This document shows positions 1-64,000 of a stretch of DNA of 64,000 nucleotides, in pieces. Source of the stretch: Nitrospirota bacterium (lineage in GTDB: Bacteria > Nitrospirota > UBA9217). The stretch is taken from positions 1,792,001 to 1,856,000 of the forward strand of contig OY760142.1 in the NCBI GenBank assembly GCA_963663225.1, in the 5' to 3' direction. A program made the translations under genes and the position numbers. How positions within the stretch are numbered: position 1 is the first letter of the stretch; each line of letters begins with the position of its first letter. The notes beneath the pieces were generated by a model. It did not search any database. It was not told the origin of the DNA and worked only from the letters and a program-made list of their open reading frames with translations.

Positions 1-531
1 AAGGTGGCCAAATTGGTATTATATGGACCGCTCTGGAGCTATACGACGACGCCTCCCTTCACCGTCCCGGAGAATTTGTCCGCATACCGGATGGTGTCGA
101 TGGATTCGGCAAAACAGCGATGGCTCAGAGGTGTTCCGGAAGACAAACAAGGTACTTTGATTCCTGCCGGGTGGTATGAAGCCTGGGCCAAGGCAACGCT
201 GGCTTCCGACCCCGGCGGCAGCGCAATGAGTCCTCCGGTGTTGCGGGCCCCGAACGGGGTTTTGCAGGATTTCCGTGACTATTTCCTCGTTGCAAAACCC
301 TATTATGATCCCTCGGAAATCCGCGTCCCTGCTCTGCTCATTGTGGGCGACTTGGATATGGACACACCTCCGTATATGTCAGAAGCGGTTTTTTCCAAAT
401 TATCGAACGCGCCGTACAAACGCAGGATAATCATCGGCGACGGGACGCATACCGTGATGATGGAGCGCAATCGCATGCAGTTGTTTAATGAAGTGCAGCA
501 GTTCCTGGAGGAAAAAGCAGGCACCAAATAA
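1..531 (+). CDS. Alpha/beta hydrolase, C-terminal part (5' truncated by window edge)
   Basis: IRVPALLIVGDLD and DGTHTVMME resemble the catalytic Asp and His motifs of the alpha/beta fold. Confidence 0.75.
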   Translation, partial: KVAKLVLYGPLWSYTTTPPFTVPENLSAYRMVSMDSAKQRWLRGVPEDKQGTLIPAGWYEAWAKATLASDPGGSAMSPPVLRAPNGVLQDFRDYFLVAKPYYDPSEIRVPALLIVGDLDMDTPPYMSEAVFSKLSNAPYKRRIIIGDGTHTVMMERNRMQLFNEVQQFLEEKAGTK

Positions 532-544
532 AGATTAAGCGTAC

Positions 545-580
545 GAGAGGGCCGTGGTGTGAACCATGGCCCTCTCTCTT
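545..580 (+). terminator. Intrinsic terminator-like hairpin
   Basis: GAGAGGGCCGTGG-6 nt-CCATGGCCCTCTC followed by TCTT, just after the stop codon. Confidence 0.6.
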
Positions 581-831
581 ATACCGGACAATCAAATAAT
601 CTGACGGCTCTGATGCGGTAATCATTCCGATGTCGTTTTTTGCAGTGCCATTTCTCCAGCAATAACGAACATGTTCGCTTCCCTTCCTCTCCTTATTACA
701 GCCGGCTGCACAATTCTTCCAAATACCCGGCACCTCCAATACATCTCGATTCGCGCTATAATGTGAATAATCGCGTTGCTAATAAGTGTCCGGCCGCTGA
801 TTTCATTTCCGAAGTTCAAGGAGCCGCTGCC

Positions 832-1857
832 ATGAAAGCCCTTTATTATGACGAGTTGAAAGGATACAAGAGCATTAAGGCCGGCGATTTGCCGGTGCCT
901 GAGATCAACGAGTCTGAAGCTCTTGTCCGCGTGAAAGCCTTTTCCCTGAACCATCTCGATGTGTGGGTGATGAACGGTACATATCCGGTCCGGATTCCGT
1001 TGCCGCATATTTTCGCCTCCGATGCGGCGGGTATCGTGGAAGAGGTGGGGAAAAACGTCCAGCATGTCAGGCCGGGCGACGAAGTGATTATTTTCCCCGG
1101 AATGTCGTGCGGGCATTGCGAACGGTGTATAAGCGGGCGTGACAATGAATGCAGCAGTTTCTCCAATCTCGGCGTTGTCAATAGCGGCGTATCTGCAGAA
1201 TACACAGCCGTTTCCGCCGCAAATCTTTTCAAAAAGCCGGAAGGACTTTCTTTCGAGGAGGCAGCGGGGATCTGCATCACGTACGCAACGGCCTGGAACT
1301 CGCTGGTTGCGCGCGCGGGCATTTGCCAGGGAGACACGGTTCTGATTCATGCAGCCGGCAGCGGGACGGGTACGGCCCTCATCCAGGTCGCTAAACTGTA
1401 TCATGCCACCGTCATCACCACCGTAGGCGACGAATGGAAAGAACCAAAGGCAAAAGCGTTGGGTGCCGACTTTGTCATTAATTACACAAAAGAGGATTTC
1501 GAAACAGCTGTGAAGCGGATAACCGGAGGAAATCTTGTGGACATCGTGGTTGATCATGTCGGGGCTTCGATTTTCAACAAATCTCTTTCCTGTCTGAAGC
1601 GGGGAGGGAAGGCGGTCACCTTTGGCGCTACTGCCGGAAACGACGTCTCTGTCAGCCTGAGGCATTTGTTCGGAAAAAACATCACGATTCATGGGATCTA
1701 TGTCGGGCCGAGGGCCGCAGTCCCTGAGTATCTTAAGCTGTTCCCGCATAATCTCAGAACGGTTGTCGATTCCGTATTCGAGTTCGGGGATGTGCAGAAA
1801 GCGTATGAAAAACTGCTGAGCAGGCAATTTTTCGGTAAAATCATTGTGAACGTTTGA
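832..1857 (+). CDS. Zinc-binding alcohol dehydrogenase / quinone oxidoreductase (MDR family)
   Basis: AAGGAG RBS before ATG832; structural Zn motif CGHCERCISGRDNEC; AAGSGTG nucleotide-binding loop; FFGKIIV C-terminus. Confidence 0.9.
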   Translation: MKALYYDELKGYKSIKAGDLPVPEINESEALVRVKAFSLNHLDVWVMNGTYPVRIPLPHIFASDAAGIVEEVGKNVQHVRPGDEVIIFPGMSCGHCERCISGRDNECSSFSNLGVVNSGVSAEYTAVSAANLFKKPEGLSFEEAAGICITYATAWNSLVARAGICQGDTVLIHAAGSGTGTALIQVAKLYHATVITTVGDEWKEPKAKALGADFVINYTKEDFETAVKRITGGNLVDIVVDHVGASIFNKSLSCLKRGGKAVTFGATAGNDVSVSLRHLFGKNITIHGIYVGPRAAVPEYLKLFPHNLRTVVDSVFEFGDVQKAYEKLLSRQFFGKIIVNV

Positions 1858-2069
1858 GGTATGAAACGCAAAAGTCATCTTCCCTGCACACAGCGGTTGC
1901 GAGGAGCACAGCTGTGGTTTTCACGATCCCGGCTTTAAAAACTTTTTTCCCTGTTCATCAACCTGCAGAATTTTCCTGTCCTGAAACAACTTGAAATCCA
2001 GATCGCTTTATGAAATAATAACAAAATTGCAAAAACTGAAAAGGTATTTTTACCGGAGGCCAATACAAG

Positions 2070-2879
2070 ATGATGCTTCTCGAAGCGATACTACTGGGGA
2101 TTGTGCAGGGGGTTACTGAATTCCTGCCGATCAGTTCTTCAGCCCACTTGATTCTTCTCCCCTGGATGTTTGGATGGCATGGCACGTTGATAGACAGCCT
2201 GACCTTTGATGTGGCGCTGCACGCCGGGACGCTTGTTTCAATCCTGGCCTATTTCTGGAAGGACTGGCTGGAGTTGTTCCGCAAGTTTTTCTCCGGACTG
2301 GGCGACGGCACCTGGAAAACCGGGGAAGGCAGGTTCGTATGGTTCATCGTTCTGGCGACGATTCCCGCCGGGATTCTGGGCCTCAAATTCGAGCACATGG
2401 TCGAAGAATATTTCAGAAGCCCCATGCTGATCGTGGTCACCCTCATTGTCGTCAGTGCCTTGATGTGGGTGGTTGACCGTTTTTCATCAAAGCTCGCGAA
2501 TCTTGAGCGGATGACGCTCGGCCATGCCCTGTTTATCGGATGTGCGCAGGCGCTTGCACTGGTGCCGGGAGTGTCCCGCTCCGGCATTACCATTGTCGCA
2601 GGCCTGATGACCGGGTACACGCGTGCGAGCGCTGCGCGGTTTTCTTTCCTTCTGTCCACGCCGGTGATTGCCGGGGCCGCAGTTCTGAAACTGGCGAAAG
2701 TGCATCTTGCCCCCGGAGAACTGGCCCCGTTTTTATTAGGGACTGCTTTTTCCGCACTGGTCGGCTACCTGTGCATAAAATTTTTGCTCCATTATCTGAA
2801 CAGGCATTCTTTAAACCTTTTCATCGGGTATCGTCTGGTTTTGGCTGCTGCCGTCATTCTTTTGCTGGTTGTGCGGTAA
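2070..2879 (+). CDS. uppP: Undecaprenyl-diphosphate phosphatase
   Basis: GIVQGVTEFLPISSSAH and PGVSRSG signature motifs; multiple TM helices. Confidence 0.96.
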   Translation: MMLLEAILLGIVQGVTEFLPISSSAHLILLPWMFGWHGTLIDSLTFDVALHAGTLVSILAYFWKDWLELFRKFFSGLGDGTWKTGEGRFVWFIVLATIPAGILGLKFEHMVEEYFRSPMLIVVTLIVVSALMWVVDRFSSKLANLERMTLGHALFIGCAQALALVPGVSRSGITIVAGLMTGYTRASAARFSFLLSTPVIAGAAVLKLAKVHLAPGELAPFLLGTAFSALVGYLCIKFLLHYLNRHSLNLFIGYRLVLAAAVILLLVVR

Positions 2880-2953
2880 TTGCCGTAGAAAATCTCCGCA
2901 CGGCCCGGAGCAGCGTGGACGCAGTATGAAAATATCCTGAAGCAAAGGACGTT

Positions 2954-5164
2954 ATGGCAGTCTCTCTTGTCAAACATAAGCACTGGAATGAAATGGCCGG
3001 TCTGCTGCTGCTCGCCCTGGGCCTTCTGATAATGCTTAGCCTCATTTCCTACAGCGCAGCGGACCCCTGTTTCAGCGTTGCGAGCACCGGCGCGGAGCTC
3101 AAAAACTCCATCGGATTGGTCGGCGCCTATTTCTCGGACATTCTCCTCCGGCTTTTCGGAGCTTCCGCCTACCTTATTCCCCTGTTCTTTTTTGGATATG
3201 CCGTGTTTCTGATGCTCGCCAAAGAGGCAGTCCACCCGCATCTCAAAAAAATCGGCGGCGTTGTGCTGTTCATTTCTCTGTCTGCATTTTTCGGGCTTGA
3301 GAGCGAAACCGTCAAATTATTCGGTGAAGAAATCCCGTCGGGAGGCATGCTCGGCGGTATTCTCGCCCGCCTGCTTGTAGGTGGGGTTTCCGCTGTCGGG
3401 GCGCACATTATTACCATTACCGCCGTTATTATTTCCCTTATGCTGCTCACGCCGTTCTCGCCTCTGAAGGCCCTTGCCTGGCTTCGCGCGCAGTATGTCC
3501 GGTTGTCTGAGCATCTGGAGCTCCTTCTCGCCGTTCATCAGGGGCGCAAGGAAAAAGCACGAGAGGCGCGGGAACAGGCAGCCCCTCCTCCCGAACCGCC
3601 AAAAATCGTCGAAGCGCAGAAGCCGCAGCAGGCTGCCGTACAGCCGCGCGTGGTCAGGCCGGAAAAACCGCAAAAACCTGTTCAGGAAGCATTCGGATTC
3701 ATGGAGACAAAGGATGCAAATACCGCCGGAGAAGCGTATCAGCTTCCGGTCCCCGAACTGCTTGACCCGCTGCCGCCTGCGGCAAAAAAAATCTCCAAGG
3801 AGGACATGCTCGCCCAATCGGAGCTGCTTGCCCGCAAGCTGCAGGATTTCGACATCGAGGGCCGGGTGACGCAGGTGTATCCGGGGCCGGTCGTCACCAT
3901 GTTCGAGTACGAACCCGCTCCCGGTGTAAAAGTGAGCAAGATCGTCAATCTTTCCGATGACCTAGCGCTTGCCATGAAGGCCGCGAGCGTGCGCATCGTT
4001 GCGCCGTTGCCGGGCAAGGCCGCCGTGGGGATCGAGGTGCCGAACAACACCCGGGAAACGGTCTATTTCCGGCAGATCATCGAATCGTCCGAGTACCGCG
4101 CGCATAAATCAAAACTCAAGGTGCCGCTGGGAAAGGATATCTTCGGAGCGTCGGTCCTGAGCTCCATCGATAAAATGCCCCACCTCTTGGTTGCGGGTGC
4201 GACGGGTTCGGGCAAGAGCGTGGCCATCAATTCCATCATTCTCGCACTGCTGTACAATGCGCAGCCGAACGAGGTCAAGCTGGTACTGGTCGACCCGAAA
4301 ATGCTGGAGCTTTCTCTCTACAACGATATTCCGCATCTTCTGACACCCGTGGTCACGCAGCCCAAGCGGGCCGCAGAAACATTGCGCGCCCTGGTGGCCG
4401 AAATGGAACGGCGCTACCGCCAGCTGGCTGACAAGGGCTCGAAGAACATCGATTCCTATAACAAGGCGGTGCCCGAGGCCGAGCGCTTGCCGTACATCGT
4501 GGTGATTATCGATGAACTGGCGGACCTGATGATGACCGTGCAGCGCGAGGTGGAAGACTCCATCATGCGCCTGGCGCAGATGGCGCGCGCCGCCGGAATT
4601 CACCTGATTGTGGCAACGCAGCGCCCGAGCGTGGACGTCATCACCGGCCTGATCAAAGCCAATCTGCCGGCGCGCGTTTCCTTCCAGGTTTCGTCCAAAA
4701 CAGACTCGCGCACCATCCTCGACGCCAATGGAGCGGAAAATCTGCTGGGCATGGGCGACATGCTGTTTCAGCCGCCGGGAACCGCCCATCTTATCCGCGT
4801 GCACGGCTGCTTTGTCTCCGAGGCGGAAATCAAACGGGTGGTGGAATTTGTAAAAAAACAGGCAAAACCGAATTATGAACTGCTGGCCCGCCGCGCCAAA
4901 GAGGTTGTGGAAGCGGAGGCCGCGTCCGCGGAAGACAGCGAACGCGACGAACTGTACAACCGCGCCGTGGAGCTTGTGCAGATGAACGGACAGGCATCCA
5001 CGTCTTTTATTCAGCGGAGACTCCGGGTGGGTTACAACCGCGCGGCGCGCATGATCGAAATGATGGAAGAAGACGGCATTGTCGGGCCCGCGGACGGCGC
5101 AAAGCCGCGCCCGGTGCTGGTGCGTAAGAACATGGACGGAACTGTACGGGATTTTGATGAGTAA
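2954..5164 (+). CDS. ftsK: DNA translocase FtsK/SpoIIIE
   Basis: N-terminal 4TM region, PHLLVAGATGSGKS Walker A, IIDELADLM, ATQRPSVDVITG, C-terminal gamma domain (QRRLRVGYNRAAR). Confidence 0.97.
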   Translation: MAVSLVKHKHWNEMAGLLLLALGLLIMLSLISYSAADPCFSVASTGAELKNSIGLVGAYFSDILLRLFGASAYLIPLFFFGYAVFLMLAKEAVHPHLKKIGGVVLFISLSAFFGLESETVKLFGEEIPSGGMLGGILARLLVGGVSAVGAHIITITAVIISLMLLTPFSPLKALAWLRAQYVRLSEHLELLLAVHQGRKEKAREAREQAAPPPEPPKIVEAQKPQQAAVQPRVVRPEKPQKPVQEAFGFMETKDANTAGEAYQLPVPELLDPLPPAAKKISKEDMLAQSELLARKLQDFDIEGRVTQVYPGPVVTMFEYEPAPGVKVSKIVNLSDDLALAMKAASVRIVAPLPGKAAVGIEVPNNTRETVYFRQIIESSEYRAHKSKLKVPLGKDIFGASVLSSIDKMPHLLVAGATGSGKSVAINSIILALLYNAQPNEVKLVLVDPKMLELSLYNDIPHLLTPVVTQPKRAAETLRALVAEMERRYRQLADKGSKNIDSYNKAVPEAERLPYIVVIIDELADLMMTVQREVEDSIMRLAQMARAAGIHLIVATQRPSVDVITGLIKANLPARVSFQVSSKTDSRTILDANGAENLLGMGDMLFQPPGTAHLIRVHGCFVSEAEIKRVVEFVKKQAKPNYELLARRAKEVVEAEAASAEDSERDELYNRAVELVQMNGQASTSFIQRRLRVGYNRAARMIEMMEEDGIVGPADGAKPRPVLVRKNMDGTVRDFDE

Positions 5165-5261
5165 AGCATAGAACCTTTTCGGATTGAACGCGGTGCTGCC
5201 AATTTCCCGTTAGAGAACGCGAACAGAAATGCTGCAAATCATTGCCTGAAAGGAAGAAACA

Positions 5262-5567
5262 ATGCCGGAATTTTCCAATCCGTTTACTGTTCTGAAAAAT
5301 GACCGAAAGCTGACCCCCGAAGAGCTGGTGCGTTCTATTCGATTTATGATCGCCGCAGAATATGAAGCCATACAACTCTATCAGCAGACTGCGGAGAGCA
5401 CCGACAACGCACTTGCGAAAGCGGTTCTCTTAGACGTCGCGAACGAGGAAAAAGAGCATGCAGGAGAATTTCTTCGCTTGCTGCGCGAGTTGGACCCGGA
5501 GGAGGAAAATTTTTACAAGGAAGGCTCCGGGGAAGTCGAGGAGATGATCAAGAAGCTGAAAAAATAG
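5262..5567 (+). CDS. Small ferritin-like protein (encapsulated-ferritin/rubrerythrin-like half bundle)
   Basis: EYEAIQLY and EEKEHAGEF ferroxidase-type motifs in a 101 aa protein. Confidence 0.85.
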   Translation: MPEFSNPFTVLKNDRKLTPEELVRSIRFMIAAEYEAIQLYQQTAESTDNALAKAVLLDVANEEKEHAGEFLRLLRELDPEEENFYKEGSGEVEEMIKKLKK

Positions 5568-5619
5568 TCGCTCCCGCTCGAACATCTGTTTTACTTCATC
5601 ATGATGAAGGATTCTACTC

Positions 5620-6315
5620 ATGGACTTTAATTTCCGTACGCAGCGCCGTTCAGCTTCCTTTTTTCTTTTCGTTATCCTTTCCGTGTTCCTCCTGTCGGTC
5701 GTGCCTGCGGCGGAATCAAGAGACATGCTGCTGCACATTGTTACGGACTGTCTTGACGTCAATGCGCGGGATTACTGCGGAACGTGTCTGGCACCCCGCA
5801 CCGGCAGTTCTTGTGCTGCTGACCGCGAATGCAAAGCAACAACGGAGGTTTGGGCGGAAAGCGCCGAATATGTCGTTATCCGCGACAGAAAAATGTGCGG
5901 CTGCCCGTCTGACTTCGTGCATGGCCTTGCAATACCGATCAGCAGAGTGCGCGGCATCGAAGACCCGCAAAAACCGGACGGCATCTGGGATTTTGCATGG
6001 TCAGAGGCGAAAAAGCGGATTCCGGACGAATCCTCGATCGGATTGGCTGTCAACCCATCAGGAAAGCGGAGCCAGGACCAGCTCCACATCCACATCGTCC
6101 GCTTGCAAAATGATACGCGGCAGCGTCTCGCAGGAACAAAACCGCTCTCTGTGCCGACGCTCGACGCCGTCTGGAAAGCCGCAGCGAAAAAGGCGGCGGA
6201 AGAGCATCTGGACGACTACGGTGTTCTGGTGGCAAAAAACCCGAAAAACGGCTTTCTTGTATTGGTCGAAGAACAAAGTCCTGAAAAAGCATATACTCTC
6301 TGGAAATGCCGGTAG
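5620..6315 (+). CDS. cdh: CDP-diacylglycerol pyrophosphatase family protein
   Basis: N-terminal signal/anchor; RVRGIEDP and AVN...RSQDQLHIHI motifs typical of Cdh. Confidence 0.75.
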   Translation: MDFNFRTQRRSASFFLFVILSVFLLSVVPAAESRDMLLHIVTDCLDVNARDYCGTCLAPRTGSSCAADRECKATTEVWAESAEYVVIRDRKMCGCPSDFVHGLAIPISRVRGIEDPQKPDGIWDFAWSEAKKRIPDESSIGLAVNPSGKRSQDQLHIHIVRLQNDTRQRLAGTKPLSVPTLDAVWKAAAKKAAEEHLDDYGVLVAKNPKNGFLVLVEEQSPEKAYTLWKCR

Positions 6316-6368
6316 CAAAGGCCGAAACAAGGTCATTTTCCATCTTTTCAGCCCGCAGTATTTATGAT

Positions 6369-7049
6369 ATGATGCACCGCATGCGAATCTCCCCTTTGAC
6401 CGTTCTTGCCAGTTCTTTTTTTTGTGCGGCCTGTTTTTTTATCCTGTCCCCGGCGGCCGCTTCGGAAGCGGGAACATCTGCAGTCGGGGCAAAAGATGAG
6501 GTCATCCAAACGGTGGAGAACCACTACCGCAATACGAATGATCTGACTGCCGGCGTGGTGCAGAAGACCGCTCTGAAGACTCTTGGCAAAACGCAAAAAT
6601 TCGACGGAACCCTGAAGATCAAAAAACCGGGAAAACTCCGGCTTGAGTATTCGAACGGGCAGCTGGTTGTAATCGACGGGAAGACGGCATTGTTTTATTC
6701 CAAAAAAAGCGAACAGGTGATCAAAAAAGCATTTACGGATTTTGCACACATGAACATTCCTGTTTCCTTTTTGCTGGGCGCCGCACATATTCGTGATGAT
6801 TTCAGCGTGCACCTGCCTGATGCCAAGACCCCCCGCATGCTGGAACTTGTTCCCTTGAAACAGGGTGCGGCCATGAAGAAGCTGACCATGCAGACCGATG
6901 AAACGGGCCGCATTCTGCAGATGACCATATTCGACAAATCCGGAAACGTGACGGAAATTCAATTTACCGACGTACGGGAGAATATCGGCATTGACGATCA
7001 GGCTTTTGTGTTCAAGGCGCCCAGGGGAACGGAGATTATCGAACAGTAG
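6369..7049 (+). CDS. lolA: Outer-membrane lipoprotein carrier protein LolA
   Basis: Signal peptide; KKPGKLRLEY...QLVVIDGK motif; F-K-A-P-x-G-T-E-I-I C-terminus; near ftsK. Start uncertain (6369/6372/6381). Confidence 0.85.
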   Translation: MMHRMRISPLTVLASSFFCAACFFILSPAAASEAGTSAVGAKDEVIQTVENHYRNTNDLTAGVVQKTALKTLGKTQKFDGTLKIKKPGKLRLEYSNGQLVVIDGKTALFYSKKSEQVIKKAFTDFAHMNIPVSFLLGAAHIRDDFSVHLPDAKTPRMLELVPLKQGAAMKKLTMQTDETGRILQMTIFDKSGNVTEIQFTDVRENIGIDDQAFVFKAPRGTEIIEQ

Positions 7050-7095
7050 TCCGATACCGAGTGCAGAGTACTGACTTCAGAAACCGGAGGTTGTT

Positions 7096-7593
7096 ATGGC
7101 TGCGGAGAACTCATTTGACATCGTTTCGAAGATAGACATGGCCGAGGTTACGAACGCGGTGAGCCAAGCAATGAAGGAAATCAGCCAGCGCTTTGATTTT
7201 AAAGGAAGCAAATCGAACATCACGCAGGAAAAAGACGCTTTAGTGATTATTTCCGACGATGAATACAAGCTCAAGAGCGTGGTCGACATTCTGCAGACCA
7301 AGCTTGTCAAGCGGGGCGTGCCCATCAAAAACCTGTCATACGGGAAAGTGGAAGCGGCCCTTGCGGGAACCGTGCGCCAGCGTCTGACGCTGCAGCAGGG
7401 GATACCGACGGACAAGGCCAAAGAAATCGTGAAAGCGATCAAGGACGCTAAGATGAAAGTGCAGGCCTCGATCCAGTCGGACCAGGTCCGCGTTTCGGGC
7501 AAGAACAGGGACGACCTCCAGGCCGTGATTCAACTCCTGAAAGGAAAGGAGTTCAACCTCGAACTTCAGTTTACAAATTACCGAAGCACCTAG
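7096..7593 (+). CDS. yajQ: YajQ family nucleotide (c-di-GMP)-binding protein
   Basis: [43 protein letters not shown] motifs. Confidence 0.95.
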
Positions 7594-7608
7594 TTCGCAA
7601 CAGCGGTC

Positions 7609-7701
7609 CATGCTGCAGGATTGCTGCCGGGTAAATCCTGCAGCATGCGTCCGATCTTGTGATGACGGCCAGCCATTCGTTCAGAATGCTGGCCGTTTTT
7701 T
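7609..7701 (+). terminator. Perfect 14 bp inverted repeat followed by an intrinsic terminator
   Basis: CATGCTGCAGGATT(7609-22)/AATCCTGCAGCATG(7634-47); ACGGCCAG..CTGGCCGT plus T-tract at 7665-7701. Confidence 0.7.
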
Positions 7702-7759
7702 ATTGTGCAGGTTCCGGTTCGTTTGCCGCCGGTTAAGCCGCCGGAAGGAAGCATTAAAC

Positions 7760-7787
7760 TTGCTTTTTTTGTCTAAACTGATATAAT
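7760..7787 (+). promoter_or_regulatory. Sigma70-type promoter of the chemosensory cluster
   Basis: TTGCTT-16 nt-TATAAT with extended -10 TG, 30 nt upstream of ATG7817. Confidence 0.6.
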
Positions 7788-7816
7788 TTTTTGATACCGT
7801 TTGCCGGAGAAAACGC

Positions 7817-8977
7817 ATGAGTCTTGTGGGCAGACTGGAAGATCTCGCGCTGCCTGACATCTTCCAGATCATCAGTTTGAGCAAAAAAACCGGAACACTG
7901 ATCGCTCGAAGCCGCAGAGGGACGGGGATGGTTGTGTTCAAGGACGGCCAGGTGATCCAGGCCGCATCCGACAGCATCCGGGATTCCCTGGGCAATATTC
8001 TGGTATCGCAAGGCATGGTGACTGAGTCTGTCCTGGCAAAGGCGTTGGCGCTTCAGAAAACAGACGTCGACAAGCCGCTCGGCATGATCCTGGTTGAGAT
8101 GGGGGCGGTGTCGGCGCAGACGCTGGAGACGCTCATCCGCAAGCAAATCGAGGAAATTGTCTACGACCTGCTCGGCTGGGAAGAAGGTTTTTTTAATTTC
8201 GAGCTGGGCGAGATTGCTCCCAAGGACAAAATCGCGGTTGATACGCAGCAGTTTTTACTTCGGGCAGGAATCAGCGCTGAATATCTTCTTATGGAAGGGA
8301 CCCGGCTCATCGATGAACGGAGGAAGGATACGCCGGCTCCGGCGCCTGTTGCCCCTTCCGCTTCCAGACCTGCCTCTCCTCCGCCTCCGCAGCAAACCAA
8401 TTACGAACCGGCACGCGAGGAATTCCGGACCCGGATCGAACAGGAACAACCGTCGCAGGAAATCACCGCACTGAAATCCATGTTTGATGAACTGCGGTTT
8501 CCCACTGCCACGGCAGAAGTGACCCTGCTCATACTGCGGTACGCCAGTGAAGTGGTAAACCGCGCAATTCTTTTCATGGTCAAGAAGGACGAAGTGCGCG
8601 GTCTTGGCCAGTTCGGCATGGAGCTTGCGGGGCGTTCAGCTGACCAGGTCGTGCGCAGCATCAGGATTCCTCTGAACAAGCCTTCTCTCTTTTTAAAGGT
8701 CATAGAAAACCGCACCAGCTATGTCGGCCCTTTTGAAGCAAATGAAACGGGCAACTATCTCATGAATGAACTTGGCGGAGTAATGGCAGAGCAGGTGCTG
8801 GCCATACCCCTTATCGTGGACGGGAAGGTCGCACTGATCGTATACGGCGATAACGTGCCGGAGCGAAAGCCGATCAGGGGCGCGGATACACTCGAAATTT
8901 TCATGAACCAGGCGGGGATGGCCCTGGAAAAAGCGCTGCTGGCAAAAAGACTGGCCGAACTTCAGAAGGAGAAGTGA
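7817..8977 (+). CDS. DUF4388 (PATAN-like) protein with MshEN-like insert and C-terminal GAF-like domain
   Basis: MSLVGRLEDLALPDIFQIIS..KKTGTL start, WEEGFFNF motif, Pro-rich linker, C-terminal LAIPLIVDGKVALIVYGDN. Confidence 0.8.
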   Translation: MSLVGRLEDLALPDIFQIISLSKKTGTLIARSRRGTGMVVFKDGQVIQAASDSIRDSLGNILVSQGMVTESVLAKALALQKTDVDKPLGMILVEMGAVSAQTLETLIRKQIEEIVYDLLGWEEGFFNFELGEIAPKDKIAVDTQQFLLRAGISAEYLLMEGTRLIDERRKDTPAPAPVAPSASRPASPPPPQQTNYEPAREEFRTRIEQEQPSQEITALKSMFDELRFPTATAEVTLLILRYASEVVNRAILFMVKKDEVRGLGQFGMELAGRSADQVVRSIRIPLNKPSLFLKVIENRTSYVGPFEANETGNYLMNELGGVMAEQVLAIPLIVDGKVALIVYGDNVPERKPIRGADTLEIFMNQAGMALEKALLAKRLAELQKEK

Positions 8978-9354
8978 TGAAAAACGTCCTGCTTGTGGAG
9001 GATTCAAAGTCTATTCGGTCCATGATGCGGGTATCACTGGAAGAAGCAGGCAACTATTTTTTTGTGGAGGCCGGGAGCGGCTTCGAGGCCCTGAAAGCCC
9101 TCCCTTCGCGCCGCTTCGATCTTATCATCACCGATATCAATATGCCCGACATCAACGGTCTGGAGCTGATCGGGTACGTAAAATCCAATCCGACCTATCG
9201 TGACATTCCTCTTATCATCGTTAGCACTGAAAAAAGCGCGGAAGACAAAAAACGGGGCCTGGCACTCGGGGCCGCCGGTTATGTGGTAAAACCATTTACC
9301 AAGGAAGAGCTCAGACACATGGTGACGGCCGTCCTGAAAGAGACGCTCGCGTAA
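8974..9354 (+). CDS. cheY: Single-domain response regulator (CheY-like)
   Basis: LVEDS, TDINMP (phosphoacceptor Asp), VKPF; overlaps upstream stop. Confidence 0.9.
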   Translation: MMKNVLLVEDSKSIRSMMRVSLEEAGNYFFVEAGSGFEALKALPSRRFDLIITDINMPDINGLELIGYVKSNPTYRDIPLIIVSTEKSAEDKKRGLALGAAGYVVKPFTKEELRHMVTAVLKETLA

Positions 9355-9425
9355 GGCGCGTCTCGCCCGGGATGCACAAACAGTTTGTATCTTCTTGTAT
9401 CCCGCACTCGTAAAGGGGTGATCCC

Positions 9426-11435
9426 TTGAAACCAGACAAAAACCTGGAAGACTTTTTCGCCGAAGCGGAAGATATTCTGGCGTCAGCAAACCAGACACTG
9501 CTTTCAATCGAGACTGCCATGGATGAGGGCAGAACCGATCCCGATCTTGTCAATGCGCTGTTCCGTTCCGTCCATTCCTTTAAAGGGCTCGCGGGAATGT
9601 TCGAGCTGAAAGAACCGTCAACGCTTTCCCATAAACTGGAATTTTTTTTGGATGAGCTTCGTCTGGGCAAGACGAGACTGAACCGGGAAACATTCGACAC
9701 TCTTTCTGATACGCTCGCTCTGCTGAGGCGGCTGGTTCACCAGGCAGGCGCGGGGAAGGAGTCCGAGGATATTGCAGGGTTCCTCGGTCGCATTGATGGC
9801 GCCCTTGCGGTGAAAGTTTTTCCGGAGGCAGACCGGCCGCTGCAAGAAAAAATCAGCCTGGACGAGGGGATATTCCAGGTTTTGACCGAGTACGAAGAAC
9901 ACCGGTTGAAGGAGTGCGTCCGGGAACGCAAAAATCTGTTCGAGATCAAAGCGGCATTCCAGCTCAATGATTTTGAAGCGGGGATAAAGCAGCTTGCTGC
10001 AACGCTGAAAAAACATGGGGAAACCATCTGCACCCTGCCGACGGCGGGCGGGGACGGAGGGACCGGAATCGGCTTCACCATTGTTCTTGCCGCGACGGAA
10101 GACCGTGAATCGCTCGCAGCGGCACTTCCGCTGCCGAATGTAACGATCCAACAGATTGCCTATCGGGACGGACAAAAGATGGATGAGCAAAAGTCGGAAA
10201 CTGCCGCCCTGAAATCCATCAGCAATACGGTGCGGGTGGATATTTACAAACTCGACAATCTTATGAACATCGTGGGCGAGCTGCATCAAATCAAGAACAT
10301 TATGGGCAGGATTGCCAGGGAACTTCGGACCAAGGAAGGATTCATCAGCCACTCCGTGGATCTTCAGAAGGCGGAGCGCAGTCTGATACGGAAGCTGAAC
10401 GACCTTCAGTCCGGGATTCTTGAGGCCCGCATGGTCCCTATCGGCCAGATATTTACGCGCTTTTCCCAGGTGGTCAGGAAATACGCGAGAGATGCCGGCA
10501 AGGAAATCGACCTCCAGTTTTTCGGCGAGGAAACGCAGCTCGACAAACTCATGATTGAAGACCTTGCGGACCCGCTTATGCACCTCATCAGAAACGCCAT
10601 TGACCACGGCATTGAACCTCCGGATGTGCGGAGGAAGCGCGGAAAGCCGGAACAGGGAGTTGTAAAACTGACGGCGTTTCCCCGGGGAAACCAGGTTGTC
10701 ATCACGGTCGAGGACGACGGAGCGGGGATGGATCCGGAACGGATGCTGCGCACTGCCGTTGAAAAGGGGATGCTGAAACCGGATCATGGCCTTGTTCCCG
10801 AGCGAAACCACAAGGAAATTCTTGATCTGATTTTTCTTCCCGGTTTCACCACCCGCGAAACAGTAACGGAAATATCGGGGCGCGGTGTGGGCATGGATGT
10901 GGTAAAACGGAACGTTGCAAAACTTTCAGGGATCGTGGACATCTACAGTGAGTTGGAAAATGGAACGATTTTCACCCTGTTCCTCCCGATAACGCTTGCC
11001 ATCATTAAAGCACTTATCGTTGAATCGGGAGGCCAGATATTTGCCGTTCCCCTCACGTCCGTGGTCGAAATACTGCAGGTGGCGGCCCCCCAGATCGAAA
11101 CTGTGGAAGGGCAGGAAGTCATGGCTGTCAGGGAAAACACCGTGTCGCTCCTGCGGCTCGCCCGCACGTTCAATCTGCCTGAGGACCGGGAGCGCAGCGC
11201 ATTCTATGTGATTCTGGTGGGGCTGGCAGAACGGCGTCTCGGTATTATCGTTGAGGGCCTTCGGGACCAGCATGAAATCGTAATCAAGGCGCTCGGAAAG
11301 CGGTTCGCAGAAATGCAGGGGATCGCGGGGGCCACCGAACTGGGAGATCAGCGGGGCATGGTGCTTGTTCTCGATGTGGAATCACTGATAGAAGGATCGC
11401 TGAGAAAAACGGCGTCCGCCGGGCAGAAATTGTAA
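9426..11435 (+). CDS. cheA: Chemosensory histidine kinase CheA
   Basis: Hpt FRSVHSFKG, HLIRNAIDHGIE, DDGAG, SGRGVGMDVV, C-terminal CheW-like domain. Confidence 0.96.
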   Translation: MKPDKNLEDFFAEAEDILASANQTLLSIETAMDEGRTDPDLVNALFRSVHSFKGLAGMFELKEPSTLSHKLEFFLDELRLGKTRLNRETFDTLSDTLALLRRLVHQAGAGKESEDIAGFLGRIDGALAVKVFPEADRPLQEKISLDEGIFQVLTEYEEHRLKECVRERKNLFEIKAAFQLNDFEAGIKQLAATLKKHGETICTLPTAGGDGGTGIGFTIVLAATEDRESLAAALPLPNVTIQQIAYRDGQKMDEQKSETAALKSISNTVRVDIYKLDNLMNIVGELHQIKNIMGRIARELRTKEGFISHSVDLQKAERSLIRKLNDLQSGILEARMVPIGQIFTRFSQVVRKYARDAGKEIDLQFFGEETQLDKLMIEDLADPLMHLIRNAIDHGIEPPDVRRKRGKPEQGVVKLTAFPRGNQVVITVEDDGAGMDPERMLRTAVEKGMLKPDHGLVPERNHKEILDLIFLPGFTTRETVTEISGRGVGMDVVKRNVAKLSGIVDIYSELENGTIFTLFLPITLAIIKALIVESGGQIFAVPLTSVVEILQVAAPQIETVEGQEVMAVRENTVSLLRLARTFNLPEDRERSAFYVILVGLAERRLGIIVEGLRDQHEIVIKALGKRFAEMQGIAGATELGDQRGMVLVLDVESLIEGSLRKTASAGQKL

Positions 11436-11501
11436 AAACGAAAAACGTGTCGTCTGTGAATTCCGACAGCTTGCCGCAGAATGCCGTTTACCGGGGCTTT
11501 C

Positions 11502-12293
11502 ATGTATAAAGAGTTTTACGGATTGGCTGAAAAACCATTTAACAAAACGCCGGATCCGCGTTTTCTGTACCAGAGCAGAAAACATGCAGAGGCGCTGGCG
11601 CGGCTGCAGCATGCGGTTGAAGAGCAGGACATTGTGCTGCTCACCGGCGAAATCGGATCGGGCAAAACCACGCTTTCCCGCGCCCTGATCGATTCGCTGG
11701 ATGATTCCTGCCAGCCCGTGCTGATTGTGAACCCCTGCCTGTCGCCGCTGCAACTTCTGCAGACGGTCGCCCTCCGGCTCGGCATACAGGGTGCGGGACG
11801 GTACCGGAACGACATCCTTGAGGGAATCAATGCGAAGCTCTATGAACTGTACGAAACAGGCAGGCAGCCCGTAATCATTATTGACGAATCGCAGCTTATC
11901 CCGGGCAAGGCAACCTTCGAGGAACTCAGGTTGCTGACGAACTTTCAGCTTGACGATCGGAATCTTACGGCACTCATCCTGATCGGACAGACTGAATTGC
12001 GAAAACGCCTGGAGCGCAGCCCATACCGGGCGCTTCGGCAGAGAATCAGCATGCAGTATCATCTCGGACCGCTTGATCAGGAAGAAACAGCCGCATATGT
12101 TCGCCACCGGCTGAAAATCGCGGGCAGGGAACAGCCGCTGTTCAGCGAGGAGGCGCTTGCGCTTCTGTGCAGACATTCGGAGGGCATTCCCCGTCTGATC
12201 AACATTATTGCCGGGAACGCACTCATTGAGGGTTTCGGCAGAGGGTCTGAACACATCGGACCCGAGATCATAGAAAGCGTTGTGATGGAATAA
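11502..12293 (+). CDS. ExeA/GspA-like AAA ATPase, ATPase domain only
   Basis: MYKEFYGLAEKPF..TPDPRFLY start, GEIGSGKT Walker A, IIIDE Walker B, LILIGQ, GIPRLIN. Confidence 0.9.
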   Translation: MYKEFYGLAEKPFNKTPDPRFLYQSRKHAEALARLQHAVEEQDIVLLTGEIGSGKTTLSRALIDSLDDSCQPVLIVNPCLSPLQLLQTVALRLGIQGAGRYRNDILEGINAKLYELYETGRQPVIIIDESQLIPGKATFEELRLLTNFQLDDRNLTALILIGQTELRKRLERSPYRALRQRISMQYHLGPLDQEETAAYVRHRLKIAGREQPLFSEEALALLCRHSEGIPRLINIIAGNALIEGFGRGSEHIGPEIIESVVME

Positions 12294-12347
12294 AGGAAAA
12301 GCGAGGAGCGCCGGACCGGGACATCAGCGGCGCCGGAGCTGAGCTGT

Positions 12348-13007
12348 ATGGACATATTGAAAGCAAGAAAAAAAGCCGCCGAACAAAAGCGAAGCCGGAA
12401 AAAAACGGAACCGGAGCCTGCCGCCGAACCTCAGCGGCCGCAGGAAGAAACAGCCTATCCCGCTGAGCCGCGGGCAGACTCTCACCCGGTTGCCGACAAA
12501 AACGCGGGTCTTCCCGGCATGTCAGAACCGGCTGCAGAAGCTCCCGTGGAAGAACCAGCCTCGTCCGACTCCAAGGGAGAAGAGGCACAGGAAGAGATCG
12601 ATCTCCTTTCATTCCGTTTGGGCGGGGAGTCATACGCGCTGCTGGTAAAAGACGTTCGGGAAGTGCTGAAAGTCCGTTCTCTGACGCCGGTGCCGAATGC
12701 GCCTTCGTATATTATTGGCGTGACCGGGCTCAGAGGCGCAGTGTTGCCGGTGATCGACCTCTGCGCGCGGTTCGGTCTTGTTCCCGGTGTGCGGGATGAA
12801 AAATCCAGAATCATCGTCGTGGGCTCCTCTGAGGAAGACGTGGGACTTGTCGTGGATCGGGTAACGGGGGTTCTGAGAATCATGCCCGACGAAATCAGGC
12901 CAACGCCTGAACACGTCGAGCAGGGAGCGGCATTCCTGCGCGGGATCGTCCGAAAAGACGAAAAATTGTACATTCTTCTGGACCTCGAAAAGGCGGTTGC
13001 AGCATGA
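12348..13007 (+). CDS. cheW: CheW with acidic/Pro-rich N-terminal extension
   Basis: TPVPNAPSYIIGVTGLRGAVLPVIDL; GLVVDRV. Confidence 0.92.
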   Translation: MDILKARKKAAEQKRSRKKTEPEPAAEPQRPQEETAYPAEPRADSHPVADKNAGLPGMSEPAAEAPVEEPASSDSKGEEAQEEIDLLSFRLGGESYALLVKDVREVLKVRSLTPVPNAPSYIIGVTGLRGAVLPVIDLCARFGLVPGVRDEKSRIIVVGSSEEDVGLVVDRVTGVLRIMPDEIRPTPEHVEQGAAFLRGIVRKDEKLYILLDLEKAVAA

Positions 13008-13135
13008 CCTGCGGAGAAGTCCGGACAACTGAATACCAGCGGCTGCATGATTGCAGCGGAAAACAACACAGGGAAGAAAAAGCGGCCTGTCAATCTTAAT
13101 TCACAAGGAGCGAACGCGGGAGCGAAGGTGAGCCT

Positions 13136-15226
13136 ATGAAAACATTAATTGACATGAATTTAAAGACACGCGCGGTGCTGCTGACGGCGGGAATCCTCCT
13201 GCTCGTTCTGGTGTTTAACACCCTGGTCAATATTACTGCGGCTACGAACAAGTACCGGGAGGCCCTGATCGCGCGGGCCACCGCGCTTGCAGAAGAGATT
13301 CGAAAAGATGTGTCAAAGGCGACGGCAGACGGCACTTCGTTGAGTGAGTTGGAAGAGATGGGAGCGCGGTTGCGACTGCTGATTGCCGAGGACCATGACC
13401 TCGCGGGTGCCAGGGTGTTGGATGCGAACGGAAGAGTGCTGTATGCCAGCGACCAGACGCCTGAAAACACGGTGCCGGGAGACGCAGCGAACAAGAAAGC
13501 GCTCGCGGCAAACGCTCCTCAATTGGAATATTACACAGACAACGCCGGAGGACGGTATGAAAAAATCATTCCTTTGAACGGTCCTGACGGGAAAAAAATC
13601 GGAGTGTTTGTGATAGCGATCAAGGAGGATGCGGTAAAGCGCCCGGCAGAAAGCATGCTTCTGCGGTCGCTGCTTGTCGGATTCATCAGTTTTGTGATTG
13701 CCATGGCCCTGATGTATTATTTTGCCAACCGGGGGATGCTGCCCATCGTCGAGATGGCAAAAAGCGCCAGCAAGATGGCGGCCGGCGACCTTTCGAGCAC
13801 CATTGAGGTCAAGGGCAAAACAGAGGTGACCAACCTGGTCAACGCAATCAATACGATGTCGGCGAACCTCAAAGAGATGCTCAGAAAGATCAGAGTGACC
13901 TGCGTTGGTTTGAACGATGCCATGAACCTGGTGAGCGGCGCCGCGCGCAAAATGAGCAAAGGCGCGCAGACCCAGCAGGAGGCGACCGATCAGGCAGCAA
14001 AGGTCGTGAATGAAATGGTCGCGTCCATCCGCGAGGTTGCCGGGGGAACTGATGAAATGTCCCACGCGGCCATGAACGCCTCGTCGTCCGCATCGGAAAT
14101 GGCGTCGTCCATAGAAGAAGTCGCACGGAACACCGGAACGCTAGCCGCGGCGGTTGAAGAGACGGCCTCCTCCGTCGGGCAGATGATCGCCTCCATCAAA
14201 CAAGTGTCGGAAAATACAGACGCAGTCGCCGCGTCCGCCGAACAGACATCATCCGCCATTACCCAGATGAGCGTTTCGGTGAGAGAGATCGAGCAGCGTG
14301 CGCGGGATTCCGCGCGACTGGCGGCAAAGGTGTCGCAGGATGCCTCGGAGCGGGGCATGGTCGCCGCCGCGGAGGCAATCAAAGGCATGCAGCATATCAA
14401 GGAAGCCGTGGAAGCCACTGCTTCCGTGCTGAACCGTCTCGGAACGCGTTCGCAGGAAATCGGCCAGATTCTGAAGGTCATTGACGACGTGACCGACCAG
14501 ACGAGCCTGCTGGCCCTGAATGCCGCCATTCTGGCCGCGCAGGCAGGAGACCGCGGCAGGGGATTTGCCGTCGTGGCTGATGAAATCAAAGACCTGGCGG
14601 AGCGCACCGCGTCATCCACTCAGGAGATCGCCGGACTTATTGCCTCGGTGCAGGAGGAAGCCGCCGAGAGCGTCCATGCCATGGACAAAGGGCTCAAGGC
14701 CGTGGAGGCGGGTTTTTCCCTGGTGAATGTGACCAGTGAAGTTCTGCAGCAGGTCGCGGACAGTTCGCGGCAGTCAACGGAGACCGCCCGAGCAATTGAA
14801 AAAACCACCGCAGAGCAGGCAAAGAGCGTATCGCAGATTACGGAATCCTCGGTGGGGATTGCGGGGCAGCTCGACCAGATTGCCCGCGCGTTGCAGGAAC
14901 AGCGCGCAGGAAGCGAACGGATAGCGCAGGCCGCGGAGCGCATGCGTGAAGTCACCCGCCAGGTGAAAATAGCCACGCAGGAACAGACTACGGGCGGCAG
15001 GCAGATCGCCGACGCGGTGGAATCAGTGACGGCCCAGGCCGGGCAGATTGCCCGCACGACGGCGGAGCAGAACACGGGGACCCAGCAGATAAACGAAACC
15101 ATCAACCGCATCCAGGGTATAACCCGGGACAGCATGGATGTGTCCATTGAGATGGAAATGGCCGTGCAGGTGATCAAGGAAAAGGTGGTTGCGCTTCAAG
15201 CCGAGTTGGATGGTTTTAAATATTAA
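13136..15226 (+). CDS. Methyl-accepting chemotaxis protein (2TM, HAMP, long signalling domain)
   Basis: Hairpin tip [30 protein letters not shown]; two TM helices; HAMP. Confidence 0.95.
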
Positions 15227-15365
15227 TCAGAGAACAGCGGATGCGGGACGGCCTGGCTGCGCGCAGGCGGGCCGGATACAGTCAATCTGACGCGGTGTTT
15301 CCTGCGACCATGGTTTTTTACCGCTCCGGCACCAGACCGCAGAAGGGTATTTCAAGGGAGGCCCT

Positions 15366-18161
15366 GTGAATATCGGCTTACGACAGAGACTGATTGTTTT
15401 AATTTTCTCCGGGCTTGTAGTGGCCATGGCAGCGATCGGAGTGTACCGGTACTTCATGGAGAAACAGGTCATTCTGAACATGACCCGCGCGGAGGGAGAG
15501 CGCTCCTGCAAACTCATGGCAGATATTGCCGTGCCGTATCTGCAGACATCGGATATTCATGGCCTGCTTGCTGTTACGCAAAAATTTTTGCGCACACCCG
15601 ATATTCTGGAAATTACCGTTCGGGACAAGGAAGGACGGCGTCTCGCGTATGTCACCAAGCAGGCCGTTCCGAACAACGCCATTACTGTCGGACCGGTTCC
15701 GGTTCTGTTCGATACAACGAAGCTCGGCGAGGTCAGCATGTCGGTTTACCCGGAGAAGATGGGAGACAGGCTCAAAGTATATGCTCTCAGCGCGTTGGTC
15801 GAAAACTTTTTCATCTTTGTGGTCCTGGCGGGCATTCTGGCGGTATTCATAACCCGCTCTATCACGAAACCGGTGAAGGAGCTTCGCAATGCCGTAAAAG
15901 AGCTGATCGACCAGAAAGATTTCACCCGGCGAGTAAAGGCGCACGGCCGTGACGAAATCGGGGAGCTTGCAACCGGAATAAATTACCTTATCGAGCGACT
16001 GGAGCAATTCATCGTCGAGATGAGCGATATCTCCGCGCGGATCAGCACGGTGAGCCCGGAACTGGTCCGGGAGGCGGGCGAAGCGAAAAAAAACGCGGAA
16101 GGCGCGGCCGAAGCCATCGCAGATGTTTCTTCTTCGGTTGAGGCGATGTCCGCGTCCCTGCAGTCCTTCTCGGAGACCGCGGAGAGTCTTTCCGCTTCGG
16201 CGGAAGAATCGTCATCCGCCATTCTGGAAATGAATGCGTCGAACCAGGAAGTTGCCGGCCACACGAACGAGCTTACCGCGTCCGTGGAAGACGTGACCGC
16301 GTCGGTGGCGGAAATGATTGCATCCATCCGTGAGGTCGGCGGCCACGTGGAGAGCCTCACCGCGGCGGCGGAACAGACGTCCGCCTCGGCAGTCGAAATC
16401 GAAGCCACGGTCCGTGAGGTCGAAGGGGCGGCGAAAGAGTCGTCATCGCTGTCCCAGCTTGTTTCCCGTGAAGCACAGGAAATCGGCGTCAAATCCATCC
16501 GGGAAACGGGAAAAGCCATCGACACGATCAAGGACGCCGTCAACCGCTATTCCGGTCTGGTGGCAAAGCTTGGACAGCGTTCAGTCGAAATCGGAAAAAT
16601 ACTGAACGTCATCGTGGAAGTGACGGAAAAAACAAACCTGCTTGCGTTGAATGCTTCCATTCTCGCGGCACAGGCGGGCGAACACGGCAGAGGGTTCAGC
16701 GTGGTGGCCGAAGAAATTAAGGCTCTTGCCGACCGCACGGCGGTTTCCGCGCAGGACATTGCAAAGCTCATTGCCGCGGTACAGAAGGAAGCCAAAGAGG
16801 CCGTGGCGGCAATGGCGGACAGCCTTGCGGCGGTAGAAGAAGGGGTGCAGCGATCCCGGGCGGCCGGTGCGGCATTGGACAAAATCCTGGCGACGTCCAC
16901 GCAATCCTCCGAAATGACAGCCATGATTGAGCGCGCAATGAACGAACAGGCGCGGGGAATCAAGCAGGTAAGTGAAGCCATCGCGAATGTAAAGCAGATG
17001 TCGGCGCAGATCATGGCCGCGACGCAGGCCCAGAGCAAGGGCACGGAGATGATACTCCAGAGCGCGGAGAGCATGCGGGACATCGCGCGTCATGTACGGA
17101 GCGCCATGGCCGAACAGACGCGCGGCGGAAAGCAGATCGCCGCCGCAGCTGAAAGCGTGACGGCGCATGCCGGGTCCATTGCGGCAGGCACCTGGGAACA
17201 GCGCCAGTCAGTGGCCAAAATCCAGGAATCCGTCAAAAAGATTCAGGACCTTCCCCGCCAGAGCGCTCGCCGTGTGGAAAGCATGGCAGCCTCCGTTGAG
17301 ACCCTGGGAGAGCAGGCAGCTCTGCTGAACCGGGAAATCGTCACCATGACGGTCCGGCGCGGGCGCCGATACATCGAAGGCGGCGCCTTGAAGATGGGCA
17401 TTGTTCCTCTCGACAACCCCGCAGAGATGCTTCGCCGTTTTACGCCGGTTGCGGAATATCTCTCCCGTACTCTCGCCAGAAAAGTGGAACTCTCCGTTGC
17501 CATGGACTTTGCACAAATGCTGACCGACCTTGAAGAGGATAAGATCGATTTGGCGTTTCTTACGCCTTCCCTGTATATCGAAGCGCAGAAAAAGGCAGGA
17601 GTGTCCCTGCTCGTCAAGGCGCTGCAAAACGGGGTCCCTTACACCCACGCGGCCATTGTTGCCCATGCCGACCGTCCCCTTGCCCGACTGGAGGACATCA
17701 AGGGAAAACGGTTCGCGTTCGGCAGCAGAAAGTCGACATTGACCCATCTGGTTCCCCGCGCCATGCTCGCTGAAGCGGGCGTCGGCCTCAGCGATATGCG
17801 AGAATTCGCCTTCCTCGGCCAGCAGGAAGCCATAGCAAAAGCCATCATTGCCGGAGAATACGATGCCGGCGGCATGTCCGAATCCACGGCAAAAATGTTT
17901 GAGGACCGGGGGCTGATAATTCTGAAGACCTCCATTGATGTCCCGGAAAAAAACATCTGCATTTCCAGACATCTGGATAAAAATACCAGCGATCTAATTA
18001 AGCAGGCGCTGCTGGCCCTGAACCGTGGACAAGAGGCGCACGCGACGATTCTGGGCAGCATAAATCCGAATTACTCCGGGTTTGAACCGGCGAGCGATGA
18101 AGAATATGACGGTGTCAGAAGGCTGCTTGCTAAGATACAGGAAACGGACACACAAGACTAA
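15366..18161 (+). CDS. MCP fused to a C-terminal PhnD/PtxB-like substrate-binding domain
   Basis: [30 protein letters not shown] tip; from aa ~675 [50 protein letters not shown]. Confidence 0.9.
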
Positions 18162-18241
18162 CGACTGCTGCAGCCCCCCGCACGGCACGGTGGTACCGGA
18201 TCCGGGGAACAGAATTTTTTGCAGCATCAGAGGCAAGGACC

Positions 18242-18775
18242 GTGAGACGTACTTTGGCCAGAGATAAAAAACCAGTGGTTACGGACGACGCCATGCAGGT
18301 TGTGACCTTTCAGATAGGCGTCGAGGAGTATGGACTCGATATCCAGTTCATAACCGAGATCATCCGTCCGCTCAAGATCACGCCGCTTCCCCATATGCCG
18401 GAATTCGTCGAAGGGGTGATCAATCTCCGGGGGACCGTCATTCCCATCATTGATTTGCGGAAACGTTTTTTGCCGGGCGCGGCTGTCCCGAACCCAAAGA
18501 CCATGCGCATGGTCATTCTCCGGGGTGCCGTCCCCGCCTTGTCGGGGACAGCCAGAGACCTGGTCGGATTTATTGTGGATGCGGCGAAGGAAGTCCTCAG
18601 CATACCGCGCAAGGACATCGATTCAGCGCCACCGCGCGCGGTTGGTCGTGATGTCGAATTCATTGCCGGGATGGGCAAGGTAGGCGGCCGTCTCATTGTA
18701 CTTCTCGACAGCAGCAAGATTCTGAGCCAGCAGGAAGGGTCAGCCCTGGCGGAGGTCGGAAATGCCGGATATTGA
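18242..18775 (+). CDS. cheW: CheW
   Basis: ITPLPHMPEFVEGVINLRGTVIPIIDLRKRF. Confidence 0.93.
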   Translation: MRRTLARDKKPVVTDDAMQVVTFQIGVEEYGLDIQFITEIIRPLKITPLPHMPEFVEGVINLRGTVIPIIDLRKRFLPGAAVPNPKTMRMVILRGAVPALSGTARDLVGFIVDAAKEVLSIPRKDIDSAPPRAVGRDVEFIAGMGKVGGRLIVLLDSSKILSQQEGSALAEVGNAGY

Positions 18776-20753
18776 ACGGCTTGGTGAAAAACTCGCGAGC
18801 AGGAACGTTGAAGAGCGGCGTGAGGCAACCGTGGAGCTTGGCCGAGGGGGACAGTCTGCGGTTTCCCTGCTCTTTCGCGCCATGGCGGACGTTGACTGGC
18901 GGGTGAGGAAGACCGCGGTCGAAGCCATCGTATCGATCGGCGGTGAAAACGTTGTAAACAGGCTGCTCCGGTCCCTGAGTGCTCAGGACAATGCGGGAAC
19001 GCGGAATTCCGCCATTGAGGCCCTTGTCCAGATCGGAAAACCGGCGGTCCCCGCACTGTTCCCCATGCTGGAAACCCCCGATGCCGACGTCCGCAAGTTT
19101 GTCGTTGACATCCTCGGCGATATCGCCGATCCTCGCTCGCTGCAGGCCCTGGTGGAAAAACTTGACGATGCGGATGAAAATATCCGGGTGGCTGCCGCGG
19201 AAGCTCTCGGCAAGCTGCGCGACCCGCGGGCTGTAGACGCACTGCTTGCCTGTCTTGGCCGTTCAGATCAGGGCTGGCTGGACTATGCCGCGGCGGAGGC
19301 GCTGGGGTCGATCGGCGATGAACGCGCGCTCGAACCGCTGCTGGCTGCCCTGAACCGGCCGGGTCTCCGGGAGCCGGTCATCGGGTCGCTCGGCAGGGTC
19401 GGCAATGTGCATACCCTTGCCCCCCTGATCGCCGGCCTTGCCGATTCCCTCCGGATTGTTCGCGAGGCGTCGTGCATGGCGCTTGCCGCAATTGCAGAAA
19501 AGAGCAGCGAGCAGGAGCAACAGACCGTACGGGAAACCGTGCGCAGCGCCATGAGCGGACAGGCAGCGGACTTTCTGGAGGAGATGCTCGCCACAAGCAC
19601 GGGCGGTCTTCAGAAAGCGGTGATCTCCCTTCTTGGCTGGGGCGGGAAGGAGAGTTCGATTCGCAGGCTGCTGTCGCTGCTGACGGAGGAGGAATTTGAA
19701 GAACCGGTGGCACAGTCGCTCCGGTTCCTTGAGAGAAACCAGGCGCCTTTGTTGTTCGATCATCTCGCCAGTGCGAATGCGCTGGTACGGCGTACTGTTG
19801 CGCGTGTTTTGGGAGATATCCGCAGTCTCGAAGCTGAGATGCCGCTGCTCAACCTGCTGCAGGATGAAAACGGCCATGTGCGAAGCGCCGCGGCGCTTGC
19901 GCTCGGACGGATTCAAAGCAGGCGTGCGGTCAAACCGCTGCTCGAACTGCTGATGGATGAATACGAAAGCGTGCAGGAGTCGGCGATCCACGCGCTGGCC
20001 GCCGTCGGCGATGAGTCCCTGCTGGACGAACTGACTCGGGACTTTTCAACACGGGACACTCTTTTACGCAGAAACATCGTCCTTCTTCTCGGCAGGTTTA
20101 CCGCGGACAAGGCCGTGACGGCCCTGTCTTTTGCACTGAAGGATGAAAATCCGGAGGTAAGAAAAGCGGCAGTCCATGCGCTCGGCAGCGTATCCACCGG
20201 GCAGGCTTTCAAGTCGCTCCTGTTTGCGGCCACGGACGATGATCCTGAGGTAAGGATGCTGGCGGCAGAGGCTCTTGCAGGACTGAACGCGCATGGGGCT
20301 TTTCCCGCGCTTGTTTCCCTTCTTGAAGATACCGATCTTTGGGTCCGGGCTGCTGCGGCCCGCGGACTGTGCCGGATCGGCAACGAACTGGCGGGCGAAA
20401 TCCTTCTTGCGCATTTAAAAAACGCGACAGATGTTTTTCTGTTTGCCATTGTGGAGTCGCTGGGAAAACTGAAGGTGCCCGCGGCCCGGGAACCGCTTCT
20501 TGCTCTTATCGGTCACCCGGACCCGGAGGTGCGAAGGACCGCGCTGGCGGCCCTTTCCGGCTACCGGGGGCCCGCCGTGCGGGAGGCAGTTCAGTCCTGT
20601 CTGACGGATGCTCACTGGATCGTCAGAAAGGCGGCCGTCGAAGCACTGAAGCAGGAGCAGGATTCGGTCCTTGAATCCGTCTTTGAGAAAATCGCCCTCA
20701 ACGATCCGGATGCGACCGTCCGCCAGGCGGCGAAAGAGGCATTGAAACGATAA
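18762..20753 (+). CDS. HEAT (PBS lyase-like) repeat protein
   Basis: About 20 tandem ~31 aa repeats of the type L.D....VR..AA.ALG. Confidence 0.92.
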   Translation: MPDIERLGEKLASRNVEERREATVELGRGGQSAVSLLFRAMADVDWRVRKTAVEAIVSIGGENVVNRLLRSLSAQDNAGTRNSAIEALVQIGKPAVPALFPMLETPDADVRKFVVDILGDIADPRSLQALVEKLDDADENIRVAAAEALGKLRDPRAVDALLACLGRSDQGWLDYAAAEALGSIGDERALEPLLAALNRPGLREPVIGSLGRVGNVHTLAPLIAGLADSLRIVREASCMALAAIAEKSSEQEQQTVRETVRSAMSGQAADFLEEMLATSTGGLQKAVISLLGWGGKESSIRRLLSLLTEEEFEEPVAQSLRFLERNQAPLLFDHLASANALVRRTVARVLGDIRSLEAEMPLLNLLQDENGHVRSAAALALGRIQSRRAVKPLLELLMDEYESVQESAIHALAAVGDESLLDELTRDFSTRDTLLRRNIVLLLGRFTADKAVTALSFALKDENPEVRKAAVHALGSVSTGQAFKSLLFAATDDDPEVRMLAAEALAGLNAHGAFPALVSLLEDTDLWVRAAAARGLCRIGNELAGEILLAHLKNATDVFLFAIVESLGKLKVPAAREPLLALIGHPDPEVRRTALAALSGYRGPAVREAVQSCLTDAHWIVRKAAVEALKQEQDSVLESVFEKIALNDPDATVRQAAKEALKR

Positions 20754-21614
20754 ATGTTTGAAGAGCAGAACATTCCGCTGCCGGATGATGTGTTCAGGCT
20801 TCTCCGGGATTTCGTCCATGCCTATTGCGGGATTTTTTTCGATGACAGCTCCAAGTTTCTGCTGCAGCGCCGTCTCGTGCGACGCCTTGAGCAGCATCGG
20901 CTCAAGAGCTTTGAAGAATACTACCATTTCCTCCGTTACGACCGGAAACGGGAGGAGGAACTTTCCGTCCTTATTGACAGCCTCACCACCAACGAAACCT
21001 ATTTTTTCCGGGAGAGTGCGCAGTTGCGGGCGTTTTCCGAAGAAATTCTGCCGGAATTGCGGCAAACGTTCGCTGATCGAAAGACCCTTCGGATATGGAG
21101 CGCCGGCTGTTCCACGGGAGAAGAGCCGTATACCATCGCCATCCTTCTGCTGGAATCAGGCGACTGGTGGCGCGACTGGCAGGTTGAAATTCTCGGTAGC
21201 GACATCAATCAGCGGGTGTTGCACGCGGCGCGCAGAGGCGTCTATAAAAAGAGCGCGCACCGGGTGACGAGCCCGGAAATGCTTGCGAAATATTTTACGG
21301 AGGAGAACGGCGACTACCGTATCATCGACGCCGTCAGGGACCTGGTGTCCTTCAGCTCGGTGAACCTGCTGGATCCGGGCAAAATCAGCCTGATCGGCAC
21401 GATGGATGTCATTTTCTGCCGGAATGTGATCATCTATTTTGACAAGGAAGCGAAAAAAAAAGTGATCGAAACGTTTTCCCGAAAGCTCAGAGAAGGAGGA
21501 TATCTCCTGCTGGGACATTCAGAATCGCTCATTAATATTTCGAACGCCTTCGAGCTCAGGACGCTCAAGCACGACATGGTCTACCGGAAACCGCTGCGTG
21601 CGAAAATGGGATGA
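20754..21614 (+). CDS. cheR: Chemoreceptor methyltransferase CheR
   Basis: TTNETYFFRE, RIWSAGCSTGEEPYTIA, DVIFCRNVIIYF, LGHSES. Confidence 0.96.
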   Translation: MFEEQNIPLPDDVFRLLRDFVHAYCGIFFDDSSKFLLQRRLVRRLEQHRLKSFEEYYHFLRYDRKREEELSVLIDSLTTNETYFFRESAQLRAFSEEILPELRQTFADRKTLRIWSAGCSTGEEPYTIAILLLESGDWWRDWQVEILGSDINQRVLHAARRGVYKKSAHRVTSPEMLAKYFTEENGDYRIIDAVRDLVSFSSVNLLDPGKISLIGTMDVIFCRNVIIYFDKEAKKKVIETFSRKLREGGYLLLGHSESLINISNAFELRTLKHDMVYRKPLRAKMG

Positions 21615-21680
21615 GCAACAACAGCGACAGCGGCCTCCGGGAAGTTTTGCGGACTCAGTCGCGGCGCGCGTGACAGGATT

Positions 21681-22763
21681 ATGAAGAAGATAACAGTATT
21701 GGTTGTTGATGATTCGGCCTACAACAGAACCGTCATTGCCCAGATGCTCGAGCAGGACCCCGGGATCACCGTCGTCGGGAGCGCCGTGGACGGTGTTGAT
21801 GCCATCGCGAAGACGCTCCGCCTCAGGCCCGATGTCATCACGCTTGATCTTGAAATGCCGGATATGGACGGCTTTTCATTTCTGCGATGGCTTATGAAAG
21901 AGCGGCCGACGCCCGTGCTCGTGCTTTCAGCGCGCTCCGACAGCCGAAGCGTGTTCCGCGCCCTGGAACTCGGCGCAGTCGACTTTCTGGCAAAACCGGA
22001 AGCGCGCATTTCCCGAAGCATAGAAAAAATCAAGGACGACCTTGTGGCCAGGGTGCATGCGGTGCTGAATCTTGAAATGACCAAAGTGAAGTCCGCGATC
22101 AGCCTTCTGTCCCGGGAGCAGGCGCCCCCGTCAGTCAGAAAAGAAGACGAGAAGAGGCGGGAACCGGGGCCGATTGAAGTTGTTGCCATCGCTGCATCCA
22201 CCGGAGGTCCGCCGGCGCTTCAGGCGATTCTCACCGCGCTTCCTTCAGATTTCAATGCCGGCATTGTGATCACCCAGCATATGCCCGCAGGTTTTACGAA
22301 AAGTTTCGCAGAGCGCCTGAACAAAATATCCTCTCTTGTCGTGAGCGAGGCCACGGACGGCGACCGGGTTGATCCGGGCACGGCGCTGATTGCGCCGGGC
22401 GGGCACCATCTCCTGCTGAAAAGAGACCAGGACGGACTGCGGGCGGAGATTGTTCCTCCCGACCCTTCAGACAAACACGTGCCTTCTGCGGACCGCATGA
22501 TGGCGTCTGTTGCCGATGTTTGCGGGACCGCAACGCTCGGGGTCGTTTTGACCGGCATGGGCCGGGACGGTGCGGAAGGGGTGATTGCCATCAAGAACCG
22601 GCAGGGACAATGCCTGGCCGAAAGCGAGGAAAGCGCCGTTATTTTCGGCATGCCTCAGGAAGCCATCCATACCGGAGCGGTTGACAAGGTGCTGCCGCTT
22701 GACAGAATTGCGGACGAGATCCAGAGACGGTGCAAATCAGGGAAAAACCAGATGCTGGAATGA
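21681..22763 (+). CDS. cheB: Chemoreceptor methylesterase CheB (REC + esterase)
   Basis: TLDLEMP receiver; ASTGGP, QHMP and LTGMGRDG catalytic motifs. Confidence 0.96.
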   Translation: MKKITVLVVDDSAYNRTVIAQMLEQDPGITVVGSAVDGVDAIAKTLRLRPDVITLDLEMPDMDGFSFLRWLMKERPTPVLVLSARSDSRSVFRALELGAVDFLAKPEARISRSIEKIKDDLVARVHAVLNLEMTKVKSAISLLSREQAPPSVRKEDEKRREPGPIEVVAIAASTGGPPALQAILTALPSDFNAGIVITQHMPAGFTKSFAERLNKISSLVVSEATDGDRVDPGTALIAPGGHHLLLKRDQDGLRAEIVPPDPSDKHVPSADRMMASVADVCGTATLGVVLTGMGRDGAEGVIAIKNRQGQCLAESEESAVIFGMPQEAIHTGAVDKVLPLDRIADEIQRRCKSGKNQMLE

Positions 22764-23000
22764 AACAATGATCCCTGTGGGGCTTGGCCGCGTATATATA
22801 TGATAATGTTCAGAAGTCCGCAGCAGTGTTTATCCGTTTTTTGTTGCTCTTTATTGAAAATTCAACTATTATCAATACTTGAAATATTTATTCTGTACGA
22901 CTAAAGAAACAAACTGTTCTGCCGATAATAACTTGGTATAGGTTTTTTCGGATACCATGACAGACGCAGGATCCTGAGACAGCGTCTTCAGGAGGGCTTG

Positions 23001-23825
23001 ATGGAGAAGGAACCCGCATCAATTTCCAAAAAAGTTGAAGAGTTTCTCCAGGTTTTCAAAAAAGGTGAAGAGTTCACCCATGAACTGCTTAAGGAGAATG
23101 AGAAGCTCCGGTACCGGGTCGCCCAGCTTGAGGAGGTGACCAAGTTTTCCGGCAGGGAAGGCGACCTCAGGCTGAACACGCTGGAGGAGAAGATACGGTT
23201 CCTGGAAGAGGAAAACAAAAGCCTTCTTACCCGTTACCGCGTTGTGGAAGAGGAAAACAAGGATTTCGCGAACCGCTATATAGAGGTTGAAGCCGAGAAC
23301 AACAATCTTGCCAACCTGTATGTGGCAAGCTATCAGCTCCACTCCACGCTCGATTTCGGCGAATCGCTTAAGATCATTCTTGAAATCGTCATGAACCTGA
23401 TCGGCGCCGAAGAGTTTTCGATCATGATGCTGGACGAAAAAACAAATGAACTGACGATCGTGGCCCAGGAAGGCATGAGCTCCGAGGCGCGTCCGGCCAT
23501 CAAGCTGGGCGAGGGAATCATCGGCTCGTCCGCGAAAGCCGGCGAGTCATTCTACCGTGAAGGAGATCCCACGAACGTGACGGGTGTGGACTATTTGCAT
23601 CCGCTTGTTTGCATCCCTCTCAAGATCAAAGAGCATGTCATCGGCGTGATTGTAGTTTACAAGCTCCTGGTGCAGAAGCAGGCATTTACTGGCGTGGATT
23701 ACGAGCTTTTCACCATGCTTGCCGGCCATGCCGCCACGGCCCTATTTTCTTCCAAACTGTATTCGCAGTCCGAACGGAAGCTCACGACGATCCAGAGCTT
23801 TCTCGATCTGCTGAAAGAAAAATAA
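23001..23825 (+). CDS. Coiled-coil + GAF domain protein
   Basis: N-terminal heptad coiled coil; NLANLYVASYQLHSTLD; GEGIIG..CIPLK GAF core; AGGAGG RBS. Confidence 0.85.
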   Translation: MEKEPASISKKVEEFLQVFKKGEEFTHELLKENEKLRYRVAQLEEVTKFSGREGDLRLNTLEEKIRFLEEENKSLLTRYRVVEEENKDFANRYIEVEAENNNLANLYVASYQLHSTLDFGESLKIILEIVMNLIGAEEFSIMMLDEKTNELTIVAQEGMSSEARPAIKLGEGIIGSSAKAGESFYREGDPTNVTGVDYLHPLVCIPLKIKEHVIGVIVVYKLLVQKQAFTGVDYELFTMLAGHAATALFSSKLYSQSERKLTTIQSFLDLLKEK

Positions 23826-23837
23826 CGGAGGTTTGAA

Positions 23838-24218
23838 ATGCCCGAGCACAATTTCCTGGTGGTGGAAGATTCCCCTACAATGCGGCAGCTGATCTCCTTT
23901 GCGCTGAAGCGCATTCCCGGCAGCAAGATCGTCGAAGCGAATGACGGCATCGACGCATTGAAAAAGCTCTCAACCCAGAAATTCGACGTCATTCTGACGG
24001 ACATCAATATGCCGATCATGGACGGGCTGAAGCTCGTTTCCATGGTGCGGAACGATCCGGCGCACAAAACAATCCCCATCATTATTATCACGACGGAAGG
24101 CGCGGACGAGGACCGCAAGCGCGGTCTTGCACTGGGCGCAAACGCCTACATTGCCAAGCCGATCCAGACTGCGGACCTTCTGAACACGGTCAGCCAGATT
24201 TTGGGCGGCAAAGGATAA
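23838..24218 (+). CDS. cheY: Single-domain response regulator (CheY-like)
   Basis: VVEDS, TDINMP, AKPI; paralog of 8974-9354. Confidence 0.9.
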   Translation: MPEHNFLVVEDSPTMRQLISFALKRIPGSKIVEANDGIDALKKLSTQKFDVILTDINMPIMDGLKLVSMVRNDPAHKTIPIIIITTEGADEDRKRGLALGANAYIAKPIQTADLLNTVSQILGGKG

Positions 24219-24253
24219 GCGGACCGAGGATACAACCAGCCGAAGCATGTCTT

Positions 24254-24290
24254 AAGGGACGGGAAACGCAACATTGCCCGTCCTTTTTTA
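24254..24290. terminator. Terminator between convergent cheY and transporter ends (also present in repeat copy 2)
   Basis: AAGGGACGGG..CCCGTCCTTTTTT. Confidence 0.7.
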
Positions 24291-24347
24291 TGCCCGGACC
24301 CGGCAGGAGTTTTCGAGGCTTAAAACGGGAGCGAAAAACAAAACCTG

Positions 24348-24520
24348 CTAGATTCGCAGCCACCCGCGCCTGTCGGCAAAGGATGCAATTATCCCTACGA
24401 GAAAAGCAAGGCCCACGTTCCAGATGGCTAACGCGGCAGTGGCAAGAGTGATAAAACGTTCTGCGGTGTTATTGCCGAAACCGCCTGTTCCCAGGGCAAG
24501 TTGTGCTCCCGTAAAAAATA
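24348..24520 (-). pseudogene. 3' fragment of the MOT1-type transporter gene
   Basis: Encodes ..FTGAQLALGTGGFGNNTAERFITLATAALAIWNVG..GWLRI, a diverged copy of the C-terminus of 26002-27225. Confidence 0.85.
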
Positions 24521-24537
24521 GAATTTTTACAGATTGC

Positions 24538-24566
24538 TTGACAAGCCAGATCGTTTTAGACATACT
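24538..24566 (+). promoter_or_regulatory. Sigma70-type promoter of the lipoprotein gene
   Basis: TTGACA-17 nt-CATACT; GAGGAG RBS before ATG24612. Confidence 0.7.
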
Positions 24567-24611
24567 CAAAAGCATTCTGCGGCATGCATGAAGCAATCCT
24601 GAGGAGAACTT

Positions 24612-25526
24612 ATGAACTATTTCCGCTATCTGCTGTTCGGCATATTTATCCTTGTGGCCGCCTGCACCACAAGTAGCCACAAGTATCCCCTAGAGCAAGA
24701 CCGTCATGTTATTTCGAAGAATCTAGACTTGCAGATGGATGTGCTTGCCGGACAGCTCGCAAGCAGCCTTGAAATTCTAAAAGTTCGAAAAATCGCGGTT
24801 GTTGAATTTCCTGACCTTGACGGCAATGTCACCGTTTTGGGAAGATTTATTGCCGAAGAATTGACCACTCGGTTGGTGAAGACGAATAAAATCGATGTTG
24901 TCGAACGTCCGTTGCTCAAAAGAATCATGGAAGAACAGAAGCTCAATGCGACGGGACTGATTGATGATAAAAGTGCCATCAGATTCGGACGCGTTATGGG
25001 AGCGGTTGCTCTCGTGACGGGTACTATCGCCGATCTGAACACGGGTGTTAAGGTCAACGCGCGAATAATTGCTTCGGAAACTGGCATGGTGTACGCGGGT
25101 GCTGCGATCAAAATCCCGATGAGCACTGAAGTCGAAAGATTGCTGGGAAAACATGCGGAAAAAACAGTACAATCCGATTCCCGCCGCTTTGACGGTTTCT
25201 GGGACGTCAGCATTGCCTGTACGCCTCAGCAGGGTGCCATGGGTTATGTACTCCATATCAATGCGGCTGTGCAGGATGGCGTCCTTCACGGTCAGCATGG
25301 CACGGACGGCGTCGCGCCTTGCCTGACCCTCGAGGGGAAAATTAACCCTGATGGAAGCGCCATTATCAACGCAAAGGGACTCACGGGGGATCCCCGGCTT
25401 ACTATCAATAACAATAAAAAGGGGACACCATATTCATATCATATTGAATCTAGTTTTTCTGATTACCGGGGTACTGGGAATCGGATCGAGCATCGCGTTT
25501 GTAATGTGGTGTTTATTAAACGATAG
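24612..25526 (+). CDS. Lipoprotein with FlgO/CsgG-like domain and beta-rich C-terminal domain
   Basis: Lipobox LVAAC; KIAVVEF.DLDG...LGRFIAEELTTRL..VVER..L..IMEEQ..VNARII motif. Confidence 0.75.
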   Translation: MNYFRYLLFGIFILVAACTTSSHKYPLEQDRHVISKNLDLQMDVLAGQLASSLEILKVRKIAVVEFPDLDGNVTVLGRFIAEELTTRLVKTNKIDVVERPLLKRIMEEQKLNATGLIDDKSAIRFGRVMGAVALVTGTIADLNTGVKVNARIIASETGMVYAGAAIKIPMSTEVERLLGKHAEKTVQSDSRRFDGFWDVSIACTPQQGAMGYVLHINAAVQDGVLHGQHGTDGVAPCLTLEGKINPDGSAIINAKGLTGDPRLTINNNKKGTPYSYHIESSFSDYRGTGNRIEHRVCNVVFIKR

Positions 25527-25623
25527 ATAAGCATATTCAGTCCGGTCCCTGTGGCGAGCGTGACCGATGTATTACCATGCCGGTCGTAGCAGGCATCGGA
25601 ACAGGCGCCTGTTTGTCTCTTCA

Positions 25624-25744
25624 GTCAGGTCGGGTAGAGCAGAGCAAAACCCGACAGAATTGATTATGACATCGACACTTTGAATATGAGTTCCGCCAAG
25701 ACGTAAAAAAGACGTTGGGTTTCACTTCTTTCTACCCAACCTAC
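25624..25744. repeat. Inverted pair of GTAG-type REP-like palindromes (REPIN-like)
   Basis: GTCAGGTCGGGTAGAGCAGAGCAAAACCCGAC (25624-55) and, on the minus strand, GTAGGTTGGGTAGAAAGAAGTGAAACCCAAC (25714-44). Confidence 0.6.
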
Positions 25745-25785
25745 AAACTACAAACTTTTTATCGAAAATAGACGCGCGTTCAACA

Positions 25786-25873
25786 ACTGGGCGCAAACGC
25801 CTACATTGCCAAGCCGATCCAGACTGCGGACCTTCTGAACACGGTCAGCCAGATTTTGGGCGGCAAAGGATAA
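25786..25873 (+). pseudogene. 3' fragment of cheY
   Basis: Identical to the last 88 nt of 23838-24218; no start codon. Confidence 0.85.
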
Positions 25874-26174
25874 GCGGACCGAGGATACAACCAGCCGAAG
25901 CATGTCTTAAAGGACGGGAGACGCAACATTGCCCGTCCTTTTTTATGCCCGGACCCGGCAGGAGTTTCGAGGCTTAAAACGGGAGCGAAAAACAAAACCT
26001 GCTAGATTCGCAGCCATCCGCGCCTGTCGGCAAAGGATGCAATTATCCCTACGAGAAAAGCAAGGCCCACGTTCCAAATGGCGAACGCGGCAGTGGCAAG
26101 AGTGATAAAACGTTCTCCGGTGTTTTTGCCGAAGTCGCCTGCTCCCAGGGCAAGCTGTGCTCCCGTAAGAAACA
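25786..26174 (+). repeat. Direct repeat copy 2 (~389 bp)
   Basis: Near-identical to 24131-24520 with one 1 nt indel. Confidence 0.97.
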
Positions 26175-27225
26175 ACACGACACCGAGAACAGACTGCGGC
26201 AGCAACCGAAACAGGATTTCTACCGAGCCGCTAAAAAACAGGGCCATTACAAGCAGAATACCTCCCAGAATGATCGGAGCGCCTCCCGTTTTTGCGCCAA
26301 AGGCAACGTGACCGGCCATGCCGCCTGCGCCATGGCACATCGGAACGCCTCCGATCGATGAACCGAACACATTCAAAAGACCGGTTGAAACCGCAATGCC
26401 TTTTTCAGTGACCGGCCTGTCCGGGAAAAGCCTGTTGTTCTCTTCCCGGATCGCGATGATGGCGTTCCCCAACGTGAGCGGCAACTGGGGGATGGCAAGA
26501 AATACCGAACCGGCAAGAAAGTCCTTCCAGGTGATCTGGTGCAACGCAAAGACGGGAAGCTTGAACGACATGGAAACACCGGCAAGAGCCGTTACGAATT
26601 CCGGATTTTGAACGAGACTGCATACCGCACCGAATGCCAGCAACAGCACCATTGCCGGTATGGTGCTGTTTTTCAAAAAGAACACAGTTCCCGTCAATCC
26701 GATGAACGCTATAAGCCAGCCGCTCGCCATCATTTTCACACCCTCAAGCATGAAACTCATGCCAAGTCCCAGAATGATGCCGGTCAGAACCGGCCGGGAA
26801 ATGAGCTTTGCAATCTTCGTTGTTGCGCCGGTCAGCGCAAGCAGCAGCCAGGCAAGACCGGTCACGAGACCCGCGGCATAAATTGCGGCGGGAGTAATGG
26901 CCGTTTGTGCCGCCTGCGTCGCGGCCGCGGCGCCTATCGCCTTCATGGGTTGCACGGGAAATGGTGTGCGGTAGTAAAAGCCGCAGAAAATAAGGGCAAC
27001 GCCGAACGCGAACAGCACTCCGAGGGGGTCGATTTTTACCATCCCGATATAGGCGACAACAAAAGGAACGAGGGTCCCGAGATCACCAAACGCTCCTGCC
27101 CATTCCATGCGGTCGAAACGGTTTTTAGTCCTGGAAGATGGCAATGCTGTTTCTTGCTTATCCGGTTCGCGCTGATCAGGAGCATCAGGGGATGCTTCCG
27201 GTTTCAGAGGGTTCTCAGCCAACAA
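26002..27225 (-). CDS. Putative molybdate/sulfate transporter (MOT1 family)
   Basis: EWAGAFGDLGT..P, PVQPMKAI, PQLPLTLGNA, PMCHGAGGMAGH..FGA motifs. Confidence 0.88.
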   Translation of the reverse strand: MLAENPLKPEASPDAPDQREPDKQETALPSSRTKNRFDRMEWAGAFGDLGTLVPFVVAYIGMVKIDPLGVLFAFGVALIFCGFYYRTPFPVQPMKAIGAAAATQAAQTAITPAAIYAAGLVTGLAWLLLALTGATTKIAKLISRPVLTGIILGLGMSFMLEGVKMMASGWLIAFIGLTGTVFFLKNSTIPAMVLLLAFGAVCSLVQNPEFVTALAGVSMSFKLPVFALHQITWKDFLAGSVFLAIPQLPLTLGNAIIAIREENNRLFPDRPVTEKGIAVSTGLLNVFGSSIGGVPMCHGAGGMAGHVAFGAKTGGAPIILGGILLVMALFFSGSVEILFRLLPQSVLGVVLFLTGAQLALGAGDFGKNTGERFITLATAAFAIWNVGLAFLVGIIASFADRRGWLRI

Positions 27226-27465
27226 AAACTCCTGGAGGGTTGCGGAATTTTATGATGTGAACAAATTATAGCAAAAATTGAATTATCAGTAGTTATAATG
27301 TTTAGTTCACCTTGAATCATACCGAAATGGAGAAGCTCCTTCAGGTGTTCAGACCCTTCAATGTCAATTTCTGACAGTCATAACAGTCTTTGCACTTTGA
27401 TTGCAAACTCAAAAAAAATTCTTTTTGATACCCTGTAAACAGAATTAGGCATCCTCTCAATTGTA

Positions 27466-27711
27466 TCAACTTTTTTCAGCTTGAATGAGTTCCTTCACTC
27501 TCTCTAGATTCGGTAAGGGCTTGCCGGAGTGTTTGAGTTTTCCATTAATGATGAGCCCAGGTGTAGATAAAATGCCGTGCCGGGCAATCTCGGCGATGTC
27601 TGTAACTTTCACAATATTTGCATCGATGCCGAGTTCTTTTACTGCTTTTCTAGCCATTTCTTCCATATTGTGGCAATTTGCGCAACCAGGACCCAGAACT
27701 TTGATCTCCAT
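27466..27711 (-). CDS. Small redox-active disulfide protein (MTH895-like thioredoxin)
   Basis: MEIKVLGPGCANC..STPGLIING. Confidence 0.9.
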   Translation of the reverse strand: MEIKVLGPGCANCHNMEEMARKAVKELGIDANIVKVTDIAEIARHGILSTPGLIINGKLKHSGKPLPNLERVKELIQAEKS

Positions 27712-27740
27712 CGTTTCATCCTCCTCGTAGATTGCCTTCG

Positions 27741-28187
27741 TTATTTCCTTGATGCGATTTTTATAACAGGTTGTCTTTGTGCCGCCTGCGGTAGCTTCAA
27801 GGAGAAAACAATCGATGCAGCAACAAGACCCGCCCGGACAATCAGATCAGCAGGGATTGCCTCATGGGTTTGATCCTCATACTCGACAGTCCTGCACTCC
27901 GCGTCACCACATGTCTCACAGCATCTGCTCTGTCCGGTGGTCGCACCAAGCCATTCTTCTACAGCCTTTCCAGCAATAGTGATCTTATTGGATTGCAATA
28001 CATCCTTCGTAAAGCTCTCCCGATCGATTGCTTTTTTTCTCAGAATAACATCGATGCCATGAGGAGCAAGAGTTCGTTTCAGGTTGTTTGCAGCTTTTTC
28101 GACTTCTTGTTCCGTGGAACCACACCGAGGGCATGTTTTTTCCTGCTCATCCAGCAGCCTTTGCCATTCAATAGTGAGCACCTTCAT
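27741..28187 (-). CDS. DUF2703 family Cys-rich protein
   Basis: IEWQRL..TCPRCGST, SNKI..LEEWL-like segment, CCETCGDAECRT..EAIP. Confidence 0.75.
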   Translation of the reverse strand: MKVLTIEWQRLLDEQEKTCPRCGSTEQEVEKAANNLKRTLAPHGIDVILRKKAIDRESFTKDVLQSNKITIAGKAVEEWLGATTGQSRCCETCGDAECRTVEYEDQTHEAIPADLIVRAGLVAASIVFSLKLPQAAQRQPVIKIASRK

Positions 28188-28199
28188 GTCCGATACCTC

Positions 28200-29147
28200 C
28201 TACAAAATAGCATTAAACAGATAGCCAACTATGATAACTCCGATTGTGACAATGCCAAAAAACGTGTAAATAAGACGCATCTTCAGCACATTCTTTAATA
28301 TGACAGCTTCCGGCAGAGAAATAGCAGTTACCGACATCATAAAGGCCAGGACCGTCCCCATCGCCATTCCTTTGCCAACAAGAGCCTGAACAACAGGGAT
28401 CATGCCGGCCGCATTGCTATAAAGCGGTATCCCAATCAAGACCGCAACCAGCACGGCAAATGGATTGCCAGGTCCGGCGTATTTAGCTACAAAATCAGTG
28501 GGAACATACCCATGGACGATAGCCCCAAGTCCGATCCCGACGACCACATATGGCCAGATTTTTTTTAAAAGTTGAATCGTATAATCGCGGGCAAAAATAA
28601 GCTTATCCCGAAAAGTTGTTTGCATTATTTCTGTTTCAGCTGCCTTTATCGTCCAAACGTAATCCTGAACGTACTTCTCCATCTTAAGTCTGCCTATTAT
28701 AATTCCGGACACAATGGCAATGAGGACCCCTGTTCCAGTGTAGATAACAGCGATCTTCCATCCAAAAAGTCCCCAGAGCATGATCAAGGCGACTTCATTG
28801 ACCATGGGAGAAGAGATGAGAAAGGAAAAGGTCACTCCGATCGGAATTCCTGCCTCGACAAAACCGATAAAAAGCGGAACCGCGGAGCAGGAGCAAAACG
28901 GCGTGACAATCCCGAGCAATGCCGCCATGATATTGCCCACGAATTCCTTCTCATGGGACAGTATTTGCCTTGTTTTTTCCGGAGTAAAATACGCCCTGAT
29001 GACCGCCACGACGAAGACAATGGTGATAAGAAGAAAAAATATTTTGAGGGTGTCGTAAATAAAAAAAATGAGGGCATCGCCCAGATGGCTGGTATTATCC
29101 AGTTTGAGCAATGTATAGGTGAGATAATCGGCGAATTCCTTGAGCAC
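28200..29147 (-). CDS. arsP: ArsP (DUF318) family permease
   Basis: TPFCSCSAVP, SFLISSPMVNE, GIPLYSNAAG, SLPE motifs; likely GTG start 29147 after GGAGG (alternative ATG 29159). Confidence 0.88.
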   Translation of the reverse strand: MLKEFADYLTYTLLKLDNTSHLGDALIFFIYDTLKIFFLLITIVFVVAVIRAYFTPEKTRQILSHEKEFVGNIMAALLGIVTPFCSCSAVPLFIGFVEAGIPIGVTFSFLISSPMVNEVALIMLWGLFGWKIAVIYTGTGVLIAIVSGIIIGRLKMEKYVQDYVWTIKAAETEIMQTTFRDKLIFARDYTIQLLKKIWPYVVVGIGLGAIVHGYVPTDFVAKYAGPGNPFAVLVAVLIGIPLYSNAAGMIPVVQALVGKGMAMGTVLAFMMSVTAISLPEAVILKNVLKMRLIYTFFGIVTIGVIIVGYLFNAIL

Positions 29148-29157
29148 TGCACCCTCC

Positions 29158-29206
29158 ATATATAAAAAATATTTTATATATTATCAAGGAAAATGCTATA
29201 TGTCAA
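29158..29206 (-). promoter_or_regulatory. Sigma70 promoter with overlapping palindromic operator upstream of arsP
   Basis: Minus strand TTGACA-17 nt-TAATAT; ATATATAAAA-N4-TTTTATATAT palindrome at 29158-29181. Confidence 0.6.
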
Positions 29207-29348
29207 TGAATATTAAATATTTTTCATGCAGGCATGTATATAAGTTTATATAAAATATAGATGCTGGAGCTTTCACTAACCAACCGAATGGTCGTTCTGG
29301 ATATTACTTGAAATTGGCGCAGCCATCGATTCTCCCGGATAAAGTAAG

Positions 29349-29375
29349 ATGCCCTGCCTTTTCGAGGTAGGGCAT
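29349..29375 (-). terminator. Hairpin closing the SHOCT-DGC-CMD unit
   Basis: ATGCCCTGCCT-TTTCG-AGGTAGGGCAT. Confidence 0.55.
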
Positions 29376-29421
29376 GAATCATATTAATATTCTATTCAAT
29401 CGTCCAAGAAAGCCGATCATT

Positions 29422-29679
29422 TCATTGGCAACAGCGACCCATCCAAGAATTACATGACATGGTGGTTTCCGTTTTGCTTATGTTATCCACGAACTTATCC
29501 ATCTGTGAAGCTGCACCCATTCTCACGGCCTTTCCAACTTCAATGGCCTCTGAAATTTCCTTCTCGTCCGCTCCGTTCTCCTTTGCCTTGCCGATATGAT
29601 GTTTTATACAGGGCTGGCAATTTGCTGTAAGCGAGGCCCCTACGGCAATCAAGCTCCTGGTTTTATTGTCAAGTCCCAT
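29422..29679 (-). CDS. Carboxymuconolactone decarboxylase (AhpD-like) family protein
   Basis: LIAVGAS..ANCQPCIKHH..AKENGA..EI.EAI; terminal CC; AAGGAG RBS. Confidence 0.85.
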   Translation of the reverse strand: MGLDNKTRSLIAVGASLTANCQPCIKHHIGKAKENGADEKEISEAIEVGKAVRMGAASQMDKFVDNISKTETTMSCNSWMGRCCQ

Positions 29680-29726
29680 GTGATCTCCTTCTTTCATCTT
29701 CTTTGTCGCTCGGTTTAATACATCAA

Positions 29727-30230
29727 CTACAACATCTCGGCTACCTTTTGCGCAACGGTGCGCGCGTGAGCCTGTATCTGATCTGGCGGCATTTCTTCTA
29801 TCCCAAACATTGACCGATCGAACTTATAAAACCGATCAGCAATGATGACTTCCGGTTGAAGACCATTAATGACACCTTTCATCATGCGCGATGAACACTC
29901 GATTAGGCATCCTTCAAGAGCAATCAGCCGTCCAGCATTTTTTACCACATTACGCTGGCCGGTGTCTTTAGTGAACGCACCGCCCAGACATATTCTGATG
30001 GTTTTTTCCGGGGCAAGGGAATAGCTGAGGATATTCGCCGCCTGCCGTGCCACCTCACCTCGCAAACACGCACCTTCACAGCACATAACCGCGACGGGCT
30101 TGTTCTTTTGTCGCTCCGCATAATCCTCGCATAATGAGCAGCTGTTTTTTGTTTTCTCGATGCGCGCGATTTCATAACTGTTTATAGTGTTACCTTCAGT
30201 ACCAACTCCACAATAACCCTTTTCATTCAT
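29727..30230 (-). CDS. Putative zinc-binding DGC-domain protein
   Basis: CSLC, CCEGACLRGE, RICLGG, ALEGCLIECS; RBS before ATG30230. Confidence 0.75.
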   Translation of the reverse strand: MNEKGYCGVGTEGNTINSYEIARIEKTKNSCSLCEDYAERQKNKPVAVMCCEGACLRGEVARQAANILSYSLAPEKTIRICLGGAFTKDTGQRNVVKNAGRLIALEGCLIECSSRMMKGVINGLQPEVIIADRFYKFDRSMFGIEEMPPDQIQAHARTVAQKVAEML

Positions 30231-30285
30231 TACTTTCTCCTCTTTAATCTGTTTAATTATAATTCTCGTCACACTTATTACTGAT

Positions 30286-30537
30286 TCAGCTTCTCGTCTT
30301 GGAAATATTCCTGAGCATCTCCTCATATTGACTGTGGTCTATTTCACCGAGGGCGTATCTCTTTTTCAGGATTTCTTCTGCTGAGTCCTCTAAAGATCTG
30401 TTTCTTTCGGTCGGGAACATCCACTTCCCCATGCAATGAGACCTATGCATCATGAAAATACAACCAATGATCATGATGAGCATAAAAAGTGGAAAGAACC
30501 ACCAGAAGCCTCCGCACCAATATTCCCAGCCAAACAT
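30286..30537 (-). CDS. SHOCT-domain membrane protein
   Basis: One TM helix, then SAEEILKKRYALGEID..QYEEM; AAGGAGGT RBS. Confidence 0.85.
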   Translation of the reverse strand: MFGWEYWCGGFWWFFPLFMLIMIIGCIFMMHRSHCMGKWMFPTERNRSLEDSAEEILKKRYALGEIDHSQYEEMLRNISKTRS

Positions 30538-30568
30538 TGATTTCACCTCCTTCGGTTCCGTTTGATCC

Positions 30569-30597
30569 TATAGACGGAATCGAGCACGAAAGGATAC
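30569..30597 (-). promoter_or_regulatory. ECF-type promoter upstream of SHOCT-DGC-CMD
   Basis: GTATCC-15 nt-CGTCTATA; matches the motif upstream of the sigma gene. Confidence 0.7.
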
Positions 30598-30655
30598 ATT
30601 GAAAGAAATTAATTGTGAGGATATTCAGGAGAGAACAGGTTGAGGGTAGATAAAA

Positions 30656-31222
30656 TTATTTTTCGGACTTCTTGTCACACATGAGTTCGTTGCGGTCATC
30701 ACGATAAAAGTCGCACTGGCATTCCATGGCTTTCCGTAAGCGGGTTCGTGCGCGATGAAGCCTGATTTTTACAGTTTCAAGGCTTAATCCCAACATATCC
30801 GCGATCTCTCGGTTTGTGAATCCTTCAAACTCACTTAGGAGAAGGACAGAACGATAATTTTCAGGCAGTTGGTCGATAATGCCGCGAATACAAGCATTCA
30901 TTTCCTTCAGGATATGTTTCTCATCTGTCCCCGATAGCGACGCATCAGAAATTTCATCTGCCAGATCCATATCATCGATAAGCAATGATTTTTTTCTTTG
31001 TTTTGCTTGTGCAGAAAGCATATGATCATATGCTGTATTTGTCGCTATACGGTAAATCCAGGTTGCCAACGATGATTCTCCTCGAAAATCATCAAGCGAT
31101 TGGCTAACCTTAAGAAATACTGTCTGTGCCAAGTCTTGAGCATCTGCTTCGCCACAAAGACGGCTTAAATATCGTTCTATTTTTGGTTGAAATTCCAGGT
31201 AGACATTGTCAAAATCTTGCAT
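30656..31222 (-). CDS. ECF sigma factor with Cys-containing C-terminal tail
   Basis: AQDLAQTVFLK..FRGESSLATWIYRIA.N (region 2); EIA..LGLS..TVKIRLHRAR (region 4); tail CQCDFYRDDRNELMC. Confidence 0.92.
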   Translation of the reverse strand: MQDFDNVYLEFQPKIERYLSRLCGEADAQDLAQTVFLKVSQSLDDFRGESSLATWIYRIATNTAYDHMLSAQAKQRKKSLLIDDMDLADEISDASLSGTDEKHILKEMNACIRGIIDQLPENYRSVLLLSEFEGFTNREIADMLGLSLETVKIRLHRARTRLRKAMECQCDFYRDDRNELMCDKKSEK

Positions 31223-31241
31223 ATTCTGCACCTCTTAATAT

Positions 31242-31271
31242 TATAGACGGGAAAATGAAGAAAAAGGATAC
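31242..31271 (-). promoter_or_regulatory. Autoregulatory ECF-type promoter
   Basis: GTATCC-16 nt-CGTCTATA about 20 nt upstream of the sigma start. Confidence 0.7.
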
Positions 31272-31413
31272 GGTGGGGGCAATTTTTTTTAATTCTCATT
31301 CCGGAGCCCTTTCGGTGGGGTTAACTAATACACCTACAATTCTGCACTGAGCAAATTGTCAACAGCATGCAAGACTTCTAGTCAAATCATGCATTTTTTT
31401 ATAAAACCTTGGG

Positions 31414-31638
31414 CTACTTTTTTTTGCTTCTTTCCTTAAAAAATACTTTTTCAAATAACATAGTAATGAATACTGCGATAGGAATGATCAATATAAGTTC
31501 AAAAATATTTTTTAATGAAAATATATCATTATTGCTAGAGACCGATATCTGATGTAACTTAACGATAATAACGAGTGCCAAGCAGAGAACTACTCTAACA
31601 ATTATTTTGGACTTATTTTTCTTCATAAAGTGGTTCAT
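31414..31638 (-). CDS. Small hypothetical membrane protein (2TM)
   Basis: AT-rich ORF with two hydrophobic segments flanked by Lys. Confidence 0.55.
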   Translation of the reverse strand: MNHFMKKNKSKIIVRVVLCLALVIIVKLHQISVSSNNDIFSLKNIFELILIIPIAVFITMLFEKVFFKERSKKK

Positions 31639-31714
31639 TTAATTTAATCTGTCCTAAAGTTTGAGAGGTTTAAATAACCAGGAAGTAGCAAGTAACCCTA
31701 CATAATTGCAGGCT

Positions 31715-32200
31715 TTAAGTTCGCTGCCTCTCGTTTGAACGTAACGAAATAACTTTTCCAGCCATAGCACCAAGTACAATACACCCTAGGATGTCGAGAA
31801 AAGATGAAACTGTTGATCTCAAGAAGCTGATTTCAAATAGGAAGCTCCCATCCGGCATTTTTATCTGTTCATATGGGATGAGTAGTTCAAAAACTGTGGA
31901 CACAGGGCTGATTAAATAACTCATCCCTTTTAAAAATAGAAATAAAATATAATTAGTTGCAAATGATGTCTGTGCAGCTGTGTAAAGAATAAGAGTCACA
32001 AATAATATCCCCAATATATTGAATGCCAATCCTAACCGAGCCCATTTAAACCAAAAAGATATATTAGGATGATGCTTGTTTGGCCACAGAAGTAGCAAAA
32101 AACCTACCCAAAAGAAAAATGTCGCTGGCACTTGCCCATCGGTAAGAAATGGTACGGTAAAACCACCGATAATAGCTATGATTCCTAATAAATTAACCAT
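31715..32200 (-). CDS. Hypothetical membrane protein
   Basis: Several TM segments; likely ATG at 32200. Confidence 0.65.
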   Translation of the reverse strand: MVNLLGIIAIIGGFTVPFLTDGQVPATFFFWVGFLLLLWPNKHHPNISFWFKWARLGLAFNILGILFVTLILYTAAQTSFATNYILFLFLKGMSYLISPVSTVFELLIPYEQIKMPDGSFLFEISFLRSTVSSFLDILGCIVLGAMAGKVISLRSNERQRT

Positions 32201-32346
32201 GTGATATCGCCTTTGCGTCAAATATTCTATTCGTAACATTTAATATTGCAAAAAAATGCAAATACAAATAATACAGGAAGTTGTTAGTATCGCATTTTTC
32301 GATCGAGCCCTATATTTTATTTCTAGTTTGAATAAAATGAATGATG

Positions 32347-32817
32347 CTATTTTGAAAGGTCGAGCCGTTTATTACGCCTTGCTAACAATGCACCCATATA
32401 TGCACTGATAATAATAATCGGCGTAAACCACGATAGAAATAAAATGCCCACAATAGTACCCGTAATAACTCCGCAAAAAACAACCATATCCTTAGCAATC
32501 TTCCCAGTAATATAACCACCAAGAAAAGAACTTAAAGCACCTAGAATCGAACTTATAATTGGGAACCATGTAGAATAAAAATACCAAGAAGAACGATTTA
32601 AGTTGTCAGCGTCAAAGGCTGGATCAGGGGAAAATACAAAGAATCCCCATCCCTCTTTGGATAAAATAGTAAATGAATATGGGACATGATGTTTTTCAAA
32701 CATCACTAGATCTACAAATAGACTTGCAGCGACAGCTAGTACAAGTGAAACAATAATTGTTGATATTGTACCGATGATAATTGGCTTCCATTCTATGTGC
32801 TTCGGTAGATTGATCAT
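32347..32817 (-). CDS. Hypothetical membrane protein
   Basis: WKPIIIG..FLGGYITGKIAK..GA-type 4TM pattern. Confidence 0.65.
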   Translation of the reverse strand: MINLPKHIEWKPIIIGTISTIIVSLVLAVAASLFVDLVMFEKHHVPYSFTILSKEGWGFFVFSPDPAFDADNLNRSSWYFYSTWFPIISSILGALSSFLGGYITGKIAKDMVVFCGVITGTIVGILFLSWFTPIIIISAYMGALLARRNKRLDLSK

Positions 32818-32963
32818 CGTAGATTTTTAACGTTTAAAACTTTATTTGTTAAACTGCTTGAAAATTGCAGTTTTTTCACTCATCGTTCGACTCACAAAAA
32901 CTACATCAAAACTGCATGCTCGCACTGATCGCGAAATCTGCCGTTATCAGGAAAAAGCTTGCC

Positions 32964-33263
32964 CTACTTGGGTTTTTTATTAAAAGCGCCCGACATAAAA
33001 ACAGTTACCAGTATTCCGACTGTTAGCCCACCGAGAAATATTTTTGCGTTCTGTAAGAGGCGGCCTGCTTCAGAGTCAGATAACACTGTGTGAGCCATCT
33101 GCATTACTTTTAAAACAGACCACATGATGGCGCAGGAACCGGAAATTCGAATAGCCCTTCTAGACCAAACAGAAGCATATGGCATTTTTTTAACCGTTCC
33201 AATTGATAGCAACAATGCCAATCCTCCGAGTGTAACGATTATTAGTAATATATAGTCAGCCAT
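32964..33263 (-). CDS. Hypothetical membrane protein (3TM)
   Basis: Three hydrophobic segments in a 99 aa ORF. Confidence 0.6.
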   Translation of the reverse strand: MADYILLIIVTLGGLALLLSIGTVKKMPYASVWSRRAIRISGSCAIMWSVLKVMQMAHTVLSDSEAGRLLQNAKIFLGGLTVGILVTVFMSGAFNKKPK

Positions 33264-33418
33264 AGTTGTTTATAAATTTACGCCATCACATTTTTAATTA
33301 TTTTGGGGTGCCGATCCCAAATCTGTAACTGTAAAATACCAATAGTACTATACATCCCAGCGATCCGTGCCAGGCTGCGACCTACAGGAAGAAACGATGC
33401 AGTACGCTACTATTACCG

Positions 33419-33850
33419 TCAATCTTTTTGCGGTGCAACAATAGATCCATCCATTAATACGACGACAAATAAATAGCTTCCTGATGAGCCGTATCCTTTA
33501 ATCCTTTGAGTAAACTCAATCAAATAATACCATCTATCGTTTAATTCAGGCCAGTTGATCCTCAGAAGTTTAATCGAATTGACATCATAACTTTCAAAAT
33601 TAATGTACTGCTTATTCGCCCATGCTTTTGATAAGGATATGGCTTTATCAGTTGTAATAGGAGCCGTCGTTCTATTTTCAGGAGACCATACAGGTAATAT
33701 GGATGCTTTTTTAGTTGTGATTTTAAAAACCTCATGTGTACCATCAGCTTTTCTTACATCATAAAGGGTAACTTCTGGTTTATTTTGGGCAACAGATATG
33801 ATGGGTAGAAGAAGAACTATGATAGCCACTATGGCCCGATATATTTTCAT
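33419..33850 (-). CDS. Hypothetical exported protein
   Basis: Signal peptide; WYYLIEF..VVVLMDGSIVAP C-terminal motif. Confidence 0.65.
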   Translation of the reverse strand: MKIYRAIVAIIVLLLPIISVAQNKPEVTLYDVRKADGTHEVFKITTKKASILPVWSPENRTTAPITTDKAISLSKAWANKQYINFESYDVNSIKLLRINWPELNDRWYYLIEFTQRIKGYGSSGSYLFVVVLMDGSIVAPQKD

Positions 33851-33984
33851 TTTAATCCCCGCTTTACGAGTACACTGACATGCAAATAACAGGTTGTAAC
33901 ATAGTATACGCTCACTTTGAGCCTGGGTACGATGTATCAGGAAGTATCCTGTAGTTTTAAACTTACGATATTCTCAATAATTTA

Positions 33985-34440
33985 TCACCGCAGTTTCTCC
34001 ATAAACACGAGCTCAACTTTCGGCGACAACTGATCAGTACGGCAAATCTTATAACCAAGTCGTTTGTACAATCGGATATTGCCCTCGCTTAAAGCTCCGG
34101 TAAATAATTCAAACCGTTTGAGAAGGGGAAATGCCGTCTCAAGAGCAATCATCAGTTGGGTGCCAATGCCCCTGCGCTGAAACTCTGGGTGAACGATCAA
34201 GCGCCCGATATGACACGTATCGTCTTGAACGGCCGCCCTGACAGATCCTACAATCCTGCCGGAATGGATTGCTTTAAAGATATTTTTTTTCTCGAATTCT
34301 TTTTCCAGTTCGCCCAGTGTCTGGGTTAATGGCGGAATATTATAATCATTATATAAGGCTGCTTCGCTTTGATAGGCAAGTTACTGAAGTTCGAGTAGTG
34401 CGGCTGCATCTGTTTTGTCTGCTCTGAAAATTTCAGTCAT
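33985..34440 (-). pseudogene. GNAT acetyltransferase interrupted by in-frame TAA at codon 20
   Basis: Reads MTEIFRADKTDAAALLELQ*LAYQSEAALYNDYNIPPLTQT..IGRLIVHPEFQRRGIG..NIRLYKRLGY; TAA at 34381-34383. Confidence 0.8.
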
Positions 34441-34775
34441 AATTCCGCCGCTTCCGGATTCGTGGATATTTGATCACCGGCAACCAATGGAAGCTAAAAT
34501 TTAATAAACGAATATACCATAAAATAAACGCCACAGACAGCATTTTATCTACCTGTCCTCTGCATTGTCGGCAAATGGCGCACAGAATCAGAGTATTGTA
34601 AAGCGAATCTCTCGAGGAAATAACGAAGAAAATTTGGATTTGCTATAAAAAATCGCTTCACATTTCCTCTTTTTTATTGTACTCTTACGATATACATTCA
34701 TTGCCGTTTGAACCTGAATAAAGAACCCGGTTTCACTAAAAACACACCAAGACCAATAACCAGGGAGCTTTTTTT

Positions 34776-37007
34776 ATGGAAAGCAAAACGCCCGGCCCCT
34801 CCAAAGGATACCAGAAGCAGATTAAAAAGGACGATCAACCGAAGCCAAAACCCAAAAGCAGCTACAATCCGGATTATTCCTCACCGACCGCGAAGAAATG
34901 GCCCCAATTCATAGAGGCCCTGCAGACAGGAAACGCGGAAACCGTCAAACAGCTGATCGAAGAAGGCATCAATGTAAATATTCTGCGCGAAGGCGCCACA
35001 CCGTTGATGGTTGCCGCTTACAAAGGGCAAACGGAAATTGCGGAAATCATTCTGCAGGCGGGCGCGAATATCAACGAAAAGAATGAAGACGGTTGGACCG
35101 CGCTGCACAAGGCGGCATACGAGCAGGACAAAACAGAAATCATTGATCTGCTGATGCAGTCAGGTGCTGACGTCGAAGCAAAGAACAGGTTCGGAAAGAC
35201 GGCGCTGCAGCTGGCAGAAGAAAAAAGCCATCGTGATATTGTACGGGTCATCAAAAGCCATTTGACGCAGCAGAGCCAGGACGTGCAGGAATGGGAAGAT
35301 TTTCTGAACACGCCCGACGGCAAACCGTACAAGCAGACACGACGCTACGAATCGCTGGCGCCCTTGTTTAAATTCTGGTGGCTGCCTTTACCTGTGCTTG
35401 GCGCTATCGGACTTCTGATCGGTTTTTTGTCCGGCCTCGCTCTTCTGCTGTGCATTATCGGCATTGTGTCCGGAGCCTTTGCCGGACTTGGTATCTTTTT
35501 GTGGGAGCGCAATCTGCGGACATATTTGGACGGATTGGGGCCCCTGCCGCATCTGGATATCCACATATTGCGCCAGAAAAGAAAGGCGGGAGAATCCTTG
35601 GCAGCGGCGGCTCAACAGAAGTCAGGACCCGTTGATGCTGCAACCGACGACCAGTCCGCGGAGAAGTCCGGAGAGACAGGCACCTTTCAAGCTGTTCTCG
35701 ACCAGGCGTCTGCCGAGGGACGGTCAGACGATCTGGGCCTTATACAGACCCGGAAGACAATCGGAAGACGAAAACTAGAAATCGGCATGTACGCCGCGAT
35801 AGCGGTACTTGCAATTCTTGCGATTACGGCTCTTGTTTACAGAAATTCAATTGTTCAGTGGTACTCCGCAAAGAAGCTGGAACGAAGCGGGATTCAGCTT
35901 TCCGAGCGGGCGTTCCTGGCAGAAGTATCAAAGAACAATGAAGAAGCAGTGAGCCTGTTCATCAACGCAGGAATCAACCTGGCCGCGAAGGATGAGCAGG
36001 GCAGAACCGCTCTGATGATCGCCGCAGAAAAAGAGAACGCAGCGATACTCAAGAGACTGGTCAAGCGCGACCCTGCGTTGCTGAACCATTATGATTCGAA
36101 CGGGAACACGGCCCTGATGAACGCCGCGCGCCAAGGACGCATAACTGCTGTGTCGCTGCTGCTCGAAAACGGCGCAGATGTCAATTACCTCGTGCCTTCG
36201 GCAGAAGGCGCGGCCACGGCACTGCAGGCGGTTTTGAGCGCCCCGGATTTCAAAGACGAGCACATGAATGTTCTCCAGAAACTTCTGCAGCAGGGCGCCC
36301 AGGTGAAAGCCCGAAACAAGGCGGGTCAGTTTCCGCTGCTGTTCGCAGCCGAACACGGCTATACGAAAGCGGCGGTATCGCTCCTGGAGCAGGGGGCTGA
36401 TATCAACGACATGACTCCGACCGGCCAGTTTCCGTTGATGGTGGCCGCCTGTAAGGGATACTTTGAATTTATCGCGACCCTTGCGTCAAAAGGCGCGAAC
36501 ATGATGACGACCCAGCCTGACGGAAAAACACCGCTTATGTGCGCCGCTCAGGAGGGCCACATAAGTACGATCAGGGTCCTCCTTGAGAACGGTTCGAATA
36601 TCAATGCAAAAACAGCAAGCGGCGCGACCGCACTGACGGAGGCCACCAGAGCGGGGCGTGTCGAGGCCATACCGGTTCTTCTCGAACAGGGGGCAGACCC
36701 CGATGGGTCATATATCCCGGATTCATTTCTGGCCTTGCAGGGGAAAAAAGTTGCGATCAGTGCAAAAAATGACAAAGCCGGCGACATTGTAAAGCGGATC
36801 GGTAAACAGGCCGCTCTGGACGGGTATACGGTTAACGACAGGACAAGCAAGGAACAAAAAATTACGGCCTCGTTGAAAGGTTCATGGAACAGGATGCTGA
36901 TGGAACTGTCAAAGAAAAATCCTGTTGTGCTTGCAGTGAAAGACAAGGAAGTGTTTGTCTGGTCCTATAATCCGGCGGCTGTAAAGCGCGACGCAGGAAC
37001 GCCGTGA
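34776..37007 (+). CDS. Transmembrane ankyrin-repeat protein with C-terminal STN/N0-like domain
   Basis: G.T[PA]L..AA repeats before and after three TM helices; see findings for the C-terminal domain. Confidence 0.85.
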   Translation: MESKTPGPSKGYQKQIKKDDQPKPKPKSSYNPDYSSPTAKKWPQFIEALQTGNAETVKQLIEEGINVNILREGATPLMVAAYKGQTEIAEIILQAGANINEKNEDGWTALHKAAYEQDKTEIIDLLMQSGADVEAKNRFGKTALQLAEEKSHRDIVRVIKSHLTQQSQDVQEWEDFLNTPDGKPYKQTRRYESLAPLFKFWWLPLPVLGAIGLLIGFLSGLALLLCIIGIVSGAFAGLGIFLWERNLRTYLDGLGPLPHLDIHILRQKRKAGESLAAAAQQKSGPVDAATDDQSAEKSGETGTFQAVLDQASAEGRSDDLGLIQTRKTIGRRKLEIGMYAAIAVLAILAITALVYRNSIVQWYSAKKLERSGIQLSERAFLAEVSKNNEEAVSLFINAGINLAAKDEQGRTALMIAAEKENAAILKRLVKRDPALLNHYDSNGNTALMNAARQGRITAVSLLLENGADVNYLVPSAEGAATALQAVLSAPDFKDEHMNVLQKLLQQGAQVKARNKAGQFPLLFAAEHGYTKAAVSLLEQGADINDMTPTGQFPLMVAACKGYFEFIATLASKGANMMTTQPDGKTPLMCAAQEGHISTIRVLLENGSNINAKTASGATALTEATRAGRVEAIPVLLEQGADPDGSYIPDSFLALQGKKVAISAKNDKAGDIVKRIGKQAALDGYTVNDRTSKEQKITASLKGSWNRMLMELSKKNPVVLAVKDKEVFVWSYNPAAVKRDAGTP

Positions 37008-37065
37008 TAAAATCGTCCGGGCTTCAAGAGCGTGGCAAAGGAACATGCTGCGGCCTGATTTGACG

Positions 37066-37094
37066 TTGACAACTGCGGTGTTGTATGATATGGT
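37066..37094 (+). promoter_or_regulatory. Sigma70-type promoter upstream of pal
   Basis: TTGACA-17 nt-TATGGT with extended -10 TG. Confidence 0.5.
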
Positions 37095-37195
37095 AGGTAA
37101 CAAAAAATAGTTGTACCTTTTGGTCCGCATCTTCCCATTCTATATTGTGATTCATATAAAACGAGCATTGCTCGTACTATCTAAGGAGGGTCATT

Positions 37196-37744
37196 ATGAG
37201 GAACAGAAGTATATTATTTTTGGGAATCATCGCGGTGCTTTGTCTATTCGTGCTCTGGGGGTGCCCGAAGAAGTCCGAAGTGACATCAGGGGATGCTCAG
37301 CAGGAGACCGCGGCAGCCGCCGGTGATAAAGCGGGTGCCGAAAAAGCGGGAGCTGCAAATGGAGTGAAAGCTGGAGCAACCGCAAAAGAGCGCGCAGCAG
37401 CAGCATCTGCAGGCTTACAGCCGATCTATTTTGATTTTGACAAATCGATTGTCCGCAATGATGAAAAAGCCGTTATGAAAGCGAACGCAGAATGGCTCAA
37501 GGCAAATCCGAAGGTCAATGTCAGAATCGAAGGAAACTGCGACGATCGCGGGACCAAGGAATACAACCAGGCTCTCGGCCAGCGCCGCGCTGCAAGCGCC
37601 AAGAAGTATCTCACGGATCTCGGCATTTCAGGAAAGCGGATTTCCCTGATCAGCTACGGCAAGGAAAAACCGGTCTGCACTGCGGCCACGGAAGAATGCT
37701 GGCAGAAGAACCGCAGAGGCGATCTTGTTTCCGTGACGAAATAG
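37196..37744 (+). CDS. pal: Peptidoglycan-associated lipoprotein
   Basis: Lipobox LWGC; IYFDFDKS, IEGNCDDRGTKEYNQALGQRRA, ISYGKEKP, KNRR. Confidence 0.93.
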   Translation: MRNRSILFLGIIAVLCLFVLWGCPKKSEVTSGDAQQETAAAAGDKAGAEKAGAANGVKAGATAKERAAAASAGLQPIYFDFDKSIVRNDEKAVMKANAEWLKANPKVNVRIEGNCDDRGTKEYNQALGQRRAASAKKYLTDLGISGKRISLISYGKEKPVCTAATEECWQKNRRGDLVSVTK

Positions 37745-37859
37745 ACCGCATACACACGATCTGAATTGTGGAACAACGGGGAACCTGGGAAGAGTTGAGG
37801 TTCCCCGCGCTTCCTTCCCGAGGGCGTGCTGTCGTGTACCGCCCGGTGAAATAAATACT

Positions 37860-38678
37860 ATGATGAATAGAATTTTAACAATAGCAATCTGTTCCCTGAT
37901 GCTGCTGTTTACAATGATGGCCTGTGCGCCGCAATCGGAACTTGTACGGACCAGGTCTGAAGTGGCCGACATCCGCGATGATCTGTCCGCGGCAAAATCG
38001 AAGCTGCAGGATGTCCAGAACCGCCTTGATATGCTCGATGCAAACATCAAGGGGACGGTTGATCTGCAGAAGACAATTGCTGACTATGGGACCAAGTCAG
38101 ACCAGCTTACTACGGACATGCAGCTTCTTCAGGGGAAACTGGAGGAAAATAATTTCCGCATTGCCGAACTTGCACAGAAACTTGACGATAAAAGCTTTAA
38201 ACTCGCAGAACTTTCTGCAAAAGTTGAAGAACTTGAAGCAAAATTAAAGCAATCAAACGGTGGAACGCCCGCAGCTTCAGGAAAGCAGGCGTCGAAAACG
38301 CTGGAGCCGTCCGATGCCTATCGCCAGGCGAAGAGTGATTTCGACAAGAAAAATTACGACCTCGCCCTTGCCGGGTTTCAGAATTATGTTGCACACTTTC
38401 CCGACACAAGCCAGGCTGACAAGGCGCAGTACTGGATTGGCGAATGTTATTATGCCAAAAAGGACTTCACCAAGGCTATTGATGCATTTGACAAAGTCAT
38501 AAAAACTTATCCCAAAAGCGATAAAGTGCCCGGGGCGAAGCTGAAAATCGGTTTCTCCTATCTGAACGAAAGAAACAACGCGAAAGCACGGGAATATTTG
38601 TACAAAGTCATAAAAGAGCATCCCGCGACCGATGAGGCAAAACTGGCGAAGGATAAGTTGAAAAAAATAACCAACTAG
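37860..38678 (+). CDS. cpoB: Tol-Pal associated TPR protein CpoB/YbgF
   Basis: Coiled coil, then TPRs AQYWIGECYY..YPKSDKVPGAKLKIG; directly after pal. Confidence 0.9.
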   Translation: MMNRILTIAICSLMLLFTMMACAPQSELVRTRSEVADIRDDLSAAKSKLQDVQNRLDMLDANIKGTVDLQKTIADYGTKSDQLTTDMQLLQGKLEENNFRIAELAQKLDDKSFKLAELSAKVEELEAKLKQSNGGTPAASGKQASKTLEPSDAYRQAKSDFDKKNYDLALAGFQNYVAHFPDTSQADKAQYWIGECYYAKKDFTKAIDAFDKVIKTYPKSDKVPGAKLKIGFSYLNERNNAKAREYLYKVIKEHPATDEAKLAKDKLKKITN

Positions 38679-38903
38679 GCCGTATTGTCAGTATATTCCC
38701 CCCTTCCCAAAGGTCTTTCCACAATTTCCTTCTGTGGCATTCAGCGCATATGGGTAGCAATGCAAAAGATGTAATCGTACAGCCGTGCCGATTGGTGCCG
38801 CCTATCCGGCTAAAAATACGGCATGGCATGTACACATGCTCTTTCGATCAAAGGACCGGACAGCGGCGACACAGCAGCTTGATGCCTAGTAAGAGGAACA
38901 AGA

Positions 38904-39569
38904 ATGTTTTTTGAAAAGATATTTATCAGACTCATCTGGCTGATTGTTTTGCTCTGGAGCAAGACAATCAGGTTCCGTATGGTGAACAAGGAAATCCAGG
39001 ACCGGCTGATTGCACAGGGACAAAACTGCATTTATGCCTTCTGGCACGGGAGTCTGCTTATGCTGCTTAAATCCCACCATGATTCAGGCCTTCTGATTCC
39101 GGTGAGCGAGAGCAGGGACGGAGAGTTTATAACGCGGGTGATCACCACATTCGGGTTCGAAGTCGCGCGGGGATCAAGCAAACGAAAAGGGCACAGGGCG
39201 CTTTACTCTCTGGTCACCAGAATGCGCAAAGGGAAAAATGTCGGAATAACCGTGGATGGACCGCGTGGCCCCCTTCACAAGGTAAAAAAAGGGGCGCTTT
39301 TCCTTGCTGCTGTTTCCAAAGCCCCCATCGTCCCTGTCGCGACCGCGGTAAAACACGCATGGATTTCCAAAAGAAGCTGGGACAGACTGATCGTTCCGTT
39401 TCCCTTCACCGAAGGTCTGATTATGCTCGGCGAGCCGATCTATGTGCAGGACACATCGGAAGAGGCCATAGAAGCCGGGCAGAAAACGCTCGAGGCGGAT
39501 CTGATAAAACTGACGCAGGCAGCGCAGGCCCATATCTCAGGCAACGGCCGCAATAGAACGCAAGAATAA
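38904..39569 (+). CDS. DUF374 lysophospholipid acyltransferase family protein
   Basis: IYAFWHG, S.SRDGE, RGSS, ITVDGPRGP, SWDR. Confidence 0.88.
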   Translation: MFFEKIFIRLIWLIVLLWSKTIRFRMVNKEIQDRLIAQGQNCIYAFWHGSLLMLLKSHHDSGLLIPVSESRDGEFITRVITTFGFEVARGSSKRKGHRALYSLVTRMRKGKNVGITVDGPRGPLHKVKKGALFLAAVSKAPIVPVATAVKHAWISKRSWDRLIVPFPFTEGLIMLGEPIYVQDTSEEAIEAGQKTLEADLIKLTQAAQAHISGNGRNRTQE

Positions 39570-39653
39570 CAGCGGCGCACCAAAGGCGGCGCTGGAACGT
39601 TTCCACACGACGGACATCATTTATTCCAATTCCGGAATATATTTTCAAATCTT

Positions 39654-40346
39654 ATGAAAAAAGCAAAAATCCTTGTCGTTGAAGATGAAAGAAATATTTC
39701 GGATATTGTAAAAGCATATCTTGAGCGGGAGGGATTTGAAGTGGTTGTTGCGGCCACCGGAAAAGCAGCGCTCAAGGAGGCCGGAAAAAATGTTGATCTC
39801 ATCGTCCTGGATCTTAAACTCCCCGACATTGACGGTGAGATCGTCTGCAAATCAATCAGGGAGTTTCTTGACGTCCCGGTGATCATGCTTACCGCAAAAA
39901 GCGCCGAGGATGACCGGGTCAGGGGGCTGGGCCTGGGTGCGGACGATTATGTGGTAAAACCGTTCAGCGCACGGGAACTGGTCGCGCGGGTAAAAGCTCA
40001 TGTACGACGCGCGCGGATCGGAGAAAAAAAGGAGCTTTCCTTTGAAGGAAGGGCCCTTGTTATCAACACCCAGGCACATGCCGTCCAAAAAAATGGTAAA
40101 GATGTCGATCTGACGAACACCGAGTTCAGGATTCTCCTGAGCCTTGCGGAGAAGCCGGATGTCGCGTTTTCCCGCCTGCAGCTGATTACGAACGCGCAGG
40201 GATATGATTTTGAAGGCTTTGATCGGGTCGTGGATGCGCATATCAAGAACATCAGGCACAAGATTGAAGACGACCCCGCCTCACCATCCTTTATCAAGAC
40301 CATGTACGGCGTAGGATACAAATTCATAGGCAGGCCTGACAAATGA
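39654..40346 (+). CDS. OmpR-family response regulator
   Basis: VLDLKLP, MLTAK, GADDYVVKPF, RVVDAHIKNIRHK, YGVGYKF. Confidence 0.95.
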   Translation: MKKAKILVVEDERNISDIVKAYLEREGFEVVVAATGKAALKEAGKNVDLIVLDLKLPDIDGEIVCKSIREFLDVPVIMLTAKSAEDDRVRGLGLGADDYVVKPFSARELVARVKAHVRRARIGEKKELSFEGRALVINTQAHAVQKNGKDVDLTNTEFRILLSLAEKPDVAFSRLQLITNAQGYDFEGFDRVVDAHIKNIRHKIEDDPASPSFIKTMYGVGYKFIGRPDK

Positions 40347-41704
40347 GAACGAAACTCTTTCTTGCATTCATAATTCTGATATTGATTATCCTGCTTTCCT
40401 CCCTGGTCTTTGCAGTCGCAATTCTGAAGGATTTTGATACGTATACCGAAAAAGTTAAACGGGATCATGTGTATTGGATCATTGCTTCCATTGAGGACGC
40501 ATACCGGGGTAACGGCGGCTGGGACCCCAGGATACTTTCCGAGTCCATCCACTGGGCTATGATGATGGGGCTCGATATAAAAATAACCGACAGAGCAGGA
40601 AATGAAGTCGTCCCTGCACACCATGTCATGGATTCGTTGACTCCGAACATGCAGCGGCGCATGGAAGAGCTTTTCCATGTCCACACGGAGGCTAATCTTC
40701 CGTATGAAGCATTTCCCCTCACCTCCCATGGTGAAAAAGTCGGCTCGCTCCACGCCCGTGCTTTCCAGAAAAAAGAGCTGGCCGAGCAGGAGTCCGTTTT
40801 CAGGGTGCGGGTCAAAAACTTTCTTTATTTTTACCTCGTTATTGCCGGGACCGGATCGGTTGCCGCCGGTTTTTTGCTCAGTCAATATCTTTCCAAACCA
40901 GTCTTATCTCTGAAAAAAGCGTCGGAAAAAATAACTGCGGGAGATTTTTCTGCGCGGGTCCCGACTGTGTCTTTTGATGAAATCGGTGATCTTGCAGCAA
41001 CGTTCAATACAATGGCTGAGTCGCTCCAAAAAGAGGCGCTTCTCAGGAAACATCTTACCTCGAACATTGCGCATGAGCTGAGGACGCCGCTAACTATCAT
41101 GAAAACCCAGGTTGAGGGAATGTCCGACGGTGTTTTGCGCGACCCGCACCGAGGGTTAGAAAATATACAGCGGGAAATAGAAAAGCTTATTGCACTCGTC
41201 AAAGGCATAGAAGACATGACCGCGGCAGAATCCAGTTTTTTCTCGAAGGGGACAGTAGAACGGGTCAATTTCAAGGAACTTATTGCCGGCCTGGTTCAGG
41301 ACCTGTCAGCCGCCTTGCAAAGCCGCGGATTGTATGTCCGGATTCTGAACGACGAGGATATTATGGTAACAATGGATATCGGCAAACTCGAGATGGTTCT
41401 CCGGAATATTCTTGCCAACGCGGCAAAGTTTACCGAAATCGGCGGTGTGACTATAACGTACGGAAAGGACGACCGCAATATGCTGCACATAGAAATTGCC
41501 GATACAGGACGAGGCATTGCGGAAAGCGAGCTGCCGTTTATTTTCAATCGATTTTACAAGGCTGAAAATTCCGTTCCTGACGGCGTGGGTCTTGGCCTCG
41601 CAATAGCCAAAGAGCTCATCAGCATTATGGCCGGTGAAATATCGGTGCAAAGCGACAGGGGAAAAGGCTCTTGCTTTAAAATAGTGCTGCCCATTGCGGA
41701 ATAG
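40343..41704 (+). CDS. HAMP sensor histidine kinase
   Basis: 2TM, HAMP, IAHELRTPL, NAAKFT, DTGRGI, GVGLGL; His/Met-rich periplasmic segment. Confidence 0.95.
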   Translation: MRTKLFLAFIILILIILLSSLVFAVAILKDFDTYTEKVKRDHVYWIIASIEDAYRGNGGWDPRILSESIHWAMMMGLDIKITDRAGNEVVPAHHVMDSLTPNMQRRMEELFHVHTEANLPYEAFPLTSHGEKVGSLHARAFQKKELAEQESVFRVRVKNFLYFYLVIAGTGSVAAGFLLSQYLSKPVLSLKKASEKITAGDFSARVPTVSFDEIGDLAATFNTMAESLQKEALLRKHLTSNIAHELRTPLTIMKTQVEGMSDGVLRDPHRGLENIQREIEKLIALVKGIEDMTAAESSFFSKGTVERVNFKELIAGLVQDLSAALQSRGLYVRILNDEDIMVTMDIGKLEMVLRNILANAAKFTEIGGVTITYGKDDRNMLHIEIADTGRGIAESELPFIFNRFYKAENSVPDGVGLGLAIAKELISIMAGEISVQSDRGKGSCFKIVLPIAE

Positions 41705-41871
41705 AACCGGAGCTGTAATAGCAAAAAAACCGCTGTTTTCTGCTTGACGCAATACATCAGTTCATACCTCATCCACCGGGCAGTGCCCTTCACAAATACT
41801 CCGATATAATGTGCATTTTTCGTTGTTGCTGAATCTATCCCTGTGGCAGGGAAATCCTCCAATTTTTATTA

Positions 41872-41906
41872 TTCTTCATAATTTCTTCACCATGGTGTGG
41901 CATACT
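41872..41906 (+). promoter_or_regulatory. OmpR-type direct-repeat activator site plus -10 element
   Basis: TTCTTCA-N4-TTCTTCA (11 bp period), then 11 nt, then CATACT. Confidence 0.6.
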
Positions 41907-41957
41907 TTCATCAATAAACATCGCAAGTATCTCAAATATTTCTGAGGAGGCGGGAGT

Positions 41958-42347
41958 ATGAAAAAAACACTGACAATAGTACTAGCATTGTTTCTTATGG
42001 CAGGCGCAGCGTCAGCCGGAGGTTATGAGGTCTCAAAGAAGGCGGGTGAATATAATGTTGCTGTTGTCCTTGACCGGAACCCGCCGGTCGCAGGAAACAA
42101 CGAAATCAACCTTGTTATTAAGGATGCAGCAGGCAACGTTGTCCGGGACGCACAGGTGAAAATTGAATATTCCATGCCGGCCATGCCCGGTATGCCGCCC
42201 ATGCGCCATAAAACCAGCGCGACCCTGCAGGGGGATTCCTACAAGGCTGTCATGACATTCTGCATGGGCGGAGCATGGACAATCGAGATCAAAATCGCCC
42301 GGGCCGGCAAAACGTCTCAGATGAAGTTCATGGTGGACGCTTCGTAA
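41958..42347 (+). CDS. YtkA/FixH-like exported Met-rich protein, copy 1
   Basis: Signal peptide; NPPVAG.N, EYSMPAMPGMP, M.G.W. Confidence 0.8.
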   Translation: MKKTLTIVLALFLMAGAASAGGYEVSKKAGEYNVAVVLDRNPPVAGNNEINLVIKDAAGNVVRDAQVKIEYSMPAMPGMPPMRHKTSATLQGDSYKAVMTFCMGGAWTIEIKIARAGKTSQMKFMVDAS

Positions 42348-42393
42348 GAGGGTTTGCAGGGTGTCCCGTTACTGAAAGGGATTTAAAATCGCA

Positions 42394-42428
42394 TCATTCA
42401 CTAACTCTTCAAAATTGTGTGATATCCT
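42394..42428 (+). promoter_or_regulatory. Second copy of the direct-repeat promoter
   Basis: TTCA-N7-TTCA, then 11 nt, then TATCCT; same spacing as 41872-41906. Confidence 0.5.
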
Positions 42429-42493
42429 TAGTCTTAAGAAACACAAAAACGGCATATGACATGCCCGGTTAATCTTATCGGAAGGAGAAGAAT

Positions 42494-42883
42494 ATGAAAA
42501 AGAGCATACTTATGATGATGGCCGTACTTTTGGTAACGGGTATTGCCTCTGCAAAAGGATATGAGATCCAGAAGAAGGCAGGCGAATATGACGTCACTGT
42601 AGCTATTGACAGAAATCCGCCGGTAACCGGCAACAATGGAATCAGCATTTCGGTAAAGGATGCCGCAGGAAAACCTGTCAAAGACGCTGCGGTAAAAGTG
42701 GAGTATTCCATGCCGGCCATGCCGGGAATGCCGGCCATGAATTACAAGACCGACGCGGTGCTTCACGGCGATGAGTACAAGGCCATGATGTCCCTTTCCA
42801 TGGGCGGTTCCTGGAACATTGCAGTGAAAATTTCAAAAGCGGGAAAAATATCCACCATGAAGTTCACCGTGGATGCGAAATAG
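42494..42883 (+). CDS. YtkA/FixH-like exported Met-rich protein, copy 2
   Basis: Same length (129 aa) and motifs as copy 1. Confidence 0.8.
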   Translation: MKKSILMMMAVLLVTGIASAKGYEIQKKAGEYDVTVAIDRNPPVTGNNGISISVKDAAGKPVKDAAVKVEYSMPAMPGMPAMNYKTDAVLHGDEYKAMMSLSMGGSWNIAVKISKAGKISTMKFTVDAK

Positions 42884-42890
42884 GCGGACT

Positions 42891-44213
42891 ATGAAAAAGG
42901 AAGAATACAGCAGAGAGAGAAATATACCCTGGCGATTTTTCGTGAATGTGGTACTGGCTCTGCTGTGTTCTGTATTCCTGTGGCCTCGCACCGCGGTAGC
43001 CGCGGACGAAGCTCCGGGCCTTCAAGCGCTGATTGAAGAAGCCCTGAAAAACAATCGGGAGGTGCGGGCGGCGGAAGCGAAATGGAACGCATCAACGTAC
43101 CGGGTCCCGCAGGCGGAAAGCCTGCCGGACCCCATGGTCATGTTCGGCTATCAGAATGAAGGCTGGAACAGATATACCTACGGTCAGATGCAGGGATCGC
43201 AGTGGATGTATTCGGTGTCCCAGACATTTCCGTTTCCGGGGAAACGGTCGCTCAAGGGAGAAATGGCCGCTCGGGAGGCGGAAAGCTACGCCGCGGCGTA
43301 CGAGGCGGTTCGCCTCAGGGTTGCCGCGTCGGTCAGGCAGCTCTACTATGACTTGTTTCTCGCATACAAAACGTCCGACCTGATCCAGGACAAAACAGCC
43401 CTGTTCACCAGAATAGAAGACGCCGCACTGGCCCGGTATTCCGCAGGCTTGGGCACGCAGCAGGAGGTGCTCATGGCGCAGACGGAAAAATACATGCTGC
43501 TTGAAAAAGAGACCATGCTCAGTCAAAAGATGGAATCGCTGCAAGCGATGCTGAATAACGCGATAGGTAGAGAGGCGAATGCCCCACTCGAGCGGCCGGC
43601 CGCGCCTGAACGGTCGGTCTTCGGCCATTCAGCGGAGGAACTACTCGCTCTGGCCTACGAACATTCACCGGAAATCCGGTCTCGTGAAAAAATGAAGGAC
43701 TCCTCGAAGGCACAGATCAGTCTGTCGCAGAAGGATTACTATCCGGATCTTACTCTCGCCGGAAGCGTCTACCAGCGCAAAGGGGATTTTGAAGACATGT
43801 GGAGCCTCACCGCCACGATCAACATTCCCCTCTTTTTCAGAAAAAAACAATCGGCCGTTGCTGAAGCACGGTCTCTCTCCTATCAGGCGGAGAGCGAACT
43901 GGAGGCGGTCAAACTGATGCTTTCGTCGACCATACGGGACAATTTTTCCATGCTGACCATGGCGGAAAAACTGATGGATTTATATAAAGTCGGCCTTATC
44001 CCGAAAACCTATCAGGATTTCGAGTTGGCCCTTTCGGGCTACCGGTCGGGGAAGGTTGAGGCCATAACGGTCATCAACCGGCTGAAGGCTCTCCTTGATT
44101 ATGAGACCCTGTACTGGGGACAGTACGTGGAGCGGGAAAAGGCCGTTGCACGGCTGGTATCAATTGCAGGAATTGCAGATCCGAAAACGGTGGTGATAAA
44201 AAATGAACATTAA
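42891..44213 (+). CDS. TolC-family outer membrane efflux protein (CusC-like)
   Basis: EALKNN.E, LPDP, SQTFPFPGK, YYPD, INIPL; upstream of MFP and RND genes. Confidence 0.88.
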   Translation: MKKEEYSRERNIPWRFFVNVVLALLCSVFLWPRTAVAADEAPGLQALIEEALKNNREVRAAEAKWNASTYRVPQAESLPDPMVMFGYQNEGWNRYTYGQMQGSQWMYSVSQTFPFPGKRSLKGEMAAREAESYAAAYEAVRLRVAASVRQLYYDLFLAYKTSDLIQDKTALFTRIEDAALARYSAGLGTQQEVLMAQTEKYMLLEKETMLSQKMESLQAMLNNAIGREANAPLERPAAPERSVFGHSAEELLALAYEHSPEIRSREKMKDSSKAQISLSQKDYYPDLTLAGSVYQRKGDFEDMWSLTATINIPLFFRKKQSAVAEARSLSYQAESELEAVKLMLSSTIRDNFSMLTMAEKLMDLYKVGLIPKTYQDFELALSGYRSGKVEAITVINRLKALLDYETLYWGQYVEREKAVARLVSIAGIADPKTVVIKNEH

Positions 44214-45390
44214 ACGATTCGCTCGCATTGCGGTTTTTTCCGTGCTTGGAGGTGCAGTCGCGGTATTTCCCGTGTCCACCTTCAATGGGCAAGCACTATT
44301 GCAGCAGGCCTACGCGCAGCATGCAGGACATGGCGAAGGAACGCCGTCAAAAGAGCAGGCCGCAGGCCAGCCCGAAGAGGAAGCCTCCACGGTGGAGATA
44401 CCCGCGGACAAGCAGCAGATGATCGGCGTCAAAACAGCGTCGGCAACCGTGCAATCAATCCGTAAAACCATCAGGACTGTGGGAAGGGTAGAGGCGGATG
44501 AAAAGAAACTTGCCACGATCAATCTCAAATTTGAGGCGTGGATAGAGAAACTCTATGTAGATTATACCGGTAAATATGTAAAAAAAGGAGAAGCGCTTGC
44601 CGAAGTTTACAGCCCGGAACTGTTTGCGACCCAGCAGGAGTTTATTAATCTGCTCAAATGGAAAAACCGAAAAAGTGACGTGAAAAGCACGGAGATGGAC
44701 GCGATGCTTTCCCGTGACGCGGAGGCAATCGTTGAAGCGGCGAAACAGCGATTGAGGCTGTGGGACATCTCGGATGAGCAGATTAATTCCCTAGCGGAGA
44801 CCGGAAAACCGATCCGGACGCTTACGATTTTCAGCCCTGTCAGCGGTTATGTCATACAGAAAACGGCACTCCAGGGAATGCGGGCCGCTCCCGGAGAAAA
44901 ACTTTTTGACATAGCGGATCTGTCCACCGTCTGGATCATTTCCGACATTTACGAATATGAGCTTTCCCTGATCCGGGCAGGCGACACGGCGAAAATCACG
45001 ATGAGTTATTTCCCCGGAAAAGAGTTCAACGCCCGTGTCGATTATATCTATCCTGTTCTCGCCGGTGAAACAAGGACCGCCAAAGTGCGGTTTTCCATGC
45101 CGAATCCCGGCGGACAGCTGAAACCCCAGATGTTTACGAACGTGGAGCTGAAAATAGGCATGGGAAGGAAGCTGGTTGTTCCTGAAGACGCAGTCATCGA
45201 CACCGGCGCGCGGCAGATTGTTTATGTGGACAAGGGGGACGGAAATTTCGAACCGAGGGAAGTAACTGTCGGGACCCGGTTCGACGGCATGGCGGAGATC
45301 GTGAAAGGATTGAAGCCGAAAGAAAAGGTCGCTGCTGCCGCAACATTCCTGATTGATTCGGAAGCGCGTTTGAAAGGCGTTGTGAAATAG
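44203..45390 (+). CDS. cusB: RND periplasmic adaptor (CusB-like)
   Basis: WIEKLY, YSPEL..TQQE, IADLSTVW, ETRT.KVR, LKPQMF, FLIDSE. Confidence 0.85.
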   Translation: MNIKRFARIAVFSVLGGAVAVFPVSTFNGQALLQQAYAQHAGHGEGTPSKEQAAGQPEEEASTVEIPADKQQMIGVKTASATVQSIRKTIRTVGRVEADEKKLATINLKFEAWIEKLYVDYTGKYVKKGEALAEVYSPELFATQQEFINLLKWKNRKSDVKSTEMDAMLSRDAEAIVEAAKQRLRLWDISDEQINSLAETGKPIRTLTIFSPVSGYVIQKTALQGMRAAPGEKLFDIADLSTVWIISDIYEYELSLIRAGDTAKITMSYFPGKEFNARVDYIYPVLAGETRTAKVRFSMPNPGGQLKPQMFTNVELKIGMGRKLVVPEDAVIDTGARQIVYVDKGDGNFEPREVTVGTRFDGMAEIVKGLKPKEKVAAAATFLIDSEARLKGVVK

Positions 45391-45496
45391 AACCGAACGC
45401 ACGGTGTTGCGCGGGAGCAAGAACGCATCTCCCGAAGTTTTTTCAGGCCGCTGGTACTGAGGAACATCCAGCGTATATGCTGAGGAATATGATGGT

Positions 45497-48400
45497 ATGA
45501 TTGCCAGGATCATTGAGTACAGCGCCAAAAATAAATTTATCATTTTTCTGTTCGTGATCTTTCTGTGTATTTGGGGCTATCTCTCACTCAAAAACACCCC
45601 GCTTGATGCCATCCCCGATTTGAGCGACACGCAGGTTATCATCTACACGGAATGGCCGGGCCGAAGTCCGAACCTGGTGGAAGACCAGGTGACCTATCCC
45701 ATCAGTGCGACTCTTCTTGCGGCCCCGAAGGTCCAGGTCGTGCGGGGATTTTCCTATCTGGGAAGCTCGTTCATTTACGTCATCTTTGAAGAAGGGACCG
45801 ATATCTACTGGGCAAGGAGCAGAGTGCTGGAGTATCTCCAGGCGGTAAAAGGCAAGATTCCCGTCGATGTGAACCCGGTACTGGGACCCGATGCCACCAG
45901 CGTGGGATGGGGATTTTCCTACGCAGTGACTGATGAAACCGGGCACTATGATCTTTCGCAACTCCGTACGGTGCAGGACTATACGATCAAGCTTGCTCTT
46001 GAAAGCGTGCCCGGCGTTTCACAAGTTGCGAGCGTCGGCGGATTCGTCAAGCAGTATCAGATTACGGTGGACCCAAACCGGCTTGCCGCATTCAACATTC
46101 CCGTGACTAGGGTGATGGAGGCGGTCAAAAAAAGCAACAGCGATGTTGAAGGAAGGGTTCTGGAGTTTTCGGGCGTGGAATACATGATCCGGGGCCGGGG
46201 ATATATCAACTCGGTCAAGGACATTGAAAACATTGCCGTAGGAAGCAGCGGCTCCGGCACGCCTGTTTTTTTAAAAGACGTCGCCCGGGTGCGGCTGGGT
46301 CCGGAGATACGGAGAGGACTTGCCGAACTCGACGGCAAGGGAGAAGTTGCGGGCGGCATTGTGGTGGTGCGGTTCGGCGAAAATGTCCTGAACGTCATAG
46401 ACCGGGTGAAGGAAAAGATCAGGAACAGCATCGAACCAAGCCTGCCGAAGGGCATGAAGATCACGGTCACCTATGACCGGTCCGATCTTATCCATCGATC
46501 AATTGCCACCCTGAAGGAAGAAATTTTCAAGCTTGCGGTTGCGGTAAGCATCGTCTGCGTCGTGTTTTTGTTTCATCTTCCCAGCGCGCTTGTGGTCATT
46601 CTGACATTGCCGGTTGCCATTATCATCTCCTTCATCCTGATGCATTTCCTGCATGTTACATCGAACATCATGAGCCTTTCCGGCATCGCGATCGCCATCG
46701 GCGCCATGGTGGACGCATCCATCATCATGGTGGAGAATGCGCATAAAAAACTTGAAGAATGGGAGCATGCGGGCAGGCCGGGCAGCCGCACGGAGGTCAT
46801 TATCGAAGCGGCACAGGAAGTCGGGCCGTCGCTCTTCTTTTCCCTTCTGGTGATCACCGTCGGGTTTCTTCCGGTTTTCTCGCTTCAGGCGCAGGCGGGC
46901 AGGCTCTTCAAGCCGCTGGCGTATACCAAGACGTTCGCCATGCTCTTTTCATCGTTTCTCGCAGTGACGCTGACTCCGGTGCTGATGACGCTGTTTATCC
47001 GGGGGAAGCTGCGGCCAGAGGAATCGAATCCGGTGAGCGTTTTCCTCCGCCGGATCTATGAACCAGTCGCCGTAATCACCCTGCAATTCAGGAAAACAGT
47101 CATCATTGCCGCGCTCCTTATCATGGCCGTGACGGTGTATCCTTTTCTGAAGCTCGGAACGGAATTCATGCCGCCGCTGTACGAAGGGACGCTTTTTTAC
47201 ATGCCGGTCACGGTGCCGCCGCCTTCCATCTCGGTTGTGTCCGATCTTCTGCAGCTGCAGGACAGACTGCTCATGAAGATTCCGGAAGTTGCGCAGGTCT
47301 TCGGAAAGGCGGGGCGGGCGGAAACGGCGACGGATCCCGCGCCGCTTGAAATGTTCGAGACCGTCATCAATCTCAAACCGGAATCCGAGTGGCGAAAGGG
47401 AATGGACGTCGAGAAGCTCAAGAATGAAATGAATGACGCGCTTTCCATCCCCGGCGTCGCCAACTCCTTCACCATGCCGATCAAGGCCCGAATAGACATG
47501 CTCGCCACGGGCATACGGACGCCGGTCGGGGTCAAGGTGCTCGGCCCCAACATCGAGGAAATCGAGAAGACAGGCCTTGCCGTCGAAGAAGCGGTAAAAA
47601 ATATCAAGGGTACGAGGAGCGCCTATGCCGAACGGGTGACCACCGGGTATTACCTGGATATTGTTATCAAACGGGAGGAGGCGGCGAGGTACGGTCTGGC
47701 GGTTGATGATATCCAGCAGGTCATCCAGTCCGCCGTAGGCGGCATGAACCTCACCACAACGATCGAGGGCCGGGAGCGGTATCCGGTGAATGTCAGGTAC
47801 TCGCAGGAGCTGAGAGATTCCATTGAGAAGATGAGGCGGGTGCTTGTGCCGGTGTTCTCGGGAGGCGCAGGGTCGTCAGCGGCGGATCCCATGCAGCCTG
47901 CCTCCAGTCGTCAGACTTCGGCACAGAATGCAAGATTGCTTCAAGTGCCGCTGGGTGAAATTGCGGACATCAGGATCGTGAAAGGTCCGACGGCGATCAA
48001 GAGCGAGGAAGGCCTCCTGACCGCATACGTGTACATCGATTTTTCAGGGCGCGACGTGGGCGGCTATGTTGAGGAGGCCAAGGCAAAAGTGAACGAATCG
48101 GTCAGACTTCCTCCGGGATACCGGCTGCAATGGAGCGGAGAGTACGAATACATTCTGAAAACCCATGAACGGCTGAAGATGGTCATTCCGTTGACGATTC
48201 TGATCATCTTTGTCCTTATTTATTTCAACACCCGGTCCGTCGGCAAGACATGCATTGTTCTTCTTGCCGTGCCGTTCTCTCTCGTGGGGTCCTTCTGGTT
48301 TCTCTATTTGCTGAACTATAACATGAGCATTGCCGTGTGGGTCGGAATCATTGCGCTTGCCGGCCTGGATGCCGAGACCGGCGTGGTCATGCTTCTGTAC

Positions 48401-48715
48401 CTCGAGCTTGCTTATGACAAGTGGAAACGGAATGGTAAGCTGAAAACAGCAACCGACCTGAAAGAAGCGGTGATGGAAGGTGCGGTGAAGCGGATCCGGC
48501 CGAAAATCATGACCGTAAGCGTCATTCTGGCGGGCTTGGTCCCCATTATGTTCAGCCACGGAGCTGGATCGGATATCATGAAACGCATTGCCGCGCCCAT
48601 GATCGGCGGCATTGTGACATCGACCTTTCTCGAGCTGCTTATCTATCCGGCGATTTACATAACCTGGAAGGAATGGGAAATAAAGAAAGCGAAAACAGAA
48701 AACCTGAAAACATAA
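45497..48715 (+). CDS. cusA: Heavy-metal RND efflux permease (CusA/SilA-like)
   Basis: DAIPDLSDTQVI, DIYWARSRVLEYL, GPDAT, AMVDA, EFMPPL.EG, IKARIDML.TGI, RIRPKIMT. Confidence 0.93.
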   Translation: MIARIIEYSAKNKFIIFLFVIFLCIWGYLSLKNTPLDAIPDLSDTQVIIYTEWPGRSPNLVEDQVTYPISATLLAAPKVQVVRGFSYLGSSFIYVIFEEGTDIYWARSRVLEYLQAVKGKIPVDVNPVLGPDATSVGWGFSYAVTDETGHYDLSQLRTVQDYTIKLALESVPGVSQVASVGGFVKQYQITVDPNRLAAFNIPVTRVMEAVKKSNSDVEGRVLEFSGVEYMIRGRGYINSVKDIENIAVGSSGSGTPVFLKDVARVRLGPEIRRGLAELDGKGEVAGGIVVVRFGENVLNVIDRVKEKIRNSIEPSLPKGMKITVTYDRSDLIHRSIATLKEEIFKLAVAVSIVCVVFLFHLPSALVVILTLPVAIIISFILMHFLHVTSNIMSLSGIAIAIGAMVDASIIMVENAHKKLEEWEHAGRPGSRTEVIIEAAQEVGPSLFFSLLVITVGFLPVFSLQAQAGRLFKPLAYTKTFAMLFSSFLAVTLTPVLMTLFIRGKLRPEESNPVSVFLRRIYEPVAVITLQFRKTVIIAALLIMAVTVYPFLKLGTEFMPPLYEGTLFYMPVTVPPPSISVVSDLLQLQDRLLMKIPEVAQVFGKAGRAETATDPAPLEMFETVINLKPESEWRKGMDVEKLKNEMNDALSIPGVANSFTMPIKARIDMLATGIRTPVGVKVLGPNIEEIEKTGLAVEEAVKNIKGTRSAYAERVTTGYYLDIVIKREEAARYGLAVDDIQQVIQSAVGGMNLTTTIEGRERYPVNVRYSQELRDSIEKMRRVLVPVFSGGAGSSAADPMQPASSRQTSAQNARLLQVPLGEIADIRIVKGPTAIKSEEGLLTAYVYIDFSGRDVGGYVEEAKAKVNESVRLPPGYRLQWSGEYEYILKTHERLKMVIPLTILIIFVLIYFNTRSVGKTCIVLLAVPFSLVGSFWFLYLLNYNMSIAVWVGIIALAGLDAETGVVMLLYLELAYDKWKRNGKLKTATDLKEAVMEGAVKRIRPKIMTVSVILAGLVPIMFSHGAGSDIMKRIAAPMIGGIVTSTFLELLIYPAIYITWKEWEIKKAKTENLKT

Positions 48716-48744
48716 CAAAGACAGCGGGGAAATAATGCTGTTCG

Positions 48745-49428
48745 TTATTTCTGTTTTTCGGACATTGCGGCATCATAACGTTTCATATAATCGCCGACCA
48801 TGCGTTCCGAATCACAGCCCAAGGCTTTTGCGTAGAGCGAGAGGAAGCCGCGGAGATAGGGCCGTGCCGGCAGTTTTTTAAAATTTTCCGATTCGATGAA
48901 CTCAAGATAGCGGGTGCCGATTTTCGTTATGTCGGCGATGCTGCGGATTGTCTGGCCATGCTGCTCACGCAGTATCCGGATGGCAGGACCGGTGAATTCG
49001 GTCACCAGGCCGGAGACCGGAGTGGCACTTGGTTGCGGCCGCTCCCCGGGTTCCTGCTGCATCGGCTGCTGCGGTTTTTCAAGGAAGCGGTTTTCCGAAG
49101 GCAAAGAAAAGGCGGGTTGGACTGGCACGGACTCGATTTTCCGGGAAAATTCCGGAAAGGGAGAGTCATCTCCTTCCTCTGCACGACTTTTGAGCATGGC
49201 ATCATACCGTTTCCGGTTGTCTTCATAGACAAGCGTGCGGTACGCCTCCTCGATTCGCTGGTGCATTATCGCTGTTTCCTCCGGCGTGAAGAGAGAATAC
49301 AGCGCGATGGAGTTCGGCTCATACACGCGTCGTATCCGTTCGTACGCTTTGTGAATTTCCTGCTTCGTGGCCGTCGGGCTGACTTCCAGCAGTTCGTAAA
49401 AATTCAGGTTCTCAATTTTTTTCAACAT
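48745..49428 (-). CDS. J-domain-like + XRE/RodZ-type HTH protein
   Basis: NFYELLEVSPTA..EI.KAY..IEEAY.TL..R.RYD without HPD; C-terminal LRE..G..IA..TKI...LE.IE...F..LP...YLRGF. Confidence 0.8.
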   Translation of the reverse strand: MLKKIENLNFYELLEVSPTATKQEIHKAYERIRRVYEPNSIALYSLFTPEETAIMHQRIEEAYRTLVYEDNRKRYDAMLKSRAEEGDDSPFPEFSRKIESVPVQPAFSLPSENRFLEKPQQPMQQEPGERPQPSATPVSGLVTEFTGPAIRILREQHGQTIRSIADITKIGTRYLEFIESENFKKLPARPYLRGFLSLYAKALGCDSERMVGDYMKRYDAAMSEKQK

Positions 49429-49443
49429 TGCTCTCCTCCCTTC

Positions 49444-50397
49444 TCAGTACAGCACGTTGAGTGAGAGCTGCTCTTTTCTGAGCAGGTTATGAACAATACG
49501 TTCGATGCAGCGTGACGGACGAGAATACGGATATTCCACGGCGAGCGGCCGTTTGCTTCGTATGGACTGCCAGACGCAATCATCGTATTCAACATAGCCG
49601 AGATATTCGAGATTGATGCCGAAGTATTTATGGCAGGCGCTCTTCATGGCGAATCCGATTTGAATGTCGTTTTTGGTGCGCACCTGGTTCACCACCAGCT
49701 TCGGTTTGAACTTTGCCACTTCAAGTTCGAGGATTTCCCCCACTTCCCGCTCCATCTGCTTGACCCGCTCGATCAAATCGTACGGTGTCCGGATGCCCAT
49801 GCTGTTTTTCTGGTCCATGGCGGCGTCTATCAAGTCTTTGATCCCCTGGTTGCTGACGACGCGTTTAAACCGCCGGTAGAAGGCGCTTTTAATGAAGCGG
49901 TATGCGTTTTCGATGGCCGTGGGTTCCGGCAGCACCACCAGAATACCGTGGTCCGAGAACAGGAAAAAATCCAGAATATTGAAGGAAGTGCCTGCGCCGA
50001 GGTCCAGGAGAATGTAATCCGCGTCCAGGGTCTCGAGATGGCGCAGCAGCCGGGTTTTCTGGGCAAAGTTGGGGTTCGCCGCATCAAGAAAATCCTGCGC
50101 GCCGCTGATGAGGTACAGATTGGGAATGGCTGTTTTAATGACGACATCGTTGATGCTCTCAACCCGGCGGTTCAGAAAGTCTGAGAGCGTGACATCCGGC
50201 ACGCCGATGCCGAGCGTTGTGTGAAGATTTGCCCCGCCGAGGTCAGCGTCAACCAGCAGGACCTTTTTCTTGAATCGGGAGAGAAAGATGCCGACATTGC
50301 CGGTAATCAGGCTTTTGCCGATCCCTCCCTTGCCTCCGCCGATCGCCCAGATTTCCTTTTTTCGCAGTGCGTCCTGCAGTTCCGTGTCTAGCATCAT
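49444..50397 (-). CDS. MinD/FlhG-like ParA-family ATPase
   Basis: GGKGGIGKS deviant Walker A, VDADLGGANL, LDLGAG, PEPTAIENAY. Confidence 0.9.
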   Translation of the reverse strand: MMLDTELQDALRKKEIWAIGGGKGGIGKSLITGNVGIFLSRFKKKVLLVDADLGGANLHTTLGIGVPDVTLSDFLNRRVESINDVVIKTAIPNLYLISGAQDFLDAANPNFAQKTRLLRHLETLDADYILLDLGAGTSFNILDFFLFSDHGILVVLPEPTAIENAYRFIKSAFYRRFKRVVSNQGIKDLIDAAMDQKNSMGIRTPYDLIERVKQMEREVGEILELEVAKFKPKLVVNQVRTKNDIQIGFAMKSACHKYFGINLEYLGYVEYDDCVWQSIRSKRPLAVEYPYSRPSRCIERIVHNLLRKEQLSLNVLY

Positions 50398-51407
50398 CCG
50401 GCGCTGTTCTCCCTGTTTGCGGCCGCGCTCACCGGCTCGGCCTGCGGTGCTTCCGACTCCGCAGCAGCCGGTTCCTCTTCCGGCGCCGCATCCGCGCTTT
50501 CCGGGGATAATTCTTCCATGACCTCTTCACCGGGTTCCAACTCCTGAAATTCCTTCAGAGTCGGAAGCGCGGAAAGATCCCTTAAACCGAAGTACTGGAG
50601 AAATTCCTGGCTTGTGCCGTACAGCATGGGTTTGCCGGGGATGTCTTTTTTCCCGACAATCTTGACGAGACGGCGCTCCATCAGGTTGCGCACGATGCCG
50701 CCGATGTTCACTCCTCTGATGGCTTCAACTTCGGTGCGGGTGATAGGCTGCTTGTACGCGATAATGGCAAGTGTTTCAAGCGCCGGCCGCGACAGTTTGG
50801 ATGATGCCTTTACGGATCTGAATTTTCGTATCCAGCCGGCATTTTCCGGTCTGGTAACGAGCTGGTATCCCCCGGCAACTTCCGCAAGCAGGATGCCGGA
50901 GACCCTTGCGTCATATTCATCCCGCAGCGCTTCAATCTGTGACTCAATTTGATCTTGCGTGAATTCTTCAAAAATGCCCTTGAGGCGGTCCAGGGACAGG
51001 GGAGCAGCTGCGACGAAAAGCAGGGATTCTATCGCTGACTTTAACTGAGGACTGTCCGGAGAAGAAGGCTGGGCCGCGATTTCTGCGGAGACCTCCTGGT
51101 TTTCCAGCGCCTGCAGCAGGGGCTGATCCTGGGGCGTCTCTGCCGCTGTTTGTTCCTGAACAGATTGGAGGGGTTGATTTTCTGCAGCAGGTTCCTGCCT
51201 GGGTTCCTCCTGCTCCGGTTGGACCGGGGCATTGTCCGACGCAGGCTCCTGGTGCTGCTCCTGCGCGGCCTGCGGCTGTGGGTTTTCAGTTGATTTCAGT
51301 TGCTGATCTTCCAAATGTACGGTACCTCGTCTTAATCGCTTTATTAAGGAGTCGGAAATGAAGCCTGAAATATATTGAAAAAATTTTCCTAGGGCTTTAA
51401 AAATCAT
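50394..51407 (-). CDS. scpB: SMC-Scp complex subunit ScpB with long acidic N-terminal extension
   Basis: IESLLF, LSRPALETLAIIAYKQPITR, IRGV, GKPMLYGT..FL.YFGL..L..LP; start uncertain. Confidence 0.93.
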   Translation of the reverse strand: MIFKALGKFFQYISGFISDSLIKRLRRGTVHLEDQQLKSTENPQPQAAQEQHQEPASDNAPVQPEQEEPRQEPAAENQPLQSVQEQTAAETPQDQPLLQALENQEVSAEIAAQPSSPDSPQLKSAIESLLFVAAAPLSLDRLKGIFEEFTQDQIESQIEALRDEYDARVSGILLAEVAGGYQLVTRPENAGWIRKFRSVKASSKLSRPALETLAIIAYKQPITRTEVEAIRGVNIGGIVRNLMERRLVKIVGKKDIPGKPMLYGTSQEFLQYFGLRDLSALPTLKEFQELEPGEEVMEELSPESADAAPEEEPAAAESEAPQAEPVSAAANRENSAG

Positions 51408-51452
51408 CGATAATGAAGAGTATGGCTTGATGAAATAGGGCCCCGGTAAATC

Positions 51453-52211
51453 TTATCCGAACAGGCTCCCTGTTGCTGTATCACGATTCTGCGCATCGGT
51501 TACGGCTTTCATAATTCTGATGGCGCCGAATTCTTCGACTTGAAAAACTTTTACAACCCGTGTTTTGATAAGTTCGAGAGTCGCCAGAAACGTTGCGATC
51601 ACCTGGGGTTTTGTATTGTTTCCTTCAAAAAGATCGGTGAATAATACACTGTCCGCTGCTTCGAGCCGTGCCAGTATCTGGGATATTTTTTCAGTAATGG
51701 AGACGGTATCGGTCGTGACTTCGAATGATACATCAGGAACGCGCGCCATTACGTCCTTGAGCGCCGCCAGAAGATCAAAGAGATGAAAGTCGAACAACAG
51801 CGGCTCATCATCCGCCGGTACGCCGGGGCCGGCATCGGCCGGCCGCGTGTATATCTTCGACCAGGTCTCCTCTTTGTTTTCAAGCGATCCCGCCGCTTCC
51901 TTGAAGCTCTTGTATTCAAGCAGCCTGCGGATCAGTTCGGCACGCGGGTCAACGCCGTCCTCCTCGTTTTCAGGGTTTTCGGAGGGAGGAAGCAGCATTT
52001 TCGATTTAATATGCGTGAGCGTGGAAGCCATTACAAGAAATTCACCGGCAATTTCCATGTCAAGGCTTTTCATTAATTCAAGATATTCCAGATACTGCTG
52101 GGTGATAAGGGCGATGGGGATGGAGTAAATATCGAGTTCGTGTTTCTTGATGAGATGCAGGAGAAGGTCCATGGGGCCTTCGAATATCTCCAGTTTGATC
52201 TGGTATGACAT
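51453..52211 (-). CDS. scpA: Segregation and condensation protein A
   Basis: FEGPMDLLLHLI, EFLVMA..L..IKS..LLP, TFLA.LEL. Confidence 0.95.
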   Translation of the reverse strand: MSYQIKLEIFEGPMDLLLHLIKKHELDIYSIPIALITQQYLEYLELMKSLDMEIAGEFLVMASTLTHIKSKMLLPPSENPENEEDGVDPRAELIRRLLEYKSFKEAAGSLENKEETWSKIYTRPADAGPGVPADDEPLLFDFHLFDLLAALKDVMARVPDVSFEVTTDTVSITEKISQILARLEAADSVLFTDLFEGNNTKPQVIATFLATLELIKTRVVKVFQVEEFGAIRIMKAVTDAQNRDTATGSLFG

Positions 52212-52445
52212 GTACTAAAAAACCTCTCCTTTACAGGTCGTGCTGACACCGGCCTCGGGTGTAATAACAACTGAAAATTAGCCTCATTTCCCCGAAAAGT
52301 CAAGAGAAAAGCTCGTCGCCGGGGATTTTATGCGCTGCGGTCTGGCTGTTTTGTGCGTTTTTGATCACCGGGTGCAGGAAGCGGCGGTTCAGTGACAAGA
52401 AAAGTGTTTACACCGGCGGTGAAGGGCACTAATCTGCGGAATGAT

Positions 52446-54641
52446 TTATCCCAGTACGCTGCCGACCAGCTCTTTTTCAACAAGAGCCAGGGCCTCTTCA
52501 GCCGGCACCGGTTTTGAAGACAGGTATCCCTGCCAGTATTCACATTGCAGAGAGGCTATCTGGTCCAGCTGGGTTTTTGTTTCAATGCCCTCTGCGACGA
52601 CCTGTACCTGCATATCTTTGGCAAGCAGCATGATTGTTTTTACAATCCCCTGGCTTTCTCCGCGGTTGTCCAGTCGCTTGATGAAGGAGCGGTCTATTTT
52701 AAATCCGTTGATCGGCAGACTGTGAAGGTAGCTGAGCGATGAATATCCCGTTCCGAAATCATCAATATAAAGCTGTACGCCAAGTCCCCGCAAGGCATGA
52801 AGCCTGCCCACGATTGTTTCGGGATCTTTTATGATGACATTTTCCGTTATCTCCAGCTTCAGATGCCCGGGCTTGATTCGGGTTTCCCGCAGAACTTTTT
52901 CGACATAATTGACCAGATCGAGTCGGGCCAGCTGCCTGTTGGAAATGTTAACGCTGATGAAATGAAGTGCATCTGGCGGCAGCTGTTGCTGCCAGGCATG
53001 CAATTGGCGGCATGCCTCCCTCAGGACCAGGCGATCTATGGTAACGATGAAGCCCGTTTCTTCTGCGATCGGGATGAAATCCGCGGGGCTGACCATGCCC
53101 CGTTTGGGATGTTGCCAGCGCACCAAGGCTTCAAATCCCACAATGCGGCTGGAAGTGGATGAAACGACAGGCTGATAATAAACGATCAGTTCCCCGCGCT
53201 CGACGGCCTTCCGCAGGTCGGTTTCAAGGTGCATGCGTTCGACTGCGTGGGTGTGCATACCGGCTTCGAATACGACATGTTTTCCCTTGCTGCTTGTTTT
53301 TGCACGATACATGGCGGTATCCGCGTCGCGCAGCATGTGATTGGGGTCGTCGCCGCTCCCGGTATTGAAGGCGATGCCAATGCTTCCGGTAACAAATATT
53401 TCCTGCCCTTTTATAACGAAGGGAGTGGCAACTTCTGTCCCGATGCGCTCTGCAATGGCGATCGCATTTGACTGCGCTTCGATATCTTCGAGAAGAATTG
53501 CAAACTCGTCGCCGCCGAAGCGGGCTACGGTATCCTGCGGCCGGACGCATCGTTCAAGACGTTGTGCAAAAGAAATCAGCAATTGATCCCCTGCATCGTG
53601 GCCGAGGCTGTCGTTGATTATTTTGAAACGGTCCACGTCCAGAAAGAGTACTGCGTAGATGTAATCTGCCCGGCGTTTTGAAATGGTATTGGCATGCCTG
53701 ATCCGGTCCATGAACAAGACCCTGTTCGCGAGACCGGTCAATGAGTCGAAATGGATCTGCGCTTCAGCCGACTTGCGGGCGCTGATCTCGCGCGTCAGTT
53801 TGTCGTTTGCTGCGGACAGTTCTCTTGTTTGTTCTTCGAGTTTGCTGTAATAATCATGCAAGTGGCTTCTCATATATTCAAATGATTGCGCCAGATCAGC
53901 AACTTCATCATTCGTGCGTATTTCGATGGGTGAGTTGTATTTCCCTTCTGTCATGTCGATGGCGGCATTTGTTAAGCGCTCGAGCGGAGAGGTTATTCTT
54001 CTGGAGAGAATGACGATGAGGATGATGCCGAGCAGAACCAGAAAAGTGGTAAATGCGATAGTAGAAACAAGCAGATTGCGAATGCGGTTCTGGAGATCCG
54101 ACTGGGTCAAACCCAGCCGGACATATCCGATGATTTTATGCTGCTGTTTTGCAGGCTTCATTTTTACTGCTGCCTGTGCTGTATCGTCCTGTTCGCCGCT
54201 TGATACCGGATAGAGGATGTCGAAATATTGAGCGCCGGTATTTTTGTCGATCAGATCCTGATGATGAACCTGCACATCGTTTTCGGCGGGAACGAAGGCT
54301 TCCTCAGGGACAACTGTTCCATGCTTAAATACATGCGTGGCGATTACCGAGTGGTTCCGGTTCATAACGGATGCGTAGATAATGTCAGGGTCAGAAGACA
54401 GTTTTTTCAGAACGGAGAGCAGTAATTCGCGGCTTTCCGTGTAAATGCCGAATTCGCAGTTTTTGGCAGTGGCGCTCGCGATCGTGCTGCCGTGAGTCAA
54501 CAGGGTGCTCCGGGAATGCAGGAGCTCCATGTACAGCATGAATACGCAGATGCCTATGGAGGTGACCAGTATTAATGCGATGGTAATAAAGTTGAATTTT
54601 GCGGCAAGAGTAAACCGTTTTTTTGAAATGTGCATGCCCAT
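52446..54641 (-). CDS. Membrane HAMP-GGDEF-EAL protein (intact GGDEF)
   Basis: 2TM, HAMP, RPQD I-site, FGGDEF, EALVRW, DDFGTGYSS, EGIE. Confidence 0.93.
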   Translation of the reverse strand: MGMHISKKRFTLAAKFNFITIALILVTSIGICVFMLYMELLHSRSTLLTHGSTIASATAKNCEFGIYTESRELLLSVLKKLSSDPDIIYASVMNRNHSVIATHVFKHGTVVPEEAFVPAENDVQVHHQDLIDKNTGAQYFDILYPVSSGEQDDTAQAAVKMKPAKQQHKIIGYVRLGLTQSDLQNRIRNLLVSTIAFTTFLVLLGIILIVILSRRITSPLERLTNAAIDMTEGKYNSPIEIRTNDEVADLAQSFEYMRSHLHDYYSKLEEQTRELSAANDKLTREISARKSAEAQIHFDSLTGLANRVLFMDRIRHANTISKRRADYIYAVLFLDVDRFKIINDSLGHDAGDQLLISFAQRLERCVRPQDTVARFGGDEFAILLEDIEAQSNAIAIAERIGTEVATPFVIKGQEIFVTGSIGIAFNTGSGDDPNHMLRDADTAMYRAKTSSKGKHVVFEAGMHTHAVERMHLETDLRKAVERGELIVYYQPVVSSTSSRIVGFEALVRWQHPKRGMVSPADFIPIAEETGFIVTIDRLVLREACRQLHAWQQQLPPDALHFISVNISNRQLARLDLVNYVEKVLRETRIKPGHLKLEITENVIIKDPETIVGRLHALRGLGVQLYIDDFGTGYSSLSYLHSLPINGFKIDRSFIKRLDNRGESQGIVKTIMLLAKDMQVQVVAEGIETKTQLDQIASLQCEYWQGYLSSKPVPAEEALALVEKELVGSVLG

Positions 54642-54649
54642 ATGTTACC

Positions 54650-55618
54650 TCAGTAGAGTCTTCGAGCTTTTTTGGTAATTGCTTCGGGGAGCTCGACTTT
54701 CAAATGTTCGGCGGTATTCATGTTTATGGAATAGAGCACCGTTCGCGGCGGAGCCGGCGGAATATTCTCCGGCCGTGCGCCGTTGAGTATCTGAAGGGCC
54801 ATTTCTCCGCATTGTGCGCCCAGATCCCGGTAATTCCATTCGAGTGCGGAGAATGCGCCTGCTTTCACCCATGCGGGTGAAGGGCCGACAAAAGGAATGT
54901 CGTTCTGAAACGCAAACAAAAGAACGTGCTGGGCAATCTGCGGAGACAAGGCAATCCGGTCTGCCAGGCCCCAGAGCACGTCAGCGTTTTTTGATATGGA
55001 TTGGAGCGCTGCTGGTATGTCTTGCAGCGCATGCACGGGGACTGCGTGAAGGCGCACGCCCCGGCTGTATGCTATCTGTTTTGCATCCTCTATCCGCTGT
55101 TTATTCTCGGCGGGATTATAGATGACGGCTATCGTTTTTGCTTCGGGAAAGAATCGGATGATCCAGCCGAGCTGGATTTCCAGAGGAAATTCAAGCCATA
55201 CTCCCGTGGCATTCGGCATCCGGGAGAAATTATCCTGCCGCAAAACCATGCACGCAACATGTGGCATGTCAACCGCATTTTCGGCCACTGTTTCTGCACC
55301 GGCTGAACCCAGCGTCAGAACCAGCCGAAAACCACCCTGGCTGATTTTGTCCATAAATTGTTCACGCTGGGTCGGAGAGGTCTTGTGTGGAAGAAGGAAG
55401 ATCTCATATTCAACATCACTGTTCTCCTCTTCAAGATATTTCTGGAACCCTGCGAGCCCCTCTTTAAAAGAAGGTTCTGAAGACGTGATGACCACCGCGA
55501 TTCTCATTGCGGCTTCCGAGCCGGACAACAGAACAAACAGCACGGCAGTCGTGGTTGCGACGACCGTCAGAAATATTTTAAAGGACATTTTGCCCATATG
55601 ATTTTTTTTAAAACGCAT
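54650..55618 (-). CDS. ABC-type substrate-binding protein (ABC_sub_bind-like), no permease nearby
   Basis: Signal peptide; NATGV, IAVIYNP, VKAGA, LGAQCGEMA..ILNG..P..IP, IN..TA..L. Confidence 0.8.
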   Translation of the reverse strand: MRFKKNHMGKMSFKIFLTVVATTTAVLFVLLSGSEAAMRIAVVITSSEPSFKEGLAGFQKYLEEENSDVEYEIFLLPHKTSPTQREQFMDKISQGGFRLVLTLGSAGAETVAENAVDMPHVACMVLRQDNFSRMPNATGVWLEFPLEIQLGWIIRFFPEAKTIAVIYNPAENKQRIEDAKQIAYSRGVRLHAVPVHALQDIPAALQSISKNADVLWGLADRIALSPQIAQHVLLFAFQNDIPFVGPSPAWVKAGAFSALEWNYRDLGAQCGEMALQILNGARPENIPPAPPRTVLYSINMNTAEHLKVELPEAITKKARRLY

Positions 55619-57623
55619 ACGTCATCTTCAGCCTGAAACTCCTGCCGTCCTGCATGATGGCGTGCTGCACAAAGTCTGTTGAAACCGGATCGCTGTATCT
55701 GGTATCAAAGAGATTGTAAACACTTGCGGACAGTTCTAGCCCTTTAAGAAACTGCCGGCTGTACACGGTGATGTTGGTAACGTAAAAATCCCGGGTATAA
55801 TCGCCGAATTCCGTCTTCCGTTTGCTGGTGTACCGTTGTTCTATGCCGGCAAAAAGCTTGTTCCGTACAATCGGAACAACGACGTTCAGCTTTGCCAGAT
55901 GTTCAGGCGAGTTGGAAAGGACCTCGTTTGTCCGGGCGTTCGTCGCCTTCTGGATCGTATAATTGATTCTTCCTTCAATGCCGTTTTCCCATTTGTTTTC
56001 CAGCTCGAATTCAGCGCCGAAGGAGCGCGCCTTGTCAAAGTTCTGGAATACTGCCTTGCCGGTCCCGTCATCAACCTGGTTGATGAGATCCTGTATGTTG
56101 TAATAAAAACCGGATACCGTTGCGCGGAAGCCCTCTCCGAGATATTGTTCGAAAACCAGTTCGCATGTCTGCATTTTTTCAGGCTTCAGTTCAGGATTGG
56201 GCACGTTTGTTGAGCTTGCATAGTACAATTCGAACGGTGTTGGTGCCCGAAACGCGGTGCCGAACAGCAGCTTGACGATGCTTTTCGGCAGAGGCGTGTA
56301 CAGCAGGGCCAGCCTCGGATTGATCGTATCTCCGAAGGTGCTGTAATTGTCATATCGCACGCCGGCGGTTACAGTCAGCAGATTTCTTGCAATGATGAAT
56401 TCATCCTGAAGATAGGCTGCCAATACCCGCGAACTTCGCTTGTCGTCCAGCCAGAGATAATAGGGGTTCACATCGTAGGTCGTCTGGTTCTGCTGCACGT
56501 TGTCCGTATACTCGCCCCCCGCGATGATCCGATGATTATCAAAGAAGCGGGAATTGAACTTGATTTCACCGCCCCAGGAGTGGCTGTAAGCCTGGTCCTT
56601 GTTTTGAACTCCTGCGCTGATGTAGCTCCCGTTGTAGTCGTAATAATCGTAATACAGCCTGGCGGTGATGTCCGTTCGCGGCCCCAGAGCGCGTTCATAC
56701 CGCAGATCAAGATACGCGTAATCATCGGTCGCTTTGTTCCCCGGATCGCTGAAATCCGTATTGAATGCACCGGTAGGAATGCCCTTGGTCCTTGATGAAT
56801 AGGCGCCGGACAGCGTAAAATCTTGAAAAGCTATTTTTGAAAAGAAACTGCGGGAGCGGTCATAATCCGTATTGCTCGAATACCCGCCGTTTGCTGCCCG
56901 AGGGTCTGCAAGCGGATTAGCAGGGTCAAACTCGTTGAAGTACAAACGCTGTCCTCTGCTGGTGTAGAAAGATCCGGAGGCGATTATCTCAAGACCGTTC
57001 TGGTAACGGCTGCCGTACGTGATGCGGCTTTTGTAGGTATCGTAACTGCCGGCCTCACCGGAGAGTTCGCCGATTTTCAATGCTTTTCCGCGCCGGGTGA
57101 TGATATTTACGACCGCGAAGACGGCGTTGCTGCCGTACAGGGACGAACCCGGGCCCCGGATGATTTCTACCTGATCGATCAGGTCCACATCAAGGATAAA
57201 ATCCGGTCCGATCGCGGCTGAACCGTAAATTGCATCATTGGTGCGGTGGCCGTCGATGAGCAGCTGGATGCGGTTGTTATAGTCGCTCGGCCGCCCGAAC
57301 CCGCGGACCCCCACGTAGGCGTAGTTGCGGTCATACGTGACATAAAAGCTTCTGACGCTGTTCAGGATGTCCGCAAGAGTCCTGTAGCCGTATTTTTTGA
57401 TATCGTCTGCCGTAACGATGCTGACGGATGAAGGGGCTTCGGTTATCTTCTGCTTGTATTTTGATGCTCCGTAGACAGAGGAAATTTCCTGGAAAAGCAC
57501 GATGTCTTCGCTGTCGGAAGCGATCGGTTCATCCACCGAGGGTTCTGCTGCCTTTGCAGACGGCGAGATGGTCAGAACAGCAAAAACAAGGAGTATGAAC
57601 AGTAACTTATTAAACGCAGACAT
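55608..57623 (-). CDS. TonB-dependent outer membrane receptor
   Basis: Plug APSSVSIVTADDI..GYRTLAD.L..VEIIRGPGSSLYG; LKPE; NLFD..Y; terminal YAF; likely ATG 57623. Confidence 0.93.
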   Translation of the reverse strand: MSAFNKLLFILLVFAVLTISPSAKAAEPSVDEPIASDSEDIVLFQEISSVYGASKYKQKITEAPSSVSIVTADDIKKYGYRTLADILNSVRSFYVTYDRNYAYVGVRGFGRPSDYNNRIQLLIDGHRTNDAIYGSAAIGPDFILDVDLIDQVEIIRGPGSSLYGSNAVFAVVNIITRRGKALKIGELSGEAGSYDTYKSRITYGSRYQNGLEIIASGSFYTSRGQRLYFNEFDPANPLADPRAANGGYSSNTDYDRSRSFFSKIAFQDFTLSGAYSSRTKGIPTGAFNTDFSDPGNKATDDYAYLDLRYERALGPRTDITARLYYDYYDYNGSYISAGVQNKDQAYSHSWGGEIKFNSRFFDNHRIIAGGEYTDNVQQNQTTYDVNPYYLWLDDKRSSRVLAAYLQDEFIIARNLLTVTAGVRYDNYSTFGDTINPRLALLYTPLPKSIVKLLFGTAFRAPTPFELYYASSTNVPNPELKPEKMQTCELVFEQYLGEGFRATVSGFYYNIQDLINQVDDGTGKAVFQNFDKARSFGAEFELENKWENGIEGRINYTIQKATNARTNEVLSNSPEHLAKLNVVVPIVRNKLFAGIEQRYTSKRKTEFGDYTRDFYVTNITVYSRQFLKGLELSASVYNLFDTRYSDPVSTDFVQHAIMQDGRSFRLKMTYAF

Positions 57624-57788
57624 GGTTTTGTTTTTCTCCGCTATCGGTTTTTGAGTATCATAGCCAAGCAATAAAGCTCCACTGCTGTTTTTTTGTGCGG
57701 AATTTCGCACAGGGATTACGGAAAAATGCGCGCAGGACAGGACTGGCTGTCCTTGGTTTTTTCTACGGCAGATTTTTTATCTAATGAG

Positions 57789-60005
57789 CTACACTGTTTG
57801 CTGCTGTTGGGTGTTTTTTTCCAGATCTTTCACGATCAGTTTTCTGGCCTCTTCATCCGGCACCGGTTTTGAGGACAGATATCCCTGCCAGAAATCGCAC
57901 TGTAAGGAACTGATCTGGGCCAGCTGATTCCCCGTTTCAACACCCTCAGCGACAACCTCCACGCGCATGTCTTTGGCAAGCAGCGTGATTGTTTTCACGA
58001 TTTCCTGGTTTTCACCGTTTTTCCCGAGCCGCTTGATGAAGGATCGGTCGATTTTGAAGCCGTTTATCGGCAGACGGTGAAGATAGCTGAGTGATGAATA
58101 TCCCGTTCCGAAATCATCGATGTACAGTTGGACGCCGAGCGTTCGCAGCCGGTGCAGTCTGTCCAGAATGGATTCAGAGTTCTTTATGATGACGTTTTCC
58201 GTGATCTCGAGTTTTAGATATTCGGGTTTGAGGCCGGTCGTCTCCAGGATCCGCTCGACCTGGCTGACCATGTCGGGCTGCGCCATGTGCTCGTTCGAAA
58301 CATTCACGCTGATGAATTGAATCGGGTTGTCCGGCATGCTCAGCTGCCACTCCCGCATCTGGGCACAGGCTGTTTTGAGCACCATGCGGTCGATGGAGAC
58401 GATAAAGCCGGTTTCCTCCGCGATCGGAATAAAATCAGCGGGACTGACCATGCCGCGCTCCGGGTGCTGCCAGCGCACCAATGCTTCAAAACCCACAATC
58501 TGGCCTGTTTGCGAGGATACAATGGGCTGGTAATACACCAGAAATTCCTTGCGTTCCAGGGCAGTGCGGAGATCTGTTTCCAGTTTCATGCGCTCGACTG
58601 CGTGAGCGTGCATGCCGGTTTCGAACACCACATATTTCGTTCCGGTGTTCTGTTTCGCCCGGTACATGGCGACCTCCGCGTCCCGCAGAACCTGATCCGG
58701 ATGTTCGTCCCCCCCGCTGCCGAAGGCGATTCCGATGCTCGCCGTGACGAAAAGCTCGCGGCTGCTCAGGGTCAGGGGCGTTGCGAAATCGGAGCAGATC
58801 CTCTCCGTGATGTAGGTGGCATTCGAAGGAGTTCTGATGTCTTCGAGCAGGACGGCAAACGCGTCTCCGCCGAAGCGCGCGATCGTATCATGAGGCCGCA
58901 GCAATGCCCGGACTCGTTGGCCAAAGGCCCGAAGGAGTTCGTCGCCGACCGTGTGTCCGACACTGTCATTGATGACTTTAAAACGGTCAATGTCCATGAA
59001 CAGCACACCGTAATTATAGTCTTTGCGCCGTTTGGAAAGCATGATCGCGTGTGACAAACGGTCCGTGAGCAAAGCCCTGTTCGGAAGACCGGTGACGGCG
59101 TCATGGAATGCGTCATGCAGGATCTGCTGTTCAGCCATTTTGCGCGCGTTGATTTCCTGGACCAGATTGCTGTTTGACGCTGCCATCTCGCTTGTTTGCT
59201 TTTCGACCAGTTCCCGGTAGGCGCGAAACCGTTCCTGCATATGGTTGAATGATGCAGTAAGGTCGGCAAGTTCGTCATGGGTGCCGGCTTCCAGAGGGGC
59301 ATCAAATTTTCCTTCAGCAATGTCCTGCGACGCTTTCGTAAGACGTTTGAGTGGAGACACCAGCCTGCGCGAAAGCAGGATGGCTACGCCTGTTCCTACA
59401 AGCAGAAGGCAGGCAGTGAACAGCGTAATAGAGAGTATTTTCTGCCGGATGCTGTTTAATACGGCTTCCTGGGTCAGCCCCAATTGCAGGTAACCGATAA
59501 CTTCCGATCCGTTCGCGACGGTTTTCTGAACATGAAATGTGCTTTTGTCGGCTTCGCGCAAAATGGGATGAATAATCTCGACATATCGATGTCCTTTTTC
59601 ATCAACTACATCTCGATGGAACGGCTTGATAATAGAGGTGTTGTCGTTTGGAACGGAATATGCCTGAAGTTCGCGGAGACCATTAATAAAGACCTGGGAA
59701 ACAAGCACGGAGGATTGCCGGTCAATGACTGATACATATGCTATTTCATCGTCCTGGGACAGGTGTTCCAGAATATTGTGCAACCGTGCTTTATTTGCCG
59801 GGTGTGTTGCCGGTGCGCATCTGCTGGCAGTAATGGCGGCATGGGCCACTCCGCGTTTAATAAGATCTTCATAGTGTTCTTTCGCTTCGATCCGCACGAT
59901 AAAAAAACAAATCCCGAGAGAAGTGACCAGTGTTAATACAATGGCTCCCAGACTAAATTTTGCGGCGAGACTGAAACGTTTTGCAAAAGGCCGGATGATA
60001 CTCAT
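57789..60005 (-). CDS. Membrane HAMP-GGDEF-EAL protein (degenerate GGDAF)
   Basis: Paralog of 52446-54641; RPHD I-site, FGGDAF, EALVRW, DDFGTGYSS, EGVE. Confidence 0.93.
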   Translation of the reverse strand: MSIIRPFAKRFSLAAKFSLGAIVLTLVTSLGICFFIVRIEAKEHYEDLIKRGVAHAAITASRCAPATHPANKARLHNILEHLSQDDEIAYVSVIDRQSSVLVSQVFINGLRELQAYSVPNDNTSIIKPFHRDVVDEKGHRYVEIIHPILREADKSTFHVQKTVANGSEVIGYLQLGLTQEAVLNSIRQKILSITLFTACLLLVGTGVAILLSRRLVSPLKRLTKASQDIAEGKFDAPLEAGTHDELADLTASFNHMQERFRAYRELVEKQTSEMAASNSNLVQEINARKMAEQQILHDAFHDAVTGLPNRALLTDRLSHAIMLSKRRKDYNYGVLFMDIDRFKVINDSVGHTVGDELLRAFGQRVRALLRPHDTIARFGGDAFAVLLEDIRTPSNATYITERICSDFATPLTLSSRELFVTASIGIAFGSGGDEHPDQVLRDAEVAMYRAKQNTGTKYVVFETGMHAHAVERMKLETDLRTALERKEFLVYYQPIVSSQTGQIVGFEALVRWQHPERGMVSPADFIPIAEETGFIVSIDRMVLKTACAQMREWQLSMPDNPIQFISVNVSNEHMAQPDMVSQVERILETTGLKPEYLKLEITENVIIKNSESILDRLHRLRTLGVQLYIDDFGTGYSSLSYLHRLPINGFKIDRSFIKRLGKNGENQEIVKTITLLAKDMRVEVVAEGVETGNQLAQISSLQCDFWQGYLSSKPVPDEEARKLIVKDLEKNTQQQQTV

Positions 60006-60340
60006 GAATCACCTCAGAGACATCGTTTTCTTTCGGTTCATTGCTCCGAAAAAACGGGTATTCTTTATTGCCCTACACCATAAGAACAGCAACTGCGGTT
60101 CACAAAACGATGCAGAATATTAATTATTGTTTAGAAACAAGGACAGAACTATCCTTGATCGATCTTATCGGATTATCTAGTAAAAACTTTAAAAAAATAT
60201 TTTTTTGTTCTTGATGATTTTTTATTATTTATCAATAGGCTGGACAATAAATAGTTTTTGAAAACGACAGGTTCCATGGTAATATCCGGGGGAAATTGAG
60301 AAAGATCGATTATAGCCTTAATCGGTGAAGGAGAAAAGGC

Positions 60341-60751
60341 ATGCCTATAGAATGGACACCGGACCTTGCGACCGGTACTAAAAAAATTGATGAGCAGCAC
60401 GTGGAATTGTTCAGACGCGTTGATACCCTGATTGGCGCGTGGAAAAACGGCAAGGCCGGTCCGGAAATTGACAAGCTTATTCAGTTTCTCGGGGATTATG
60501 TTGTCGAACATTTCGGGACGGAAGAAAAATTCATGGAACAGTACCAATACGGCAGTGCGGCCGTTCAGCACAAGGCGCAGCATGAGGTGTTCATCAACTT
60601 GTTTGGAAAGTTGAAGGAACGCTATATGAAGGAGGGCCCCACTCCTGCCTTTGTTGACGACACCAAAGATGTCGTTGTTGACTGGCTGAAAAATCACATT
60701 AAGTATTCAGACAAGGCACTCGGCCTGTTTCTGAAAATGAAAATGCGATAG
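60341..60751 (+). CDS. Single-domain bacteriohemerythrin
   Basis: W..L.TG..IDEQH, HFGTEE.FM, HKAQH, WL.NHI..D iron ligands. Confidence 0.93.
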   Translation: MPIEWTPDLATGTKKIDEQHVELFRRVDTLIGAWKNGKAGPEIDKLIQFLGDYVVEHFGTEEKFMEQYQYGSAAVQHKAQHEVFINLFGKLKERYMKEGPTPAFVDDTKDVVVDWLKNHIKYSDKALGLFLKMKMR

Positions 60752-60858
60752 AAACGGACGCCTGAGAAAACAGCATTGTGGCGTAAAAATTGATTGGTTT
60801 TTTCCTCAAGGAATGATACGATACCAAACTATATATTTTCAGGGGGGGGTATGAACGT

Positions 60859-62178
60859 ATGAGCGCAGCAGCACGAAAAAAGCTGTATGCCGACCGGGTG
60901 TACGAGCTGGGAACAGAGAACGCCTTTAAAATCGGACCGCATATTGCATTCCTCGAAGGAGAAGGACACAAGGTTCTTCGGCTGAATATCGGGGAACCTG
61001 ATTTTGATATTCCATCTTTTATACGGGATGAAGTAAAGCGACAGCTTGACCTCGGGAACACTCACTATTGCGACCCGAAAGGGATTCCCTCGCTGCGCAA
61101 AGCCATTGCAAATCAGATCAATGAGACCCGCGGGCTTGACGTATCGCCAGAGCAGGTCGTGGTATTTCCGGGAGGGAAGCCTTCCATCGGTTTTACACAG
61201 GAAGTTTACTGCAACCCGGGCGATGAAATAATCTACCCCAGTCCCGGCTTTCCCATTTACGAGTCGTTCCCCCGTTATTTGGGTGCGGTTCCGGTTCCTC
61301 TGCACGTCTCGGAAGAGTCGAATTTTACGTTTACCGCGGAGCATTTAGGGGATTTGATTACCGAGCGGACCAGGCTGATCATCCTGAATTTCCCGTCCAA
61401 TCCGACAGGGGGCGTTGCCACGCATGAACAGCTTGCCAGCATTGCCGAAGTCATCAAAATAAAATGCGCACCGGACGTGCGTATCTATTCGGATGAAATT
61501 TATGAAAACATAATTTTCGACGGGCACAAGCATGTTTCCATCGCGTCGATTCCCGGCATGAAAGAACGGACCATTATCAGCAGCGGGTTCTCGAAGTCGT
61601 TTGCATGGACCGGCGGGCGCATCGGCTATGCCGTTTTTCCGACTGAGGAAGAGGCGAATATATTTAAGAACATCAATATTAATTATTTTTCGTGCGTTCC
61701 GCCGTTTAACCAGGAGGGTGCGCGGATCGCCCTGGAACATCCGGACAGCAAGGCAGTCACCGCAAGCATGGTCCAGACGTTCCAGAAACGACGGGACATT
61801 ATCGTAAAACAATTGAATGAAATCGACGGCATCCGTTGCAAGACGCCGGGAGGCGCATTCTATCTCTTCCCGAATGTGGCAGGTGTCTGCGAAAACGTCG
61901 GGGCCATTGCGGCATATGACAAACTTCCTGCTGACATGAAAACCAGGACCTCGCCGTCAGGACTCTTCCAGATGTTTCTCCTGTATGCACACCATGTTGC
62001 CACAATGGACCGGAATTCCTTCGGCAGGATCGGGGCCGAGGGGCAGCATTTTCTGCGGCTGTCCTCCGCATCTGACCTGGAAGTTCTTGAAGAGGGGGTA
62101 CGGCGTCTGGCAGTTGCCTCCCGGGATCGCGACGGTTTCGAGAAGTTCATGAAGAATACCGCAAGCCGTGTATGCTGA
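60859..62178 (+). CDS. Class I/II PLP-dependent aminotransferase
   Basis: IGEPDF, PSNPTG, SDEIY, GFSKSFAWTGGRIGY, GAFY.FP. Confidence 0.92.
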   Translation: MSAAARKKLYADRVYELGTENAFKIGPHIAFLEGEGHKVLRLNIGEPDFDIPSFIRDEVKRQLDLGNTHYCDPKGIPSLRKAIANQINETRGLDVSPEQVVVFPGGKPSIGFTQEVYCNPGDEIIYPSPGFPIYESFPRYLGAVPVPLHVSEESNFTFTAEHLGDLITERTRLIILNFPSNPTGGVATHEQLASIAEVIKIKCAPDVRIYSDEIYENIIFDGHKHVSIASIPGMKERTIISSGFSKSFAWTGGRIGYAVFPTEEEANIFKNININYFSCVPPFNQEGARIALEHPDSKAVTASMVQTFQKRRDIIVKQLNEIDGIRCKTPGGAFYLFPNVAGVCENVGAIAAYDKLPADMKTRTSPSGLFQMFLLYAHHVATMDRNSFGRIGAEGQHFLRLSSASDLEVLEEGVRRLAVASRDRDGFEKFMKNTASRVC

Positions 62179-62263
62179 CCATGTCAGCATCCGGCAGGCA
62201 CGTACGCTGTGGCGCGGACCGGTTGGTTCGCGCCGTTTTTTTAACCCTCAAGAGGAGACTGTG

Positions 62264-62737
62264 ATGAAAAAAAACGGCAACAGGCTGATAATGCGTATCC
62301 TGATTGCCTCGCTTCTGGTCAGCGGATGCGCGTCCGCATCAGCGCTCAAGGATTTTACGAGCGATGGATGCAGCCTCTTTCCCGATGGAAATTTTTCAGA
62401 CCGGACCCTCTGGTGCGACTGCTGCTTTGTTCATGATATTGCGTATTGGCGCGGAGGCACTGAGCAGGAGCGAAAGCAGGCGGACCAGGCGTTCCGGCAA
62501 TGCGTGCTTGCCCGCACAAAAAGCAGAATTCTGGCAAATCTGATGTATGAGGGGGTGCGGACCGGAGGACATCCCGCATTTCCCACGTGGTATCGCTGGG
62601 GATATGGGTGGGAATATGGCAGAGGATACGAGCCGCTTACAAACTTGGAACTGCAGCAGGTGCAGAAAAAGCTTGAGGAGTATCATACCCGGCATCCATC
62701 AGGTTATTGCGGAGAAAAAAAAAGTAAAGAACAGTAA
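62264..62737 (+). CDS. Putative lipoprotein with phospholipase A2-like HD motif
   Basis: GAGGAG RBS; lipobox LVSGC; FTSDGCS..WCDCCFVHDIAYWRGG..R..AD..C. Confidence 0.65.
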   Translation: MKKNGNRLIMRILIASLLVSGCASASALKDFTSDGCSLFPDGNFSDRTLWCDCCFVHDIAYWRGGTEQERKQADQAFRQCVLARTKSRILANLMYEGVRTGGHPAFPTWYRWGYGWEYGRGYEPLTNLELQQVQKKLEEYHTRHPSGYCGEKKSKEQ

Positions 62738-63143
62738 TGCCTGACGCAGGGACATGTCAGCTTCTCTGGTATCAGCAAACCGCTTTGCCAGGTCCTTCAT
62801 TTTTGATAGCTCCTTTCTTTGGGAATGCAAAGACACTGGAATCTTCTCGGGTGATGAGATTGGATCTTGAGACTTACCGCTCACTGTGCGGCACAAACGA
62901 GAGGAAGTTACTCCGAGAATATGCACATCGTATGGTTCCCGGAAGAAGGTCGGCACTCCGCGGCAAGCAACTGTGTGATTGCAACTCGCTTCATGCGCCT
63001 GGATATTCAAGACCCTGTTACTCCTGATAATCATTTTTATCGCATCTGTAGCGGTTTTTTTCAGCCGATTTTTTTTTACTACGGTTTTATCCTGATTTCA
63101 TGCGTCTTCGGTGGGTCTTCATTCTGAAAACCCTTGCCAAACC

Positions 63144-63196
63144 AGCCTAGATATGGTGTTTAAATATCTTGACAACACAACATATTGTGATATACT
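63144..63196 (+). promoter_or_regulatory. Tandem NrdR boxes overlapping a sigma70 promoter
   Basis: AGCCTAGATATGGTGT (63144) and ACACAACATATTGTGA (63175), 31 bp apart; TTGACA-16 nt-TATACT with box 2 filling the spacer. Confidence 0.85.
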
Positions 63197-63382
63197 CAGA
63201 CCCAGTTTTGAGACCAAATGACTGTAACCTACTGCATTTTCTTTTCTCAGAGCAATACAAAAACCAAAAAAGGCTTCATCAGAGACACAATACTGGCAAG
63301 GTTATATGAGAATCGTACGACTGAACTGTCTTGATCATCTGGTGTTCGCTTATCTGATAAGTAATAAATAATATATATAATT

Positions 63383-63420
63383 GCCGGGACGGTTATGGTA
63401 AGCCATCCCGGCTTTGATTT
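63383..63420 (+). terminator. Terminator-like hairpin inside the nrdJ leader
   Basis: GCCGGGACGGTTA-TGG-TAAGCCATCCCGGC followed by TTTGATTT. Confidence 0.5.
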
Positions 63421-63487
63421 GGGTTTATAATTCGTTCCAAAATATTATTTTGTTGGGGGATACTATCTCATCAGGGAGGGTTGTTTT

Positions 63488-64000
63488 ATGAAGAATTCTG
63501 CTGTTTCGGCAATAGCTGCCGGCAAGAATGGTCTTGGCTTGTCCGAAAACTGCCGCACGGTCCTGGAAAAGCGCTATTTGAAGCGAAATGAGGAAGGAGC
63601 GGTTATTGAAACAGCAGAGGATATGTTCACGCGCGTCGCGCGGACTATTGCCGGGGCGGACAAAGCCTACGGCAGGTCCGACGCTGAAGTAGAACAGACG
63701 GCCGCGGAATTCTACCATGCGATGACCTCGCTTGAGTTTTTGCCGAACAGCCCCACGCTGATGAATGCAGGGCGGGAACTGGGCCAGCTTTCCGCCTGTT
63801 TCGTGCTTCCGGTCGGAGATTCCATGGATGAGATTTTCGAATCCGTAAAACATGCGGCGCTTATCCATAAGTCCGGCGGCGGCACCGGGTTCTCCTTTTC
63901 GCGCATCCGCCCGAAGAACGACGTGGTAAAATCCACCAAAGGTGTGTCGTCAGGCCCCATTTCATTTATGACGGTGTTTGATGCGGCAACCGAAACAGTA
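63488..64000 (+). CDS. nrdJ: Adenosylcobalamin-dependent (class II) ribonucleotide reductase, N-terminal part (3' truncated)
   Basis: Translated by hand (absent from ORF track): VLEKRYL..E...[53 protein letters not shown]; GGGAGG RBS. Confidence 0.9.

Follow-up and report, generated by a model that had tools for sequence, protein, structure and literature searches.

Introduction

To our knowledge, among sensor domains that follow the signaling domain of a chemoreceptor, only those of the PilZ, hemerythrin and CZB types have experimental support. As presented in PMC3604760 and PMC13401364, DcrH of Desulfovibrio vulgaris and Tlp1/Aer of Azospirillum brasilense are transmembrane MCPs that have a periplasmic region, a HAMP domain and a signaling domain and that carry past the hairpin a further cytoplasmic sensor, hemerythrin in the former and PilZ in the latter. 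The Tlp1 PilZ domain binds c-di-GMP, and ligand binding there tunes the sensitivity of the receptor (PMC13401364, PMC3604760). Receptors in which MCPsignal is followed by Phosphonate-bd (PF12974) appear in the legend of Figure 8 of Russell 2013 mBio (PMC3604760) and in supplementary file 1 and section 6 of Ortega & Krell 2020 (PMC7390727), with Pfam domains and a domain order identical to those of the protein described here, and so the architecture itself is not new. Both sources regard such C-terminal domains as likely additional sensory inputs, and the second calls the receptors that have them collectively "poorly characterized"; the entries at these places are Pfam-derived lists, which give no ligand or structure, no phenotype, and no analysis of genomic context or evolution. 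An earlier note on this DNA knew of no characterized example of such a receptor, and our literature search (which missed both catalogue entries) found no characterization of one either, but the architecture was already in print.

The nearest solved relative of the C-terminal domain, in sequence and in fold, is PtxB, a phosphite-binding ABC transporter protein (PDB 5O2J, 5JVB, 5LV1; PMC5700983). AioX, ArrX and XAC2383, periplasmic PhnD-like proteins that function in signaling and not in transport, share its fold family. Proteins of this type feed signaling proteins (the AioX-AioS pair is listed in Matilla 2021, PMC8050422), and their ligands vary: arsenite, arsenate, and ATP or chloride in crystals. 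Whereas the domain described here is cytoplasmic and fused to the output end of a receptor, each of them is secreted as a protein of its own and works at the periplasmic face of a partner sensor.

Results

A 931-residue receptor inside a chemosensory gene cluster

The receptor gene occupies positions 15366 to 18161 of the plus strand of the window, the whole stretch of 64,000 nucleotides that was analyzed. It begins with a GTG codon that has AGGGAGG a few bases 5′ of it and encodes 931 amino acids in one open frame. The open reading frame list, Pfam, hydropathy and structure models agree on the order TM1, small periplasmic domain, TM2, HAMP, 64-heptad-length hairpin, basic linker and Phosphonate-bd domain, which is the order that the earlier note had read from the letters, including the RRGRR linker and the start of the binding domain at 17388. 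TM1 (residues ~8–28), a small periplasmic alpha/beta domain (~30–135) and TM2 (~140–166) are encoded by 15366 to 15875 and were placed by hydropathy and by the full-length model, in which the periplasmic domain consists of helices followed by four strands at residues 80–127; residues 29–138 have no Pfam match. Kyte-Doolittle averages over 19 residues exceed 1.5 only at residues ~3–31 and 136–170, and the highest value beyond residue 215 is 1.07, so the protein has no third transmembrane segment and no internal signal peptide, as had been claimed.

The HAMP domain (residues 161–214, positions 15846 to 16007) scores 47 Pfam bits against a cut-off of 25. The signaling hairpin that follows it (residues 215–659, 16008 to 17342) was delimited by Pfam, by the full-length model and by alignment to MCP696, the product of the neighboring receptor gene: MCPsignal (PF00015) matches residues 401–545 with 139.7 bits (cut-off 34.6), the tip GEHGRGF (G441) is invariant across 60 aligned sequences, and the model has helices at 197–436 and 442–659, the second being the C arm. 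The end of HAMP and the tip are 227 residues or 32.4 heptads apart, and our assignment to the 64-heptad class is by length. The hairpin aligns almost without gaps to MCP696 as far as residue 658, and MCP696 ends 222 residues past its own tip. Residues 660–674 (17343 to 17387; RRGRR is 664–668) form a basic linker that is predicted to be flexible (pLDDT <50 at 665–669).

All of the surrounding genes are also on the plus strand and were assigned by Pfam. Upstream lie genes for a DUF4388 protein (7817–8977), CheY (8974–9354), CheA (9426–11435), an AAA_22 ATPase (11481–12293), CheW (12348–13007) and MCP696, a second receptor of 64-heptad length that has 696 residues and no C-terminal domain (13136–15226); downstream are those for a second CheW (18242–18775), a HEAT-repeat protein (18762–20753), CheR (20754–21614), CheB (21681–22763), a GAF protein (22998–23825) and a receiver (RR) protein (23838–24218). 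The order DUF4388, CheY, CheA, AAA_22, CheW, MCPs, CheW, HEAT, CheR, CheB, GAF, RR is kept in relatives, so that the receptor is one of two encoded inside a cluster that is conserved across part of the phylum. A HEAT-repeat protein is an output of the Myxococcus Che7 pathway, a parallel to which we give no weight here. By its domain score, hairpin tip, TM-sensor-TM-HAMP topology and CheA, CheW, CheR and CheB neighbors, the gene product is a transmembrane MCP.

The C-terminal domain has a PtxB-like fold and is cytoplasmic

The C-terminal domain comprises residues 675–931 (17388 to 18161). Phosphonate-bd matches residues 677–914 over the whole length of its profile (1–242 of 242; 190.3 bits, E 4.7e-56, cut-off 27); residue 675, at position 17388, lies in the domain's first beta-strand in the domain model and the full-length model alike, and the latter places the domain at 675–930. 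The domain model is confident (pLDDT 90.9, pTM 0.85), and its best Foldseek matches are PtxB, ArrX, HtxB, AioX and PhnD, with TM values of 0.73–0.84 and PtxB at the top (E ~4e-26). In sequence comparison the window's domain matches PtxB with E 2.8e-28, and a profile of its family matches Ps_PtxB with E 5e-50. Among the NCBIfam models, TIGR01098 is matched above its cut-off (113.5–114.3 bits vs 112.05) and the PhnD equivalog TIGR03431 below it (117–120 vs 261.1). Its full-length profile match and two-lobed class II fold make the domain a member of the Phosphonate-bd superfamily.

Unlike PtxB, this domain is fused to a receptor and is cytoplasmic, without a signal peptide or nearby transporter genes. 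It has no secretion signal and no periplasmic location, as the cytoplasmic hairpin precedes it and the sequence past residue 215 contains no hydrophobic segment; no ABC permease or ATPase genes adjoin the receptor, and all of the neighbors from 7817 to 24218 are chemosensory. A search of the organism's own genome with the domain returned this gene as the single match. Because a linker of ~15 residues ties the domain to the last helix of the hairpin, it should lie beside HAMP under the membrane, and the cytoplasmic, membrane-proximal position proposed for it earlier thus agrees with the hydropathy topology, the hairpin alignment and the full-length model. Prediction of a homodimer from two domain copies gave a score of 0.00 ("no answer"), which is evidence for neither side.

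The fused receptors are common in the phylum

Receptors of this type with a PtxB-like C-terminal domain are numerous and common in the phylum. An architecture check for MCPsignal plus Phosphonate-bd, which the earlier note had proposed, found both PF00015 and PF12974 in 95 of 95 database matches to residues 600–931, and 83 of the 95 are 880–980 residues long. A sample of 301 genomes from the phylum includes 160 that match the domain (E ≤ 1e-10); of the best 89 matches, 81 belong to open frames no shorter than 818 codons, in at least 74 of the 301 genomes by hand count, and at long loci the frame is open for 660–709 residues upstream of the domain in 20 of 20. A close-locus search with the whole protein gave two loci, and this wider sampling comes from genome searches of the phylum. 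The relatives are labeled Nitrospiraceae or Nitrospirota, at least 33 representative clusters (50% identity) are present among the best 150 profile matches, and the database names of the fused proteins are usually wrong, calling them a transporter component.

Receptors that have the domain after MCPsignal come with at least five different N-terminal arrangements (the small domain seen here, 4HB_MCP_1, Cache_3-Cache_2, sCache_3_2, and none), as would suit a self-contained input module. In some receptors with two transmembrane segments and no periplasmic domain, Phosphonate-bd is the sole candidate sensor. The best ESM Atlas scores, 0.76–0.78 and hence below the meaningful level, fell on Bacillota clusters with MCPsignal and Phosphonate-bd. 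After this lead, Pfam found the two domains together in P0094, P0088 and L068; the spread beyond the phylum is judged from a few source names and weak ESM Atlas leads.

The domain is an optional part of the receptor

Four orthologs, 62–65% identical to the window protein over residues 1–665, lack the domain and end 10–20 residues past the bundle, within or just past the linker. On a tree built from the N-terminal 665 residues they branch within the fused clade at two separate points, and this tree requires at least two independent changes in domain presence. In their genomes the remaining cluster, including HEAT, CheR, CheB and GAF, is unaltered. The domain is thus accessory rather than structural for the receptor, which evidently works without it in some genomes. 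That it might serve CheR, CheB or the HEAT protein as a docking platform was also considered but given less weight, since all three genes are unaltered where the receptor of the cluster has no such domain. The sampled genomes and the clusters of relatives contain the fusion or no domain, and never the split gene pair that the earlier note had named as a sign of a false fusion.

The putative pocket is rebuilt in the window's clade

The putative ligand pocket was located by alignment to PtxB. As given for Te_PtxB by Bisson 2017 (PMC5700983), the ligand residues are Y55, Y100, S130, T131, S132 and H160, with Y208 and D22 as caps. The corresponding part of the window protein is L682, F715, T760/H761, S790-T791-L792-T793, Q819-Q820 and K862, and two of the eight PtxB ligand and cap residues remain (S790 and T791). 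The pocket thus departs from those of phosphonate and phosphite binders, in line with the earlier suggestion that the ligand may not be a phosphonate. The family majority retains four of the eight (S, T, S, H) and has Phe where PtxB has its cap Tyr; its consensus, which includes an S-T-S-S loop like that of PtxB, a His and an aromatic cap, shares the motifs FxxGDxxSTSS and GxHD with PtxB. Where PtxB has its pair of Tyr hydroxyl donors and its Tyr-Asp cap, the family has Phe, Thr/His, Phe and Leu, and the window protein has additional Leu, Gln and Lys replacements. Within its clade the changes are Ser to Leu, His-His to Gln-Gln, Phe cap to Lys and Asp to Ser. The S-T-L-T loop that the earlier note pointed out is indeed present, but it is a peculiarity confined to this clade and not a property of the family.

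Outside the window's clade (n = 114) mean pairwise identity is 0.84 at the eight pocket positions vs 0.57 in the rest of the domain, and inside it (n = 20; the clade was defined on the tree of the N-terminal 665 residues and not on the domain) the values are 0.53 vs 0.62. A shift this large occurred in 6 of 10,000 random sets of eight positions, a count that overstates the significance because related sequences are not independent and that concerns a contrast noticed in the table before counting. The remodeled pocket (STLTH, GQQE, PEKN) is identical in five of five clade sequences down to 87% identity, and relatives at 55–66% identity have many differing pockets, which could reflect relaxed constraint on the pocket rather than a new specificity. 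In three within-genus comparisons dN/dS was 0.07–0.10 for the domain vs 0.05–0.10 for the bundle, and by this measure the domain is under purifying selection; the collapsed, unconserved pocket that had been put forward as counter-evidence was not what we found. Since the clade's pocket has been rebuilt, the ligand of the window protein is probably not the ancestral one, and probably neither phosphite nor a phosphonate.

Discussion

The window receptor has in common with the CZB, PilZ and hemerythrin types a recognizable putative sensor domain past the signaling domain in one polypeptide, and differs from DcrH and Tlp1 in fold and ligand class, its module having a two-lobed binding-protein fold. 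On balance we favor an accessory cytoplasmic small-anion sensor domain that modulates a functional 64-heptad chemoreceptor. The receptor would then carry, besides its small periplasmic sensor, a second and cytoplasmic input module, a complete Venus-flytrap domain presumably derived from PtxB-like periplasmic oxyanion-binding proteins. This module would bind a small cytoplasmic ligand, which for the ancestral form may have been an oxyanion, and its open or closed state could bias how the membrane-proximal bundle or neighboring receptors pack; a direct mechanical path from domain to bundle is not evident, because the linker is predicted to be flexible.

Rather unlikely, though the strongest of the alternatives, is a ligand-independent module for docking, spacing or array packing at the inner face of the membrane, its fold kept as a scaffold that might contact neighboring receptors, lipid head groups or a soluble partner. 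The flexible linker, a clade pocket that varies while the remainder of the domain is conserved, and loss of the domain at least twice with receptor and cluster retained would all suit such a module. However, outside the window's clade no part of the domain is more conserved than the PtxB ligand-contact positions (0.84 vs 0.57, above), which a mere scaffold would not need. Nor does any gene of the cluster co-vary with the domain, as HEAT, CheR, CheB, CheW and GAF are all present where it is absent, and in the two-TM receptors without another sensor it is the only possible input. Decay of the domain within this genus, with its pocket lost and with the deletion that sister lineages have already undergone on its way, is improbable: the retention of only two of eight ligand and cap residues and the occurrence of domain-less orthologs within the same taxonomic family could be so read, but the domain's dN/dS is the same as that of the signaling bundle, the rebuilt motifs are identical in all five clade sequences compared and the domain model is confident. 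A fusion made by misassembly, or by loss of the stop codon between a receptor gene and one for a binding protein, has next to no likelihood and nothing in its favor, given the same continuous frame in at least 74 of 301 genomes, in every database match and at every long locus, the position of the window within one 3.26-Mb contig, and separate genes in no relative.

A broader form of the sensor reading can be offered more tentatively: a Venus-flytrap fold may have been recruited as a cytoplasmic chemoreceptor input, by which this phylum and short-form Bacillota might steer by an internal oxyanion or metabolite pool, with the pocket re-specified for a different ligand in one clade that includes this organism (Leu, Gln-Gln and Lys for Ser, His-His and Phe). 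If this recruited-input reading is true, metabolism-dependent taxis would be read through a PtxB-like pocket. The rebuilt-pocket clade and the domain-less orthologs make the question directly testable, and orthologs with and without the domain are a natural experiment on how a C-terminal module converses with the signaling bundle. Should a cytoplasmic ligand prove to bind, the domain would be an example of how a periplasmic transport-protein fold became an internal sensor, and would provide a handle on the stimuli of a HEAT/GAF/DUF4388-type chemosensory pathway in mostly uncultured anaerobes.

The receptor and its C-terminal domain

The receptor gene (15,366-18,161, forward strand) is one frame of 931 codons, as the earlier note had it, with a GTG start a few bases downstream of the ribosome-binding site AGGGAGG. 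Its product has only two membrane segments by hydropathy (about residues 8-28 and 140-166); there is no third, the hydropathy maximum past residue 215 being 1.07. Pfam places HAMP at residues 161-214 (47 bits), MCPsignal at 401-545 (139.7 bits) and a complete Phosphonate-bd domain at 677-914 (profile positions 1-242 of 242; 190.3 bits, E 4.7e-56). In NCBIfam this last domain scores 113.5-114.3 bits against TIGR01098, the phosphate/phosphite/phosphonate binding-protein subfamily, barely over the cut-off of 112.05, and at 117-120 bits it stays far short of the PhnD equivalog (cut-off 261.1).

In the full-length AlphaFold model (60 homologs, pLDDT 75.9) the region between the membrane segments consists of a long N-terminal helix, a short helix and four strands; this predicted small periplasmic alpha/beta domain has no Pfam match. 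The signalling hairpin is modelled as a helix (197-436), a turn (437-441, tip GEHGRGF) and a second helix (442-659), followed by a predicted flexible linker (660-674, pLDDT below 50 at 665-669) that contains the RRGRR noticed earlier (664-668), and then by the binding-protein domain (675-930). Because this domain starts only about 15 residues past the membrane-proximal end of the hairpin, the model anatomy puts it beside HAMP on the cytoplasmic side of the membrane, the placement that the earlier note had proposed.

The distance from the HAMP end to the tip is 227 residues, or 32.4 heptads. It is likewise 227 residues in MCP696, the neighbouring 696-aa receptor (13,136-15,226, forward strand), which has 222 residues from tip to C-terminus and can be aligned with the window receptor nearly gap-free as far as residue 658 of the latter. 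Both therefore have the 64-heptad length, a class given here by length and named 64H, or 40+24H in Geobacter papers (PMC3543383, PMC8235581). MCP696 ends directly past the bundle with ...ELDGFKY, which recalls aromatic C-terminal tether pentapeptides, and for its periplasmic part the only match is a weak one to dCache_1.

The fusion in other genomes and other receptors

Could the joining of the two domains be an assembly error, an outcome that the earlier note named as refuting? The fusion is real and old: residues 600-931 as query found 95 proteins, every one with PF00015 as well as PF12974 (83 have lengths of 880-980 aa), and 660-709 aa of open frame lie 5' of the domain in 20 of 20 long loci, results that refute such an error. 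Of 301 sampled genomes of the phylum, 160 match the domain at E ≤ 1e-10, and in a hand tally of the best 89 matches, 81 have a frame open for 818 aa or more; these come from 74 genomes in many families. The other eight comprise three short frames (432, 426 and 488 aa), of which one or more are truncated by a contig end, four of about 640-655 aa and one of 315 aa. In the window's own genome, which is one 3.26-Mb contig, the domain occurs only once; close relatives bear the label uncultured Nitrospiraceae. A few orthologous receptor genes look interrupted: the frame of L024 (a locus of genome G254) is open for only 159 aa 5' of the domain although the locus continues, and the receptor matches of genomes G179, G188 and G021 have one in-frame stop apiece; these may be pseudogenes or sequencing errors.

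Receptors in which MCPsignal is followed by this domain have at least five kinds of N-terminal part: the small periplasmic domain of the window receptor (Pfam Mcp40H-20_sensor in the database protein P0071), 4HB_MCP_1 (locus L071), Cache_3-Cache_2 (protein P0097), sCache_3_2 (protein P0107), and a two-helix membrane hairpin with no periplasmic domain, found in Pelosinus-type 639-aa proteins and a 636-aa form of the phylum. In these last, short forms the Phosphonate-bd domain is the only candidate sensor.

Fold, relatives and pocket

A model of the domain by itself (46 sequences, pLDDT 90.9, pTM 0.85) has PtxB structures as its top Foldseek matches (E ~4e-26, TM 0.74-0.78), followed by ArrX, HtxB, AioX, PhnD and XAC2383. 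By sequence, too, the best solved relative is Pseudomonas stutzeri PtxB (E 2.8e-28 with the window domain, 5e-50 with the family profile). Searched with the profile, 1.84 billion representatives yielded 14,523 matches at E ≤ 0.001, of which 1,137 reach E ≤ 1e-30. Long proteins that carry the domain C-terminally come first, and ordinary binding proteins (270-300 aa, domain start at residue 20-40) appear from about E 1e-78 downward. Forty of the best 150 matches, those of at least 450 aa and not typed earlier, were domain-typed: 29 have MCPsignal then Phosphonate-bd, and the remaining 11 are tandem double binding proteins. Such tandem proteins (~540-630 aa) are numerous in the phylum (L065, L067, L069, P0104, P0111, P0120 and others); L065 and L067 have hydrophobic N-termini, suggesting secretion. 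Genomes hold up to eight or more PhnD-like matches, and one locus, L070 (G006:C77), has an 809-aa open frame of uncertain start codon with Phosphonate-bd at 558-790 and no further Pfam domain.

Bisson et al. 2017 (PMC5700983) give the ligand residues of Trichodesmium PtxB as Y55, Y100, S130, T131, S132 and H160, with caps Y208 and D22. We mapped these with a HMMER alignment and a 143-sequence alignment. The family majority has L at D22 (window L682), F at Y55 (F715), T, Q or H followed by a conserved H at Y100 (T760, H761), S at S130 (S790), T at T131 (T791), S at S132 (L792), H at H160 (Q820) and F at Y208 (K862). Thus the majority retains four of the eight residues plus an aromatic cap, and its motifs FAFGDxxSTSS, GHHD and PEFN are closely like PtxB. 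In the window protein and the four relatives nearest to it (identity 87-98% across the aligned C-terminal region), two of the eight remain, and the motifs read SxxSTLTH, GQQE and PEKN. The S-T-L-T loop reported earlier is indeed present (S790-T791-L792-T793) and is a peculiarity of this clade rather than a family trait, since the family majority reads STSS. The short-form pocket keeps the two Tyr and the His, with a loop S-A-S-G and an Asp at the cap, and is nearer to PtxB/PhnD-type binders; E. coli PhnD has Asp at the cap position (D205; Bisson et al. 2017).

Relatives at 55-66% identity carry several further pocket versions, all in one well-supported clade of the N-terminal tree. Mean pairwise identity at the eight pocket positions is 0.84 outside this clade (n = 114) versus 0.57 in the rest of the domain, and 0.53 versus 0.62 inside it (n = 20); a shift this large occurs in 6 of 10,000 random eight-position sets, a figure to be read knowing that the sequences are akin, not independent, and that the pattern was noticed before counting. 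Domain dN/dS in three within-genus comparisons was 0.07, 0.089 and 0.10, versus 0.05-0.10 for the bundle.

The chemosensory cluster and receptors without the domain

The cluster reads DUF4388, CheY, CheA, AAA_22 ATPase, CheW, MCP696, the window receptor, CheW, HEAT-repeat protein, CheR, CheB, GAF protein, receiver. Among 22 long loci from relatives, picked via the domain match, HEAT, CheR and CheB adjoin the receptor in 19 and CheA in 17; one, L049, has a lone receptor. The cluster GAF protein has a match at E ≤ 1e-40 in 116 of the 301 genomes, among them 63 of 63 of the window's taxonomic family. The 270-aa ATPase gene (11,481-12,293, forward strand; Pfam 81 bits), between CheA and CheW, is hidden in a longest-ORF map by an antisense 290-aa ORF (11,382-12,254, reverse strand); identity across the phylum is 52-62% for the ATPase frame and 25-35% for the antisense one. 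The CheA-ATPase-CheW order resembles GSU2222/GSU2221/GSU2220 (Chan et al. 2017), a likeness by annotation alone.

Elsewhere in the window are a paralogous HAMP-GGDEF-EAL pair (731 and 738 aa) around a TonB-dependent receptor and an ABC_sub_bind protein (52,446-60,005, reverse strand); a 743-aa protein of nearly all ankyrin repeats (34,776-37,007, forward strand), after which come OmpA-like and TPR lipoprotein genes; and what looks like a metal-efflux island (39,654-48,715, forward strand) with an OmpR-type two-component pair, two YtkA-like genes and an OEP/HlyD_D23/AcrB efflux system.

Twelve loci were fetched around the GAF marker in genomes without a strong domain match, two of which ended early at contig ends. 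Those that reach the receptor genes have MCPs of 64H length (stop-to-stop frames 681-865 aa); none of the 12 has a domain match, and no cluster gene was seen to co-vary with the domain. The MCPs of G127, G215, G069 and G170 are orthologs of the window receptor (62-65% identity over residues 1-665/672) that end 10-20 residues past the bundle, one retaining ...LVTMTVRK... ahead of its stop. In G127 and G215 there is no domain match anywhere in the genome, so there the domain is absent and not split off. A quick IQ-TREE tree of 665 N-terminal columns with SH-aLRT support (39 rows: 31 of the 83 long matches across the identity range, the window protein, the four short orthologs and three outgroup MCPs) puts the short orthologs at two separate places within the fused clade; its well-supported branches require no fewer than two changes. 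With the MCP696 group as root, the window receptor had the fusion as its ancestral state, and at least two losses of the domain followed.

Interpretation

We argue for a PtxB-like domain that would act as a ligand-binding input, because the ligand-contact positions are strongly conserved in most of the family and because the domain is modular, spread among receptors and the sole sensor candidate in the short forms. A dedicated protein partner inside the cluster is disfavoured, as none of the cluster genes co-varies with the domain. The domain has been lost repeatedly while the receptors and clusters stayed otherwise intact, which argues that it would be accessory, dispensable for array assembly and adaptation. 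It may thus be read as a second, cytoplasmic input tuning the receptor, by analogy with the PilZ domain of Tlp1 and the hemerythrin domain of DcrH. A small oxyanion is the probable ancestral ligand, and that of the window organism's remodelled pocket probably differs from it.

The architecture is catalogued but uncharacterised, given two catalogue mentions and no functional study of it in the literature searched: the Fig. 8 legend of Russell et al. 2013 (PMC3604760) has Phosphonate_bd among C-terminal chemoreceptor domains, and Ortega and Krell 2020 (PMC7390727) name Pf12974 as one of at least 17 types of C-terminal LBD, a group that they term poorly characterised. What is newly added is the fixed place of the architecture in a conserved pathway, naturally occurring orthologs that have or lack the domain, the affinity of the domain to PtxB, and the clade-specific rebuilding of its pocket.
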